A DNA stretch of 63,549 nt, filler included, from Parasitella parasitica NRRL 2501 (GCA_025201805.1; 5 parts of 5 records of this genome joined end to end with filler, not necessarily neighbours in it); one strand, 5' to 3'; shown: positions 1 to 63,549, counted from the first letter of the whole stretch. Program-made: numbers and translations. The notes: generated from the letters alone by a model not told the origin.

Positions 1-1089
1 CGTGGATTTGGTCACTCGGGACAGCTAACTGTGTATCACTTGATGAAGCAACGGGTATGGTGGCCCTCAATGCGAAAGGATATTAATTACTGGCTAAAAA
101 CCTGCCCTGAATGCCAGCTCCATTCGCGCTCTGAAAAAGCGATTCATCACGCTCCAATGAAACCGTTAGAGGTTCCAGCCCCATTTGCGCGTTGGCATAT
201 TGACTTCATTGGCGAACTTCCTCTTACGAACAATGGCAATCGATGGATAATTATGGCGGTTGACTACGCTACAAACTGGCCCATTGCTCGTGCGTTGAAT
301 TCCGCTTCTGCTGCTGAGATTGTGAAATTTTTATATGAAGAGATAGTAATGAAGTTTGGGTGTCCTGTCGAGCTGGTATCGGATCGTGGTGCCAACTTTT
401 TGAGCAAAATCCTGAAGCAGTACATGCACAAAATTCGATCAAAACACATGTTTACGTCCGCGTTTCATCCAAGAACAAACTCAAAGTGCGAAAGGCTTAA
501 CCAAACATTCAAACATATGCTGACAAAATATGTTAAAGGTATGGTGCACTCTTGGGATGAATATGTCGATTCTGCCTTGTTCTCTTGCCGGATTCGAAAG
601 CACGCTACTACTGGATATAGCCCTTTCTTTTTGGTGTATGGTCAAGAACCAGTGAAACCTGGTGATTCTCGTCGTCCTTTCTTAGATCCATTTACAGAAG
701 AAGATCCTGAACTCGTAGCGGAAGACGTGTTAACTCGTATGAGGGATCTTCGAGAAAAACGATTTGAAGCAAAAGAGCAGATGATACTGCAGGCCTCAAA
801 AGACAAAGCTCGATGGGATGCTGCTTTGAAAAATGGCAAATCTCAGACATTTGCAGTGGGTGATTACGTGCTATTACGACATGAATCAAAAAAAGGCTTG
901 GAATTTAACTGGATGGGTCCATATGTGATTTTGAAGTACAATCTTGATTACAACACATACCAAATTCAAGAGATTGATGGAAAAATTTATAACTCTTGGG
1001 TACACACTGATCGTCTGCATGCTGTTCGTTATGATGGGTCAAAACCACAGAAATCTTGGTATATTCCTCGTGTTGCTAGAGCTAAATAA
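1..1089 (+). mobile_element. Ty3/gypsy LTR retrotransposon pol, integrase end (5' truncated by window edge)
   Basis: Zn-binding CPEC, WHIDFIG (D), SDRG (D), KCERLNQT (E), C-terminal WMGPY (GPY/F) motif; followed by a polypurine tract GGGAGGGTGGTAG at about 1124-1136. Confidence 0.95.
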
Positions 1090-1186
1090 TTTTTCTTTTT
1101 CTGGTCCACCTGTACTTTTTTTTGGGAGGGTGGTAGTGTCAGGTACACACAGACTTTGTGTGTAACACTTTTAGTTATTATAAATA

Positions 1187-4100
1187 CTGCTGAATTACAC
1201 ATACAAGTTTAAATATATAGTACCTAAAATTTTAATTATCTCAGTAACAAGCAAAAATGTATGATCCCAAAAACGCGATTCCCCAATTCCATCCTTCCGG
1301 AAATGCTGAAATGGATTTAAGAATGAGAGCATCTCAACAACAACGAATCCATCAAGCAAGACGAGATCATAGACCCAAGAATACCGCAAACACTTATGAG
1401 GGTATGCAACAAGAATTTCTAGCTTTTTGTGATCGAAATTTTGGGTTAGAAGATCCCACAAGGCATACTGTTACTGGATCCAAGGTTGCGTTTTACATCG
1501 AAAAAGAAATATTAACAAAACTATAAGCATTTGTTCAATGTCTAATGGTTTTCTTTCACCACAGCTTTCTCAACGCAAGAAATTAAGACTTAAGCATGGC
1601 GAAGATCCCAATGCAACTCTTAGTGCAAATAAAATTGAGATCCATCTTGCAGCAATTGTCGATCTTTGGAGAAATCAACAAAACAAAGGCATAAATAGTT
1701 TCCCTCATCCTCGAATTGAATGTGAACAATTTATGGATACTCTCGCAAGCGAGAGTTATATGAATAACGATTATTTCCAAAGACAATTAAATAAAGAGAC
1801 TACAAGCGATTATATCACGGAGAACGTAGGGTCTTTATTAAAGATTGAAAAGGAAGCCAGGATTACTCTGGTCCTGGTTTCTAAAAGTCTTTATACAATT
1901 CCATTTGAATGTCAGTGTCAATATTGGAATTGAGATGAGATTCAACCTTCAATTAATAGGCGAAAACCAACAGCAAGAAAAGAAAACAAGAAGAAGAGAG
2001 ACGAGTATCAAGACCGTGCAGCACTAACTGTTGGTGATGGATACACGACGGTCGAGGAGTTGACGGCTTTGATTGATTACTACATCGCTCAAAATAGCGA
2101 AGAAGGCTTGCGTAATGCCTTAATTTGTTTACTCTCACATTACATGTATCTTCGTGGAGCTTCTGCTCGTCAAGCTGAATTAGCGGATCTTCAGTCGCTG
2201 AATTTGCTGCTGAAGGGCCTACACCTTGCTGTTTCTAATGACTGATAGCAAATCAAACAAGCATGGAGCCATTCAGATATCTGGATGTATGCGAAGCAAG
2301 TTCACTGATATTTGTCCGCTCATGATGCTCTCGTTTTATCTGTTCTATCGCTTCCAATGCCAGGGAGAGGCGTTCCCAAACATGACAACTTCCAGAGACT
2401 GGTTTGATATCAAGCTTTTCAAAGGGTCAGATCGCTTGGTTGAGCTGTCTTCCAAAGCACATTTTGTTGCCATCAAGAAAGGACTCAGCGCTTGTAGAAT
2501 TCAATCAAGCAAGGCCACCCACATTTTTCGAGGTGCAGGCGCACGAATGGCAGATGTGTGGGGTGTCGATGAAAGCGAAATTAGACGAAACGGCCAGTGG
2601 AACTCTACGTCTATGAACAGGTCTTACTTAACAGGTCTACCAAGAAGACTCATGCGGCAACTTGCTGGCTTCCCAAGAGAAGAAGGTCACTTTTATCTTC
2701 CCAGAGGCATGTTAGATCCTCCAGAAGAACTAAAGCGCAAGGTTTTCCCTGATGTGGAGCTATGGCAAGATAAAATCACTGCCGGAACGGCTCAGAAGAC
2801 TACGACTGCTGATGGCTTCTTGAAGCTTCTCATCTCATTGAGAACAATCTTGCTTCAAGATTCTGTTATAATGCGAAGAAACCACCCTGATCATCACTTA
2901 TGGGAGCACGATCTATTTCAGGATCCTTTATATTTGAAATTTAGAGAGTAAGTTGAATCACAACAATCATCAAGTATAGCTTTAAACTAACTATTTTGAT
3001 TGCAGTGACCTGATTGCAGCCATGGCAGTTCATGAAAACAACGATCCCTTTAGCATGCAACTGCGTTCTGTGGTACCCCACATTGAACAAAGGCTGTCAA
3101 CGTTGGAATCACAGTTAGCCATGAATGCCACTCAGTCAAACAGCAGGATGGACGAGATCTTGAATCACATTAGTGATATCTCCACTGGTCGTGCCCCGTT
3201 GAATATCAACATAACGATTCCAGCGGGTGGGGATTATNNNNNNNNNNNNNNNNNNNNNNNNNNNNNNNNNNNNNNNNNNNNNNNNNNNNNNNNNNNNNNN
3301 NNNNNNNNNNNNNNNNNNNNNNNNNNNNNNNNNNNNNNNNNNNNNNNNNNNNNNNNNNNNNNNNNNNNNNNNNNNNNNNNNNNNNNNNNNNNNNNNNNNN
3401 NNNNNNNNNNNNNNNNNNNNNNNNNNNGAGTGGCATGATGGCATAGGCGGGGGCCATTCGGTTCAATGGATGGATCAGAACTACCCTGGGTGGTTCTCAA
3501 AAGATAAAACCTTCTACTCGCGAAGACGCCGTATCATCATGACCATCAAGAAATACGCTGAGGAAAAAAACCTTAGAGAGACCACTGCTTTGGACATTGC
3601 TGAAGCATATCGACTTCAACTTGGTAGGTCAGTCGACTACTTGAGCAAACACTAAGACTCCATCTTTGCAGATGAATAACCTCTTTTCTTATTTTCTCCT
3701 TTCCTTCTTTTCTTCTTTTCTTCTTTTTTATATTCAATAAATTATGCTGTTATGTTATTACCTGACCAACTTCTAAATGAAATTACAATTGAATATATAA
3801 TCTCCAAGTAAGTTGATCCGTTTCTCATTTCACCAATTTTGTTTATCGAAATCATCATCTTTTACATATTGAAAGTTATCGTTTTTAAATATATGTTCAA
3901 TAAATCTTTCTCTATGTTTATCGCCTATATTCTTCAGACATATACATTCTATTCAAGAGTATCGTTTTGAAGCTTTTATAACGACCTTAACTCCTGATAA
4001 TATATTAATACACACTCACATTTATGGTGTCCCGCCAATACATAATTACAGTTGTAAACCTCACTTAAAGTCAAAATAAATGTCCCGCGCGTCTCATAAC

Positions 4101-4201
4101 TCAAGTTATGATCAATATAAGTGAATTTATTAAACAGCCTAAGCAGGCTGTCTTTTAAATGTGGGACTCTAACTAGGGTCCTCAGGGTGTCTCCTGTACC
4201 C
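1187..4201 (+). mobile_element. Crypton (tyrosine-recombinase DNA transposon)
   Basis: Flanked by the direct repeat TATAAATA (1179-1186 and 4202-4209), no TIRs, encodes a YR plus GCR1_C-type protein. Confidence 0.88.
1257..3679 (+). pseudogene. Crypton tyrosine recombinase (NDC10-like core with C-terminal GCR1-like DNA-binding domain), degenerate
   Basis: RPKNT..TY N-terminus, DR..TVGDGY, catalytic LRGASAR (R), SKSNKHG (K), THIFR (HxxR), GQW, RSYL (Y); C-terminal EWHDG...FYSRRRRII. Intron 2948-3005; first donor appears mutated (ATAAG at 1523); frameshift near 2200-2226; probable foreign insert about 1755-1970; probable premature stop at 3655; N gap 3238-3427. Confidence 0.88.
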
Positions 4202-4375
4202 TATAAATATCATTGAATACAAAAGAATAAAGATCTATCATTCATCTCTTACTCATATTTTATATACACTTAATAAAGCAGCACAAAACTAACACATCTC
4301 TGCACACGACATTACTTCATTTTAAGATACATGAGACGTTTACATTTAACATCTGCCTCCTTGAATTTCAACCAG

Positions 4376-4532
4376 TGTCAGGTACTCACAGACTTTGTGT
4401 GTAACAATTTTAGTTATTATAAATATCAATTGAATACAAAAGAATAAACATCATCTTTCTTTTATCTCTTACTTTATACTTTATATACACTTATCAAAAC
4501 AACACAAAACTAACACATCTCTGCACACGACA
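4376..4532 (+). repeat. Solo LTR (about 157 bp) of the same gypsy family
   Basis: TGTC...GACA termini, CCAG duplicated on both sides (4372-4375 and 4533-4536), closely similar to the reconstructed LTR at 1137/4311. Confidence 0.92.
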
Positions 4533-5516
4533 CCAGCGTAAGAGAAAAAGGAATTATTCACTCATCCAAGAACTCAATGTTCCACCACCGTTATTGCCAG
4601 ATGGTAACATCTTCTGGGAGCGGTTTCCTGGTCGTTTAACACAGGTAATGCTTTTTTTTAAAAAAAAGAGACAAAAATTAATTATCTGACAATTTGATTT
4701 AGGTGAATGACATTCACATTTTGCCAAACAACACTTCTTTTTTTTTTACAGACAATTGCTTTTTTTTTATAATGGACAAAAGTTAGCTCTTTGCCCATTT
4801 GGTAACAGTAGTTAGTATACAACGCCTTTTTGCTTGTATAATATTTAAAGTATCTGCTAAAAGCGCCTGGAAGACTAAGTACATCTCATGTATGGCACAA
4901 CTATAAAGCTCAAGTATTTTTCTGTTCTATTTGTTAAGGAGGTTCTATGATCCATTTGCTATACTTTACAGCTTCGAGTTGCTTCGTACTACGGACAGAA
5001 ATTTTAAAATTGTGCAATAAACAATAGTCGATTTTACAAGGAGCAATACCAAATCGAGCTAATATTAAACGGATATGAGAATAATTGATAAAGGATGGTT
5101 TGATACTACTCATGTTAGCCTGTTTTGTCTTCTCATCTCACTCTCAGGCACCTTTCAAACAAGAAAGCTGTGACCATTGTGGCCCAACGAAAAAAAAATA
5201 TTTTTCGCTGTGGAGGCAACTCTTCCTCTTTCACCCTTACAACCTTTTTAAGGATTAATTGACGAGTATGTTGAGGTCATGTTTGCAAGAGAATTATAGA
5301 TTTCACTTTTTCCCTGCAGTCTACTTGAAATAGTTATGAAATTGAAATCAGCAATTTATATAAAATCGCTTGAAATGAATACCTAGCCTCAAGTATTTTT
5401 TCTTCTACGAATTGAAATTTTTTTTTTTCTGCATGTAAACTTGGGGAAATTGGAAATCTAGAATCAATTGCATCGATAGATACGATTTACTAACATTTTG
5501 TGTATTCGATTAGAAA

Positions 5517-6177
5517 ATGCCGCACTCATTTGGTCGTATGTATTTTCTGCGAGAGATATGAGAAAAATAGGTTCAAAGAATCTGATTCAAAATTTGAATA
5601 GTTCGTGCTCGTACTCGTCACATGTTCTCTCGTAATTTCAGAGAGCATGGTTCTATTCCTCTCTCTACTTACTTGAAGACTTACAAGATCGGTGACATTG
5701 TTGATGTCAAGGCTAATGCTGCTGTCCAAAAGGGTATGCCCCATAAGTTTTACCATGGGTAAGTTTGTGCTCACACATCAGGTCTAAATAACCATACAGA
5801 TTATTCACATCCAACACAGTCGTACTGGTGTTGTCTATAATGTCACCAAGTCTTCTGTTGGTGTCCTCCTCCACAAGAAGGTAGGTAACCGTTATTTGGA
5901 AAAGCGTGTCAATGTTCGTGTTGAACACATCAAGCACTCCAAATGTCGCCAAGAGTTCTTGGACCGTGTTGTTTCCAATGCTCAAAAGAAGAAGGAAGCC
6001 ACTGAAGCCAATGGTAAGTGATGATTGCTTATTATACTTACGGTTTGCTAATCATATATATCAGTCGCTTACAACTTGAAGAGAATTCCTGCTCAACCTC
6101 GTGAGGCTCGTCACATTTCTACCAAGTTCAATGTTCCTCAAACTCTTGCTCCCATTCCTTACGAAACTCTCATTTAA
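5517..6177 (+). CDS. RPL21: 60S ribosomal protein L21 (eL21), 4 coding exons, probable 5' UTR intron
   Basis: Spliced translation [15 protein letters not shown]...[14 protein letters not shown]...[12 protein letters not shown]...PIPYETLI*; GT-AG introns. Confidence 0.97.
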
Positions 6178-6516
6178 GATGGATGCTTATTGTTTTATAT
6201 GTATAAAATAATAAATTTTGATTCAGTTGCTGATCAACTATACTAAGCCTTTTCCCCTTCTTTGTAACGGTACGATGAAGGCAACTGAGGTGACAGGGTA
6301 TACTTTTTTTTTATTTTCATGATGCACCCCTCGGATTGTCGGCTTTGGTCCGCTTCAGATGTTTGAACCAAGGAAGTTGCTCCAAGTCTGCGGGCGTTAG
6401 ACTGAAATTTTTCTTTTTACACAAATTCCAAGGACCCCTTTCTTTTTCACTCTTTCCTTCTTTTCTTACCTTCAATCATCTCTTTGGACATTTCTTCCGT
6501 CGATTTCTCGTACAAA

Positions 6517-7824
6517 ATGACCACAACCGCTTCTGCTGCTCCAGTCTATCAACATCTTCCTTCTCTTGACACTCCAAAGCTAAAGCAATCTAAATCTTAT
6601 GTTCATTTTGTCGCAGGAGGGTAATGTGTAATCGCAGGATATCTGTCTGCATTGTCGCACTAATTGACTTCAATAAAATAGTGTTGGAGGACTTGCAGGT
6701 GCTGTATGTACTTCTCCCCTTGATGTCGTAAAGACAAGACTACAGGTAACTATCCGTGCAAATGACAGCTTTGGGTGTCATCTCATTGACAACTCTTCTT
6801 AGTCCACTTTTTATCAGCAAACAATGAGGCAACCAAATATGCATAGAAGCGGATTCATCCTTGGCCATTTCTTGGAAACAGGAAAGCTGCTATTGTAAGT
6901 ACTTGTAGATTCGTGAAGTGCATGTGTATGTACCATATTTCTCAACATTCGTTATGTAGACGTATCAATCAAGTGGAGGGATTTCGTGGATATTTTAAAG
7001 GTTTAGGACCAAACCTGGTTGGTGTCATTCCTGCCAGATCAATCAATTTCTTCATGTATGGAAACGGAAAGAAACTGTACACAGAATGGAATGGCGGAAG
7101 AGAGACTGCCGGCGTACATTTAATTTCTGCAGCTACTGCAGGTAAAAATGATGAAATGGATTATTATCATTTTTGAATACATTTTGACAAGTTTCATTGC
7201 AGGCATTGTTACTTCAACAGCAACTAATCCAATCTGGGTCATCAAAACACGTTTGCAATTACAAGGAGCAAATGCCATACGTAAGTACTCTGGCAGTCTT
7301 GATTGTTTGGTCAAAATATGTCGCCAGGAGGGCGTTAATGGTCTCTACAAGGGCATGAGCGCATCATACTTGGGTACAGTAGTTGAAAATTTATACAGAG
7401 AACTTTATATTCATGCTGAAACCTAGGTGTTGCTGAAGGAACAATTCAATGGGTTATTTATGAGAACCTGAAAAAGAGATGGAGTGCACCCAAGGACAGA
7501 ATCCAGTTGAATCAAAAAGTATATAGTGGCAAGACCTTACAGGACTGGGCGGGTCATTTAGGAGCAGCTGCGACGTCTAAATTTGTAGCAGCATGTATTG
7601 CTTATCCACATGAAGTTATTCGCACTAGACTCAGACAACCATCAGAAAATGGAGTTCGCAAATATACCGGTTTATGGCAGTGCTTGCGTCTTGTTGCTAA
7701 AGAAGAGGGTGTCGTTGCATTATACGGTGGTATGACTGCCCATTTATTGAGAGTTGTACCTAATGCTGCCATCATGTTCTTTTGCTACGAAGCCATTGTT
7801 CAAAGATACGAACACTCTTTCTAG
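6517..7824 (+). CDS. RIM2: Mitochondrial carrier, RIM2/SLC25A33-36 pyrimidine-nucleotide transporter type (multi-exon)
   Basis: HFVAGG, SPLDVVKTRLQ, GLGPNLVGVIPARSINF, TNPIWVIKTRLQ, AYPHEVIRTRLRQ: three carrier repeats. Confidence 0.9.
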
Positions 7825-8036
7825 AGATTTACTATATAGCATCTCTTCCTCATTCATGTTACCTCTGTATAATAGTTTCTTGATCTCACATATCACCTTA
7901 GATTTTTCATATATATTTTTTTTTATCATATTTACCAGCCTTCTCACAAATAGGTGACCTCTAAATAAATGCCTAGCAATCTACAACAATTCATTTACAT
8001 TCTTTTTGTTTTCTTTCTCATTACATCTACGAGAAT

Positions 8037-8291
8037 ATGTCTCCATCTATCATCACGTCAGAAGAAGCCTCAATTGATTCAGATTTCGATTTGCAAAATT
8101 GGTTAAAAGACATCGAAGGCGCTGAGGACCTCATGAGTCAAGTCGAAAAAAAAGCTGATAACCTTCAAGCCAAGGTAGATGCTCTTTTACTCGAAGTCGG
8201 CCAATCTGTTGCTATTGTGGAGAATCAAGAAACTACTGCCACTGAGAACAAAGGAGAATCACTTGATAAAAAGCAGGAAAAAAAGCCTTGA
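8037..8291 (+). CDS. Small acidic coiled-coil protein (possibly UPF0184/bublin-like)
   Basis: Clean 84-aa ORF between two genes with a heptad segment DLMSQVEKKADNLQAKVDALL; family resemblance is from memory only. Confidence 0.55.
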   Translation: MSPSIITSEEASIDSDFDLQNWLKDIEGAEDLMSQVEKKADNLQAKVDALLLEVGQSVAIVENQETTATENKGESLDKKQEKKP

Positions 8292-8416
8292 AAAGAAATA
8301 AATGTATAAGAAGGATGCAGGTATATCCGGGAAAAAAAGAAATTTAAAATAAAATATGCTCTGCGCGCAATTATCGAAACTTTTTTCTTTCTGTCTTCGC
8401 AGTACTGCATACAAAA

Positions 8417-9701
8417 ATGTCGTCTTTACAGAAAGACATACTGAAAAAATCAACACTGCGACCCTTAGACAGCTTGAGAGAAGACGAGAATGATAATACA
8501 ACAAGGTAACATGTGATTTAAGTTTGTTTGGGTTGCAAGAAATATCTGACGCAAAGTAGACTTGCTAATAGCGTTGTTAAACAACCCAATTTGACTCACT
8601 ATACTCCATCCAAATGGCAGGATTATTTCGAGACAAGTCTCGATGTATCAATACCAAATACATCTGATATATCCTTTTTTCTTTTTCTTTTATATTCAAA
8701 TGAATGCATATACTACCTCTTCCTTGACTCAATCACACGTATTTCGCATTTACAAAAATAACCCTAGGAAAAAACATGGTCCTCTATTTGTAATGCATCA
8801 TGGCGCAGGTTCATCAGGTTTGACATTTGGAGTAGTAGCTAAGCACATTAAAGAGTTGTCGCAGAAGGAATGTGGTGTTATCGCCATAGATTGCAGAGGC
8901 CACGGCGCATCTAAATCTGAAGTGTTTGATAACGATTTTTCTTTGAAAACATTATCTAATGACATGATAAACATAATTGAAGAAACAGTACACGTTGACC
9001 AGGATATTATTCTAGTTGGACATAGGTACATCTCAAAGCAGCTAAAAAACTCTTGTATTTTTGACTCAGATCTCACTATTAGTATGGGTGGATCAGTCGT
9101 TGTTAATGTAGCATGCATGAGAATGTTGAAGAACATTGTAGGTGTCAGCGTGTTGGATGTAGTGGAAGGATCTGCCATAGATGCATTATCTTCAATGACA
9201 AAGATATTGAGCTCAAGGCCGAAAGCATTCAGTTCAACAGAGCAAGCAATCTTGTGGAGTATTCAATCAAATACACTTCGCAACATAGAGTCAGCAAAAC
9301 TATCTATTCCTGCTTTGATTGAGTCAACAGAGGATTTAAAATTTAAATGGATCACGGATTTAAACAAGACACAACCATTTTGGACAGAGTGGTTTACTGG
9401 GTTAAGTGATAAATTCTTAAGCTCGGCTACTGCCAAGTTGCTTATACTGGCAGGCACAGACAGGTTAGACAAACCACTGATCATTGGGCAAATGCAAGGT
9501 AAAAGATGTTGAATGAGAGTGGCATTATTACAGTAGACACTAATCGTGTTTCAATACAAAAAAGGCAAATTCCAATTGAGCATCTTTCCTGATGCTGGTC
9601 ATTTTTTGCAAGAAGATACACCAAAAGAGACAGCGATATGTTTGTTGGAGTTTTGGAGACGAAATAAACGATTGATATTGCCCCCAAAAGTGAAGGCATG
9701 A
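8417..9701 (+). CDS. PPE1: Protein phosphatase 2A methylesterase 1 (alpha/beta hydrolase), multi-exon
   Basis: [28 protein letters not shown] nucleophile elbow across an intron, [46 protein letters not shown]. Confidence 0.95.
8669..8738 (+). other. U12-type (minor spliceosome) AT-AC intron in PPE1
   Basis: 5' ATATCCTTT, branch TTCCTTGAC (8720-8728), 3' AC; removal joins ...NTSD to VFRIYK in frame. Confidence 0.9.
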
Positions 9702-11144
9702 TATGATTTCAAGATGTTTTATATGAGCATCCTTAACAATTTACTGAATAAATGCATACTTTTGTATTTGATTTTCAAATACAAGTAAAAACATCTATTT
9801 TTTACTGTGATACTATAAAGGACAGCCTCTCGACTGAGTCATGCTTGTTGATACTACTAGAAAAAAAAAAAAAAAATTCAGATGGCTTGTCAATGAATTT
9901 GGTTATATTAATCAAAAACTATGTAAAATTGACCTTTTATCCGAAAATACATTTTGCTTTAATCATTTAGTAAATTTGATCTTGGTGCGTATGCAAATTC
10001 AGAATCGGTCTTTTTTTTAGGACATCAGTAAAGAGGATTGAGTAGACTAAAAGATCAGCGTAAAGAAGGTATGATATAATTTCTTGACTGTATATATCTC
10101 CAATTGAGATGTAGACAGTTAAAATTTTTTCGTTAATTTTTATAAGCTGGCCTAATACTTATCAGATATTGATATTTGTATATTGCATAATGATAAGAAT
10201 CAATTCAAATTGCTTAGCCTATACGTTATTTTAAAGTATTTGGGGAACGATGGCCAGAACTAAGTGTGTCTTTATAGAAACATAAAATACGATGTAGCCT
10301 TGCCTTTTGACGTGTAACATTCCATTACCAGCATTCGTCTGCTCTGTGAGAACTATAGAAGATCATCAACTTTGTACACTAGCTATAATAGTTATTTTTT
10401 TCCCAGGTAAATATTTATAATAGAAATCGAAAAAAAAAGGCTAAACTATTCAAACAATGTTCATGTAATAAAAAACGTATTGTAAAATAAGCTTTAATGT
10501 CTATTAACAAAAGAAATCGAATTGCGTTATGCTGCTCTATTATTCTGTTTTAAATAGCACATATCTACTTTGGTCTGACACATGTATTATAGGTACATAA
10601 TAGTCAGTAATACCCTCAAACCAGATATATCTCTTTTATATAAATTTACACATCAAGGGGTAAATTCGAAATTCAATACTCTATAATAAATTACACAGGA
10701 TGCCAAATGATATGTCCTTGCCAACAATGACAACCATTGAATATACAGTAGTGTGAGAATTTTTGTTATTATTTTGTCGCCTATTCAACACGTTCCAAGA
10801 AAAAAAATCCAAGCAGGAAGGATACATCGAATCGCCAATACTTATACACAGTAGCATGTCTACCTGCTTATTAGCATCATTCATGCGCACTGTGAAAGCT
10901 CTATTTTATAATGCATAGCCAATTTTTCCTTGTTTTTACCAGATTCTTCATCTTTGTATGTGAAAATCCATTTGCCTGGATTTGGAGAGACTTTTTCGTT
11001 TAAAATTTTCTTTACCCAGTAATATAAAACCTGTACCTTTTCTTCCTAGCCCTCTTTCTTTCACTTTTATTTTTATTTTTTCCACTTCTTTTTTTATTTT
11101 TATTATTGTTGTCATAAACAGCAATAAATATTATTAGAGGCTAC

Positions 11145-12873
11145 ATGGATTACAATGTCATTCACCAACCTAATAATTCATCTTCCTTATTATTATCCAG
11201 CAACGGAAATAATAATATGAAAGAACCGAAAACCATCTTGCCAAACAAATGTAAACTGTTAGCAATATAACTTAAATTACCCCACACCTAAATGACATAT
11301 CTTATCAATTTAGGTTTAAATTGCCAAGACAACAGTTGTAACTATTCTTTTCAGCAATTCTTTGATAGCTCTTAACATTTTTTCTTCCTTTCCATTAGCA
11401 GGAGTTTCTTGTAATAATTGTTCCTCAATTAAAAAATCGGACATTTGCACAAATGTTGACACAACTGTTCTTCTAAAGAATAACTCAATACTTGAATACA
11501 AGACGGATAAACAATCTTCAGACATCAAAGCACCCAAGCGAGGATACAAATCTCATGTTCCCAGTGCTTGTAAATCATAACATGCGTCATTATTCTAACA
11601 AACAGTATTAACATGTAGCTCTTAATAGGCGTAAACTGCAAAACTGCTCACTTAGCATGTGATGGTAACAAGATTTTTTTTTCCCTTACAATTCAACTTT
11701 TCATTAAAGGTTTACCATTCTCTAGTGTCTAGACCTTGTAAAAGATGCATTTCGTTAAAAAAAGAAGATACATGCCAAGATATGCAGCACAAGAAAAGAG
11801 GAAGGCCAAAGCTTCGAGAAAAGAGAGTCTACTCATCGAACGAACACACATACGAGATATTATATGGTACTATTCAAGAACCAGCCATCATGACAAAAAA
11901 CACGCCTAGAAACATTATACCAAACCAACAAGCACCTCCATTTCATACGAAAGCTCCTCATTCACAACACCATGAAATAACACTATCCTCTCCAAATGAC
12001 GTTAAACGCTCGTCCATAATTTCATTTGTTCATGAGACTTTTGAATCTCAATACGAACCACCTACAAAATCTATTAGAGCTACAAGTCTTCCCATCTCTG
12101 AAGTATACTCAATAGCGAGCAGCAAGGATACTGATTCAACATTAGACACAGTGGCGGCTATACCCGCTATACAGTTATCATCAATCCCCCTTACATCGCA
12201 GCCACTGCTTTTCAGTCATCAAAGCGGTGTGCCTTCTTCTTCTTTCCTTCCTATTGAAAATCCGTCACTCTCTCCACCTGCAATAGCACAGCATGAATCT
12301 CCAAATTCGCTCACTATCATTTTATCTATGGAAGTTTGTTGTGCAAGAGTATCAGATGAGACTATCAAATGCTGGGGTTACTACCCTCAAGAACTGGCTC
12401 ACCGCTCACTTTATGATTTCATTTCACCCAAAGATTCTGATCGTCTTGCTAGATTACATAGACTTTTGATCGACAATGCGATGAATGTCGTTAAAAGTAA
12501 TCAAACAGATGATGCATCACCTCTGCCACCTACTGAAAGAACCACATCTTCATTATTCAGTAACACCGCTCAATTACAATTGAGTGCCATTGCAAACGGC
12601 TCCAGATCATTCTCAGACACACTCCATATAAAAAAGCGGACAGGCGAATATGAATTGTACAAGGTGATTGTTTACATTGGAGGCGGGCTTGGCGCTGATC
12701 TTTATGATGCCTCTACATTATCGAAACAGTACATTGTAGCTCACTTCAAGCGCCACGAGTATGAGGTTATTGTGCCGTCACCACTAGCAACAGCGCCAAC
12801 AGTAGCACCTCAAACAGGTATAACGTCGAATGACAGTATACTGTTATCTACCGATGAATTTGCATCATATTAT

Positions 12874-12905
<32 letters not shown>

Positions 12906-13440
12906 GAGCAGCAGCAACAGCAACAGCATACAGCCTATTGCAGTATTTTCTCCAATGTCACCGTTAACACCAACTTCACCGACCAATAGCAGTATTCTAA
13001 CTTTTGGAACTAACAATACTTTGCCAACTACTTCAACAACCCATAGAAATAGTAGCAGTAATTTGGATTCGTTTAAAAGAAAATCCAACTTTAATCACTC
13101 TAAACCTAATCCTAAATTCGCAATGATATATCCCTCGTCATCGCCCAAATTCAATATTGCGCCTACCACAGATACAAGCAATAGTCTATTCCATCGTTTT
13201 CAGCCGCCATCTTCCTTATCACAATCATCGTCTTCAACACCACCTCTGCACATGCAAAGTAGTTCCATAACAGTGACACATCCAACGCAACAGTACTTCT
13301 TACAAACATCCAGTAGCACTCTGAATGCAGCCGCTTCTGCTGCACAAAACAAATCAAGATCTAGTATACCTTCACAAGAAACTGCTGTAGCGCCACCTGA
13401 TAGGAAAATGGAAATGAGCATTAGATCTTTGCTTTGTTGA
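11145..13440 (+). CDS. Zn(II)2Cys6 transcription factor with PAS-like domain
   Basis: Spliced AC-VNCKTAHLACD-VSRPCKRC...TC cluster, KKRGRPK, PAS-like WGYYPQELAHRSLYDFISPKD, C-terminal MSIRSLL; start codon and first intron approximate. Confidence 0.88.
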
Positions 13441-13593
13441 AATAAATAAGGGCTTCAGTTACTATATAAAAACCCCGCCCCACACAATATAAAATTAAGA
13501 CTTCCGCTCAAATCGAGGGTATCGTTTTTTTCCTTTCCTTCCCTTTCTTTTCTTCCTTTCCATTCTCTACTTTTGTAAGGAAAAGTATACATT

Positions 13594-14866
13594 ATGGCTG
13601 AAGGACTTACTTCAAGTAATATGGGACCTCACTCTAAACTGACTGCTGAAGAGTACAGAGCTCGCAAGGTTGCTCTTATCACTGGTAAGTTGTTAAAAAG
13701 TTGGCATTGCGTTGGGGTCCAAGCAAATCTGTTTGATATTATGGAAACTAAAAATGGAAATTTCATTGTGATTTGACAGGTGTCACTGGGCAAGATGGCT
13801 CTTACTTGGTTGAGTTTTTACTGGAGAAGGGCTACGAAGTCCACGGTATCATCCGTCGTTCATCTTCTTTCAATACTGGCCGCATCGAACACATTTACAG
13901 AGATAGACATGAAACTGGTAACGTTTTATATTGGGTTTGTTTTGGATTTCTCCTAAATCGCATCTTCGTATAGGTGTCAAGTTTTTTCTTCATTACGGAG
14001 ATTTGACTGATTCCACTTGTTTGGTTCACATCATTTCCAAAGTACAGCCTACAGAACTCTACAATTTAGCAGCCCAGTCTCACGTCAAGGTTTCCTTTGA
14101 CATGTCCGAATACACTGGCGATGTCGATGCTCTTGGTACACTTCGTCTTTTGGATGCCATCCGTACGTGCGGCCTCAGTGATCGTGTTCGTTTCTACCAA
14201 GCCTCTACTTCTGAACTATATGGTAAGGTCATGGAGACCCCTCAAAAGGAGACGACGCCTTTTTATCCTCGTTCCCCTTACGGTGTTGCCAAGCTCTATG
14301 GCTACTGGATTGTGCGCAATTATCGTGAATCATACAATATGTACACTTCTAACGGTATCCTGTTTAACCACGAGAGTCCTCGTCGTGGTCGTACATTTGT
14401 GACGAGAAAGATTACCCGTGCTGTTGCTGATATCCATTTGGGCCGCCAAGAGTGCTTATATTTGGGTAATATTGATGCTAAACGTGATTGGGGCCATGCT
14501 CGTGATTATATTGAGGGCATGTGGCTCATGTTACAACAAGACCAGCCAGACGATTTTGTATTAGCTACCGGAAAAACATACACTGTCCGTAGTTTTGTTG
14601 AAACGGCTTTCAAGAAGACTGACCGTACTATCGTCTGGGAAGGTGAGGGTGTCAATGAGATTGGCAAGGATGCCAAAACTGGCAAAGTACTTGTGCGCAT
14701 TGATCCAAAGTATTTCCGTCCTGCTGAAGTCGAACTGCTGTTGGGTGATCCTACAAAGGCCAAAACCATCTTGGGGTGGATACCGAAAGTCACATTCGAT
14801 GAACTTGTAAGTGAAATGGTTACAGAAGATATCAAAGCCGGTCTCAATTCTTCGACTTTGATGTAA
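13594..14866 (+). CDS. gmd: GDP-mannose 4,6-dehydratase (GDP-fucose pathway), 3 exons
   Basis: [60 protein letters not shown]. Confidence 0.97.
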
Positions 14867-14885
14867 AATTACACAATATGCTGTC

Positions 14886-14918
<33 letters not shown>

Positions 14919-14976
14919 CTCTCCATTACTCTCAATAAAAGAGTTCATATTACATTCCATGGTTTTAGCTCGCATT

Positions 14977-15168
14977 CTATTCAAACCCAAGTGAATCTTG
15001 ATCAAAGTATACATCTTTTGAGAATAAGGAGGCACCAATAGTCTTAAAAATAGCAAAGGGAAAACGAGGATAGTCGAGCTGGGAAGGGGCTTCGAATATG
15101 ATTTCGAGCGGGTGTAAGAGCAGATTGATATGGTTAAACCGCTCCACAGCAGTATCAGAGCTCGTCAT
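14977..15168 (-). CDS. Possible small hypothetical protein
   Basis: 63-aa ORF with AAAATG context and higher GC than its flanks; no recognisable motif. Confidence 0.25.
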   Translation of the reverse strand: MTSSDTAVERFNHINLLLHPLEIIFEAPSQLDYPRFPFAIFKTIGASLFSKDVYFDQDSLGFE

Positions 15169-15663
15169 TTTCGAACACTGTGCTACTCGTAACTAAAATC
15201 ACCGAAAGTAGATAATATGATGATAGAGTCTCATCGCTATTCATGGACAACCGAGGAATATGCCATTGAGTACTGTTGTGCTTGGGTGATATTACCGTTG
15301 TTATGCATAAAAATCTGTTGAAGCTGGAAGTATATTTTTAAACCTTTCGTTAAAGTTAGCTTCATTGAGAGTTTATAGTTACAGTGATTTGACATCCAGA
15401 GTAGTTTTTTTTTCTTTATTATGAATAAAAGCGTGATATTGATAGCAATGCTATAAGCAGTGCAGGATAGATGTGCTTGCCATTTTATTTTATCGTAGGA
15501 AGGCAAAGTAGTTTTGACAGCGCCATCCTAAATTTGGAAGACTGCCTTCCTAAGCTTAGGGGTTCAATTGGTTATCACTTTCATCTACGGTGCAATTGTT
15601 TTGGACAGCTGTATGAGATTTCTAGCTTTTGCTTCTTCTTCATTTGTACGATAAAATAAGAAT

Positions 15664-17138
15664 ATGCCACCTCAAGAGCCTACAATTCCAGCTTCGAGTC
15701 TACTATCGTCTCAAAACTCTTCAAGCGAGTCTTTGGATTTGATGAGAAGTGATTACATCCAAGGAACTGCAAAAAAGTAAAGCTGATATTTTAACATGCC
15801 ATTCTGAGTATACCCTGCAGTAACACTGTCATAACCTGTAGATCATATCATACCGAGTATACCCGTGAACAATTGGTAAGTTACACATTAGAAAAGCAAG
15901 CTGTGGCAAAAAGTAATAATTTTTTTTTTTTTTTTGTTAATAGCTGTCATTTGCAAAATGCTTTACGTCAGACGTCGTAACGGCATCATGTCGGTTTATG
16001 GAAGTGATCAACTTTTTAACAGCTGTGCCTAGTGTTATTATTCGATATGGCATCCTGTTTCCTCTTCGATTTTTAACTCTTGGAGCATCCACAATCGCCT
16101 TTTTTCTGACATTACCGATTGGCGTCACGTTGAAAAGCAGCGAAATCGTAGTAAGCTAGATTTTATAGATATGTTTTCAAAAACCTCAAGCTTATCTTTG
16201 TTCTCTATGTTCTAGTCGCTTTGTGTAAAATACTACTGCAAAGGCATATTGTTTTCGTTGGGTGTCAAAACGAATTACATTGGAGAGAAGCCTCAATTGA
16301 ACGAACCGCATGTCTTTGTTGTATGTAAAAGTGGATTGCTTTGATTTACAAAGGCTCTAATCCTTGTATAGGCTAATCACACCTCATATCTGGATTACAT
16401 ATTGCTGGGTGCACACAAATTCCCGCACGCTGTGGTGATGGCAAGACACACAGGTGCATTAGGTAAGCATGCACCGTTCAACTAGATGCATCCAATCTAA
16501 CGCTCAAACAGGGTTCTTGCAGAATAACGGGCTGAATTATCTTCATTCATTGTGTTTTGATCGCTCCAATGTCACTGAGCGTAAAGATTTGTCAGAACGG
16601 TATGATATCCATACAATAGCTAGAGATGGAATGGTTAATCACGTTGTATTCATAGTTTGAAGAAACATGTAAAATCAGCCGACACTTGGAAAAATCCCAT
16701 GATAATATTTCCAGAAGGAACTTGTGTGAACAACAAATATGCCATTCGGTTTCAAAAAGGCGCCTTTGAATTGGGTGTTAAAGTCTGTCCTGTTGGAATC
16801 AAGTAAGCTCGTTTCGTGTGCTGATCTTGCTACTATTGTGACTAAATATGATGTGTAATAGGTACAACCGTTATTTTGGAGATCCATATTGGGATACTCG
16901 AAAAGGGTTCATGTATTATGCTTACTACAGAATGACAAGGTGGATCACACCAGTAGACATAGTCTATTGTAAACCTGAAGTATCCCGTAGAGACGAGACG
17001 TCGGTGCAATACGGTGAGCGTATCAAGGATGGAATTGCGACCAGCATTGGGTTGGAAAAAGTAGACTTTAATGGCATGGCAAAACGAGATCTCTTACAAG
17101 TCTTGAAAGAAGAGAAAGAATCAAAGAAAACCCTTTAG
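15664..17138 (+). CDS. Glycerol-3-phosphate/lysophospholipid acyltransferase (GPAT3/4-GPAT9-like), multi-exon
   Basis: ANHTSYLD (HxxxxD), IFPEGTCVNNKY, FQKGAF, YNRYFGDPYW. Confidence 0.9.
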
Positions 17139-17416
17139 ACGCCTTTCAAGCATTTTTGAATGAAATAATAATATATCACACATAGAGCTCATTTTATCAT
17201 TATCCCCTGTTTTACATAAAAAAGAAGATCAATGTTACTACATGTTTGATTGGGTATTTTATAAACAGTTGCCGTCACTCGACATGTAACATTCGTATAA
17301 ATGTTTTGCGCCGCGCTTTTCTCTTTCTTCTTTCTCTTGTTTTTTATTTTTTTAGTATCCATATTACCCCTTGATATTATTTCACAAAAAAAAAACACAA
17401 AGTAAACGTAATCAAT

Positions 17417-19858
17417 ATGTCTTGCTTACATGTCAATATTAATCCTGATGGCGGAAGCTGCGCAGACTGCGGATTGTGTATGCACGAAGTTGTTTTCGGT
17501 GGCCTTTGTGCACTTTGTGGAGCGGTTGTGGACCAAGAGTAAGCTTTCAGAAATACGCTTTTCTTCAATTTTCTGATTTTATTCTCGTTGTATACAGTGA
17601 AGACAATGACTATACTAGCAATCATATTGATATGAGCCACGATGCTAGCGGGATCACTGTTAGCAAGAAGGTAATTTTTAACATGGATTTTAGCTGTGGT
17701 TCCCAGGAAGCTAACCTTCCTCCAATTACAGGAAGCCGAGCGCATTCAAAAACAAGATGAAGCAAGATTACTCAAAGCAAGAAAACTTTCTCTTATTGTT
17801 GATTTAGATCAAACAATCTTACATGCTGCGTGGGAACCTCACATTGCAGAATGGGTAGACAAACACAAGCAGCAAGGAGACAGCCGAGCAAAAGACATGA
17901 GCACCTTCACGCTTGATGGTAGCAAATACACAATTAAACTACGACCTGGAACAATCAAATTTCTCAAAGAAATGTCAAAACTTTACGAAATGCATGTGTA
18001 CACAATGGGCACTCGTGCTTATGCCAAAGCTATTACTGCAGTGATTGACCCCTCCATGGAATTATTTCAAGACCGTATTCTTACTCGTGACGAAAATGGA
18101 AGCTTAACAAAGAAACGTTTGGATCGATTATTTCCTGCAGATCAAAGCAAAGTCGTAGTGCTTGACGATCGGGCTGACGTTTGGGATTATTCACCAAACC
18201 TTATCCAAATCAAACCGTACGAATACTTTGCAGGTGTAGGCGACATCAATGCGCCACCCAACGCTCAGCCAAACAACATAATACCCACTGAAATAACGAA
18301 TGGAGATGTAAATACTGCAGATGTAAATAGCAAAGAGCAACTCGAAGCCAATGAAGCAAAAACTATTGTAAATAACACAGATCAAGCCGAAACTAATGAT
18401 TCAAACCATACTGTAAATAGCTTGGATGTAATAAATCAACACGACGATGAAAACAATTTAGAATCAGGTTTAGAAACAAGCTCTGGATCAAGTTCTGATG
18501 AATCGGATGACGAGAATGAGCACAATCATACCGAAAAAGCAACTAGTACTAGCATTAGCATTGATCATGATAAAAACTCAACAAGCAATGATTCAACTAC
18601 TCGATTAAGCAATCAAGAAGAAAAACCAACTGAAACTGGATCACAATCTTCAGATACACTTCCTCAAGTCTCAGCTAAAGATCAGTCAAACGATACAGAG
18701 TTGGAGGCTTCAAATATTCCGCTTAAAGATGAGCCACATGATACAGAGCCACAAAACTCAATCAATCAATCCCAAGAAAACAACGAGATCCTGCCCTCCC
18801 CAAACACTGAAACTCTATCGCAAGACAAACCAACTAACAGTATACTTGCAAGCTTTACTCCTCAGCACGAAGACACGGATAGGATTCTTGATGTCATCAG
18901 CAATACACTAACCGACGTTCACGATGAATTTTATCGCCGGGTCGACAAAAACGAACCTGAACCTCACGTTGCTAACATCTTGCCTGAAATTAAAAGAAAT
19001 GTCTTGAAAGACTGTACTCTTGTCTTCTCGGGTGTTATTCCTCTTCAGCAAAGAACACAAAATGCAATAATTTGGAGAATGGCGGCTGCATTTGGTGCCA
19101 ATTGCCTTGAAGATTTGACAGGGAAAGTAACGCACCTCATTGCTGCCAACGTAAGTATATGTAAATTTCTATCTTACCATCGAATACATTTTAATCTCCC
19201 CTCTATCTCTTTTTTGTTGTTGTTTTTGTTATTTTTTTTTTTTTTTTTTTTTTGTTTTATTTAATTGTTTCTTTCTTTTCAGTTATTTTTCCTCCAATAG
19301 ACTGGCACATCAAAAGTCAACACAGCTCGTAGATATAAACAAATCAAAATAGTGTCACCACCGTGGCTGATGAATTCGATTTGGAATTTCAAAAAACAAA
19401 GCGAAACACAATACTTGATTCCTGCTGAAGATGTAACTTCAGAAGTTGAAAACCCAGAGGAAACATCGCTGGAATTCGATATAGACGAAAAAGAAATTGA
19501 CATGGATTGGGATGATTCAGAAATCGACGAACTTTTGGCCGATGACACTGGCACTGACGGCAATCACACTCCTGCCCCTCCCAGCTCTGTTGGACCAGAT
19601 GGTGTTCCTGATATCTATGACCTGGCCAATGGAAATGCCTCTGACGCAGAACTAGAAGAAATGGACGATGCCGACTGGCTTGGGAAAGCACTAGACGGAA
19701 TGGATGAAAGTGACGAAGATGGTGATTATGGAGATGTCGAGAGTGTGGCGTCTGGCTCCTCTTATGCCTCTTTCTCATCAAAAAAAAGGCAAAGGGGTTT
19801 TGACGATGACCAACTAGAAGAAAATGAATCACCCAACTTAAAAAGAAGACCAATATAA
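17417..19858 (+). CDS. FCP1: RNA polymerase II CTD phosphatase FCP1
   Basis: C.HEVVFGGLCALCG, LIVDLDQTILHA (DxDxT), KLRPG, DDRADVW, BRCT domain (LVFSGVIP...VTHLIAA...GTSKV...VSPPWL), acidic tail. Confidence 0.95.
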
Positions 19859-20281
19859 CTACAAAAACACGCAGAAAAATCTACAAGAGAAATAGACACT
19901 CGATTCTTATTTTTTTTTGTAAAATTATATCATCGCTCAATATAAATATTAAAAAAAAAAAATCACGTTAATCAAACTGGATCATTTACTGTTATGCTTT
20001 CACACGTGCTGTCAGTAATTTAGGTATATACAAACAATACAGTAACAACATAACAAATTTTTTTTGGACCTTGTTGAAAGTTTTATTGAGTAATTTATGG
20101 GTAAAAAGTCTAAAAAAAAAAAAAATCTTGATATAATTAAGAGCTATGTACACAGCATAAAAATGCAAGAGGGAAAGAGAGATAGAGATAGAATAATTGC
20201 TGATAGGATATGTTGTTGAAACACATATTTACAAGAGGGAAAGAATTACAATATAAGATAGAGATGAAAATAGATTGGTGT

Positions 20282-21910
20282 CTAGGCAATGAAACCGATC
20301 ACTTTGGACCAGACTTTCTTCCACTTGGGAATAGGTTGGCCATTGATATCTAAACCTTCATCCTTACGAAGATCAAGGACGGTGTCTTGGAAAGTACCAG
20401 TCTCAAAGTCCATGTCCTCATTCTTGATGAACGCAGGGCGCTTCCATAGCTTATGAACGCCATATAGAACGACGGCCAAAATCAACCCGATATACGTAGA
20501 AATCACACCTGTAGCAGTAATGGGAGCAATAAAAGATTTGTAACCTTGCCCAAAGATAATAATAGTTCCAACAATGATGACAAAGATGTCACAGATAGGG
20601 AAGAGAGGAGCAACGTAAGGAAGTGCAGACAAAGAGCGGCCTTGAGCAATGTAGCCCTGACGGAACCTGACATGAGTAATCGAAATGGAAACCCAAGTGA
20701 TCAGACCAGCAAGAGAAGTAAGACAAGTCAACCAAGTAAACACCACGCCAGAGCCAAAAAGAGAAGTCAAGAAAGCAAGACAACCGACACCACAAGTAGC
20801 TAATACAGACCAGATAGGAATACCCCAACGATTAACACGAGTAAATACTTTGGGAGCATAGCCATCGGTAGCCAAAGACAAGAGGGTGCGAGAAGAAGAG
20901 TACACACCAGAGTTACCAGCGGAAATCATAGTAATCAAAATGACGGCATTCATCATATCAGCGGCCCAAGCCGCACCCGCTTTTTGGAAAACGAGGGTAA
21001 AGGGAGAGACAGCAATGTCGTTCGCACCAGACATGAGATTAGGGTCAGTATACGGAATAATGAGGCCGATAATCAAGATGGAAAGGATATAGAAGAGTAC
21101 AATACGATAAAAAACTTGCTTTACAGCAGCAGGAACAGTTTTATGGGGATTAGCCGACTCGCCAGCAGTAATACCAACAATCTCAACACCATTGAAGGAG
21201 AAAGCAGCAGTGATAAAAACGTTAAAGACGCCGATAAACTGGTTAGGGAAAGCACCACCCTCCAGATGGAAATTCGAGACGCCATAGTAAACACCACCAA
21301 CAGCACCTGTATCTACGCAAATACCAACAATGATAAAGATGACAACAACGATAATCTTGACAAACGAGATCCAATATTCGATTTCACCGTAGCCTTTGAC
21401 GGAAAAGACATTGATGACGACCAAAATGACAAGACAAATAACAGACCAAACAACGCTATTAACAGATTTCACCCAGTACTCCATAATCATGGCAACACCA
21501 GTCAATTCAACAGCTACGCCAACGGCCCAGTTGGCCCAATAAACCCAACCCACTGTAAAACCAAGAGATGGGTCTGCGAAACGAGTAGCAAAGTGAGAGA
21601 ATGAGCCGGCAACAGGGATATAAGCAGCCATTTCACCCAAACTCATCATGACACAGAAAACCAAGACGCCTACAAGGGCGTAGCCTACGAGAGCACCGCC
21701 TGGTCCACCAGCTACGATGGCTTTACCAGATGACATAAAGAGACCAGTGCCGATAGTGCCGCCAAGGGCAATCATTTGAATATGACGGGCCTTCAGGCCA
21801 CGCTGAAGGGTGTGTCCCTTTTTTTGAGTGCCAGAGTCATCTGAAGTGAAGCTTTCGGCATCTTCAATGATTGTTTGATTAGTGGTCTGAATTTTTTCGC
21901 CAAGATCCAT
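20282..21910 (-). CDS. Amino-acid permease (APC superfamily, YAT family), intronless
   Basis: LKARHIQMIALGGTIGTGLF, SLGEMA, GEIEYW, GVEIVGITAGE; many hydrophobic segments. Confidence 0.96.
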   Translation of the reverse strand: MDLGEKIQTTNQTIIEDAESFTSDDSGTQKKGHTLQRGLKARHIQMIALGGTIGTGLFMSSGKAIVAGGPGGALVGYALVGVLVFCVMMSLGEMAAYIPVAGSFSHFATRFADPSLGFTVGWVYWANWAVGVAVELTGVAMIMEYWVKSVNSVVWSVICLVILVVINVFSVKGYGEIEYWISFVKIIVVVIFIIVGICVDTGAVGGVYYGVSNFHLEGGAFPNQFIGVFNVFITAAFSFNGVEIVGITAGESANPHKTVPAAVKQVFYRIVLFYILSILIIGLIIPYTDPNLMSGANDIAVSPFTLVFQKAGAAWAADMMNAVILITMISAGNSGVYSSSRTLLSLATDGYAPKVFTRVNRWGIPIWSVLATCGVGCLAFLTSLFGSGVVFTWLTCLTSLAGLITWVSISITHVRFRQGYIAQGRSLSALPYVAPLFPICDIFVIIVGTIIIFGQGYKSFIAPITATGVISTYIGLILAVVLYGVHKLWKRPAFIKNEDMDFETGTFQDTVLDLRKDEGLDINGQPIPKWKKVWSKVIGFIA

Positions 21911-23755
21911 GCTGATGTTGATGTTGATGTTGATGTTGAATTGTATAGGAAGCTATTATTTCGTTTGTTCTTTGATAAAAAAAAAAAAAAAAAAAAAAGA
22001 GTAGATTGTGGTTGTATTTTAATTTAACTTTGTCTATTTGAGCTTGTGGCCAAAGACCCGGATGTGTAAAACTGAATGTAGAAAAAAAGATAAATGTAAA
22101 AGAAAAGGTGATCCAAGAAAAGGCTCTTTTTATAGGTGAAATGTCAGATTTAGCTCAGCTTTTTCATTGCAATTCCGAAATTGGTTCTAACTGCTGATAC
22201 AATAATACATATTGTGCGTTTTTTATTGTTTATGTGTTTACATGTATATTTGATCTTTATCTGTAGTTTGTTCTATTTTCTGATCTGGATCTTGCATTCA
22301 ATGCAATTAAAGTTTTCGCACGCATTATCAACAAGATTCCAACGCTCTCTTTGTGCTTGTAACCATGGAAAATCTTTTTTTTTACTGATCTTGAACTTCA
22401 ATTTGAGCAAACGAGATCCGGGAAGAATTGGTAACCATGTTTGATTGGGCCTGGAGTTCTATGGTGTCAACTAAAACCACTTTTATTGGACCTTGTCAGT
22501 ATCACACTTATTCCATTTATTTGAATCACAATAAATGACAATCGCGCAATCAGCTCTTAAAAAGGAAGTTGAAAAAGTGGAAACATTGCACCATTTTGCA
22601 TTCATATTCGCATTGGACTGTAAGCTGTTCCATCGTGTTACGACAACAACTCAATAGTTTTGTTTGTGAAATGATGATCGTTTTCGAAAAAAAAAAAAAA
22701 ATTGTTTTTTTTAAAAAGACTAGTTGTCATTTACATAAAAGTGAAACTACAGTGCTTTTGTGAGTGATTTTGCAACAATTGATATTGAAGATACAATCTT
22801 GTTTTTACTCTATCTTTGTGCATGATTGCTTCGAAAACTATAAAAAACGAATATGGGGATGCTGGAAATTGCTGGTGCACAGACGAGTTAAGGGGTTCTC
22901 CGAGTGCGAGTTGAAACGAGGAGAACAAGGAATCGAATGTCAATGGAATTGCATCGAATAAAAATTGCCAATGCACTTTCCAGGCCTCAACCAGAGCAAA
23001 GACGAGGAGTACTAACGTTGGTAGCGTGCTAGTGCTAGAACAACGAAAAAAAACTGAGAGATTGAGCATGCGGAAATATTCATGCATCAGGGAGATCGTA
23101 AGCAATTGCTCATAAGAGGCAGAAAGTAATAGAATGCTATATGCTTATCTTTTAGCAAAAAAGAAAAAAGCTTTCTCAAACTCCTATTATATTATCTATA
23201 ATCTTAGATTCATCATGACGAACGGGAAGAAAGAGGTCCTGATGGAGGATCGGATAAAATCTTCATCAGTATAGGCACACGTAATTTACTTTGTGCTTTT
23301 GCCCCGAAAAAAAAAAAATGGATTGCTTGAGCTTATAAACAAACCAAAGCCATGACATATTATGAGCCTCAGTAGTCCCCAACTAAAAGAGCCTACTGTC
23401 TGATGTGTCGGTTTGTGCATGGAGGTTAAATCTCATCCCGAATTTCAATATTTGACATTGACACTTCAATATTATGCTATTCAGCCTCACGTAATGTTAT
23501 ACCATCAGAAAACTCACAGGCGTTTATTGTCAGTGAAAATATATTATTTGTGTTATTACTTTAGAGCCATTAGCGAGAACTTGTCGCTTTCATGTTAAAA
23601 AGACATACTGGGTAATAGTAAACTTGGAAATTAAAAGTTTTGCGCCAAGCTTTTTATTAGGAATTAGAGGTAGTCAAGCCATTAAACATTGAGAGAAGGG
23701 GAGCAAAAAAAAAAAAAAGGAGACATAAGCACAGACAATAAGTGTAACATGGATT

Positions 23756-26700
23756 CTATTCTTTCTCAAATCGTTTCCATCTTTCTTCTTGCAGTGCTTT
23801 TTGCCGACGAGTATTCTGTACCTGCAAAATCGAAAATGCATAATGAATAGCATCGATTATCTCTGTATTGTTAGAACATAATACGTCGTAAGTGTTGTAT
23901 TGTGTTAATTTTCTGCTGGCATCAATAAACATGGTTTTTCTTCCTGCGTCGTACAAGATCAGTTTACAATGCTTGAAAAAATTGAGCTAATTTTCTCAAG
24001 ATTTTAGTCATATAGCACCGACTAATACCACAATGGCAAAAAGTTACCTGAACTGCACCGTTGCTTAATCGAAATGTAATAGCTTCTTCGTCAACATAGT
24101 ATTTCAATAAATAAATTTTGTTCAACTGCGTCGTTTTGGGGATTGTTTGATCATGCTTGAGTTCTTTCTCCTCATAGCTACCAAATTTGTGCAGTAACTT
24201 AGCTTTCTTTTCTAATTCGGGTGGTATGTTGTTGTAAATTTGCTCCACATAGCGATCATCTTCAGCACGATAGGATACATAGTAATAAGCACTACAGAGA
24301 TTTTTTTTTTTTTTTTTTTTTAAAAAAAATATATTCATATGGGCAATTCAAAGGCTTTCTTCTACCTGCTATCACAGCACGAAAGAACCGATCCGTCGTT
24401 GAAAAGAAATCCCAGCGTTCCGTCTGATAACCGATACGCGAATCCATAATGCTTTGAGCAGTCTACCCATGTTTCTATGAATAAGTTGCTTGGTGACCAT
24501 TGGAAATCTGCATTTGGCTTTGCTTCGGTCCGATTCTCTTTCATTACACTTTCACTTCTCCCAACCATGACTTTGATATTATCCTCCATTTGCTCCATCA
24601 TAGGACGTCTTACGGGCAATGCAGTCGGTATAGCTTTACAAGTGCTTTGTTGAGTAAATGTATACGAACCAACGAAACGGGAAATACTTACCAAACCCTT
24701 GGCTATCAAATTTTGATTTCAATAATGAAGGCTGTTGTGTAGTAGGAGCAGTTGATGTAGCCTCTGGGACCATAACTGCCACGGTATTTTGAAGGGGAGG
24801 ATGAGGAGGGGAAGAAGGTGGTGGTGATGATGATGATGAAACGGTTATTTTTGGTGAACTGATCTGTGTGCTTTCAAGCTTGTTTGCTATAGCCAAAGAA
24901 GGCGACAGCGTACTAGGACGATGTATGGTCTTTGCAATAGTTGCAGGTGCGGTGGGTTTGATATCACCATCGTTACATAATCGTTTGGGAGACAAGGGCG
25001 CACTATTTTTAATTTCGGTGTTTTCGTTACTGTTAGCAGCTCTTCTCTTTGAGGCGGTGGAGGCTGATGTTGTTTCTTTTACGAGTGCAGCAGGAGCAGC
25101 TACAGGCTGCGATAATAATATGGACATGGCAGATTTTTGAGAGTTAGGTAGAGGGTATTGGGATCTTGGGTCATAGATAGTTTCGTTCATAATGGTCAAT
25201 GGAGGCTGTATATCAAGATCTTCGTAGCACTTTTCAACATCTCTCGCATTCCGAATTGCTGCAGTAACTTTGGAGGCAGTGGTGGCTGTGGATTTGTTCT
25301 TCATGCTGTGCAAGTGTTGGGTATCGTTTGGTGTGAACAAATCTTGGTAGCTAGGAGGGGATTCAAGAGCCAGTCTAGGGATTTGGGTGGGTATCTCCCT
25401 AGAAAAAAATGGGTGCTGCAATGCTTGTATGACTGATAAACGTTGATCTAAGCAATGCATTATGAGAATGTGTAATGCTCAGTTGATTCCAGACCCTTAA
25501 AATTACCTGGATCGTTGACCAAAAGACCTGATATCAAGCTTTTGGCTTCTGTAGACACGACGAAACTATCGACTGGGAATGTGAATCGCTGCTGGTATTC
25601 ATTTTGCTTTACTTGTCTTGAGCGTGGCAAAAGTATCAATCAATGTATGGCAGTAATATGTTTAGGTATTTCTGTACTTACTTGCGTAACTCCTGGGCTT
25701 CGGTTACTTGAAATGGGTGTTTACCAAATAAGAGATTATACCTAAAAACATGGTTAGCAAAAGGCAGGTCATGCTGTATTGTATGCACTCGTTACATTAG
25801 CACGCCTGCGGACCACATGTCTACTCTATGATTATGCCCATCTACTTCTTTATGAAACAAAATCTCTGGTGCAATATAGTGCAATGTACCGCAAACAGTT
25901 CTATAATACGGTCAGTTGGCCATCCATCTATAGTAGGTCAATGTTTTCCTCTTGCCTTTTCCGATCTTCAGGAGTTAATAGTAAAGCAGCAAGACCAAAA
26001 TCGCCTAATTTACAATCCATATTTCTATCCAGTAGAACGTTGCTCAATTTGAGGTCTCTGTGAAGTATACGGTTATCAGACATGTATCGAAGTGCAGTCA
26101 ACATTTGCCCCATGTAGTATCTTGTCTCTAGCTCAGTCAATGTGCCTCCTCTTCGTTTTAGCATGTTACTCAACGTCTGCATCGTGTTAGCGAAATCAGA
26201 AAAGTAATCGCATATGTCAAACCTACTCTATTTTCGCACAGCTCTAGTATCAAGTAAATGTTGTGCTTGTCCTCAACAACACTATAAAATCGAACAATAT
26301 TGTCGTGCTTGAGACTGCGATGAATGTTGATTTCTGCGAGCAGCTTCTTCTTTGTATTACTCTCGACCACCGATGATTTTGCAATCACTTTGGCTGCCCA
26401 ATACCTTCCATCATGGAGACTTTGCACACGATACACCCTGCCAAATGCCCCCTAGCATATAAATTAGGCGTGTTTTGGGTAGCAGCGAGCGAAAAACTAC
26501 TTACATAGCCCAAGCATTCCATTTTACGATATTGTACTCTACGCTTGTGATCTTTGATGATGGGCGGAACATCTCGATCTTCGACTAATTTGTATGATGC
26601 TGATTTTTGATGTTTTTGCTTTCTCCCATCTTGATGATTTACTGCCTGGTTAGGATCTGCTTTAACTGCAGCAGTAGGCTGTTGACGTTGATTCACAGGA

Positions 26701-27005
26701 TCTACGGGGTTATTCTTTATCACCTGTTGCAACGGCTTCAGTCTTTTTTTCTGAGAAGATGTCAAGGGTTTTCGACTGTTGTTAGTTTGTAAAGGCCTTA
26801 GGCTAGCTTCAGCGACAGCAGCCATAGACCCTCTAGCTAAGCCCATCTCTATGCTAAGCGAGGGTGGTATAACAACGTTAATGTCATTCATACGATCAGT
26901 CTGTTCCTGAGAGCATGGCCGGTGTCGCTGCTGCTGCTGTTGCTGTGAGCCCAAACGTGGATTTAATGACTGAATACGAGTTTTGCGATGTGCTGGTGAA
27001 CTCAT
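23756..27005 (-). CDS. Polo-like Ser/Thr kinase (multi-exon)
   Basis: [41 protein letters not shown], polo boxes WVDCSKHYG...GFLFNDG and [14 protein letters not shown]; start codon uncertain. Confidence 0.93.
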
Positions 27006-28086
27006 GAAGCTTTGCCTTTTGTCGTTGTTTTTGCTTTTTTTTTTTTCGTTTGCTTGTGTTTGCTGAATGAATGGAAGAGACGAAGCGATATACATATTAC
27101 AAATGCACGAAACTTTTTATAGCAATAATATTTTTCAATGTTGCACTGGCTTTCTAAGCGGTCACGAGAAATGTTCATGAAATGCATGCATTTCATGAAA
27201 TCAGAGCAAGACGATAACCACATATAAATCTATACCCAGAGAATAAGAGGGCTAATATAGCAAGGGAAGCAATATCGCTTAGATACAACGAAAAAAAAAA
27301 AATACCAGGACAAGGTCAAGTATTGTGGAGATGAACTTGCCATACCAGCCGTAATTGCATGGCTTAAAGTGGTGGCCCAATACACGCTTAGTAGAAGCAT
27401 AGAAACTTGATAAACCCCTTTTGTACATGCTTTACAAATTATTTTGTAATCATAGACTAAACTAAAAAGTGGAAGCTGGGGATCGACCATATGTCTCATG
27501 CGCTTTTATAGTGCATACTGTAAAAAAAAAAAAAAAAAAAAGAGGTAGCACGTCAAATAAAAAAGGTGTTTAGTTTACAGGTAGACAATATGCCTTTTCA
27601 TATTCTAATTCAAGTTATTAAAGGTGATTTTATATCGCTGTACAATATGTCGAGCATGAGACGTTCTGGCATCATAGCCATCCTAGACGACACTACAATT
27701 TACTTGATTCAATAATATTTACTCTTCAAGAATACAAAGATTTTGCATGTATGGTAGGAGCATAGACTAGGCATCATGAGCATAAATACTCCTTTCAAAT
27801 ATGGTGGTGAATGGAGCGGTCTATCAGAAAAGCTGCATAGTGATACTCTGTAGTCAGTTTTACCCGACCTGGAAACGATCGTGATGATAGTCTATACTGG
27901 CTCTACGGTAACCCAAGACCAAAAGAATCACCACAGATCTGAAAACAAACAACAAACAAACAATTTCAAATTTCGTAAAACGTGCAGCGAAATGCTGTTT
28001 GGTGCTACTAGAATCGCAAAATTTCCTTATAAAGTACTCATATCACAGGCTTTCGTATTTCGTTTCAATCTTGCCTTTCACGACAG

Positions 28087-28141
28087 TACACCTTTTGCCA
28101 AAATGATGTCGCAAAAAAAAAATTTAAGGTGTCGCACTTTT
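28087..28141. mobile_element. DNA-transposon terminus, copy 1 (cut by gap)
   Basis: TACACCTTTTGCCAAAATGATGTCGC... identical to the sequence from 57315 onward; homology begins abruptly at TA. Confidence 0.7.
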
Positions 28142-28532
28142 NNNNNNNNNNNNNNNNNNNNNNNNNNNNNNNNNNNNNNNNNNNNTTAATTAATTAANNN
28201 NNNNNNNNNNNNNNNNNNNNNNNNNNNNNNNNNNNNNNNNNAGCTTTTTACAGATAAATCATGTTAATTTATTGAAAGCGATAAAATCTTAGCGTTGGTG
28301 TTTGTGTAAACGCTGCCAGCCATTTTTTCAAATTATGGAAGCAATTTTTTTGGGAGATTTTTGAAAAAAAAATCAAAATTCAGGGTGTTTGTAAAGAAAA
28401 GTCAAAATATTCTTTGCTTTGCGATAAAAACTGATTTTCACCAGCTTAATTTTAACAGTGGCGATCACTCAAGCTGTAAAGCTAAATTTCATCTCTACTA
28501 TTTAAAATTTATCCCAAAATTTCGCCATGGTG

Positions 28533-28905
28533 TGCGCTACTGTCTTGAGTCTTGAATGCAGCAAATACTTGCGCTGTTGTCTTGAGTGTGCCAAGTTCTT
28601 GAGCCAATATGTTCGGTGCAGCAAAGCCTTGCGCTGCTATCTTGAGTGTGGCAAGTTCTTGAGCCACTGTCTTGAGTGCAGCTTATTATTACGCTGCTAT
28701 CTTGAGTCTTGAGTCTTGAGTCTTGAGTCTTGAGTGTAGCAAATTCTTGAGCCACTATCTTGATTGCAGCAATAATCTTGAGCCGCTGTCTTGAATGCAG
28801 CTTATTCTTGTGCTGCTATCTTGTGTGTGGGAAGTTCTTGCACCACTGTTTTGAATTTGGAGCCTTGAGTGCAGCATAATTATTGTGCTGCGGCCTTGAG
28901 TGTAG
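28533..28905. repeat. Degenerate tandem repeat of about 29-30 bp with an embedded (TCTTGAG)n run
   Basis: Recurring GCTGCTATCTTGAGTG / AAGTTCTTGAGCCAC units and about five TCTTGAG 7-mers at about 28699-28735. Confidence 0.85.
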
Positions 28906-30268
28906 TAGAAGCTGTTTTCTAAGGTAAAGAGGTAGTTAGTGATTTGGTTGAATACATGCAAAATATGTATACATCTTATTGTTATCAATACCAGGGGATT
29001 TCACCGCGGGCGTCAGTAGAGCTATGTCCTGAGAGCAGTTATTGTCTAATGTCGAGAAGTAGTCATCGTCATATTTGGTACGTAAAATTGTGAATTTGCG
29101 CTTAAAATCTTGTCAATCTAGTCTTTCAAAAAGAGCAGAACGAAGCCATCGAAACTTTAGCTTCTCTAAAGAAATATTGTTTTTACAGTAAGTATCTTGT
29201 CATACAAATATACATATACGTTATGTGCAGGTAAACAAGGTAATTGGATCATAACAACCAAGTGTTGCTAGTAAAAATTTTAATTTGAAGAAGCAATGAA
29301 AATTAGCATTAGGACGCGTAGAAGTGCTGCTATATAAACGTGACGACTTTCCATTTCCAATATCATTCATGGCCTGTCATTTATTGTAAAGAACTAGTTT
29401 TGTTTCCTTATCAAGTCACAAAACATTACGAATTGACAAAACACTATGTAATGATAAAATGCTATGTATTGAAAAAACAGAAAAATGTCCCTGTAACTAT
29501 GATTGTTTCTTGCCTTGCTGGTTGAAGCAGCTCTCTCGGTATTTGCAACCATTACGGCTGAGATAGTATGCGCATTACTACCAAGTGATCATACCACTAA
29601 AGCCTTAGATATTTTGCACAGTGAATATGGTTAAAAATACATTTATATGCACAATGTGCATAATATAAAAACAGCTCATGTGCTTATTGTTAAGCTTGTG
29701 GAATCGGTATAAATTGTTATATGGAGTCACGGAAAAAAATTATAATAAAAAAACAATAAAGTCAACTTGATAAGGTATAGGTTTTATTATCAAATCGACA
29801 GGTGTATAAAGCTCTCGTTCATCTACTGGCCAGGTAGATGAACCTTTATATACTTAAACTGTGGATAAATGTTCTACTCTCGCAATTTAACATGTACGAC
29901 AATACTGCGTAACTAGCATCTTAACTTTGTGCTAACCTACATATCAGCAGTCTCAAGATAACTTAAATATATTTGAGTCAGGAGATAGACTTTACCCGAG
30001 GNNNNNNNNNNNNNNNNNNNNNNNNNNNNNNNNNNNNNNNNNNNNNNNNNNNNNNNNNNNNNNNNNNNNNNNNNNNNNNNNNNNNNNNNNNNNNNNNNNN
30101 NNNNNNNNNNNNNNNNNNNNNNNNNNNNNNNNNNNNNNNNNNNNNNNNNTAATGGTGCCATCTCTAGCTTATATCTTATATAGTATAAATCTGTATTGCA
30201 CATCTTATTATCTGTGCGCATATGTAGTTTATATCAATTTAAGGTAACTGGATGAATCTAGTAGTGGA

Positions 30269-30823
30269 ATGCAGATCATCATGGTGAATGTATTTCACAA
30301 CTTTGCTTATTTTCCACTACAAGTTGCTTACAAAATTATCGACATGTTAATTGAACAATCATCGCCAACTATTTTGAGCTTCTTGCTACAAGTTAAAGGC
30401 CCTTGTGACCCTTATATCTGGCACTTCTTAGGGCGTACTTTGTCACCTAGACTTTGGTTCGATGTCGCAATAATTTATAACATCAGTATTTTATGGAAAA
30501 GTAAACGCCTTCCGCATTTTAGTTTCGTAGATGCAAACTTTGGACAGGACAATTCGGAATCAACTGTCAGGCTATCAATAAATAGAGGTACTATGTGGGT
30601 AATTACCGACCATGACATGCATCACAGTGCAGATATCGTGTATGAAGACATTATGGGAGATAGAGGCTTATATATTCCTGAAAATAATCGTGTAGCTTTC
30701 TTGCCGCTGGACGAATACACTTACTTTACGTACGATGATGCGAAAGAAAATATGAATATATTATTAGAGCAATCTGAAAAATTTCATAGTAATAAATTTC
30801 TTCTTAAGAAGCTAGAAACTTGA
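30269..30823 (+). CDS. Orphan intronless protein (copy 1)
   Basis: 184-aa open ORF in AT-rich DNA, duplicated at 31785-32261; N-terminus weakly F-box-like (FAYFPLQVAYKIIDML). Confidence 0.6.
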   Translation: MQIIMVNVFHNFAYFPLQVAYKIIDMLIEQSSPTILSFLLQVKGPCDPYIWHFLGRTLSPRLWFDVAIIYNISILWKSKRLPHFSFVDANFGQDNSESTVRLSINRGTMWVITDHDMHHSADIVYEDIMGDRGLYIPENNRVAFLPLDEYTYFTYDDAKENMNILLEQSEKFHSNKFLLKKLET

Positions 30824-31784
30824 TTTCTATTGCAAAAACAATTACCTACTAAATCAAAATTTCTCCAAGCGTTTCTTATAGTCTCAATTAATATATTCTT
30901 GTTTTTATCCCCTCTGATCCGAACAATGAATAAACTTACAGCCGAATTATGTATTTATTGATTAGGTTTTTTTTATAACCATATTAGATATTTTTTCCGT
31001 TNNNNNNNNNNNNNNNNNNNNNNNNNNNNNNNNNNNNNNNNNNNNNNNNNNNNNNNNNNNNNNNNNNNNNNNNNNNNNNNNNNNNNNNNNNNNNNNNNNN
31101 NNNNNNNNNNNNNNNNNNNNNNNNNNNNNNNNNNNNNNNNNNNNNNNNNNNNNNNNNNNNNNNNNNNNNNNNNNNNNNNNNNNNNNNNNNNNNNNNNNNN
31201 NNNNNNNNNNNNNNNNNNNNNNNNNNNNNNNNNNNNNNNNNNNNNNNNNNNNNNNNNNNNNNNNNNNNNNNNNNNNNNNNNNNNNNNNNNNNNNNNNNNN
31301 NNNNNNNNNNNNNNNNNNNNNNNNNNNNNNNNNNNNNNNNNNNNNNNNNNNNNNNNNNNNNNNNNNNNNNNNNNNNNNNNNNNNNNNNNNNNNNNNNNNN
31401 NNNNNNNNNNNNNNNNNNNNNNNNNNNNNNNNNNNNNNNNNNNNNNNNNNNNNNNNNNNNNNNNNNNNNNNNNNNNNNNNNNNNNNNNNNNNNNNNNNNN
31501 NNNNNNNNNNNNNNNNNNNNNNNNNNNNNNNNNNNNNNNNNNNNNNNNNNNNNNNNNNNNNNNNNNNNNNNNNNNNNNNNNNNNNNNNNNNNNNNNNNNN
31601 NNNNNNNNNNNNNNNNNNNNNNNNNNNNNNNNNNNNNNNNNNNNNNNNNNNNNNNNNNNNNNNNNNNNNNNNNNNNNNNNNNNNNNNNNNNNNNNNNNNN
31701 NNNNNNNNNNNNNNNNNNNNNNNNNNNNNNNNNNNNNNNNNNNNNNNNNNNNNNNNNNNNNNNNNNNNNNNCAAAATTATCGAC

Positions 31785-32261
31785 ATGTTAATTGAACAAT
31801 CATCGCCAACTATTTTGAGCTTCTTGCTACAAGTTAAAGGCCCTTGTGACCCTTATATCTGGCACTTAGGGCGTACTTTGTCACCTAGACTTTGGTTCGA
31901 TGTCGCAATAATTTATAACATCAGTATTTTATGGAAAAGTAAACGCCTTCCGCATTTTAGTTTCGTAGATGCAAACTTTGGACAGGACAATTCGGAATCA
32001 ACTGTCAGGCTATCAATAAATAGAGGTACTATGTGGGTAATTACCGACCATGACATGCATCACAGTGCAGATATCGTGTATGAAGACATTATGGGAGATA
32101 GAGGCTTATATATTCCTGAAAATAATCGTGTAGCTTTCTTGCCGCTGGACGAATACACTTACTTTACGTACGATGATGCGAAAGAAAATATGAATATATT
32201 ATTAGAGCAATCTGAAAAATTTCATAGTAATAAATTTCTTCTTAAGAAGCTAGAAACTTGA
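31785..32261 (+). CDS. Orphan protein (copy 2, 5' end in gap)
   Basis: Near-identical to copy 1 with a 3-bp deletion (WHFLG vs WHLG). Confidence 0.55.
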   Translation: MLIEQSSPTILSFLLQVKGPCDPYIWHLGRTLSPRLWFDVAIIYNISILWKSKRLPHFSFVDANFGQDNSESTVRLSINRGTMWVITDHDMHHSADIVYEDIMGDRGLYIPENNRVAFLPLDEYTYFTYDDAKENMNILLEQSEKFHSNKFLLKKLET

Positions 32262-32399
32262 TTTCTATTGCAAAAACAATTACCTACTAAATCAAAATTT
32301 CTCCAAGCGTTTCTTATAGTCTCAATTAATATATTCTTGTTTTTATCCCCTCTGATCCGAACAATGAATAAACTTACAGCCGAATTACGTATTTATTGA

Positions 32400-32837
32400 T
32401 TAGGTTTTTTTTATAACCATATTAGATATTTTTTCCGTTATTTTGCATATCAAATAATCTGGCTCTGTCGCATTTGTCTCTCGAAAAGATTGAATGTATC
32501 TGTGTGCTGTAGAAAGGGAGAAGTTGTTTGCCGCAGCTGCTTCGCGATAAGTCATTTTGCTAACAAAATAGTCATGATATAGACACTCCAAAGAATCCTT
32601 TGTAATTTTCTTATACCGACCACGTCTACCTTCTCTGTGGAGATTTGCTTTTAAAATTTCTTTATCACAACGCCCACAACGATTCTTCTTAGGCTTTTGA
32701 ATTGTTTTTACCTTGGCTTCTTCAAGGGCCTTGCTGTAAAGTTCTGTGAAGTTTGATGGAAGCTCTTCATCAGATAAAACTTCTTTCAGTCCTTTCAAGT
32801 AATCCAACATATTATTGAATTTTTTTATTTTCTTCAT
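32400..32837 (-). CDS. Small HTH protein, Tc1/IS630-transposase-type DNA-binding domain
   Basis: GRRGRYKKIT...SKMTYREAAAANNFSLSTAHRYIQ plus a CxxC motif; the 3' end is also duplicated at 30962-31001. Confidence 0.7.
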   Translation of the reverse strand: MKKIKKFNNMLDYLKGLKEVLSDEELPSNFTELYSKALEEAKVKTIQKPKKNRCGRCDKEILKANLHREGRRGRYKKITKDSLECLYHDYFVSKMTYREAAAANNFSLSTAHRYIQSFRETNATEPDYLICKITEKISNMVIKKT

Positions 32838-33105
32838 TATAAGAAATTAATAAACAAGCAATGTTTTTACCATCGCTCAAAATCAGGGCAAAAAATTAAT
32901 CGATATCTCCTAAAAGCAGCTTGATTTTTGCTGAAAGGAGTTCGATAGCAGAAATTTGGTTTGCTCTGAAAACATATTGGTCTTCGGACTGGGTAGCTGA
33001 TCCGTTACTGTTCTAATATGTTTAAGGAATTTTGAGATACGACGGATTTTCATCGATATTTCAAGAGTTTATTTGATTTGAAAAGACATATTAAAAGGTA
33101 CTTAT

Positions 33106-33438
33106 TTATGGTCTATTATTATAAACAGCTTTTCTAACCATTCTAACGTAGCTTGAGCCAGTGCTAGAGTTGATTCCACTAAGCCTTGATGCTCTAGCAG
33201 CTGGCACGCCTTGCACCAAAGTCATGTACAGCAAAAGTCTAATTTTATCCACGCTATACTTGCGCCGACAATTTCCATTGAAGATGATCTTCAAAGACTT
33301 TTCTAAAAGAATGCGCTCTGGGCGAACTAGCATGCTGTAGATATAAAACATCTTCAGTTTATTAAGGACAAAAGTGCAGTTTTCGAGCATCTTGAAGTTA
33401 TTTTGTATTGATAAAAATAATAACAGGAACTTTTTCAT
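33106..33438 (-). CDS. Small HTH protein, same HTH class
   Basis: RRKYSVDKIRLLLYMTLVQGVPAARASRLSGINSSTGSSYVR; true start may be an internal Met. Confidence 0.6.
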   Translation of the reverse strand: MKKFLLLFLSIQNNFKMLENCTFVLNKLKMFYIYSMLVRPERILLEKSLKIIFNGNCRRKYSVDKIRLLLYMTLVQGVPAARASRLSGINSSTGSSYVRMVRKAVYNNRP

Positions 33439-33675
33439 TGACTTTATTTAAATAATCAAGTATCGAAATCCACATTAAGTAGGTTGCTGTCTCAATTACT
33501 GTATAAACTATAGAGAGAAAAATAATTATGCAAGTTAGATAATACTAAAACATGTCTAGAAAAAATAAGCTTTTGATGGCATAAAACATGAAATAAACTA
33601 TTTTATATAAAAAGAAGAAAACGTCGCTTTGAAAACTTCACTTTCTTTCATCTTACATCTTACATCTATATCAAA

Positions 33676-35203
33676 ATGGTTCAAATCACTTTTTCTTCAA
33701 TTAATAAGCTTGAAGTCGCTGTCATCCCTGGGCCTTCAAGAGAGACGAGCAAGCCCCAAGAGGTACTTATCAAGCATGCTGGGATCTCCCCATTCAGGAT
33801 CCCAGATTTTGCATTTGCTTACGATCACTTCGTAACCTATGAATTGGCAACAGTTTACGAACGAGAGACTGTGGTCGTTTCACCTTTTACTCCCATTGTT
33901 CCTGCTGGTGGTGCTGGTGCTGTATTTGCCGTTACTAACGCTGTTGATGGAGCTGCTACTGGTTCCAACCAAGACACACTGGCCAAAGACTTGGAAGTTG
34001 CCTCAAACCTTGGAACTTCTGTAGAATCCCCTGCTGACGTCGCTATGAATATCTTCTTTCCAGAAGGTAAAAGACCCAAAATGGAGGACAAAAAAGTTCT
34101 CATTAAAGAGCTTTTTACTCTCGTTTTCAATGAAAAACTCTCAGATACTGATGCTTGCAAAAAGCTTGACATCAAGTACACTACAGGTAACGTTTTTTGG
34201 AATAAATTGAGACGTATTTTAACTAACTTGCATGTTTATAGGCAATAGATGGTGCCGAGAAGTTCGCAGCGTCATGAAGGCGAGAAACATTGTCTTAAAC
34301 CAGCCAACTGTATACTCGGCTCAGGAGCAAAAAATTATTCAAGAGAGGTCTGAGAGCATCGTGGTTTCTCAAATAAAAGGCAAGTCTGAGAAAAGGCCCA
34401 AAGAAGACCAGCAAGCCGCTCCCTCCACTGGTCATTTCGAAAGAAAAATTTTCTTTCAACATCATCAGTTCCTTAGCGTTTTTTTTACCAAGGACGAAAT
34501 GGCTAAGGTGAAAGTGGCCATGGAAGCCTTGAACAATGCTTTCGGCATTGGTGCCGCATTGTCAACGGTGCACGCCCATCTGAAAAAGAACTGCAATCTT
34601 ATTATCAAGAGGATAGGCTCACCACCAGCATTAATGGATTTTGAATACGCCGTCAACACCAAGCTTCTTCCGGAATATTTGGTGGTGACGGCCGCTTCTT
34701 TTTATATGTACCAAAGAGAAAGGTTTGGGTGGAGTGGCCCAGCAAGCAAGTCCCCGAAGCGCTTTTTGGTCAATGAGGGCGGCATTATGTTCACGGTGTT
34801 TGCTGCCTTTTCCGGGGACGGTATCTTAAAGGTAGCGCTCAAAACGCATTTGAAGAAGGGTAGAAAGTCGATCAACGTCTACCTCCAATTTTTGGGTGAA
34901 CTACTTGTCTCACTGGAGAAGACTCAGGTCAATTTGGTGCTTGACAGCAACTTTCATAAGCAGCTCGCATCAGGCGACCAAGAGATGCTGGTAAACGATG
35001 GCCACAACTTTGTGGAGATCTTGAGCAATGACCCCAGCCTTCGACAGTTTTGGGCTGGTTTCACCAGCAATATCCCTCGTTCCTGCTTGACTGCCGAAAG
35101 CACCTTTGCCGACCGGCTGAATGGAGCAGCAAAAGTTACAGGAAGCGCTTATTGTGGTGAGTTGGTGAAAGATCTACAGAAGAGGATTGGGGAAATATTG
35201 TAA
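33676..35203 (+). CDS. Tc1/IS630-like transposase derivative, 490 aa, catalytic triad degenerate; intron 34187-34241
   Basis: HTH EKLSDTDACKKLDIKYTTGNRW, second HTH LSTVHAHLKKNCNL, LVVTAASF...RFGWS (canonical VFIDES), FTVFAAFS.DG, NLVLDSNFH, DPSLRQFWA (canonical SPELNPIEQFWS); TATA-like sequence at about 33604. Confidence 0.8.
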
Positions 35204-35524
35204 TGTGCCGTCTTTTCTTCTCCTTTTTTTATGCCATTTTTTTTATGCCCCTTTTTCATTTGCTTAATATCTAACTCTATGATTTTTTCTTTTACTTTGA
35301 CAACTTTATGTATAATACTTTATCGAAAAACACTTCACAGTTTGAAACATGTTATGAAAAGAAGTGAAAAATAAAATAAGATTAAATCTAATTTCTTCGC
35401 TGTTATCGAAACATCGTAATGCTGCTATTTTTACAAATTTGATGTTGTTTTCTACAAAGGTAAGAATGAATCATTCTTGAGGGCTAAAATTGGGTTCTCC
35501 TTAATAGAACTTCCTTCCAATCGG

Positions 35525-35895
35525 AAGACTTGTCTAATTTATTTGAAATCCTGTCCAAGTAACTTGAAGAACAGTCCAAACTACGTGAAATTCTGTCCAA
35601 ATATCCTGAAGTTCAGTCCAATAAATGTGAACAATACAGTATCATAACTAAAAAAAATATTTTTAGAAATAAAATATCTATTTCCTCCAATTAAAATTGA
35701 GAAATCGTCCAAAATAGTTTCCATATAAGGATTGTACCACTTAATGATACTGAAATCCACTTAACAATACTGAAATCCACTTAACAATACTGAAAATCTA
35801 CTGGTATTAGAAATTAAAAAAAGACAAACAAAGTTAATAATACTGAAATCCGGAAAATGAACCAATGTGATAGCTCTAACTTTTCAGTATTATTA
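35525..35895. repeat. Two short tandem arrays: about 21-bp TGAA...GTCCAA units and 20-bp CCACTTAACAATACTGAAAT units
   Basis: About five GTCCAA-type units at 35528-35630; three 20-bp units at 35737-35795, another AATACTGAAATCC at about 35838 and an inverted TTTCAGTATT at about 35882. Confidence 0.8.
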
Positions 35896-36325
35896 AATCA
35901 AAAAAAGTATAAATGCTGAGCAGTCTGTAAACTATCTACAAGTTACTTTTAACTTCTTATTTATCTATCAATATTAACTATGCAACCAATTTTACCAGCT
36001 ACTCAACGGAAGATGCGTCTTATTAAGCGTGATTCTCCTGAATCTAGCTCGGAATCAGAACAAGTGCCTGAATCTACCTTTTTGCCAATTGAGAAGGTGG
36101 TTCGCACCGAAGAAAGTGGATCTTCGGTTCAAAAAGCTCGCCGTGGTCGTCCTAAGAAGGCTCGTGTCGAAATGGTCCCTTTGGAATCCTCTCAAAGTGA
36201 AGCCACTAGTGCTGCTCCTTCTGCCATTATTCCTACTAATACAGGTGCTTCCCAGCAAGTTGATGAAGTTGTTCTTGCACTTCAAGACATTTTGAAGAAC
36301 AAGCGCCANNNNNNNNNNATTAACT

Positions 36326-36703
36326 ATGCAACCAATTTTACCAGCTACTCAACGGAAGATGCGTCTTATTAAGCGTGATTCTCCTGAATCTAGCTCGGAA
36401 TCAGAACAAGTGCCTGAATCTACCTTTTTGCCAATTGAGAAGGTGGTTCGCACCGAAGAAAGTGGATCTTCGGTTCAAAAAGCTCGCCGTGGTCGTCCTA
36501 AGAAGGCTCGTGTCGAAATGGTCCCTTTGGAATCCTCTCAAAGTGAAGCCACTAGTGCTGCTCCTTCTGCCATTATTCCTACTAATACAGGTGCTTCCCA
36601 GCAAGTTGATGAAGTTGTTCTTGCACTTCAAGACATTTTGAAGAACAAGCGCCAAGTACCGAATTGGCTTATCGAATGCCTTTGGCTGTTTGGAAGGTAT
36701 TGA
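36326..36703 (+). CDS. Small AT-hook protein (partial duplicate at 35980-36308)
   Basis: ARRGRPKKAR AT-hook in a low-complexity 125-aa ORF; TATAAAT at about 35908. Confidence 0.7.
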   Translation: MQPILPATQRKMRLIKRDSPESSSESEQVPESTFLPIEKVVRTEESGSSVQKARRGRPKKARVEMVPLESSQSEATSAAPSAIIPTNTGASQQVDEVVLALQDILKNKRQVPNWLIECLWLFGRY

Positions 36704-36757
36704 CATAATGAGTTTTGTTGGTGTACTTTTTCAAAAATAACCACTAAATTTTATATA

Positions 36758-36922
36758 CAGTAGCCGCTCGATTTAAGGCTGTTCGATATAAGGCTATTCA
36801 CGATATAAGGCTAAAATTCTTGAGAAATTTTTTTTTAAGCAGGGAGTTAGCCTTATTAGCCTTATTCGATATAAGGCTGAAAATTTTCGAAATTTTAGCC
36901 TTATTTTACAGTAAATTGACGG
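36758..36922. mobile_element. Short pogo/Tc1-like non-autonomous element (MITE-like)
   Basis: TA|CAGTAGCCGCTCGAT left end, ...GACGG|TA right end, multiple direct and inverted TAAGGCT/AGCCTTA motifs. Confidence 0.55.
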
Positions 36923-37174
36923 TATTTAAATTTGGGTTGTGTTGGAAACTGAGCATTATGCATACAGATTTCGTACTTTGGCTCGATAGTGAGACGCTCT
37001 CTTGATTGTTGATTAATGCTCATAGTATAATTGTTTGCCAAAATATGATGCTTTTTTAAAAATAAAGAAGTAAATGGATTAGACTGGACGTGTGTCAAAT
37101 TAATCTAATAGCTGTAGTACGGTATCAACTATACATGTGACTGTTTTAAAAGTAATAAGCTTCTTCGCTCTTGT

Positions 37175-38347
37175 GTGCAAAACTCTCTCGGGCCAAGTAA
37201 GCTTTCTAAAATGCTAAGAGAATTTCACCACCTTCGTCACGATGAGTGCGAGATGAAATACTTGGATTCGTTGTCCACTTTTGTTGAAAGACAAGAAAAA
37301 TCCGGATTTGGTGATACAAATCAATACAAGAATGTCCAATTTTCGACTTTTGAAGACAAAGACAAGTATGCTGACTCCGTTCCATCAGGAGGGTACCTCA
37401 CATACGTATATTGTTCAATGATTCAAGATGCGAGGCCCCTAATGAACCAAATGATTTCCTTGTTAGATGGTGTTGTCTTGAAGGCCGACCACTCATTCAA
37501 GATTATCGATCATATTGCAAAGTTGAACGAAATGCCAATATTCACTGCTCTATATACGGTCTGTAACGAATACGAAGAAATAAGGTGCCAATCCCTTGTG
37601 GCAACCAAGCATCATAAAGTCATCTAAATTCAATTTACGCTGGGTTGGTTGCTTCGTACAAGTATTATGGGCATCAATTACTAAAATTTGTTTTCACAGA
37701 CAACGTTGATGGTGACCAGGCATTTTTAGAATCCATGATTCCAACTTTGAAAGACAACGTTACTCACATTGCAAGAAATAATGTTAATTCGACGCTTTCA
37801 ACTGATCCTACACTTACCACTACTATTAGCCATTCAGACGCAATAAATGAAGATATTGAGATATCTCCAAGCTCTGCAGCTTCAACACTTTCAACAAGCA
37901 TCTCAACTAGCACCGCAAGGTTGCAAGAATACATGTTGCCTGAAGATGTGCGGGTCCACGTTTTGGAAACTATTACTGATATTGATGCTACCATCAACGA
38001 TCTTTTGCGACTAACTCTCAATAGCAGAATTTTTGTTGGTTTTGATTGTGAGTGGTATTTCAACCGAAGTCCGTATATTGTTGGCCCTGTGTCTTTGATC
38101 CAAGTTGCTCATGGAAAATGCGTATGGTTATTGAGACTTAGTCAAATACCAAGGAACAAGTTTCCTAAATCTCTCAAGCTATTCTTGGAGTCTAACAAGG
38201 TTGTAAAAATGGGAAGAAACGTTTCTTCTGATCTAAAGAAGATTGAAAAAGACTACGACTTTGTTGAAGGTAGTCTTCAAGGATCACTTGATTTAGCTTC
38301 TTATTGCAAAAGTAAAGGGGTTATTCGCAGGGCTACTGTGAGCCTTG
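37175..38347 (+). pseudogene. MULE-like DDE transposase fragment with a WRN-type DEDD 3'-5' exonuclease domain
   Basis: LKADHSFK, LYTVCNEYEEIR, FVFTDN; stop at 37627; then VGFDCEW...VSLIQVA...LKLFLES..VVKMG..VSSDLKKI; runs into a gap. Confidence 0.7.
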
Positions 38348-39961
38348 NNNNNNNNNNNNNNNNNNNNNNNNNNNNNNNNNNNNNNNNNNNNNNNNNNNNN
38401 NNNNNNNNNNNNNNNNNNNNNNNNNNNNNNNNNNNNNNNNNNNNNNNNNNNNNNNNNNNNNNNNNNNNNNNNNNNNNNNNNNNNNNNNNNNNNNNNNNNN
38501 NNNNNNNNNNNNNNNNNNNNNNNNNNNNNNNNNNNNNNNNNNNNNNNNNNNNNNNNNNNNNNNNNNNNNNNNNNNNNNNNNNNNNNNNNNNNNNNNNNNN
38601 NNNNNNNNNNNNNNNNNNNNNNNNNNNNNNNNNNNNNNNNNNNNNNNNNNNNNNNNNNNNNNNNNNNNNNNNNNNNNNNNNNNNNNNNNNNNNNNNNNNN
38701 NNNNNNNNNNNNNNNNNNNNNNNNNNNNNNNNNNNNNNNNNNNNNNNNNNNNNNNNNNNNNNNNNNNNNNNNNNNNNNNNNNNNNNNNNNNNNNNNNNNN
38801 NNNNNNNNNNNNNNNNNNNNNNNNNNNNNNNNNNNNNNNNNNNNNNNNNNNNNNNNNNNNNNNNNNNNNNNNNNNNNNNNNNNNNNNNNNNNNNNNNNNN
38901 NNNNNNNNNNNNNNNNNNNNNNNNNNNNNNNNNNNNNNNNNNNNNNNNNNNNNNNNNNNNNNNNNNNNNNNNNNNNNNNNNNNNNNNNNNNNNNNNNNNN
39001 NNNNNNNNNNNNNNNNNNNNNNNNNNNNNNNNNNNNNNNNNNNNNNNNNNNNNNTATTTGCTATAAATTTAAAAATTAGCTTACAGGCGCAGATTGTTCA
39101 AAATTCAACAAAAAGTGCCTCTCGGTATTGAGATTTTGGTATTTTTGCAATTTTTTCCAAAAAAGTAAAAAAGAATGAACATCACCATTTAGAGTAATTT
39201 TTTTGGCTTCTGGCCCAATAGAAATCTGATTTTTTTGATTGGCTGATTATTTTAATTTTTCTGTGGTTATTATACCGTTACAGTATTTTGTTTGTACATG
39301 TTTGCTTTCAAATGTTGAGATGACCTCTTGTAGCGGTGTTTTTCTATTGGCTTCTTTCTGCATGCTTAGCCCAAAACATTGCATATTGTGATGACCGAAT
39401 GCATATTTTAGCTTCTTTGTTAGCTCTCCTTGGCCTTTTTCTTTTGTTTTATCTATCTTTTTACAACTTTATGAGCTGGTATTTTAACTTAAAAAACATA
39501 CAACGTTAGCACATTTGTGCCAAATATAAGTACATTATACAGAGTAATAACATCTTCATGTATCTGTAGTTTCATCACAAGAAATTGTAGCTTCTTTTTC
39601 ATTATAAAGAAAAAGCTTGCAGTATAGCTTGGTAAGAAGAAATGATACGCTGCATATTTTATATATTGCTATCATTATGGTGTATGTATTCGAGTCTATT
39701 CTAACAAACTATTAATCCTTTTCTCAATAATATATAGAGGCTCTACTCAGTTTAATCTTTCATTTGAGAGCATGGTATTACTATGTGCATTAAATTGTTT
39801 GTGGCAACTAAAAAATGACTGACTACTTTTACTGCTGAATATAGGCAATAGCTAAAGATGATGCTATGTACGAAAATTGTTTTTGCATTATACGTCGTTT
39901 GGGTGTCAATGTCAAGTAGTTTTGAGTACTTTTTGGCTTGCTTCTTTTGCTTTATTAATAT

Positions 39962-40369
39962 TGTTTTAATATACGAAATAGATATACAATTAAAACTGAA
40001 TATATTTATTCGTATATCAAAAATAAGAGGATTCTTTTCTACACAACATTTGCCTAGACTATTTATACTTTTTGAGTGCTGACATTGGTTGCATGCTTGT
40101 GGAATCGAGGCTTAATAAACTTGCACCAGATAGAACCAATTACCAGCCATGTGCTGCTAGTACAAGTAATCGTAAAACAGTTATTACCAAAAGGAGACAG
40201 GAAGGAGAGTGGTCTTGAGAAAGAGTATAATCGCCTTGTGGTATAAAGGATTTCTAATAAGTGTAACCATGGTATAATACTTTTGCATAATTGTGAGAAT
40301 ACCCAAGTTGGATTTCAGGCACAACATCAACTCAACAACCCACCTCGCTTAGCCTTTACATCCTAAACA
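39962..40369. repeat. Solo LTR, family C
   Basis: TGTTT...AAACA termini, 5-bp TSD AATAT, second copy at 45847-46260. Confidence 0.93.
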
Positions 40370-40884
40370 AATATACCCTAAAATTAGATTTATTCTATTA
40401 TTTAGGCATGCTACAGGTATAATTTTGTGCCCAGTATCTGAAGATATACGATAATATGAGAGGTTTGTTGCTCATTTTTGCCCTGGATTCTATGAAGTTA
40501 TGAAGCTAAACCTTGCTACTTTTTTTCAAGATGCTGCCTCCTTGCTTCTTTTTTCGAGTATTATATATGATCTAATGTATCATCTCTTTTCACAATTGAT
40601 GTAGGTGGTTATTTGTTACTGTCGTCAACAAAATTTATTATACTCATGCACGTTTCTTGTCTATAGCAAATACCTCAGCGGCTGCTTCAATTTCAAATCG
40701 GGTAATAGCTAATTAATCTTGCACTGTTTTCCATCATTGCCTGTGCCAACCAAAGGCTACATAATCAAGACAATATTGTATGTAACAATATGAAATGAAA
40801 GCAATAATAAATTACTGGTCCATACTACAAAAATTGAGAAATAAACAAAAGCTACAGCTACATTTTTATACGCAAATTTTACTT

Positions 40885-41117
40885 TTTTGAGCACATTTTT
40901 TCAAGCCTTTCGAGCGTAATTTTGAACTTATGAAACTAGTAATTTATGTGCTCATTTGAGCATAAAAATGTGATCATTTAAGATGTTTCAATTTATGTTC
41001 TCGCATGAGCACATTTATCGCCTTAACCTAGCTCGATAAGCACTTTTTTTGGCTCTAAAAAATGTTTCCGTTCATGCACATTTATATTCTTATGAGAACA
41101 TCGGCGAGGCCATAGTG
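40885..41117. mobile_element. Probable CACTA/EnSpm-type right end with subterminal repeats
   Basis: Ends ...GAGGCCATAGTG (reverse complement CACTA) after repeated GAGCACATTT/ATGTGCTC-like motifs in both orientations. Confidence 0.5.
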
Positions 41118-41594
41118 AAGTGTTCAAGCTGGCACCTTGACCTTGCCTTTACATAATCTATAGTTTCATGATGAAATGGTAATAAAAGATACACTTTAAT
41201 ACACAAAAAAAAAAAAACTTTCTTCGCGTATAAAAAATAGGCTCTTTCGCGTATACATCACTTTTTTACAAGTTCTCACCATTACCTCTCGTATGGGTCC
41301 GCCTCTCCGTCTGCCACGCCATTTTCAAACGACGATATCCCGACAACTACGATACATCCATCTTGCATCCCTAGTTCTTTCGATACATCCGTTTTTGCTC
41401 TACAACATATCCAATTTCAACTCAAGATCACTTGTTTTAACCATTTTATTCAACTCTTTCACTTTTTTGCAGATTTTTCGATAGCGTAACTACACACACC
41501 ACAAAAGTTACACTCCATGACAACTATTCCTACTGAGACGTGGGCTGTAATGGCCTCTCGTCATGGCAAGAAACGTTTTGTTCAGCCTAGCAAG

Positions 41595-42108
41595 TGTTTA
41601 GGATACAGACCAAATCTTAGCGGTAATATATTATACTCTGTATAATACATCATAAAGCGAGCATGAGTAGAAATGCGTAGTAGAATGGAATGACTTTATT
41701 TAGACATGGCAAAGAGACATAAGTGGTACCATTGAATGGCGGACCTTTATCCCAGTACAAAGTGGTGATATCCTATGACATTTGGTTCCTGAGGTCGGTG
41801 TTAAAGCCTGATGAATGTTCTTCATCAAAGCTACTAGGAACAACATTCTATCCTTTATACAACGTATCTATGCTCTTGTCTTACTGGTAACTCGAAAACT
41901 CTTATCCACCAAGCTCCTAGGGATTGGTTCAAGGTGTACCCAACTATCCCTCATCCTAGATCATGGTCCTATTGCTGCGGCACTGTCAAATAACTATAAA
42001 TACCTTCAAAACATACACTAGTTTAAATCTTCATTCAATCTTGGAATAGCAAAATAAATATATTCAGTTCTAATTGTATTTTTCTGGCTATATTTTGTTA
42101 TCTAAACA
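41595..42108. repeat. Putative solo LTR (family A')
   Basis: TGTTTAG...CTAAACA 7-bp inverted termini with TATA- and AATAAA-like signals; no clean TSD. Confidence 0.5.
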
Positions 42109-42112
42109 CTAG

Positions 42113-45100
42113 TGCAATAAGAATCAAAGTCAGATTGCTTATTACTGGTTGGACGGCGCCAGGATGATCTAGCTTATTCACTTGCTGCGACTGATTATAA
42201 ATACCATTATCAATATCATTAGTAGTATCATTAGTAGTATCATTAGTAATAGCAACTGTCGCAGCAAGTAAATATAATATAAATACCTTCCTAATTTTTT
42301 ACGAATAAACAGGATCCTTTTTTTTTATCGAAACACTGTTGTATAATTGTTATTGCATCATAACAATTATCTGGTCTGTTATCTGAGTTATTCTTGTATC
42401 GTTTGTAAGCCACAAATATTACATTGGTGGAGAAGTCTAACATGGCAAATCAACCTGGTTCAACTAACTCGTACGGTTCCTCTGCTGAAGGAGGAGAGGG
42501 AGAAGGTATCTCACGTCGTGCGTCTACATCAAACTCTTTTCGTCCATCCGCTGTTAGTTCAAATCAATCAACATCGAATTCAGCTCCGTCTGGTTCCGGT
42601 GATCCAAACATTTATGCATCTGTGACTGGTACTACTACGTCGAGATATTCAAAGACTTCACATACGAGCATACCGACAGTGATGAACTATGGTAATGCAG
42701 TGCCTGGCGGTTCTTGTGCTGACGATAGGGTCCCTGCTCCTACAAGCTTTGCCGAATTTGTAATGAACAACCCGGACGAACATCATCAAAGCTTAAGTCA
42801 AAATGGAGAGGAGGCGGTATCCGATGTTCCTTTTGTCGTGGGAGAACAATTGGTGCTGTACAAATTATTAATCAAAGAATATAATGATTGTATGCCTATG
42901 TGCATGGTGGGCGTCAAGCCATGCTGGAGGAAATTATTGCTACTGAAAGGTCCTATATTGCTGTCCAACACTCGGTCCTACACGTTTCTCCTATGGAACG
43001 GCAAAATATTACAGTAATACTTAGTCATTACGCTGTGAAAATCGAAGAAATGAAAGAGCCAATTAGAGGGTTTGATGGAAGAATCGAGATCACCCGTACA
43101 CAGATATGCGATACTCTGGTTAATGCACTTCATAAGATCCCTGCCGAATCCTTGTTGCAAGTGGTTCAAGAATGTCAATGGCCAAATGAAGACGTGTCCA
43201 GAGATCTCGAACTACCCCTAGACGTTGCTCTGATATACCGCGGAACTTACAGGTTACCGAAGAGAACGGTTTTACCTGACGGATCAATTGATCAAGCTGC
43301 TGATGATGCTGCTGCTCGCATCAAGGAATTAGGGGCTATAATACACAAGCTAAGTATCGGATTGAAAGGCGAGATTATTCCGGTAAAAAAGGAAGGCGAC
43401 AAACCCACGACAGTTCTAAGTGATGTCAAACCTACAGAAAAGAAAATTGATTATATAGAAAGAAGAAAACGAACTAAGATTCCAAAGTTTAATCAAAGAG
43501 CAGCCTCAGAAGCTCAACAATGGCTGAACAATTATGAACATCTATGCGAATATTAATTTCGAGGATGATGAAAAGGTGGCGGAATTATCGGTGGTACTAA
43601 CAGATAATGCATTGAACTGGTATTTGAATATTGATAAAACTGGTTGGTTTGAGGTAAAGGAGGCATTTCTACTACAATTTGGCGGTGGTAATGATCCCGC
43701 GTTGGTGGCATTAGCTAAATTAAAGAAGCTGCGACAAGGTCAACAAAGTTCCATCGCAAGGGGGAAGCGGTGTGGGAGCTGTGTGCAATAAAATTGGGAT
43801 CAATTTTATGTGAAAATAAAAAAAAAGTAAAAAAATAAAGCCAAAGAAATACAATTATAGTCTTTCCACCTTTATTTTCGATTAAAAGAAAACTGAAGAA
43901 AAGATACATGCTCTTTAAGAGAGCTTGTATTTATACTACTTTGTAAAATTGCCTCACTACAGTGAGAGTGCTTATTTTACAGCTTATTTGAAGAATGACT
44001 TTTGTTGACATTCTCTCACTTGTATTGTAGTTGAGATTTCGATATGTTGGTACTGAAATTGATACTATGGTTTTGGGCAGGATTGTAATATTTGAGGATC
44101 CTGATTATTTCTAATGCGACTGAGCTTTCCTTATTGTGTAATAAACAAGCTATTTCTGGCATCTAGAATTATTGCAATTGTTTTAACAATTGCATTGTTT
44201 ATACATGTTTGGAATTTGTTTATTTGTAATCATGAGTAGCGTTGTTCAACATTAGCATGTGCCAAGGTTGTAGGAGATTGTACTTTGATCAGGAGTGCAA
44301 GCCTCTACCAACACTTGTAAATGTTTACTTGTGCTTTTCATGTATTTCTTTCTTGGATGGATCAGCCATGATCCATCTGGATTTTATTTTAATGTAATTG
44401 TGGTGCTATATAATAGGTGCCATTTCATTACACTGTGCAATTCCTCTCGGGAATCTTACAATTGAAAGCGGAACAGTTAAAGGATAAGATAATCCAGACA
44501 ATCCTAAAAGAAGACGTCAAGAAACCATATGCTTTTAAGGACGACATTCTCTGGTATCAATACAAAGACGGCTCGATGGTTCCAATCACTCCTCAGCCCA
44601 TGGTCAAGTCGCTATTAAGAAGCGTGCACAATCTCCCAACTGGTGGCCAACCATGATTGACGATTTAAATCATTGGATTAGAACATGCGAAGAATGCCAA
44701 CGCTACAAGATCCGAAATGATTCGGCGGTACCACCGATGAAGCCAATTATACCTTCAGGAATAGGCAAAATCTGGGCTCTGGACACAGCAATGCTCCCTT
44801 TATCGACAACTGGCAACAGATACCTGCTGATAATGTGTGAATACTTGAGCAAATGAACGATTGCGCTACTTAGGACACTGACCATATAGCACAAGCGCTA
44901 TTATATGAACTAGTGTTAAAGTTCTCGGTTCTAACAAGATTGATCACAGATAATGGCTCTTCGCTGGTGGGTGATGCTATGACTCAGGTATGGGCAAGAC
45001 TAGGCATTAAACAATCGTTGACCTCGGTGAAACACCCACAGACGGATGGACTAGTAGAACGTATGAACAGAACACTAAAGACATCGCTTGCAACTGCTGT

Positions 45101-46375
45101 TCGTAACGAACCAAGAAAATGGGATCCATATTTACAATTTATCACGTTCGCCTACAACACAGCAAAGCATGCCTCAACTGGTTTCTCTCCTTTCCAAGTA
45201 ATGTTTGGTCGACAGCCGGTGCTCCCAAACAAACAAGGTTTGATCCTTCCTACTTTCAAGACATACGAAACGGAAACCTCGGGTAAACTACTTGAATAAG
45301 TACATATATATACATCTACCAGTACTGCACGAAAAGGTACTTCAAAACATCAAGACAGCGCAAGGTTATCAGAAGACTTTTTACGACAAAGGCAAACGGG
45401 TCAAATATGATTGTAAGATTGGTGATTTCATTCTTCGCAAGAATCTGGAGAAGACCTCGTTCCCGAAAGAACTTTGGATAGGCCCTTACATCATTCCCAG
45501 TAAGAACAACAGGGAAAGAACCTCCTACAAGATCGTCAAAAGAGGAGCCTCACATGAACATGTAACCACAGCAAATGTACGACATACGAGGCCATACCAT
45601 GAGGATCAAGATGCGAAGGCCACTCTTCTTGAGGAGGAAACAATGTAATTAATAAGAATCAAATCCAGATTGCTTATTACTGGTTAAACGGCGCTAGGAT
45701 GATCTAGCTTATTCACTTGCTGCGACTGATTATAAATAATACCACTATTAATATCATTAGTAATATCATTAGTAATAGCAACTGTCGCAGCAAGTAAAAA
45801 TAATATACAGTAAATTCCTTGCTAATTTTTTATGAATAAACAGGATTGTTTTAATATACAAAATAGATATACAACAATTAAAACTGGATACATTTATTCG
45901 TATATAAAAAATAAGATGATTGTTCTATACACAACATTTGCCTAGACTATTTATACTTTTCGAGTGCTGACATCGTCGGTTACATGCTTGTGGAATTGAG
46001 ACTTAATAAACTTGTACCAGATAGAACCAATTACTAGCCATGTGCTGCTAGTACAAGTAATCGTAAACCAGTTATTACCAGAAGGAGACAGGAAGGATAG
46101 TGGTCTTGAGAAAGAGTATAATCGCCTTGTGGTATAAAGGATTTCTAATGAGTGTAACCATGGTATAATACTTTTGCATAATTGTGAGAATACCCAAGTT
46201 GGATCTCAGGCACAACATCAACTCAACAACCCACCTCGCTTAGTCTTTACATCCTAAACAAGGATCCTTTTTTTTATCGAAACACTGTCATTTCAATATT
46301 ATTACATCATAACAATTATCTGGTCTGTTATCTGAGTTATTCTTACTATATCGTTTGTAAGCCACAAGTATTACA
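42113..46375 (+). mobile_element. Ty3/gypsy element B, internally deleted and degenerate
   Basis: 5' LTR 42113-42423, PBS TGGTGGAGA (complementary to a tRNA-Ala 3' end), frameshifted gag about 42442-43750, integrase remnants about 44430-45648 (TDNG, HPQTDGLVERMNRT, WIGPY), PPT GAGGAGGAAA, 3' LTR 45644-46375; CTAG on both flanks; no protease or RT visible. Confidence 0.9.
45847..46260. repeat. Solo LTR, family C, nested in the 3' LTR of element B
   Basis: 5-bp TSD AGGAT (45842-45846 and 46261-46265); matches 39962-40369. Confidence 0.93.
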
Positions 46376-46380
46376 CCTAG

Positions 46381-48474
46381 GTAGTCCTTTCAACACCATA
46401 GACATCAGTCTGGCGAAGCTGCTTGGTAGCGAAGTGAATGCATACAACGATTCATTTGCCTGGAATGCTGTTCTCTTGCTGCTGCTATCCTCGCTGTTGA
46501 GCGGTAATTGCCAAAATTCTGATTTCAAGTTGCAGGGAGAGAAATACTTGTATCCTCTAAGCTTTTCTAGTAAATCCGGGATTAATGGTAATGGGAATTC
46601 GTCTTTGATCACCATTTTGCTCAGGTTCCTTTATTCTACGTAAAATCTGAATGTTCCATCTGGCTTCTTGATTAAGATAACTGATGAACACCAATTACTT
46701 TGGCTTGGTACAGTGACTCCTTTTTGAAACATAACCTTTACTTCCTCCGCAATGGCTGCATTCTCTGCTGGTAATCTACGAAAGTCCCTAGTTACAATCG
46801 GTTTAGCATCTCCCTTATTGATTGAATGTTTGTACGGTGCGGTTGTCTTGTTTTGCATTGCAGTATTACTGGTTAGGTTTGGGAACTTTTTCAGTATCTC
46901 ATCCACTGTCGTTTCCATATTGCTCATGAATTCCGCCTGATTCTTTTTGCTGATCTTCTTTTCCTTGGCTTGGATAACGATATCCTCTTGGTCCAGCCAA
47001 TCCATTCCTAGTAGAATGATATCTTCAATTTGCTGTTCTACCACGTACACGTATGCTTTATTTGCTTTGTTCCTTCTTGTTGAATGTAAAATTCATGATT
47101 GCCTTCTTTGTTGTGTACTGTTGGGAGTTGTTTCCGTACGAGATAGCGATACCTGGTGTTGATATAGTTTCCAAACCTAGTTTCTTTGCAATCGTCTGTT
47201 TGATTGAACTAATGGTTGATCCAGTATCTACTAGCGTTTTGCGCATGAAGAACTGTTCTTCCTTCTTCTTGACGTCCACCTTGAATCTGTTTCCAGTGTG
47301 GAATAATTTTTCCGCCTCCTGGCTATTGTTGATGATTAAATGAGCGAACATTTTCATCCTCTTCGCGTTGCACCTGTTGAACGTTCTGTTCCCTCTTCAT
47401 ACTCCAGCAATTCTTACTGATGTGTCCCACCTTCTAGTGGCACTTGAAGCATTTGCGTGTTTCCTTACGCTTATTCATCTTCTTGTCTGGCCTGCTATCA
47501 AACTTTTTCTGGTTGCCCTGCTTGCGTTGGTAGTTCTGTTAAGCTGGTGCGTATTCTTCTTTGGCATGATTCAGTTCCGGTTTGATCGGTCCCATGTACT
47601 GTATGTGTCTGCTTGATTGTTGGCTAAAGATCTCTGTCATAGAACAGGATTTGTACATTGGTTTACCCGCGGAATTGTACAACTTTAATGGCAATTTCGT
47701 GATATAAACTTTAATAAACATTTTAGTTACCTAAAGGTATGTTCATAAAAATCTTGCCTATAAACAAGTCCATAAATTTTTTATATCTACAATACACCAA
47801 TTAATTTTGTAGTTGTCAATTTCTATCTTCATCAACATCTACTTTCAATCTTTCTATCAGGTTTATTGGTCAATCATACATCACACCATCATGGTATATT
47901 TCTTTATCTTTAAATTCCACATTTAGTATAAATAGCAATAGTTTATTCATAGCCATGAGAAGATCCTCATCCTAACATAAAATAAAACAACATCTTAAAA
48001 AGATTTTCACAATCTCTCTATGTCAGTAGCCACACACTCTAATGCCATATCGTCCAAGTTAGTTACTCTGGACAAAATCACAGCTCGTTCCAGATCTGAC
48101 TTCAGCTTATCCCTTAGATAATCCAGTTGAATGTTCGGCAATAATAGACCTGCTCTCTGTAAAAGCGTCTTCAACTGTAATCCGAACACCTTCATCGGCT
48201 TGTTGCTCTGCTTGTACGTTTTTAATTCGTTAAAAGCTGCCAACATCGGAACATCTCCCAATGCGTGTTGACGCAAGAATTCTTGTTTGACTTTCTCCCA
48301 TGATTGTGCTATGGCCGGATCCAAACCTATGTACCAGTCTAGGGCTGTACCTGTGAGGAACCCCACTATCTCTTTCGCTTTTTCTTCTTCCGTGAATCCC
48401 AAGAAGTTAGCCAGTATTTCGTATCGTTGAAGCCATTTCTCCGCCTCGAATGCTGATCTTTTCTCGTATTGATG
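46381..48474 (-). mobile_element. Ty3/gypsy gag-protease-RT remnant (element D)
   Basis: Gag AEKWL..YE...LTGTALDWY, CCHC knuckle (CFKCH..GHISKNC), protease LVDTGST, ILLGMDWL, RT WCSSVILIKKPDG.FRF, DEFPLPLI; many stops and frameshifts; AT-rich insert about 47670-48005. Confidence 0.9.
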
Positions 48475-48833
48475 TGTCAATTTCCCAACCGGAAGTCAAA
48501 CTCAAGTAAACTCAATCCTGAACACAATTCAGGAACATATCCCAATGGATCATGTTCCTTATTTATAACTCAACATGACATGTTCATGGATAATAGATAC
48601 GATCTATCGTTCCATTCTCTAAATCACACCATGTCTCACACTTGTATCTTATTCTCCCATCAGTCCACTTAGATTCACTAGTATATAAACCATCATTTCT
48701 TCCATGTAATAAACGAGATCTTTACCTGATTAATTCACAACCGTTTTATTTGAATAATTTCTCATTCTGATAAATCAAGTGATATGTATTTATAGATCAA
48801 GATGTATAATTATTTTGCCTTGAAGGCTTGACA
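48475..48833 (+). repeat. Putative LTR (family E)
   Basis: TGTCAA...TTGACA termini, TATATAAA and AATAAA inside, followed by GGTT (PBS-like). Confidence 0.55.
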
Positions 48834-48859
48834 GGTTCATGACAGATACCAAGCTCAGA

Positions 48860-50516
48860 CCGCGCAGCTGGCTCCTATAACCAAACCATCTAAGCTGCAT
48901 GCACTGCGTTTAGACACAGCTACATTGTTCGCCACACTCTACTCCAAGAAAGTTGCGCACAGAACTTACATCTACGACTTTGAAGGAGAACCTATTTTAT
49001 CAGCGTCAAAAATTATTGTGTCTTTGGTAGTCTTCTTAAAATCGCCATCTATATAAAGTGCGGTAGCATCAAGTTATGGACTCAATTTTGCCCAACATCA
49101 ATATATATTGCCAGGACTCAAGGTTGTACGCATCTACGGTATTCAAAAACCAAAACGATTCAGAGGCAGTCCAACGGCAACTGAAAAGAGGTAATGACAC
49201 AAGACATGGGAGAACTAGAAACTTTTCTACAAGCGAAATTGAAGATGCAGCAGATAGAATTAAATGATTTTCTACTGAAAGAAGAATGTGATCTTGAAGG
49301 AGCTTATGAGAGTGGAAAAGGCCAAGCTGAAGAAGCGAGATCTTACAAGAGATTTACTGCATACGAAAATGTAGATTTCTGATTTAAGACAGCAAATTTA
49401 CGCTGCAAAGCACCCGTCTTCACTGCAAAAACAAAAGAAGTTCATTGTAGATGGCACTGTTTGCCACAAAAAAGCTGAAAGTTGCAGGCTGGACGCCCAA
49501 TTAGATTTGGAAACGATAGCTTTCTGTGATACGGACAACGGCATAATTAAAATTACAGAAACACAGCGTTCAATATCAAGATGTTCGAGTATCATTTAAG
49601 CTTGTATAATCGATTTCAAGTTTTGGAAAAAGTTTAACTCTACAAAATACAGATGATTCAATGGAAAATGGCAGATATAGATGATGTCAATCCTACAGAA
49701 AATGAAAACAAAGATTTTCTCTATCTCCCAAGATCTCTTTTGTTGGCGTCCGAATAAGTAGCTGAAGGCAGTCAGGTCGAGGACCTATACAAATTCTTTG
49801 AATGAATACAAAAAAACTTCAGCATTGGGACAATATGAGATGGCTAGTGAGTAGGAGCAGGCTGAAAATAGTTTGAAAAACTGTCATACAGTCGAAGATC
49901 TGGACACTACGCTTTCCATTCACATTCAGCATCGCTCTTCTATCCGCAATTTTTACTATGGAAATTCAAATGCAAAGAGGTCGAGAAGGCTTGAATTGAC
50001 CAAATCTACATTTTATGATACCATAGCAAGCAAGGAGCGACGCTTTATGGGTGCTCAGCAATCTTTCATGTATATCGGTGATCGTGGGCACAAATTTGGC
50101 TCGGCTATTAAAGTCTATCAGCGTTTTGGTGAACTTTGGGAAGAGAAAAGACACGCCAGGTACACATCCCCGGTTATCACTAATGAGCATAACTTAACTT
50201 GTCTTTTCTGCTTTTCAAAATTAGCCCATTCAATCTTCTCCAGTATTCATCACAAGCTCAAGACGGTGGAAGAGTCTTTTGTATGTCTAAATCAAGAATA
50301 TCCTAGTAGATTCAGCGACGGTTCAGAGACAAGATTTCAACAATGGCAATTGGTTTGGCTGACCTGGCGATGACTTTATTTGGGGTGACATTCCCCTGCT
50401 TCGACTCAGTGAGAACAACAACAAAATCATCAATGTTTAGCAAGACAGCTCGCAATTTTTTGAACGGAAAACATCGTTCAAAGGGCTCGCTCGTCGATGA
50501 TGGTAATACTCTTTAG
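48860..50516 (+). pseudogene. Fanzor (eukaryotic TnpB-like RuvC nuclease), degenerate
   Basis: RuvC-I AFCDTDNG (about 49520-49542), IGDRG..GSAIK, RuvC-II ITNEH, Zn finger CLFC...C.N, RuvC-III RDKISTMAIGL (RD at 50325-50330), LFGVTFPCF, last frame ends TAG 50514-50516; several stops and frameshifts. Confidence 0.82.
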
Positions 50517-50575
50517 GGTAGGTAGACGCAACCGCAGAAAACGTTAGGTACACTAAATGCAATCCATACCACAAA
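50440..50575 (+). ncRNA. Candidate Fanzor omega-RNA scaffold and right end
   Basis: Position overlapping the Fanzor 3' end; hairpins TTGAACG-GAAAACAT-CGTTCAA, TACTC-TTTA-GGGTA, GGT-AGACGCA-ACC. Boundaries are guessed. Confidence 0.45.
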
Positions 50576-50914
50576 TACTTTTCTTTTCTTCTTGGTAAGT
50601 GTAATTCAGTGCATGAGACGCTGTAGACTAATGAAAGCAACTTTTTTTTTTTAGATCTCAAGTTGCTATACAATTACTCATTTGCCTTTTAATTTTGGAA
50701 AGGGTTTGATTTTTTTAATAATACATACTATGTATGATCTCTTATAGATATAAAAGTACTTCATTCTTTGACAATTAAACTGTGCCAAATCAAAGACTCT
50801 AAAGACAACCTAACATAGTAGAAATAATGTCATGTAATGATTGGCCCAAGTTTTTTTTTATTTGCTTTAACGGAACAAAGTATTTTGGAGACCTTTCAAC
50901 TTTTTTTATCCACA

Positions 50915-51928
50915 ATGACCGCCTTTCTGGAGAACTGTAATAATTTTTTAGAGCAATTCACCTTGTCTGTCTTACGCAAAGGTAAAATACCTCGACATGT
51001 AGGATTTATTTTGGATGGAAATAGACGTTTTGCACGAAAAGCGGGCGCAAAGTCTACCAAATTTGGCCACTATGAAGGATTCAGGCAATTAGAAAAAGTA
51101 AATCAAAAATGCTGGTTTATCATATCAAACAGATAGATTAATTATACTTGCATATTTGTAAAAGGTTTTGGATTTATGTATGCAACTGGGAATCGAGGCA
51201 GTAACAGTGTACGCATTTAGTTTGGAAAATTTTAATAGATCCCAAGATGAGGTGGATTATCTGATGAAACTTTTTTGTGATGCTTTCGAAGGATTTTGTG
51301 AGAAAAAGTAGGTTATTTGATTTAAATAGTCAATGATTCTAACAAAAGGAATAGTGCATTGATTGATAAATATGAAATTGGTGTTCGGTTTTTGGGTGAC
51401 ATAAGTCGTTTACCTCAAAATGTACAAGATGTTGTTTGTAAAGTGTCAGAGCAGACAAAAAAGAACAAGAGGTAAGATGTTTGTTAAATAGAGATATAGT
51501 TAGTTTTATACTAAAGGTTTGCAAAAAAAAAACTGTAGACGTATATTTAATGTGTGTTGTCCTTATACCTCAAGAGATGAGATGACAACAGCGATAAAAG
51601 ATACAATCGAATTAGTGAAACAAGGGAAAATGTCAGCAGAGTGAGGTTTTGTTACATTATCCAACCGCATCACTTGACTTACTTTATCTGTAGTGACATT
51701 ACAGATCAAACTATCAAAGACCATCTTTTTACAGCAAACTGTCCATCATTGGACATTCTAGTTCGCACATCAGGAGAAATTCGTCTGAGTGATTTTCTAT
51801 TATGGCAGGCTAATGACCATTGTCAGATTCAATTTGTAAACTGCTACTGGCCAGAATTCTCTTTGTGGAAGTTACTGCCAATTTTGTTAGAGTATCAGAT
51901 TTATTCTGATCATCAAGTGCAGGAATAG
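50915..51928 (+). CDS. RER2: cis-prenyltransferase / dehydrodolichyl diphosphate synthase (multi-exon)
   Basis: [59 protein letters not shown]. Confidence 0.95.
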
Positions 51929-52094
51929 GCTTGACAACGCTCGTGTATTACAGACAGCCAGTTAGTGCATTCACTGACTTGCCATGAATACCCAGCGTTA
52001 AATATTAACGAATACGCATAATTTCTTTATATTTGGTAACAAGAATGTAAAAAATTATTAACATGAGGAATGGACAATAAATAAAAATCTATAT

Positions 52095-53482
52095 TTAAAA
52101 CTGACAAAGTTTAGCTGCATCAATCATAGCAATGGATGCACCCAAGCACCACCCAGTTTCAGCCCCACGGATTTTTTTGGCCGTGCGTACTAGTCTATCA
52201 TTGGGAATATCGTAACCAAACTTTAGTAAATTGTGAATGTAAGTTAAATCCAAACAATAATCAGGCTTTTCTTGTAATGCTTGAAGAGCACCTGGGACAT
52301 GCCGGAACGGTTTAGTTTCACCACGGCATACGCGATCCGTTAATTCTCCTAATTCGCGAACGCTGAATTCAAGTGGCATACCCAGTGGTTGTGTCAAGTC
52401 GTAAAAGTAAGAAAACACATACAAATCTCTATCTTTGAATGTATCTGTAATAGGTGGCTGGTAGACACCATCAAAAGCGCATGGTGCTAATTCACACATC
52501 CTATCCTTGTTGAACACTTTTTCTACAATACTACGGCACTCTGCATGACCAGCTCCAGTACCCAGCAGTTGAATCATAGTCCCATTATTCAAAGCAATTT
52601 CCTCTTTATGATCTCCAGGTAAACAAGGGTGATACACTTTGCCTGTTAAGGCAGCCTCTTCTTTCCACATGTCGACTAATTCCGATTTAATCTGTTTACG
52701 AGCCTCATTCAAGCCGTATCCCAAATAAGAATGCTGATATAAGCCAAATGTGCTATTTTGATAGTCTAATTCATATTTGTGTTCACCCTCTGACATGGAT
52801 TCTGTTGAAGGAAATGTTGGCTCAAACACAATCTGAGTTGATGCACCGCCTAAATCAAATACAGCTGCCGATTGTCCACGTTGACTTTTCTTGAGTTTAC
52901 CCAACAAATAATTGACAGTAATCCAAGCATAAACACCTGGCAGTCGAGGATTTCTTTAGAATGCGCATCGATACATGTGTCTTTTTGTTTATTGTTTTAC
53001 CTTCATCTTTGCCTTCCATAATTTCGATCCCATTCTCTCTGGCGATGGGGAATGGGTATGTTTCCAAATATTTGCGAACACTTTCAAGAATGCGATTGCT
53101 TTTATCGGCACCCAGCATACGTAAGCCTGCTGTTGCTTTAACAGCAATAGGGGTACACTTTCGATATTCTTCGGGCACGCTCTTTACAGCAATTTCCATT
53201 AATGGCTTCAAAGAATTTGCGGCTCCTTCAGCGTCGTCTTTATACGAAGAAAGTCCAGGTTCCAACATGTGAAATACTTCATCCTCCAAAACTGGGTCAT
53301 TGCATATATTGAATCGATATACATGAACACGAGAGCCTGATGATCCAGCATCAATCATGACTGCATATTCAGTTGACGGTTGGCCATCTGTTGTGGCTGA
53401 ACACAGTGTATTACCACTAGCATTTAATTGATCCAACGATGGCACATTGGAATCTAAAGGTTTCTATTATTAGATTCTTTTT

Positions 53483-53553
<71 letters not shown>

Positions 53554-53786
53554 GGCATCATTCTAGCAGCAATACCTTTTTGGGTGTTATTTGAAATGTA
53601 TTTTGTAGTCGAAGGTGAGTACATCAGCCATAAGAATAGGATGAAGAATGTAATCGCAGCAAAGCACTTCCAGAATAAACTCTTCTTGGTCTTGATAGAA
53701 GCCATCATATCTTCAGTTTTTCCTAAAGTAGAGTTTTGTCTCTGACGATAACTGTCCAAAGAAATTACTACAGGGAATTCAGACAC
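52095..53786 (-). CDS. GDA1: Golgi guanosine diphosphatase (GDA1/CD39 apyrase), 3 exons
   Basis: N-terminal TM anchor, [38 protein letters not shown]. Confidence 0.94.
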
Positions 53787-54209
53787 TTTTTTTTAAAAAA
53801 TATGTGCTATAGAAGCGTTCTTTTGTGGCACAACAATGAATATAAAATAGAGGAAGAAAAAAGGGGAAATAGCGAGAAGGGAGTTTGTAATCAATTTATC
53901 AAAGAAAAAACCAATCAATACAAGTATTTTATGGAGAGATAAAAGCTCGAAATTTAGTCCTAAAAAATTATGGAATACTAATAAATTAGACAGCTACCTT
54001 AGATTTACAACAGACAAAGCTATTGCTTAGCAGATGTTGAAGCTTTATTCAGAAATAATGCGCATCTCTAGGCAACAAAAAACTATGACGGTTGGCTGCT
54101 GTGTTACTTAATTTGTGATACTTTTTGTTGTTTTCCGCAACACAAAGAGGCGGCTCTTTTTTCTTCTTCTTTTTGTTTGGANNNNNNNNNNAAAAAAAAA
54201 AAAAAAAAA

Positions 54210-55698
54210 ATGTCTACTTCTTCTTCGAATCGTTTTAAGTTCTCTGGTAATAAGATTGATAACTTTTTAATCGTGATTGTTTTAATAATACTTTCAAAAT
54301 TATGAAAGTTGGCAATGCGTTTGATTCTCTTCGAACGATTCGCGTTCCAGCAAAGGATGGCAGAAGTGGACAAGATATTCAGCTTCAGTATTCGCATCAA
54401 AAGGTCATTGGAAATGGCTCTTTTGGCGTAGTTTATCAAGTTAAATTAGACCATAATGGAGAAGATGCCGCTATAAAAAAAGTTCTGCAAGATAAACGCT
54501 TCAAAGTAAATTATGACTACACTGAAGCAGTACAAATCCATCTTACTTGCAAACATAATAGAACAGAGAACTCGAAATTATGAGACTGATGAACCATCCT
54601 AATATCTGCGCTATCAAGGCCTATTTTTATTCGCAAGGAGACTATAAGGTGATTATCCCTACTGTATATGATAATATGTCTGTTACTAAATGTCTTTACT
54701 ACCCCTTGATTTTTAATTGACGTTTTTTCTTTATTAATCTACACTGTACTCCCAAAACGATTCAAGAAAGATGATGTTTATCTAAATCTCGTAATGGAGT
54801 ATGTACCAGAAACAGTATATCGGATCACTCGCTATTATACCAAGATCAAACAAGCTGTGCCCATGCTAATTGTCAAGCTGTACATCTATCAGTTGTTTCG
54901 AAGTCTGGCTTACTCTCATACCCTCGGTATTTGCCATCGCGACATCAAACCTCAGAACCTACTTGTTCATCCCAACACTGGCGTTCTGAAATTGTGCGAT
55001 TTCGGATCTGCCAAGGTTTTGGTCGAAGGCGGTGTCAATGTTGCATACATCTGTTCTCGTTACTATCGTGCTCCAGAGTTGATTTTTGGTGCAAATTCTT
55101 ATACGTCTAGTATTGATATTTGGTCAGCAGGATGTGTTATGGGAGAATTATTATTAGGGCAACCCATGTTTCCGGGAGAAAGTGGTATAGACCAACTTGT
55201 AGAGATTATAAAAGTGTTGGGAACGCCTACAAAAGAGCAGATTTTGACGATGAATCCAAATTATACGGATCACAAATTCCCTTGCATAAAAGCTCACCCA
55301 TTATCCAAGGTATTTCGTTCTCGAGCACCACCAGAAGCACTTGATTTGCTGTCGCAGATTCTGCAATATGATCCAAAATTAAGGCTGACAGCAAGCGAAG
55401 CTTTGGTGCATCCTTTCTTTGATGAACTTCGTAATCCAGAAACTAAGATGGCAACAGGCAAAGAATTACCTGAGCTATTTAATTTCTCGAAAGAAGGTAA
55501 AATATTTTTTCCATAAATTTGCTTGATTATCTATTCATAAACTTCATATCACATCCAGAACTATCGATAAGACCGGATTTAATAGACAAATTGGTCCCAT
55601 CACATTGTATTGATAACTTGAAACAAACATCTGGAATTGACATTACAAATTTTGATCCTATTCCATTAAAAGATTTACGATTGACCAATGTTGAATAA
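54210..55698 (+). CDS. GSK3: Glycogen synthase kinase-3 family kinase (multi-exon)
   Basis: [52 protein letters not shown]. Confidence 0.97.
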
Positions 55699-55717
55699 AG
55701 AACAAACAAACTTTTTA

Positions 55718-56629
55718 TTACTTGGTTGGCTTTTTCTTATGTTTAATCTTCCCGATAATAAACTTCAACTTTTTTTTAGTTTGAGGGCGCAATGGTATAG
55801 TGGTGGGATCATCGTTCTTTGCATAAGTCGATACCCCATTTTTATCCTTGGTCCTCTTTTTTTTCGCTGGTTCCTTTTCTTCACAAACATCATCGTCCTG
55901 GGCTAACTTTCTTTTGTATTGTTCAGAGCCCTCAAATATTTTAAGCATTCTTCCTTTTCTACTATAGTGGGCCATAGCAGTATCCAACCTCCAATTGACT
56001 GCAATACCGTAATTATTTGAGTTGAAAGGATCGTTGCGCATAAAATTTGCCACATTTGATTGCGATCTTAGCACATCAAGGTAGCGAATTACCTTTAAAA
56101 GTTCATTATCAGCAGCACCTTTGATTATATCATTGGAATCAAATGTTTTAATATGAATCAAGTTATAGGGCTGATAAATCAGCTTTGAAATTGTATCATC
56201 CAGCATTATTGTATCTTTGGCATCGTGTCGATTTGAAAAATGATGCCAAGCTTTGGTCAAGTCTTTGACCGTTTCTGTGTTGCGATAGTATTGATCCGGT
56301 TCCAGCTCGAAATGATCTCGGTTCCAAACAAGTTCTAATGGCTGCTGGAAAATTTTGCACATCATCTGCACAGATTGCTGTCTTGCCGAACTCCAAACCA
56401 TTACTGTGAAATGATTGAAAACGAATTCCAAAAATTGCTTGTAATGAGGTCGAACATAATAGCCTCTACCATTCCCTTTTAGACGAGATATCAATGTGCC
56501 ATTCAAATCTAGAATAAGAAGCTGCTTTCTCGGTTCACAGGATATGTGTGATGGCTCTTGAGATATTCGTAGATATTCTTTCGACGGCTGCTTTAACGGT
56601 TGTTCAGTTTTCAGATTTTTGTCATCCAT
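55718..56629 (-). CDS. NIF/FCP1-like HAD phosphatase domain protein
   Basis: LLILDLNGTL, VRPH...FL, VMVWSSA, KDL, TIMLDD. Confidence 0.88.
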   Translation of the reverse strand: MDDKNLKTEQPLKQPSKEYLRISQEPSHISCEPRKQLLILDLNGTLISRLKGNGRGYYVRPHYKQFLEFVFNHFTVMVWSSARQQSVQMMCKIFQQPLELVWNRDHFELEPDQYYRNTETVKDLTKAWHHFSNRHDAKDTIMLDDTISKLIYQPYNLIHIKTFDSNDIIKGAADNELLKVIRYLDVLRSQSNVANFMRNDPFNSNNYGIAVNWRLDTAMAHYSRKGRMLKIFEGSEQYKRKLAQDDDVCEEKEPAKKKRTKDKNGVSTYAKNDDPTTIPLRPQTKKKLKFIIGKIKHKKKPTK

Positions 56630-57314
56630 GCGTCAAGCGAGAAAATAGATGTGAAAGAAAAGCGTGGCTTCCCACTATAAACGGGACTGTGTGTGTAATC
56701 GTACGGAACTGTATTTCCACTCCCAATCTCCTAACTTTTTGAGGAAAATTGCGCACTTGTGCGAGGCTAATTCGCCCAACTTTTTTGAATATAGGTTGAA
56801 CAACATTTTGAATTCTTATAGCAACAAAAGATTATCCACAGAACTGAGCATCTCTTATGAAGACTCTTTTAGAAAACACGAAAATGCATAATAGTAGAAA
56901 AGCATTGTTTTTTTGAACACGTTCATCTGCTATGATGGCCCTAAAAAAATTGTTATGCTATGAAGATAATTGTTTGACGATCAGCAACAAATATGAAAAC
57001 CAACTTGTATTTGTTCGATCCAAAAAGATGTCAGCAAAACATCGTATTTTATAACTGCCAAGTGAACCTGAAAAGTTTTTTGCTAAGTGTTCATAAATAT
57101 CTGAACTCCTTAATACTTTTCGAGATGCAACTCACATCCATTCTCAACGTAATGTGTCCATACGTGGACGGGTAACTCTACTCAACTCGCTTATTTATTC
57201 CAAACTCTTGCATGTCCTACGTTTATCTGTCTTTACTTGAGCCCAACTTCTCTCTTTGCGAAGTCTGGGCACCTGATTTATTAATAGTCGGATGTTCCCT
57301 AGATTCTCTTTTGA

Positions 57315-57684
57315 TACACCTTTTGCCAAAATGATGTCGCAAAAAAAAAATTTAAGGTGTCGCACTTTTTTAAAAAACAGTGTCGCACAATTCAAGAAAA
57401 GAGTGTCGTGCTTTTTAAAAGAAAGATGTCGCGAGGCAGTCATCAAAACATCTAGTGGAATAGCGCACAAACCCTTCAAAAGATGACTGGGCAACTTGGT
57501 TGCTAACGTCTGCAATTGTTTGAGGTGAATAGTGTGAAATACAGCTATAACTCATAGATGTATTTGATAAAGAACCAAATGACACTGTAAACAAATATGA
57601 TAAAATCGGGATAGGCATCATCGCCAACATTGATAGATAACAAAAATAAAGTACATTAATCAAGCTATCAAGGATTTTGCGAAA
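57315..57684. mobile_element. DNA-transposon terminus, copy 2 (cut by gap)
   Basis: Same start as 28087; repeated TGTCGC subterminal motifs. Confidence 0.7.
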
Positions 57685-57811
57685 NNNNNNNNNNNNNNNN
57701 NNNNNNNNNNNNNNNNNNNNNNNNNNNNTTAATTAATTAANNNNNNNNNNNNNNNNNNNNNNNNNNNNNNNNNNNNNNNNNNNNAAAAAATTGGTTAGCG
57801 GAAAGAAAGGT

Positions 57812-57828
57812 GGGGATGTAGCTCAGTT
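57812..57828 (+). tRNA. 5' fragment resembling tRNA-Ala (not a complete gene)
   Basis: GGGGATGTAGCTCAGTT: acceptor-stem 5' strand plus start of the A-box; no anticodon or T arm follows. Confidence 0.4.
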
Positions 57829-59921
57829 TAATGGTTGTTTTTATTAATATATTACATGGATTCAATGGGCACTCGATATGAGCATAAGCCTAGAATTCCA
57901 GAAAATTAAAAGAAACAGTTGCAAAAACCCTTATCAGTGCACTAACGAAAGATAAAAAGGGGAAAAAAGAAAGTGTGGTAGTAGCAAATGAGCGGCATGA
58001 ATACCGGGATATTGGTTTGATCTTGAGGGATGGCCAACGGCTGGGAACTTTGATATGACTTACCACCGAGGCACCGCACAAAGAAGACAAACACAACAAA
58101 CTTTCATCATTGGACAGACAATCTAGCTGTGAACCACGAAAATCCTGGATCAGGATCGGGTGCAATGGTAGCCAAAGGATGCACGAGGCAATCGATGGCA
58201 TGTAGGAGAGCAAGCAAAGCAGACCAGAACCTCGGAGGACCATCAGATGCCTTTGTGGGAAGGCAATTGAGAGCATGGTCAATCCGGTTGACACTAGGAG
58301 GAGCAGAGGGCAAAGCATCCAACATAGTGGGATCCAGGGCACGACAAGTCAAAAAGTGATCGCGAGAGATAAAAGCGCCTGTGGCACAGGGACACTCTTC
58401 TCTACGGTTTGTGAACCGGCCAAGACGCCAACGAACAAGACGACTTCGAGCAGATCGACCAATGGGCAGGTAGAGAACGGGATCTGGGCGAGAGGCAGAC
58501 GAGCGACAAGCACGAAGGAGAACCTGAGAGCCAGAAACAGCAGCAGAAGCAAGTTGACGATCAACCTGATCTTGCCAATAGTCACTAAAGAAACTAGTAA
58601 GACCAGAAAAAGATGGCAGAGGATCAGGGAGGGCTAGATACATTGGGTTTCGACAAATAAATTTGTCTAGCCTGTTGTATAGCATGCTGTTTCGAATTAG
58701 CACCAGTAAGCAATCCTCAGGAAGCGTATCAGCACGCAGCGCAAAGCGAGTAGCCAGAACATTGTAGCGATGCTTCATGCTTGGAATACAGGTTATATGT
58801 TTGGCAACATTGTACCATGTACCACCAACAAACATACCCACCAGCCGGTTTTGCAGATCATCCAAAGCTTTAAAGTCACGGAACGAAAAATGTGATATAG
58901 CTAATCCAAATTCCAGTTTTGGACGAATAAAGCTTTTGTACAGACGAGAACAGAGCAACAACGAAAAACCATTACGATTTACGCCAATCGAGTTCAACAA
59001 TGCCATTGTCTTAATAGCACCAGCGGCGCGCAGAGTAAGGATCCCAGAAGCATATAGACCCTTGTAACGAAAAGGCATACCAAGGTACGTGAATTCTTCA
59101 ACGACCGCAAGAGGCTCACCATATATCCTAAGAGGATTACGAGTCGACGTCGAAGGAGCACAGATCACAGCACATTTGCTGGGGTTCCATCGATAGCCAA
59201 GGGACAACAGGGAATGTTCTTCAGCCAAATTCAGCATCGCTTGGACATCAGCTTTAGACCCAAAAGACGGCAACATCATCAGCGAAAAGCAAACTATTGA
59301 TACAGAGCCCACGGACGATACCAGGAGAAGAGACCATGGTAGCACCGTTGGCAGCCGTGCGTAGCAAAGCAGGCAGAGAGTTGATGTACAGGGAGTACAA
59401 GTGTGGACTAAGGACTGAGCCTTGTAGTACTCCAGTTGCAGGCACAAAGGGGACAGAACTATGATTGAAAATCAAAACCGACACAGAAACGGCGTCAAAC
59501 ATGTTAATCAACAAATGGAGAACAGGGCGAGGCAGCGTCGATTGGGCCAGAGCATCCCAAATAACACGACGATCCACCGTATCGTAAGCCGATTTGATAT
59601 CCAAGAAGGCGACAACAGGATAGTGGTGGTGGGTGAGAAAGTAATCATGCATCAGGTCATGTAAACAGAGGGCCTGATCCAGCGGACTACGTTGTGGACG
59701 GAAACCACCTTGAGCCACGTCCAGAGCAGGAGAGTGTTCATCGAGAGCAGGCATCAAAGAAAATTCAAACAATTTGCGCATGACCGAGGTAAGCGAAATA
59801 GGTCTGAAATTGCCAGGATCTGAAGCATCACCCTTCTTGTAGATTGGGAAGACTTGGGCTTGACGCCACAGAGCAGGTGTGTACGACCATTGATAGCATA
59901 GCGTAAAGAGCAGAGACAGGA
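57829..59921 (-). mobile_element. Non-LTR retrotransposon (LINE) RT with C-terminal CCHC and 3' UTR
   Basis: NFRPISLT, QGGFR, FLDIKSAYDTV, GVLQGSVLSP, LFADD, WNPSKC, YLG, CPC...SRDHFLTC; frameshift near 59260; stop at 58107; AATAAA near 57840 on the minus strand. Confidence 0.93.
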
Positions 59922-60022
59922 CNNNNNNNNNNNNNNNNNNNNNNNNNNNNNNNNNNNNNNNNNNNNTTAATTAATTAANNNNNNNNNNNNNNNNNNNNNN
60001 NNNNNNNNNNNNNNNNNNNNNN

Positions 60023-61844
60023 GATCCAATGCATTATTGATCAACCGACAGTCAATTACGACACGATGTTCTTTTCCAGTGTATTCGCCCTCACTGTTTT
60101 TCTTACGCACGGTAAAAATAGGTGAATTATGAGGCGTATTTGGTTTAGCTCTCTTAATGACACCATTGTCTCGCCACTTTTCAATTTGTTTCTGAATTAC
60201 AGGCCTTAATGCCTCTGCAATTGGAAATTGCCGGCGACATGTATTTGCAAATGGAGTGCCTTTTTTAATAGGAAATGTAATTTCACTACCAGGGATGTTA
60301 CAATATGCCTTTGCGCTAATACTAGTGTTGGCATCAATAAACGGCTGCAATTCAGCCATCATCCCTGCGCGTTCTTCTTGAGATCCATATGGATCATCAT
60401 TTGGCTTATAAGGATTAGGCTCGATCTTGGGGATTTCATATCCAATTCGATCTGACCAATCTGCTGCTATATTTCTCAAAGTAATACCAACTTTGTAAAG
60501 CAAATCCATGCCAAATACACAATGAACGTTTTCAAATAGATTAAAAACTTCAAACTTAGAATAGACAATCTTTGAGCCATAGTTAATCTTAAGCTCTTCA
60601 TCAGTTTGCCCTTGTCTATTAAATACACTGTTATTTTGTGCTAATTTTATGATGCCATTTTTATTAACAACTTTCAAGTTTAAAAAGGCAACTAGCTGTG
60701 GGGAAATAGCACTAAACGTGCACCCAGTGTCCAACAAGAACCATGTGTTAACTTTAACACCGTTTTGCGACTCTAAAATAACAGGTAGGAAAAGTAGGCC
60801 ATTAGTGTCCATATTTTTACTAGGCATTTGCCTAAAATATTCACTATCATGCTGCTTACATTCGCTATCAATGTCCATGTCATTGCTGACAGGCTTCTTC
60901 TCTCCAATGGTAGCAACAGCAAACGTCTGGTTGCTCTCATCGCTAGATGAAGAGGAAGAAGATGCCTCTGAATCAGTAGAGGCAGCGGCAGCAGCAGGTC
61001 TGGGCACTATGTGCTTGCTTTTCTTTTGCATAGGCTTTCTTTTGTTAGCCGGATTGTTCTTGCACACAGCCTTGTGTGCATACGTGAAGGGGGTATACCC
61101 ACAATCAAAGCATTTGAGGACTTCCCCGCTACCACTCCTTTGGTCACGGTTTTTCTTTCCGTGGTGCTTTCCAGCACGGCGAGTTTTCTTGACTCTACCC
61201 GAATCACGATAGTTTGTCTTGGAGTTGCGTTGACCACTGTAGTGTTGACGGTGGGTCTGCTGTTTAACTTCCCTGGCAACCAAGGCAGCGATCTCCCTTT
61301 GCTTGCGTCGCTTTTCGCCAACATAGTGTGGGTCGTTTACAACCAGGTTGTAAACGCTACGCAGCTGGGAGATTGCATACTCCAGCGTGTCCTTTTTATC
61401 ATCTCTCGATTGAGTGATATGCAGAGAGACGATTGCATAAAGTTCTGACTCAAGACCACGCAAGAGATATTCAACCAAAGCAGCTGGTTCCATCACACCA
61501 GAGAGGTGCTTCAACCCATTGAACTTGTCAATGTACTGTTCCAAGTTTCTGCAGTTGTCCAGTTTGAGCTTTTTCAGGCTTGAGATAGCATTTCGCTTTT
61601 GTTGCTCGGCCGAAATATTATATTTGGCCTTCAACTTCTCGGTGAAGTTGTCCCAATTCAAATGAGGTTCATCTTGTATAAGTTGACAAGTCCAACCAGC
61701 CATGCCCGTAGACATCTGGGGCTTAATCAGGCGGTACCAGTGTTCATTCAAGTCCAACTGATACTGTTCCAGCACATTTTTGAAATTGAGGAGACAGTCC
61801 TCAAGAGTACGATGAACTAAAGGTTGATTATTCATCTTATGTCC
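60023..61844 (-). mobile_element. Ty3/gypsy gag-protease-RT (partial, between gaps)
   Basis: Gag, C-x2-C...H...C knuckle, protease LLDTGC, FGMDLL, RT start HNSPIFTVRKK...RVVIDCRLIN; ORF intact. Confidence 0.93.
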
Positions 61845-62150
61845 NNNNNNNNNNNNNNNNNNNNNNNNNNNNNNNNNNNNNNNNNNNNTTAATTAATTAA
61901 NNNNNNNNNNNNNNNNNNNNNNNNNNNNNNNNNNNNNNNNNNNNAAAAAAAAAAAAAAAAAAAAAAAAAAAACGATATCTTGGATCATCAGCTTTGGGAC
62001 GGAAATCATGCTCAAAATTACACAAAATTACGATGCATTAGTGAGCGAGTCCAATTGTTTTATGTCGGTTTCTTTTGTTAATCAAACGAGAAAGGTGCTT
62101 GTCAGCTACATAAAGACTTAATGCGTTTATTTTTTATTTTATTTTCCTCA

Positions 62151-62893
62151 GTGTCGACCCCTTTACCCGTAAAGACTGGTATGACATCAAAGCACCTTCC
62201 ATGTTTGATGTACGCCAAGTAGGAAAGACTCTTGTCAACCGCACTCAAGGTCTCCGCAACGCCAATGATTCTCTCCAGGGCCGTGTCGTTGAGATGTCTC
62301 TCGGTGATCTCTCCAAGGACGAATCTCGCTCTTTCCGCAAGATCCAATTGAAGGTTGACGAGATCCAAGGCAAGAACTGTCTCACCAACTTTTACCGCAT
62401 GGACATGACCACTGACAAGCTTCGCTCCATGGTCAAGAAGTGGCAATCTTTGATCGAGGCCTTTGTGGACATCAAGACCACTGATGGCTATCTTGTCCGT
62501 ATCTTTGCTGTCTCTTTCACCTCTCGTCGTCGCAACCAAATCAAAAAGACCACCTATGCTCAATCTGCCCAAATCCGCCAAATCCGTAAAAAGATGTTTG
62601 AGATCATGACTGAGGAAGCTGTCGCTTGTGACCTCAAGGAACTCGTTGCCAAGGTTACCTCCAGCGCTTCTCCTTCTGCTCAAGATGCTATTGCTGTCCG
62701 CATTGAAAAGGCCTGCCAAGGTATTTACCCTCTTCAAAACACTTATACTCGTAAGGTAAAGATCCTCAAAGCTCCCAAGTTCGATGTCTCTGCTCTCTTG
62801 GCCCTTCACGGCGGTGCTGCTGCCGCTGGCGATGATACTGGTGCCAAAGCTTCCAAAGATTTCGTTGAACCCGCAATCCAAGCTTCTGTTTAA
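62151..62893 (+). CDS. RPS1: 40S ribosomal protein eS1 (S3a), last exon; first exon not visible (probably in or before the gap)
   Basis: After the acceptor CAG: [18 protein letters not shown]...[10 protein letters not shown]...[13 protein letters not shown]...[11 protein letters not shown]. Confidence 0.97.
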
Positions 62894-63177
62894 ATAAACC
62901 TTTTTTATTTTTTTTTACATCATTACATTTTATATCGCAGCATTCACAAAATTTATTACTAGTTTCATGAATAAAGTTTTTAGCATCTACTACTGCATTG
63001 GTTTTTATAGAATTAAAACATAATCAGGACTAAATACACAAATAGCCTTTTGAATAAATTTACAATTAATGATATTTTGAAATTGTCGAGCCTGGTTGCT
63101 TGCTCAAACAAATTTTAGTATGCCATGCATGTATTAGCTGTAGTCCAGTGCAAAAATTATTCAGCTTCCCCCCCCCA

Positions 63178-63411
63178 TCATTTTGTTTTTGGATACAAAA
63201 ACCAAAACTGTAATTTTGGACGGATCAAAAAATCATGGCTTTCTTTTCTGTAAACGTGGTTTTGGCTTGTTCCGAGATTCAGGAAGCTACTGCATCCCGG
63301 ATTCATTGCAGACACAAAAGATTTAAAAAGTTGTTGGAAACATTTGAAGCAGTGATAGTTGTCTAAATCAGCACCAACATAAACAGTCGCACTGTATAGA
63401 GGTGTTTGCAT
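63178..63411 (-). CDS. Possible 3' part of a gene extending beyond the window
   Basis: 77-aa ORF convergent with RPS1; no motif recognised. Confidence 0.25.
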   Translation of the reverse strand: MQTPLYSATVYVGADLDNYHCFKCFQQLFKSFVSAMNPGCSSFLNLGTSQNHVYRKESHDFLIRPKLQFWFLYPKTK

Positions 63412-63549
63412 TAATGTACCAGTAGTGAGAACAAAGGTTTGTAGAATCCACTAATTGCTATCAAAATGCACACATATACAACCCACAGATAGCTCCTCAA
63501 AGCCATGTACGTATATACAATAATGAAGACTGTGATCCTTTTTTTTTTT

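Follow-up and report, generated by a model that had tools for sequence, protein, structure and literature searches.

A low-copy, diverged family of probably non-catalytic Tc1/IS630-derived proteins at a compact locus of Parasitella parasitica

Introduction

The DNA analysed here (the window; 63,549 nucleotides of Parasitella parasitica NRRL 2501, filler included) holds, between positions 30269 and 36703, five open reading frames (ORFs) that a preliminary description had grouped into one compact cluster of about 6.5 kb. These were two small ORFs with a helix-turn-helix (HTH), a divergent spliced ORF of 490 aa regarded as a catalytically dead transposase, an AT-hook ORF and an orphan ORF, with tandem arrays on either side. 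The locus raises the question of which of these parts belong together, and whether they are remains of old transposons, a mobile element or a set of transposase-derived proteins that no longer moves.

Results

Duplication at two gaps lengthens the cluster

The outer parts of the cluster comprise the following features.

30269-30823, plus strand: orphan ORF, 184 aa, no relatives
30331-32439: gap 1 with its flanking duplicate (30331-31001 equals 31772-32439)
35973-36654: gap 2 with its flanking 336-nt exact duplicate
36326-36703, plus strand: AT-hook ORF, 125 aa

The segments 30331-31001 and 31772-32439 are identical save for a 3-nt CTT indel, and single contigs of the independent assemblies X1, X2 and X6 join 30785 to 32227 or 30426 to 31865, which corresponds to one copy. 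Because these contigs hold one copy, gap 1 with its flanking repeat is a scaffolding artefact. At gap 2, 35973-36308 and 36319-36654 are 100% identical, and at both gaps the left contig finishes with the sequence with which the right one begins; the artefact signature of gap 2 thus appears to be the same as that of gap 1. The orphan ORF is also written at 31785-32261 and the AT-hook ORF at 35980-36308. The orphan ORF exists once, as presumably does the AT-hook ORF, and the duplicates make the cluster seem about 1.8 kb longer than it is. The span described earlier was therefore too long: once the gap duplicates are collapsed, it is about 4.65 kb and not 6.4 kb. In practical terms, sequence beside N runs can be written twice in this assembly, inflating gene counts.

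Both the AT-hook and the orphan ORF were found as open ORFs, as had been described. The AT-hook ORF contains one RGRPKK core in its 125 aa and has no meaningful Pfam match and no relatives in related loci; the product of 891-1748 in locus L002, considered as a relative, was rejected as it shows no meaningful similarity. The orphan ORF gave no Pfam match, and the Atlas search returned no family and a model with a pLDDT of 0.35. Its start lies inside a high-copy 70-nt repeat, in which tRNA and Rfam scans found nothing. Orphan and AT-hook ORFs alike have no counterpart at any related locus. The orphan ORF is not part of the unit, and a place for the AT-hook ORF in a unit with the 490-aa gene is not supported by these comparisons.

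These results bear on the proposal that all five ORFs belong with the 20-30-nt arrays to a single unit, which would be a chromatin system or else the cargo of a large, unrecognised mobile element. The ORFs are indeed closely spaced and all open, and parts of each are covered by contigs of an RNA-like run. Such a module is nevertheless most improbable, because two of its five members lack a counterpart beside any relative and look duplicated only through an assembly artefact, the orphan ORF matches no family and is predicted to fold very poorly, and related loci do not share the named arrays. Moreover, no inverted repeats of at least 30 nt were found in 28-40 kb, and none brackets the genes down to a 14-nt minimum. 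We therefore dropped both the assignment of the AT-hook and orphan ORFs to the same module and the idea of a larger mobile element, for which neither terminal inverted repeats (TIRs) nor any other boundary was found.

The 490-aa gene is transcribed and spliced and has frameshift alleles

The central gene has the structure given below, where HTH-A denotes the N-terminal HTH of the family.

33676-34186, plus strand: exon 1, variable N-terminus and first part of HTH-A
34187-34241, plus strand: intron inside HTH-A, 55 nt, GT..AG, CTAAC branch site
34242-35203, plus strand: exon 2, rest of HTH-A, second HTH and predicted RNase H-like Tc1/mariner catalytic-domain fold
Behind 34633: frameshift allele, insertion of AT, in X7
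34973: frameshift allele, 1-nt deletion, in X1 and X7

The plus-strand ORFs 33676-34248 and 34232-35203 are connected by an in-frame junction across the intron, and a contig of X7 skips 55 nt there, with GT..AG ends, confirming the divergent spliced ORF (33676-35203). X7 was taken as RNA on the grounds of two spliced joints and an adapter remnant. Its contigs cover 33727-33936 in exon 1 and 34240-35302, which comprises exon 2 and the 3' end, and the 490-aa gene is thus expressed as a defined mRNA from which the intron is absent. In homology searches, for which the spliced model was run exon by exon, the N-terminal 63 aa from exon 1 matched the Mucor bainieri protein P0004 (E 3e-8), which can be aligned to the 490-aa protein from residue 1.

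Depth over 32.3-35.3 kb is at the single-copy level in three assemblies, and the locus is single-copy at an identity of at least 90%. Frameshift alleles of the gene occur in two of four other data sets (X1 and X7), and the within-species differences listed for it comprise 9 nonsynonymous and 4 synonymous changes; family-wide, long ORFs are intact at 23-31% identity. Since intact and frameshifted alleles coexist, the gene is probably dispensable in P. parasitica, although it is transcribed and spliced. Among the signs that were to count against the proposed module, near-neutral substitution is partly present in this gene, together with the frameshifts, but lack of expression is not.

The 490-aa protein has the fold of a Tc1/mariner transposase without its triad

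The AF2 model of exon 2 has a pLDDT of 71, and its top Foldseek matches in the PDB were all Mos1, SB100X and SETMAR/Metnase (E 1e-5 to 1e-3, probability 1.00), placing the protein in the Tc1/mariner-IS630 group with an RNase H-like fold of the Mos1/Sleeping Beauty type. The family profile matches Sleeping Beauty SB100X (E 0.009), and the phmmer list of homologues includes the true DDE_3 transposases P0016/P0021, with whose N-terminus two HTH segments align, forming the expected bipartite N-terminal HTH region. The proposed Tc1/IS630 derivation of the 490-aa protein is borne out by these matches. Pfam gave no match above cut-off for ten homologues and the word-indexed protein search with exon 2 gave none. 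Of the profile and fold checks suggested for the ORFs, Foldseek was thus informative for the 490-aa protein, whereas Pfam returned only a sub-threshold HTH for one ORF.

At the positions that are D, D and E in a related true DD34E transposase, the 490-aa protein carries Thr, Asp (offset by one) and Arg, and it lacks a complete DDE/DDD triad with 34-residue spacing. The alignment of catalytic columns therefore upholds the description of a catalytically dead transposase. In most family members the first Asp is replaced and the triad Glu is lost, no acidic column is invariant among the catalytic columns, and 5 residues of the conserved loop before the triad Glu are deleted in every member aligned there. 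P0009 has acidic residues (D, D, E) at all three aligned catalytic positions. We conclude that the 490-aa protein is probably a non-catalytic, and probably DNA-binding, member of an undescribed Tc1/IS630-derived family.

This family is tiny, with 17 matches found by HMMER among 1.84 billion representatives, including proteins of Parasitella parasitica and Mucor bainieri (Mucorales). Its full-length ORFs of 316-540 aa are intact at the identities given above, and its protein clusters have 1-4 members on 1-4 contigs; the related contigs compared were of 1.5-8 kb, and one sample yields three diverged paralogues. Several near-identical copies per genome, as expected of a spreading transposon, were not seen, given the single-copy depth and the small clusters. 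The family is low-copy and highly diverged, and literature searches turned up no account of one like it in early-diverging fungi.

HTH-only ORFs accompany the 490-aa gene and its relatives

Upstream of the 490-aa gene lie the following features.

32400-32837, minus strand: HTH-only ORF, 145 aa, probable diverged HTH-A paralogue
33098-33151, plus strand: RNA-supported GT..AG intron, overlapping the 3' end of the next ORF
33106-33438, minus strand: HTH-only ORF, 110 aa, HTH-A paralogue

Both small minus-strand ORFs of the preliminary description are present, and neither has an indel in four other data sets. Sequence similarity makes 33106-33438 a clear paralogue of the family's N-terminal HTH: it was recovered by tblastn with P0006, P0009 and P0012 (E 1e-6 to 7e-6), its product is 22-38% identical to HTH-A segments of other loci, and its AF2 model (pLDDT 90.6) is a four-helix HTH. 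Foldseek with this model returned generic HTH proteins only (KorA, sigma region 4), at E 0.14 and weaker. The ORF 32400-32837 is a probable paralogue of the same HTH, as it matches the HTH-A profile in hhalign (E 2.2e-5, probability 76%) and a small ORF of locus L008 in BLASTP (E 7e-5). Its Pfam matches, HTH_29/HTH_23 at E 0.016, are below cut-off, the other ORFs have no meaningful Pfam match, and an Atlas feature search tentatively suggested HTH families. With 33106-33438 as query, the word-indexed protein search returned nothing beyond the 68-aa model of the window itself, and with 32400-32837 it gave no match. The HTH type said to be common to the small ORFs and the 490-aa ORF is thus recovered in within-family comparisons but not by Pfam alone.

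One X7 contig covers 32477-32860, over the ORF 32400-32837. Another joint in X7, from 33095 to 33150, is GT..AG only when read as plus strand; the public 68-aa model P0022 uses this joint too, but as a minus-strand intron, which makes its ends non-canonical. The sole spliced transcript over 33106-33438 is antisense to the ORF, and sense expression of this ORF is doubtful.

Of the 5 loci whose flanks were long enough to judge, 4 contain extra HTH-only segments, one of which is interrupted by a stop. In locus L008, two small HTH-A ORFs lie upstream of the big gene and divergent from it, while L007 and L005 have one further HTH-A segment each, downstream of the big gene; the stop is in the L005 segment, and a shortened C-terminus is also seen in this locus. 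A tree of 17 HTH-A segments gave support to 0 of 14 branches and did not recover a single clade of small genes. The predicted co-occurrence of genes elsewhere thus holds in part: HTH-only segments and short arrays recur beside distant relatives, but the AT-hook and orphan ORFs do not.

An oriented motif follows the stop codon in most related loci

The repeats of the region are listed below.

28549-28854: upstream tandem array, 30 nt x 10
33575-33583, minus strand: inverted copy TGGCATAAA, some 95 nt ahead of the start codon of the 490-aa gene
35222-35256, plus strand: two TTTATGCC copies, 27 and 41 nt past the stop codon (TRF, sequence)
35543-35896: downstream arrays, partly multi-copy in the genome
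35543-35631: tandem array, 21 nt x 3.8
35737-35795: tandem array, 20 nt x 3

Directly past the stop codon, 8 of 11 loci carry a cluster of the motif YTATGCY, of which the TTTATGCC copies are the window's instance. Over all 11 loci the motif occurs in 40 forward copies and 1 reverse copy. Among the 5-mers of the 150 nt past the stop, TATGC ranks first, at about 23 times background, and this enrichment is not general to other genes of the same sequences; the cluster was recovered in three of four loci added afterwards. It is absent from L001 and L002, which are the two closest relatives, and from L010, and the window has only two copies. The TTTATGCC copies lie inside the transcribed 3' end, as the X7 contig extends to 35302. 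Because it is located there and is strictly sense-oriented, the motif could act in RNA rather than in DNA.

The flanking tandem arrays of 20-30 bp that had been described are present, but they are not the conserved repeat: YTATGCY was absent on inspection of their unit consensus sequences, and those at 35543-35896 have no counterpart in related loci. The latter contain the 15-mer TTAAYRATACTGAAA in four direct copies and one inverted copy (5 matches vs 0.07 expected), and are covered at roughly sixfold single-copy depth; loose ends occur at 35634-35636. The array at 28549-28854 is set apart from the genes by an N run (30003-30150), and no link to them was found. Tandem arrays adjoin the big gene in L005, L006 and L008, and L009, a true transposase relative, has short tandem repeats past its stop.

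A copy like TGGCATAAA is found in L005 at 5707. As a TIR, TGGCATAAA was rejected, a single inverted match of 9-11 nt being too little, and no TIR with a TA duplication was found. The family might still be mobile if it used a non-canonical active site, or were moved in trans by Tc1-MP1-type transposases, with YTATGCY as end-binding sites. The distance from TGGCATAAA (33575) to TTTATGCC (35230), about 1.66 kb, matches a Tc1 element in length, P0009 has retained D, D and E, and the three diverged paralogues of one sample would fit such activity. However, the motif is one-sided and direct, its 40 forward copies against 1 reverse lying downstream and almost none upstream. Together with the lack of TIRs, the single-copy state of the locus and the loss of the triad in nearly all members, this makes continued mobility very unlikely.

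Discussion

The locus might be without function, a collection of old Tc1-like insertions and partly duplicated pieces in a region rich in transposons, whose ORFs would have stayed open merely by being short or having died recently. This would account for the frameshift alleles and the nearly neutral substitutions in the 490-aa gene, and it agrees with the high-copy repeats on both sides, the decayed LTR retroelement nearby (42-50 kb), the stop and shortened C-terminus in L005 and the antisense splicing over 33106-33438; the repeats of L009 indicate that such arrays can be inherited transposon ends. Neutral decay would not, however, leave at least 8 intact ORFs of 316-540 aa at 23-31% identity, nor would it preserve, in 8 of 11 loci, an oriented cluster of a 6-7-nt motif in the same position. 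Low copy number also sets the family apart from transposon debris, and the small ORFs are free of indels in all four other data sets. We regard plain fossils as unlikely, though deserving of serious weight.

The reading that we favour, and hold to be somewhat better than an even bet, is that the locus is a member of a low-copy, diverged Tc1/IS630 (DD34E-type) family that does not transpose and binds without cleavage. Its ancestor was a transposase of this type, of which the two HTH domains and the RNase H-like scaffold were kept. The proteins would bind specific sequences without cleaving them, with the YTATGCY repeats as the likeliest candidate target, the HTH-only proteins may be partners or competitors at the same sites, and the outcome could be autoregulation or repression of related Tc1 elements. 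Beside relatives that share just 23-31% protein identity, the recurring features are HTH-only segments, short tandem arrays and oriented YTATGCY clusters past the stop. Several observations weigh against this favoured reading, namely the apparent lack of constraint on the 490-aa gene within the species (9 N vs 4 S; frameshifts in X1 and X7), the absence of the motif cluster in L001, L002 and L010, the acidic catalytic residues of P0009, the antisense splicing over 33106-33438, the stop in the L005 HTH-A segment and the unsupported HTH-A tree. A bolder version, which we consider improbable, is a conserved three-part system of Mucorales consisting of the non-catalytic Tc1-derived protein, one or two HTH-only paralogues and the oriented YTATGCY array at the 3' end of the big gene. 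There, the conserved recognition helix, S-T-x-x-x-Y, would read the motif in the control of related Tc1 elements, local chromatin or the gene's own mRNA.

Tc1-MP1 is 1,688 bp in length, and its homologues have been reported in the same host group, Parasitella parasitica included (PMC9977792). Like Tc1-MP1 and the DD34E Tc1/IS630 elements of Mucoraceae and Rhizopodaceae (PMC9977792), the present family has N-terminal HTHs followed by a predicted RNase H-like catalytic fold, a gene body of Tc1 size and, as in L009, short repeats close after the ORF. Unlike them, it has lost the first Asp and the Glu and shortened the loop before the Glu, and here the locus is single-copy, has no TIRs, contains an intron and has HTH-only paralogues alongside.

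Domesticated transposases are well known from animals, plants and fission yeast. SETMAR/Metnase, CENP-B and Abp1/Cbh of S. pombe are domesticated Tc1/mariner and pogo transposases, and the family described here resembles them in being transposase-derived and low-copy, without mobility and with a predicted retention of DNA binding. Those proteins are conserved, syntenic and under clear purifying selection, whereas the copy here segregates broken alleles, in a family with very rapid evolution. KP, a truncated transposase-derived repressor of the P element, originates from members of an active family that carry internal deletions. As with KP, proteins consisting of a DNA-binding domain only could here be predicted to occupy the same sites as the full-length protein; unlike KP, the small ORFs are separate, diverged genes beside a non-catalytic relative, and their repressing role is only proposed. 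The family would be a compact case: 3 kb are enough to include the full-length protein along with its truncated paralogues and a candidate target motif, so that the binding hypothesis is directly testable.

Two minor observations concern the annotation of the window. Public gene models in the region are fragments of 68, 85 and 120 aa, and a weak match to exon 1 at 44581-44820 (E 8e-5) adjoins the integrase ORF (44913-45299) of a decayed retroelement.

The spliced gene encodes a putative non-catalytic transposase derivative

The big gene of the cluster consists of two ORFs joined in frame over a short intron:

33676-34248 and 34232-35203, plus strand, ORFs of the 490-aa spliced gene
34187-34241, plus strand, 55-nt intron, GT..AG, with a CTAAC branch site

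A contig of X7, one of four other public data sets compared with the window, omits exactly these 55 nt. Since one more spliced joint and the remnant of an adapter were seen in X7, it was taken as RNA. The spliced ORF of the preliminary description is real and expressed. The public gene models P0022 ('BD408DRAFT_426682'), P0001 and P0002 are mere ORF fragments of 68, 120 and 85 aa.

Homology searches were run exon by exon. Exon 2 gave no match in Pfam or in a word-indexed protein search, and 17 in an exhaustive HMMER search of 1.84 billion representatives. Besides fragments from the window itself and other short ones, these comprise P0003, a fragment with 43% identity; a 540-aa protein of Mucor bainieri (KAL9536586.1, P0004; 31% identity) that also aligns with residues 1-63 of exon 1 (E 3e-8); and some eight other proteins, 288-470 aa long, at 23-32% identity. 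Another match, P0016, shares a cluster with P0021, which Pfam identifies as a true DDE_3 transposase (E 2e-26). The family profile matched the catalytic domain of Sleeping Beauty (E 0.009), and the best Foldseek matches of the exon 2 AlphaFold model (pLDDT 71) were all Mos1, Sleeping Beauty and SETMAR/Metnase (E 1e-5 to 1e-3).

To locate the catalytic columns, the family was aligned to P0021 (DD34E). In the window protein the first Asp is replaced by Thr, the second is kept with an offset of one column, and the Glu is replaced by Arg. Five residues of the conserved loop before the Glu are absent from all members aligned there, the family alignment has no invariant acidic column, and only the homologue P0009 carries acidic residues at all three positions. 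The alignment and the predicted fold support the designation of the big protein as a putative catalytically dead Tc1/IS630 derivative, and so back the dead transposase originally proposed.

Two small ORFs resemble the N-terminal HTH of the big gene

Upstream of the big gene lie two smaller ORFs:

32400-32837, minus strand, 145-aa HTH ORF
33106-33438, minus strand, 110-aa HTH ORF

By tblastn, the 110-aa ORF matched the N-terminal HTH (HTH-A) of the homologues P0006, P0009 and P0012 (E 1e-6 to 7e-6); its identity to the HTH-A segments of other loci is 22-38%. Modelling predicts a four-helix HTH with high confidence (pLDDT 90.6), for which Foldseek retrieved generic HTH proteins only. The 145-aa ORF is more diverged (Pfam HTH_29/HTH_23, below cut-off at E 0.016), aligned with the HTH-A profile (hhalign E 2.2e-5, probability 76%) and had Atlas leads pointing to HTH families. 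Using family proteins in tblastn, we found no catalytic-domain remnant behind either ORF, and both are therefore stand-alone HTH-A ORFs, as had been described. The sole spliced transcript over 33106-33438 has a GT..AG intron (33098-33151) on the plus strand, antisense to the ORF; P0022 places this joint on the wrong strand. The plus-strand RNA may be antisense RNA, or it may form a long leader to the big gene.

Both assembly gaps are flanked by duplicated sequence

Self-comparison of the window showed that 30331-31001 equals 31772-32439 except for one CTT indel at 30427 (gap 1), and that 35973-36308 and 36319-36654 are 100% identical (gap 2). At both N runs the left contig ends in the sequence with which the right one starts. 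Contigs from the four public runs were mapped onto 30151-36140. In X1 and X2, individual contigs connect 30785 to 32227, and in X6 one contig connects 30426 to 31865, each with one copy, which makes gap 1 with its duplicate an assembly artefact. Judged by sequence, gap 2 carries the same artefact signature. Two ORFs are consequently written twice:

30269-30823, plus strand, orphan ORF, first writing
31785-32261, orphan ORF, second writing
35980-36308, AT-hook ORF, second writing
36326-36703, plus strand, AT-hook ORF, other writing

Given these flanking duplicates, each is one real copy and the cluster is shorter, with a true span of ~4.65 kb; once the duplicate is removed, the orphan ORF and the 145-aa HTH ORF are convergent with ~140 nt between them. 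The two copies at gap 1 differ by the CTT indel (30427-30429), a single Phe codon in the orphan ORF. X1 and X2 have the long form and X6 the short one; the indel may be why the contig ends stayed unmerged.

The layout recurs in part at related loci

Twelve related loci (L001-L008, L010-L013) were fetched together with L009, a true-transposase locus; L002-L004 are one P0003 locus from three samples. L008 has the layout of the window, with two small HTH-A ORFs upstream of the big gene and divergent to it:

126-578, minus strand, small ORF of L008, matches the 110-aa ORF of the window at E 9e-10
751-1266, minus strand, small ORF of L008, hhalign E 1.2e-7

They are separated from the big gene by a 37/75-nt tandem array. 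L007 has a 113-aa HTH-A ORF, and L005 an HTH-A segment interrupted by a stop, downstream of the big gene. Extra HTH-A segments thus occur in 4 of 5 loci with enough flank, window counted; an HTH-A tree gave no resolution for or against their single origin. L005, L006 and L008 have tandem arrays (16-37-nt units) next to their big genes. The AT-hook and orphan ORFs had no counterparts in the related loci, and a five-gene module including them, as first proposed, is very improbable. The members at L007, L010 and L012 (P0006, P0010 and P0007) share <50% pairwise identity and come from one sample, SRR25220052, so several diverged paralogues are possible per genome or sample.

An oriented motif follows the stop codon

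Reading of the 3' flanks revealed repeated TTATGCC-like words. In an unbiased count, TATGC was the top 5-mer: 5 of 7 loci have two or more copies in the first 150 nt past the stop, ~23 times the background in these sequences. Elsewhere clusters are rare, with three in the 29-kb piece (28242-57684) and none at the nine L002 genes, so the motif does not mark gene ends in general. Of four loci fetched later as a test, three had the cluster. Over 11 loci, the 500 nt after the stop hold 40 forward copies and 1 reverse copy (consensus YTATGCY). The cluster is absent after the stop in L001 and L002, the closest relatives, and in L010. The window instance is the weakest of the loci:

35230 and 35244, copies of TTTATGCC, forming the 14-nt TRF array 35222-35256

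Upstream inverted copies, one in the window (33575-33583) and one in L005, are too few to be TIRs. The X7 contig extends to 35302, placing the motif within the transcribed 3' end, so a role in RNA is possible. At L009, a DDE_3 locus, 22-nt tandem repeats with a CAATCTGCGCG core (2251-2329) lie 130-230 nt past the stop and are probably subterminal transposase-binding repeats; by this analogy, the family arrays may be inherited transposon end structure.

Intact and broken alleles coexist

Among the differences listed for the big gene, 9 are nonsynonymous and 4 synonymous. The X7 allele gains AT behind 34633, with a stop ~20 codons on, and one G at 34973 is missing in both X1 and X7; X2 and X6 match the window at both positions, and the window allele is in frame with the family alignment throughout to its end. 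Working copies of the ORF thus exist side by side with disrupted ones, and the big gene is dispensable in P. parasitica. The small HTH ORFs had no indels in all four data sets, which is weakly informative at ~1% divergence. Intergenic stretches of 38-130 nt (32863-32902, 35365-35496, 35772-35828) are replaced or skipped in other assemblies, so the surroundings of the genes are structurally polymorphic.

Tc1-MP1 (DD34E, 1,688 bp, 141-bp TIRs), the Tc1 family already described from Mucoraceae, has reported homologues in P. parasitica (PMC9977792); our literature search found no description of a non-catalytic Tc1 derivative family in Mucorales. The main rival reading, that the locus is plain transposon fossils, we regard as unlikely. 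We lean towards an undescribed low-copy, non-catalytic Tc1/IS630-derived family that would probably act by binding and is dispensable here; HTH-only paralogues are linked to it, and its flank motif is oriented and conserved. The preliminary observation is confirmed in part and its interpretation supported in part: the spliced gene, the HTH ORFs and the putative catalytic loss stand, and the module with AT-hook and orphan ORFs lacks support.

Surroundings of the cluster

A 70-nt segment (30230-30299), in which the orphan ORF has its start codon, lies on ~30 contigs per assembly at ~200 times single-copy depth; it occurs in the RNA-like run too, has A at 30262 in all copies, and matched no tRNA or Rfam entry. 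Just upstream of the AT-hook ORF, 35741-35896 holds the 15-mer TTAAYRATACTGAAA four times direct and once inverted in 156 nt (5 matches against 0.07 expected). From ~35634 on, the sequence has multiple genomic copies, and depth in the RNA-like run peaks at 35751-35950; 35741-35896 resembles a cluster of promoter sites or a small repeat element. Farther out are:

42424-50373, decayed LTR retroelement, rve (integrase) and gag fragments
52095-56629, ordinary genes: GDA1/CD39 nucleoside phosphatase, protein kinase, NIF-like phosphatase

ORFs at 37175-39066, interrupted by a long N run from ~38344, weakly match a 3'-5' exonuclease (DNA_pol_A_exo1, E 0.0018) and may belong to a single larger gene. 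Because a possible GTAC donor (36655) lies at the end of the AT-hook ORF, its connection to these ORFs is conceivable.
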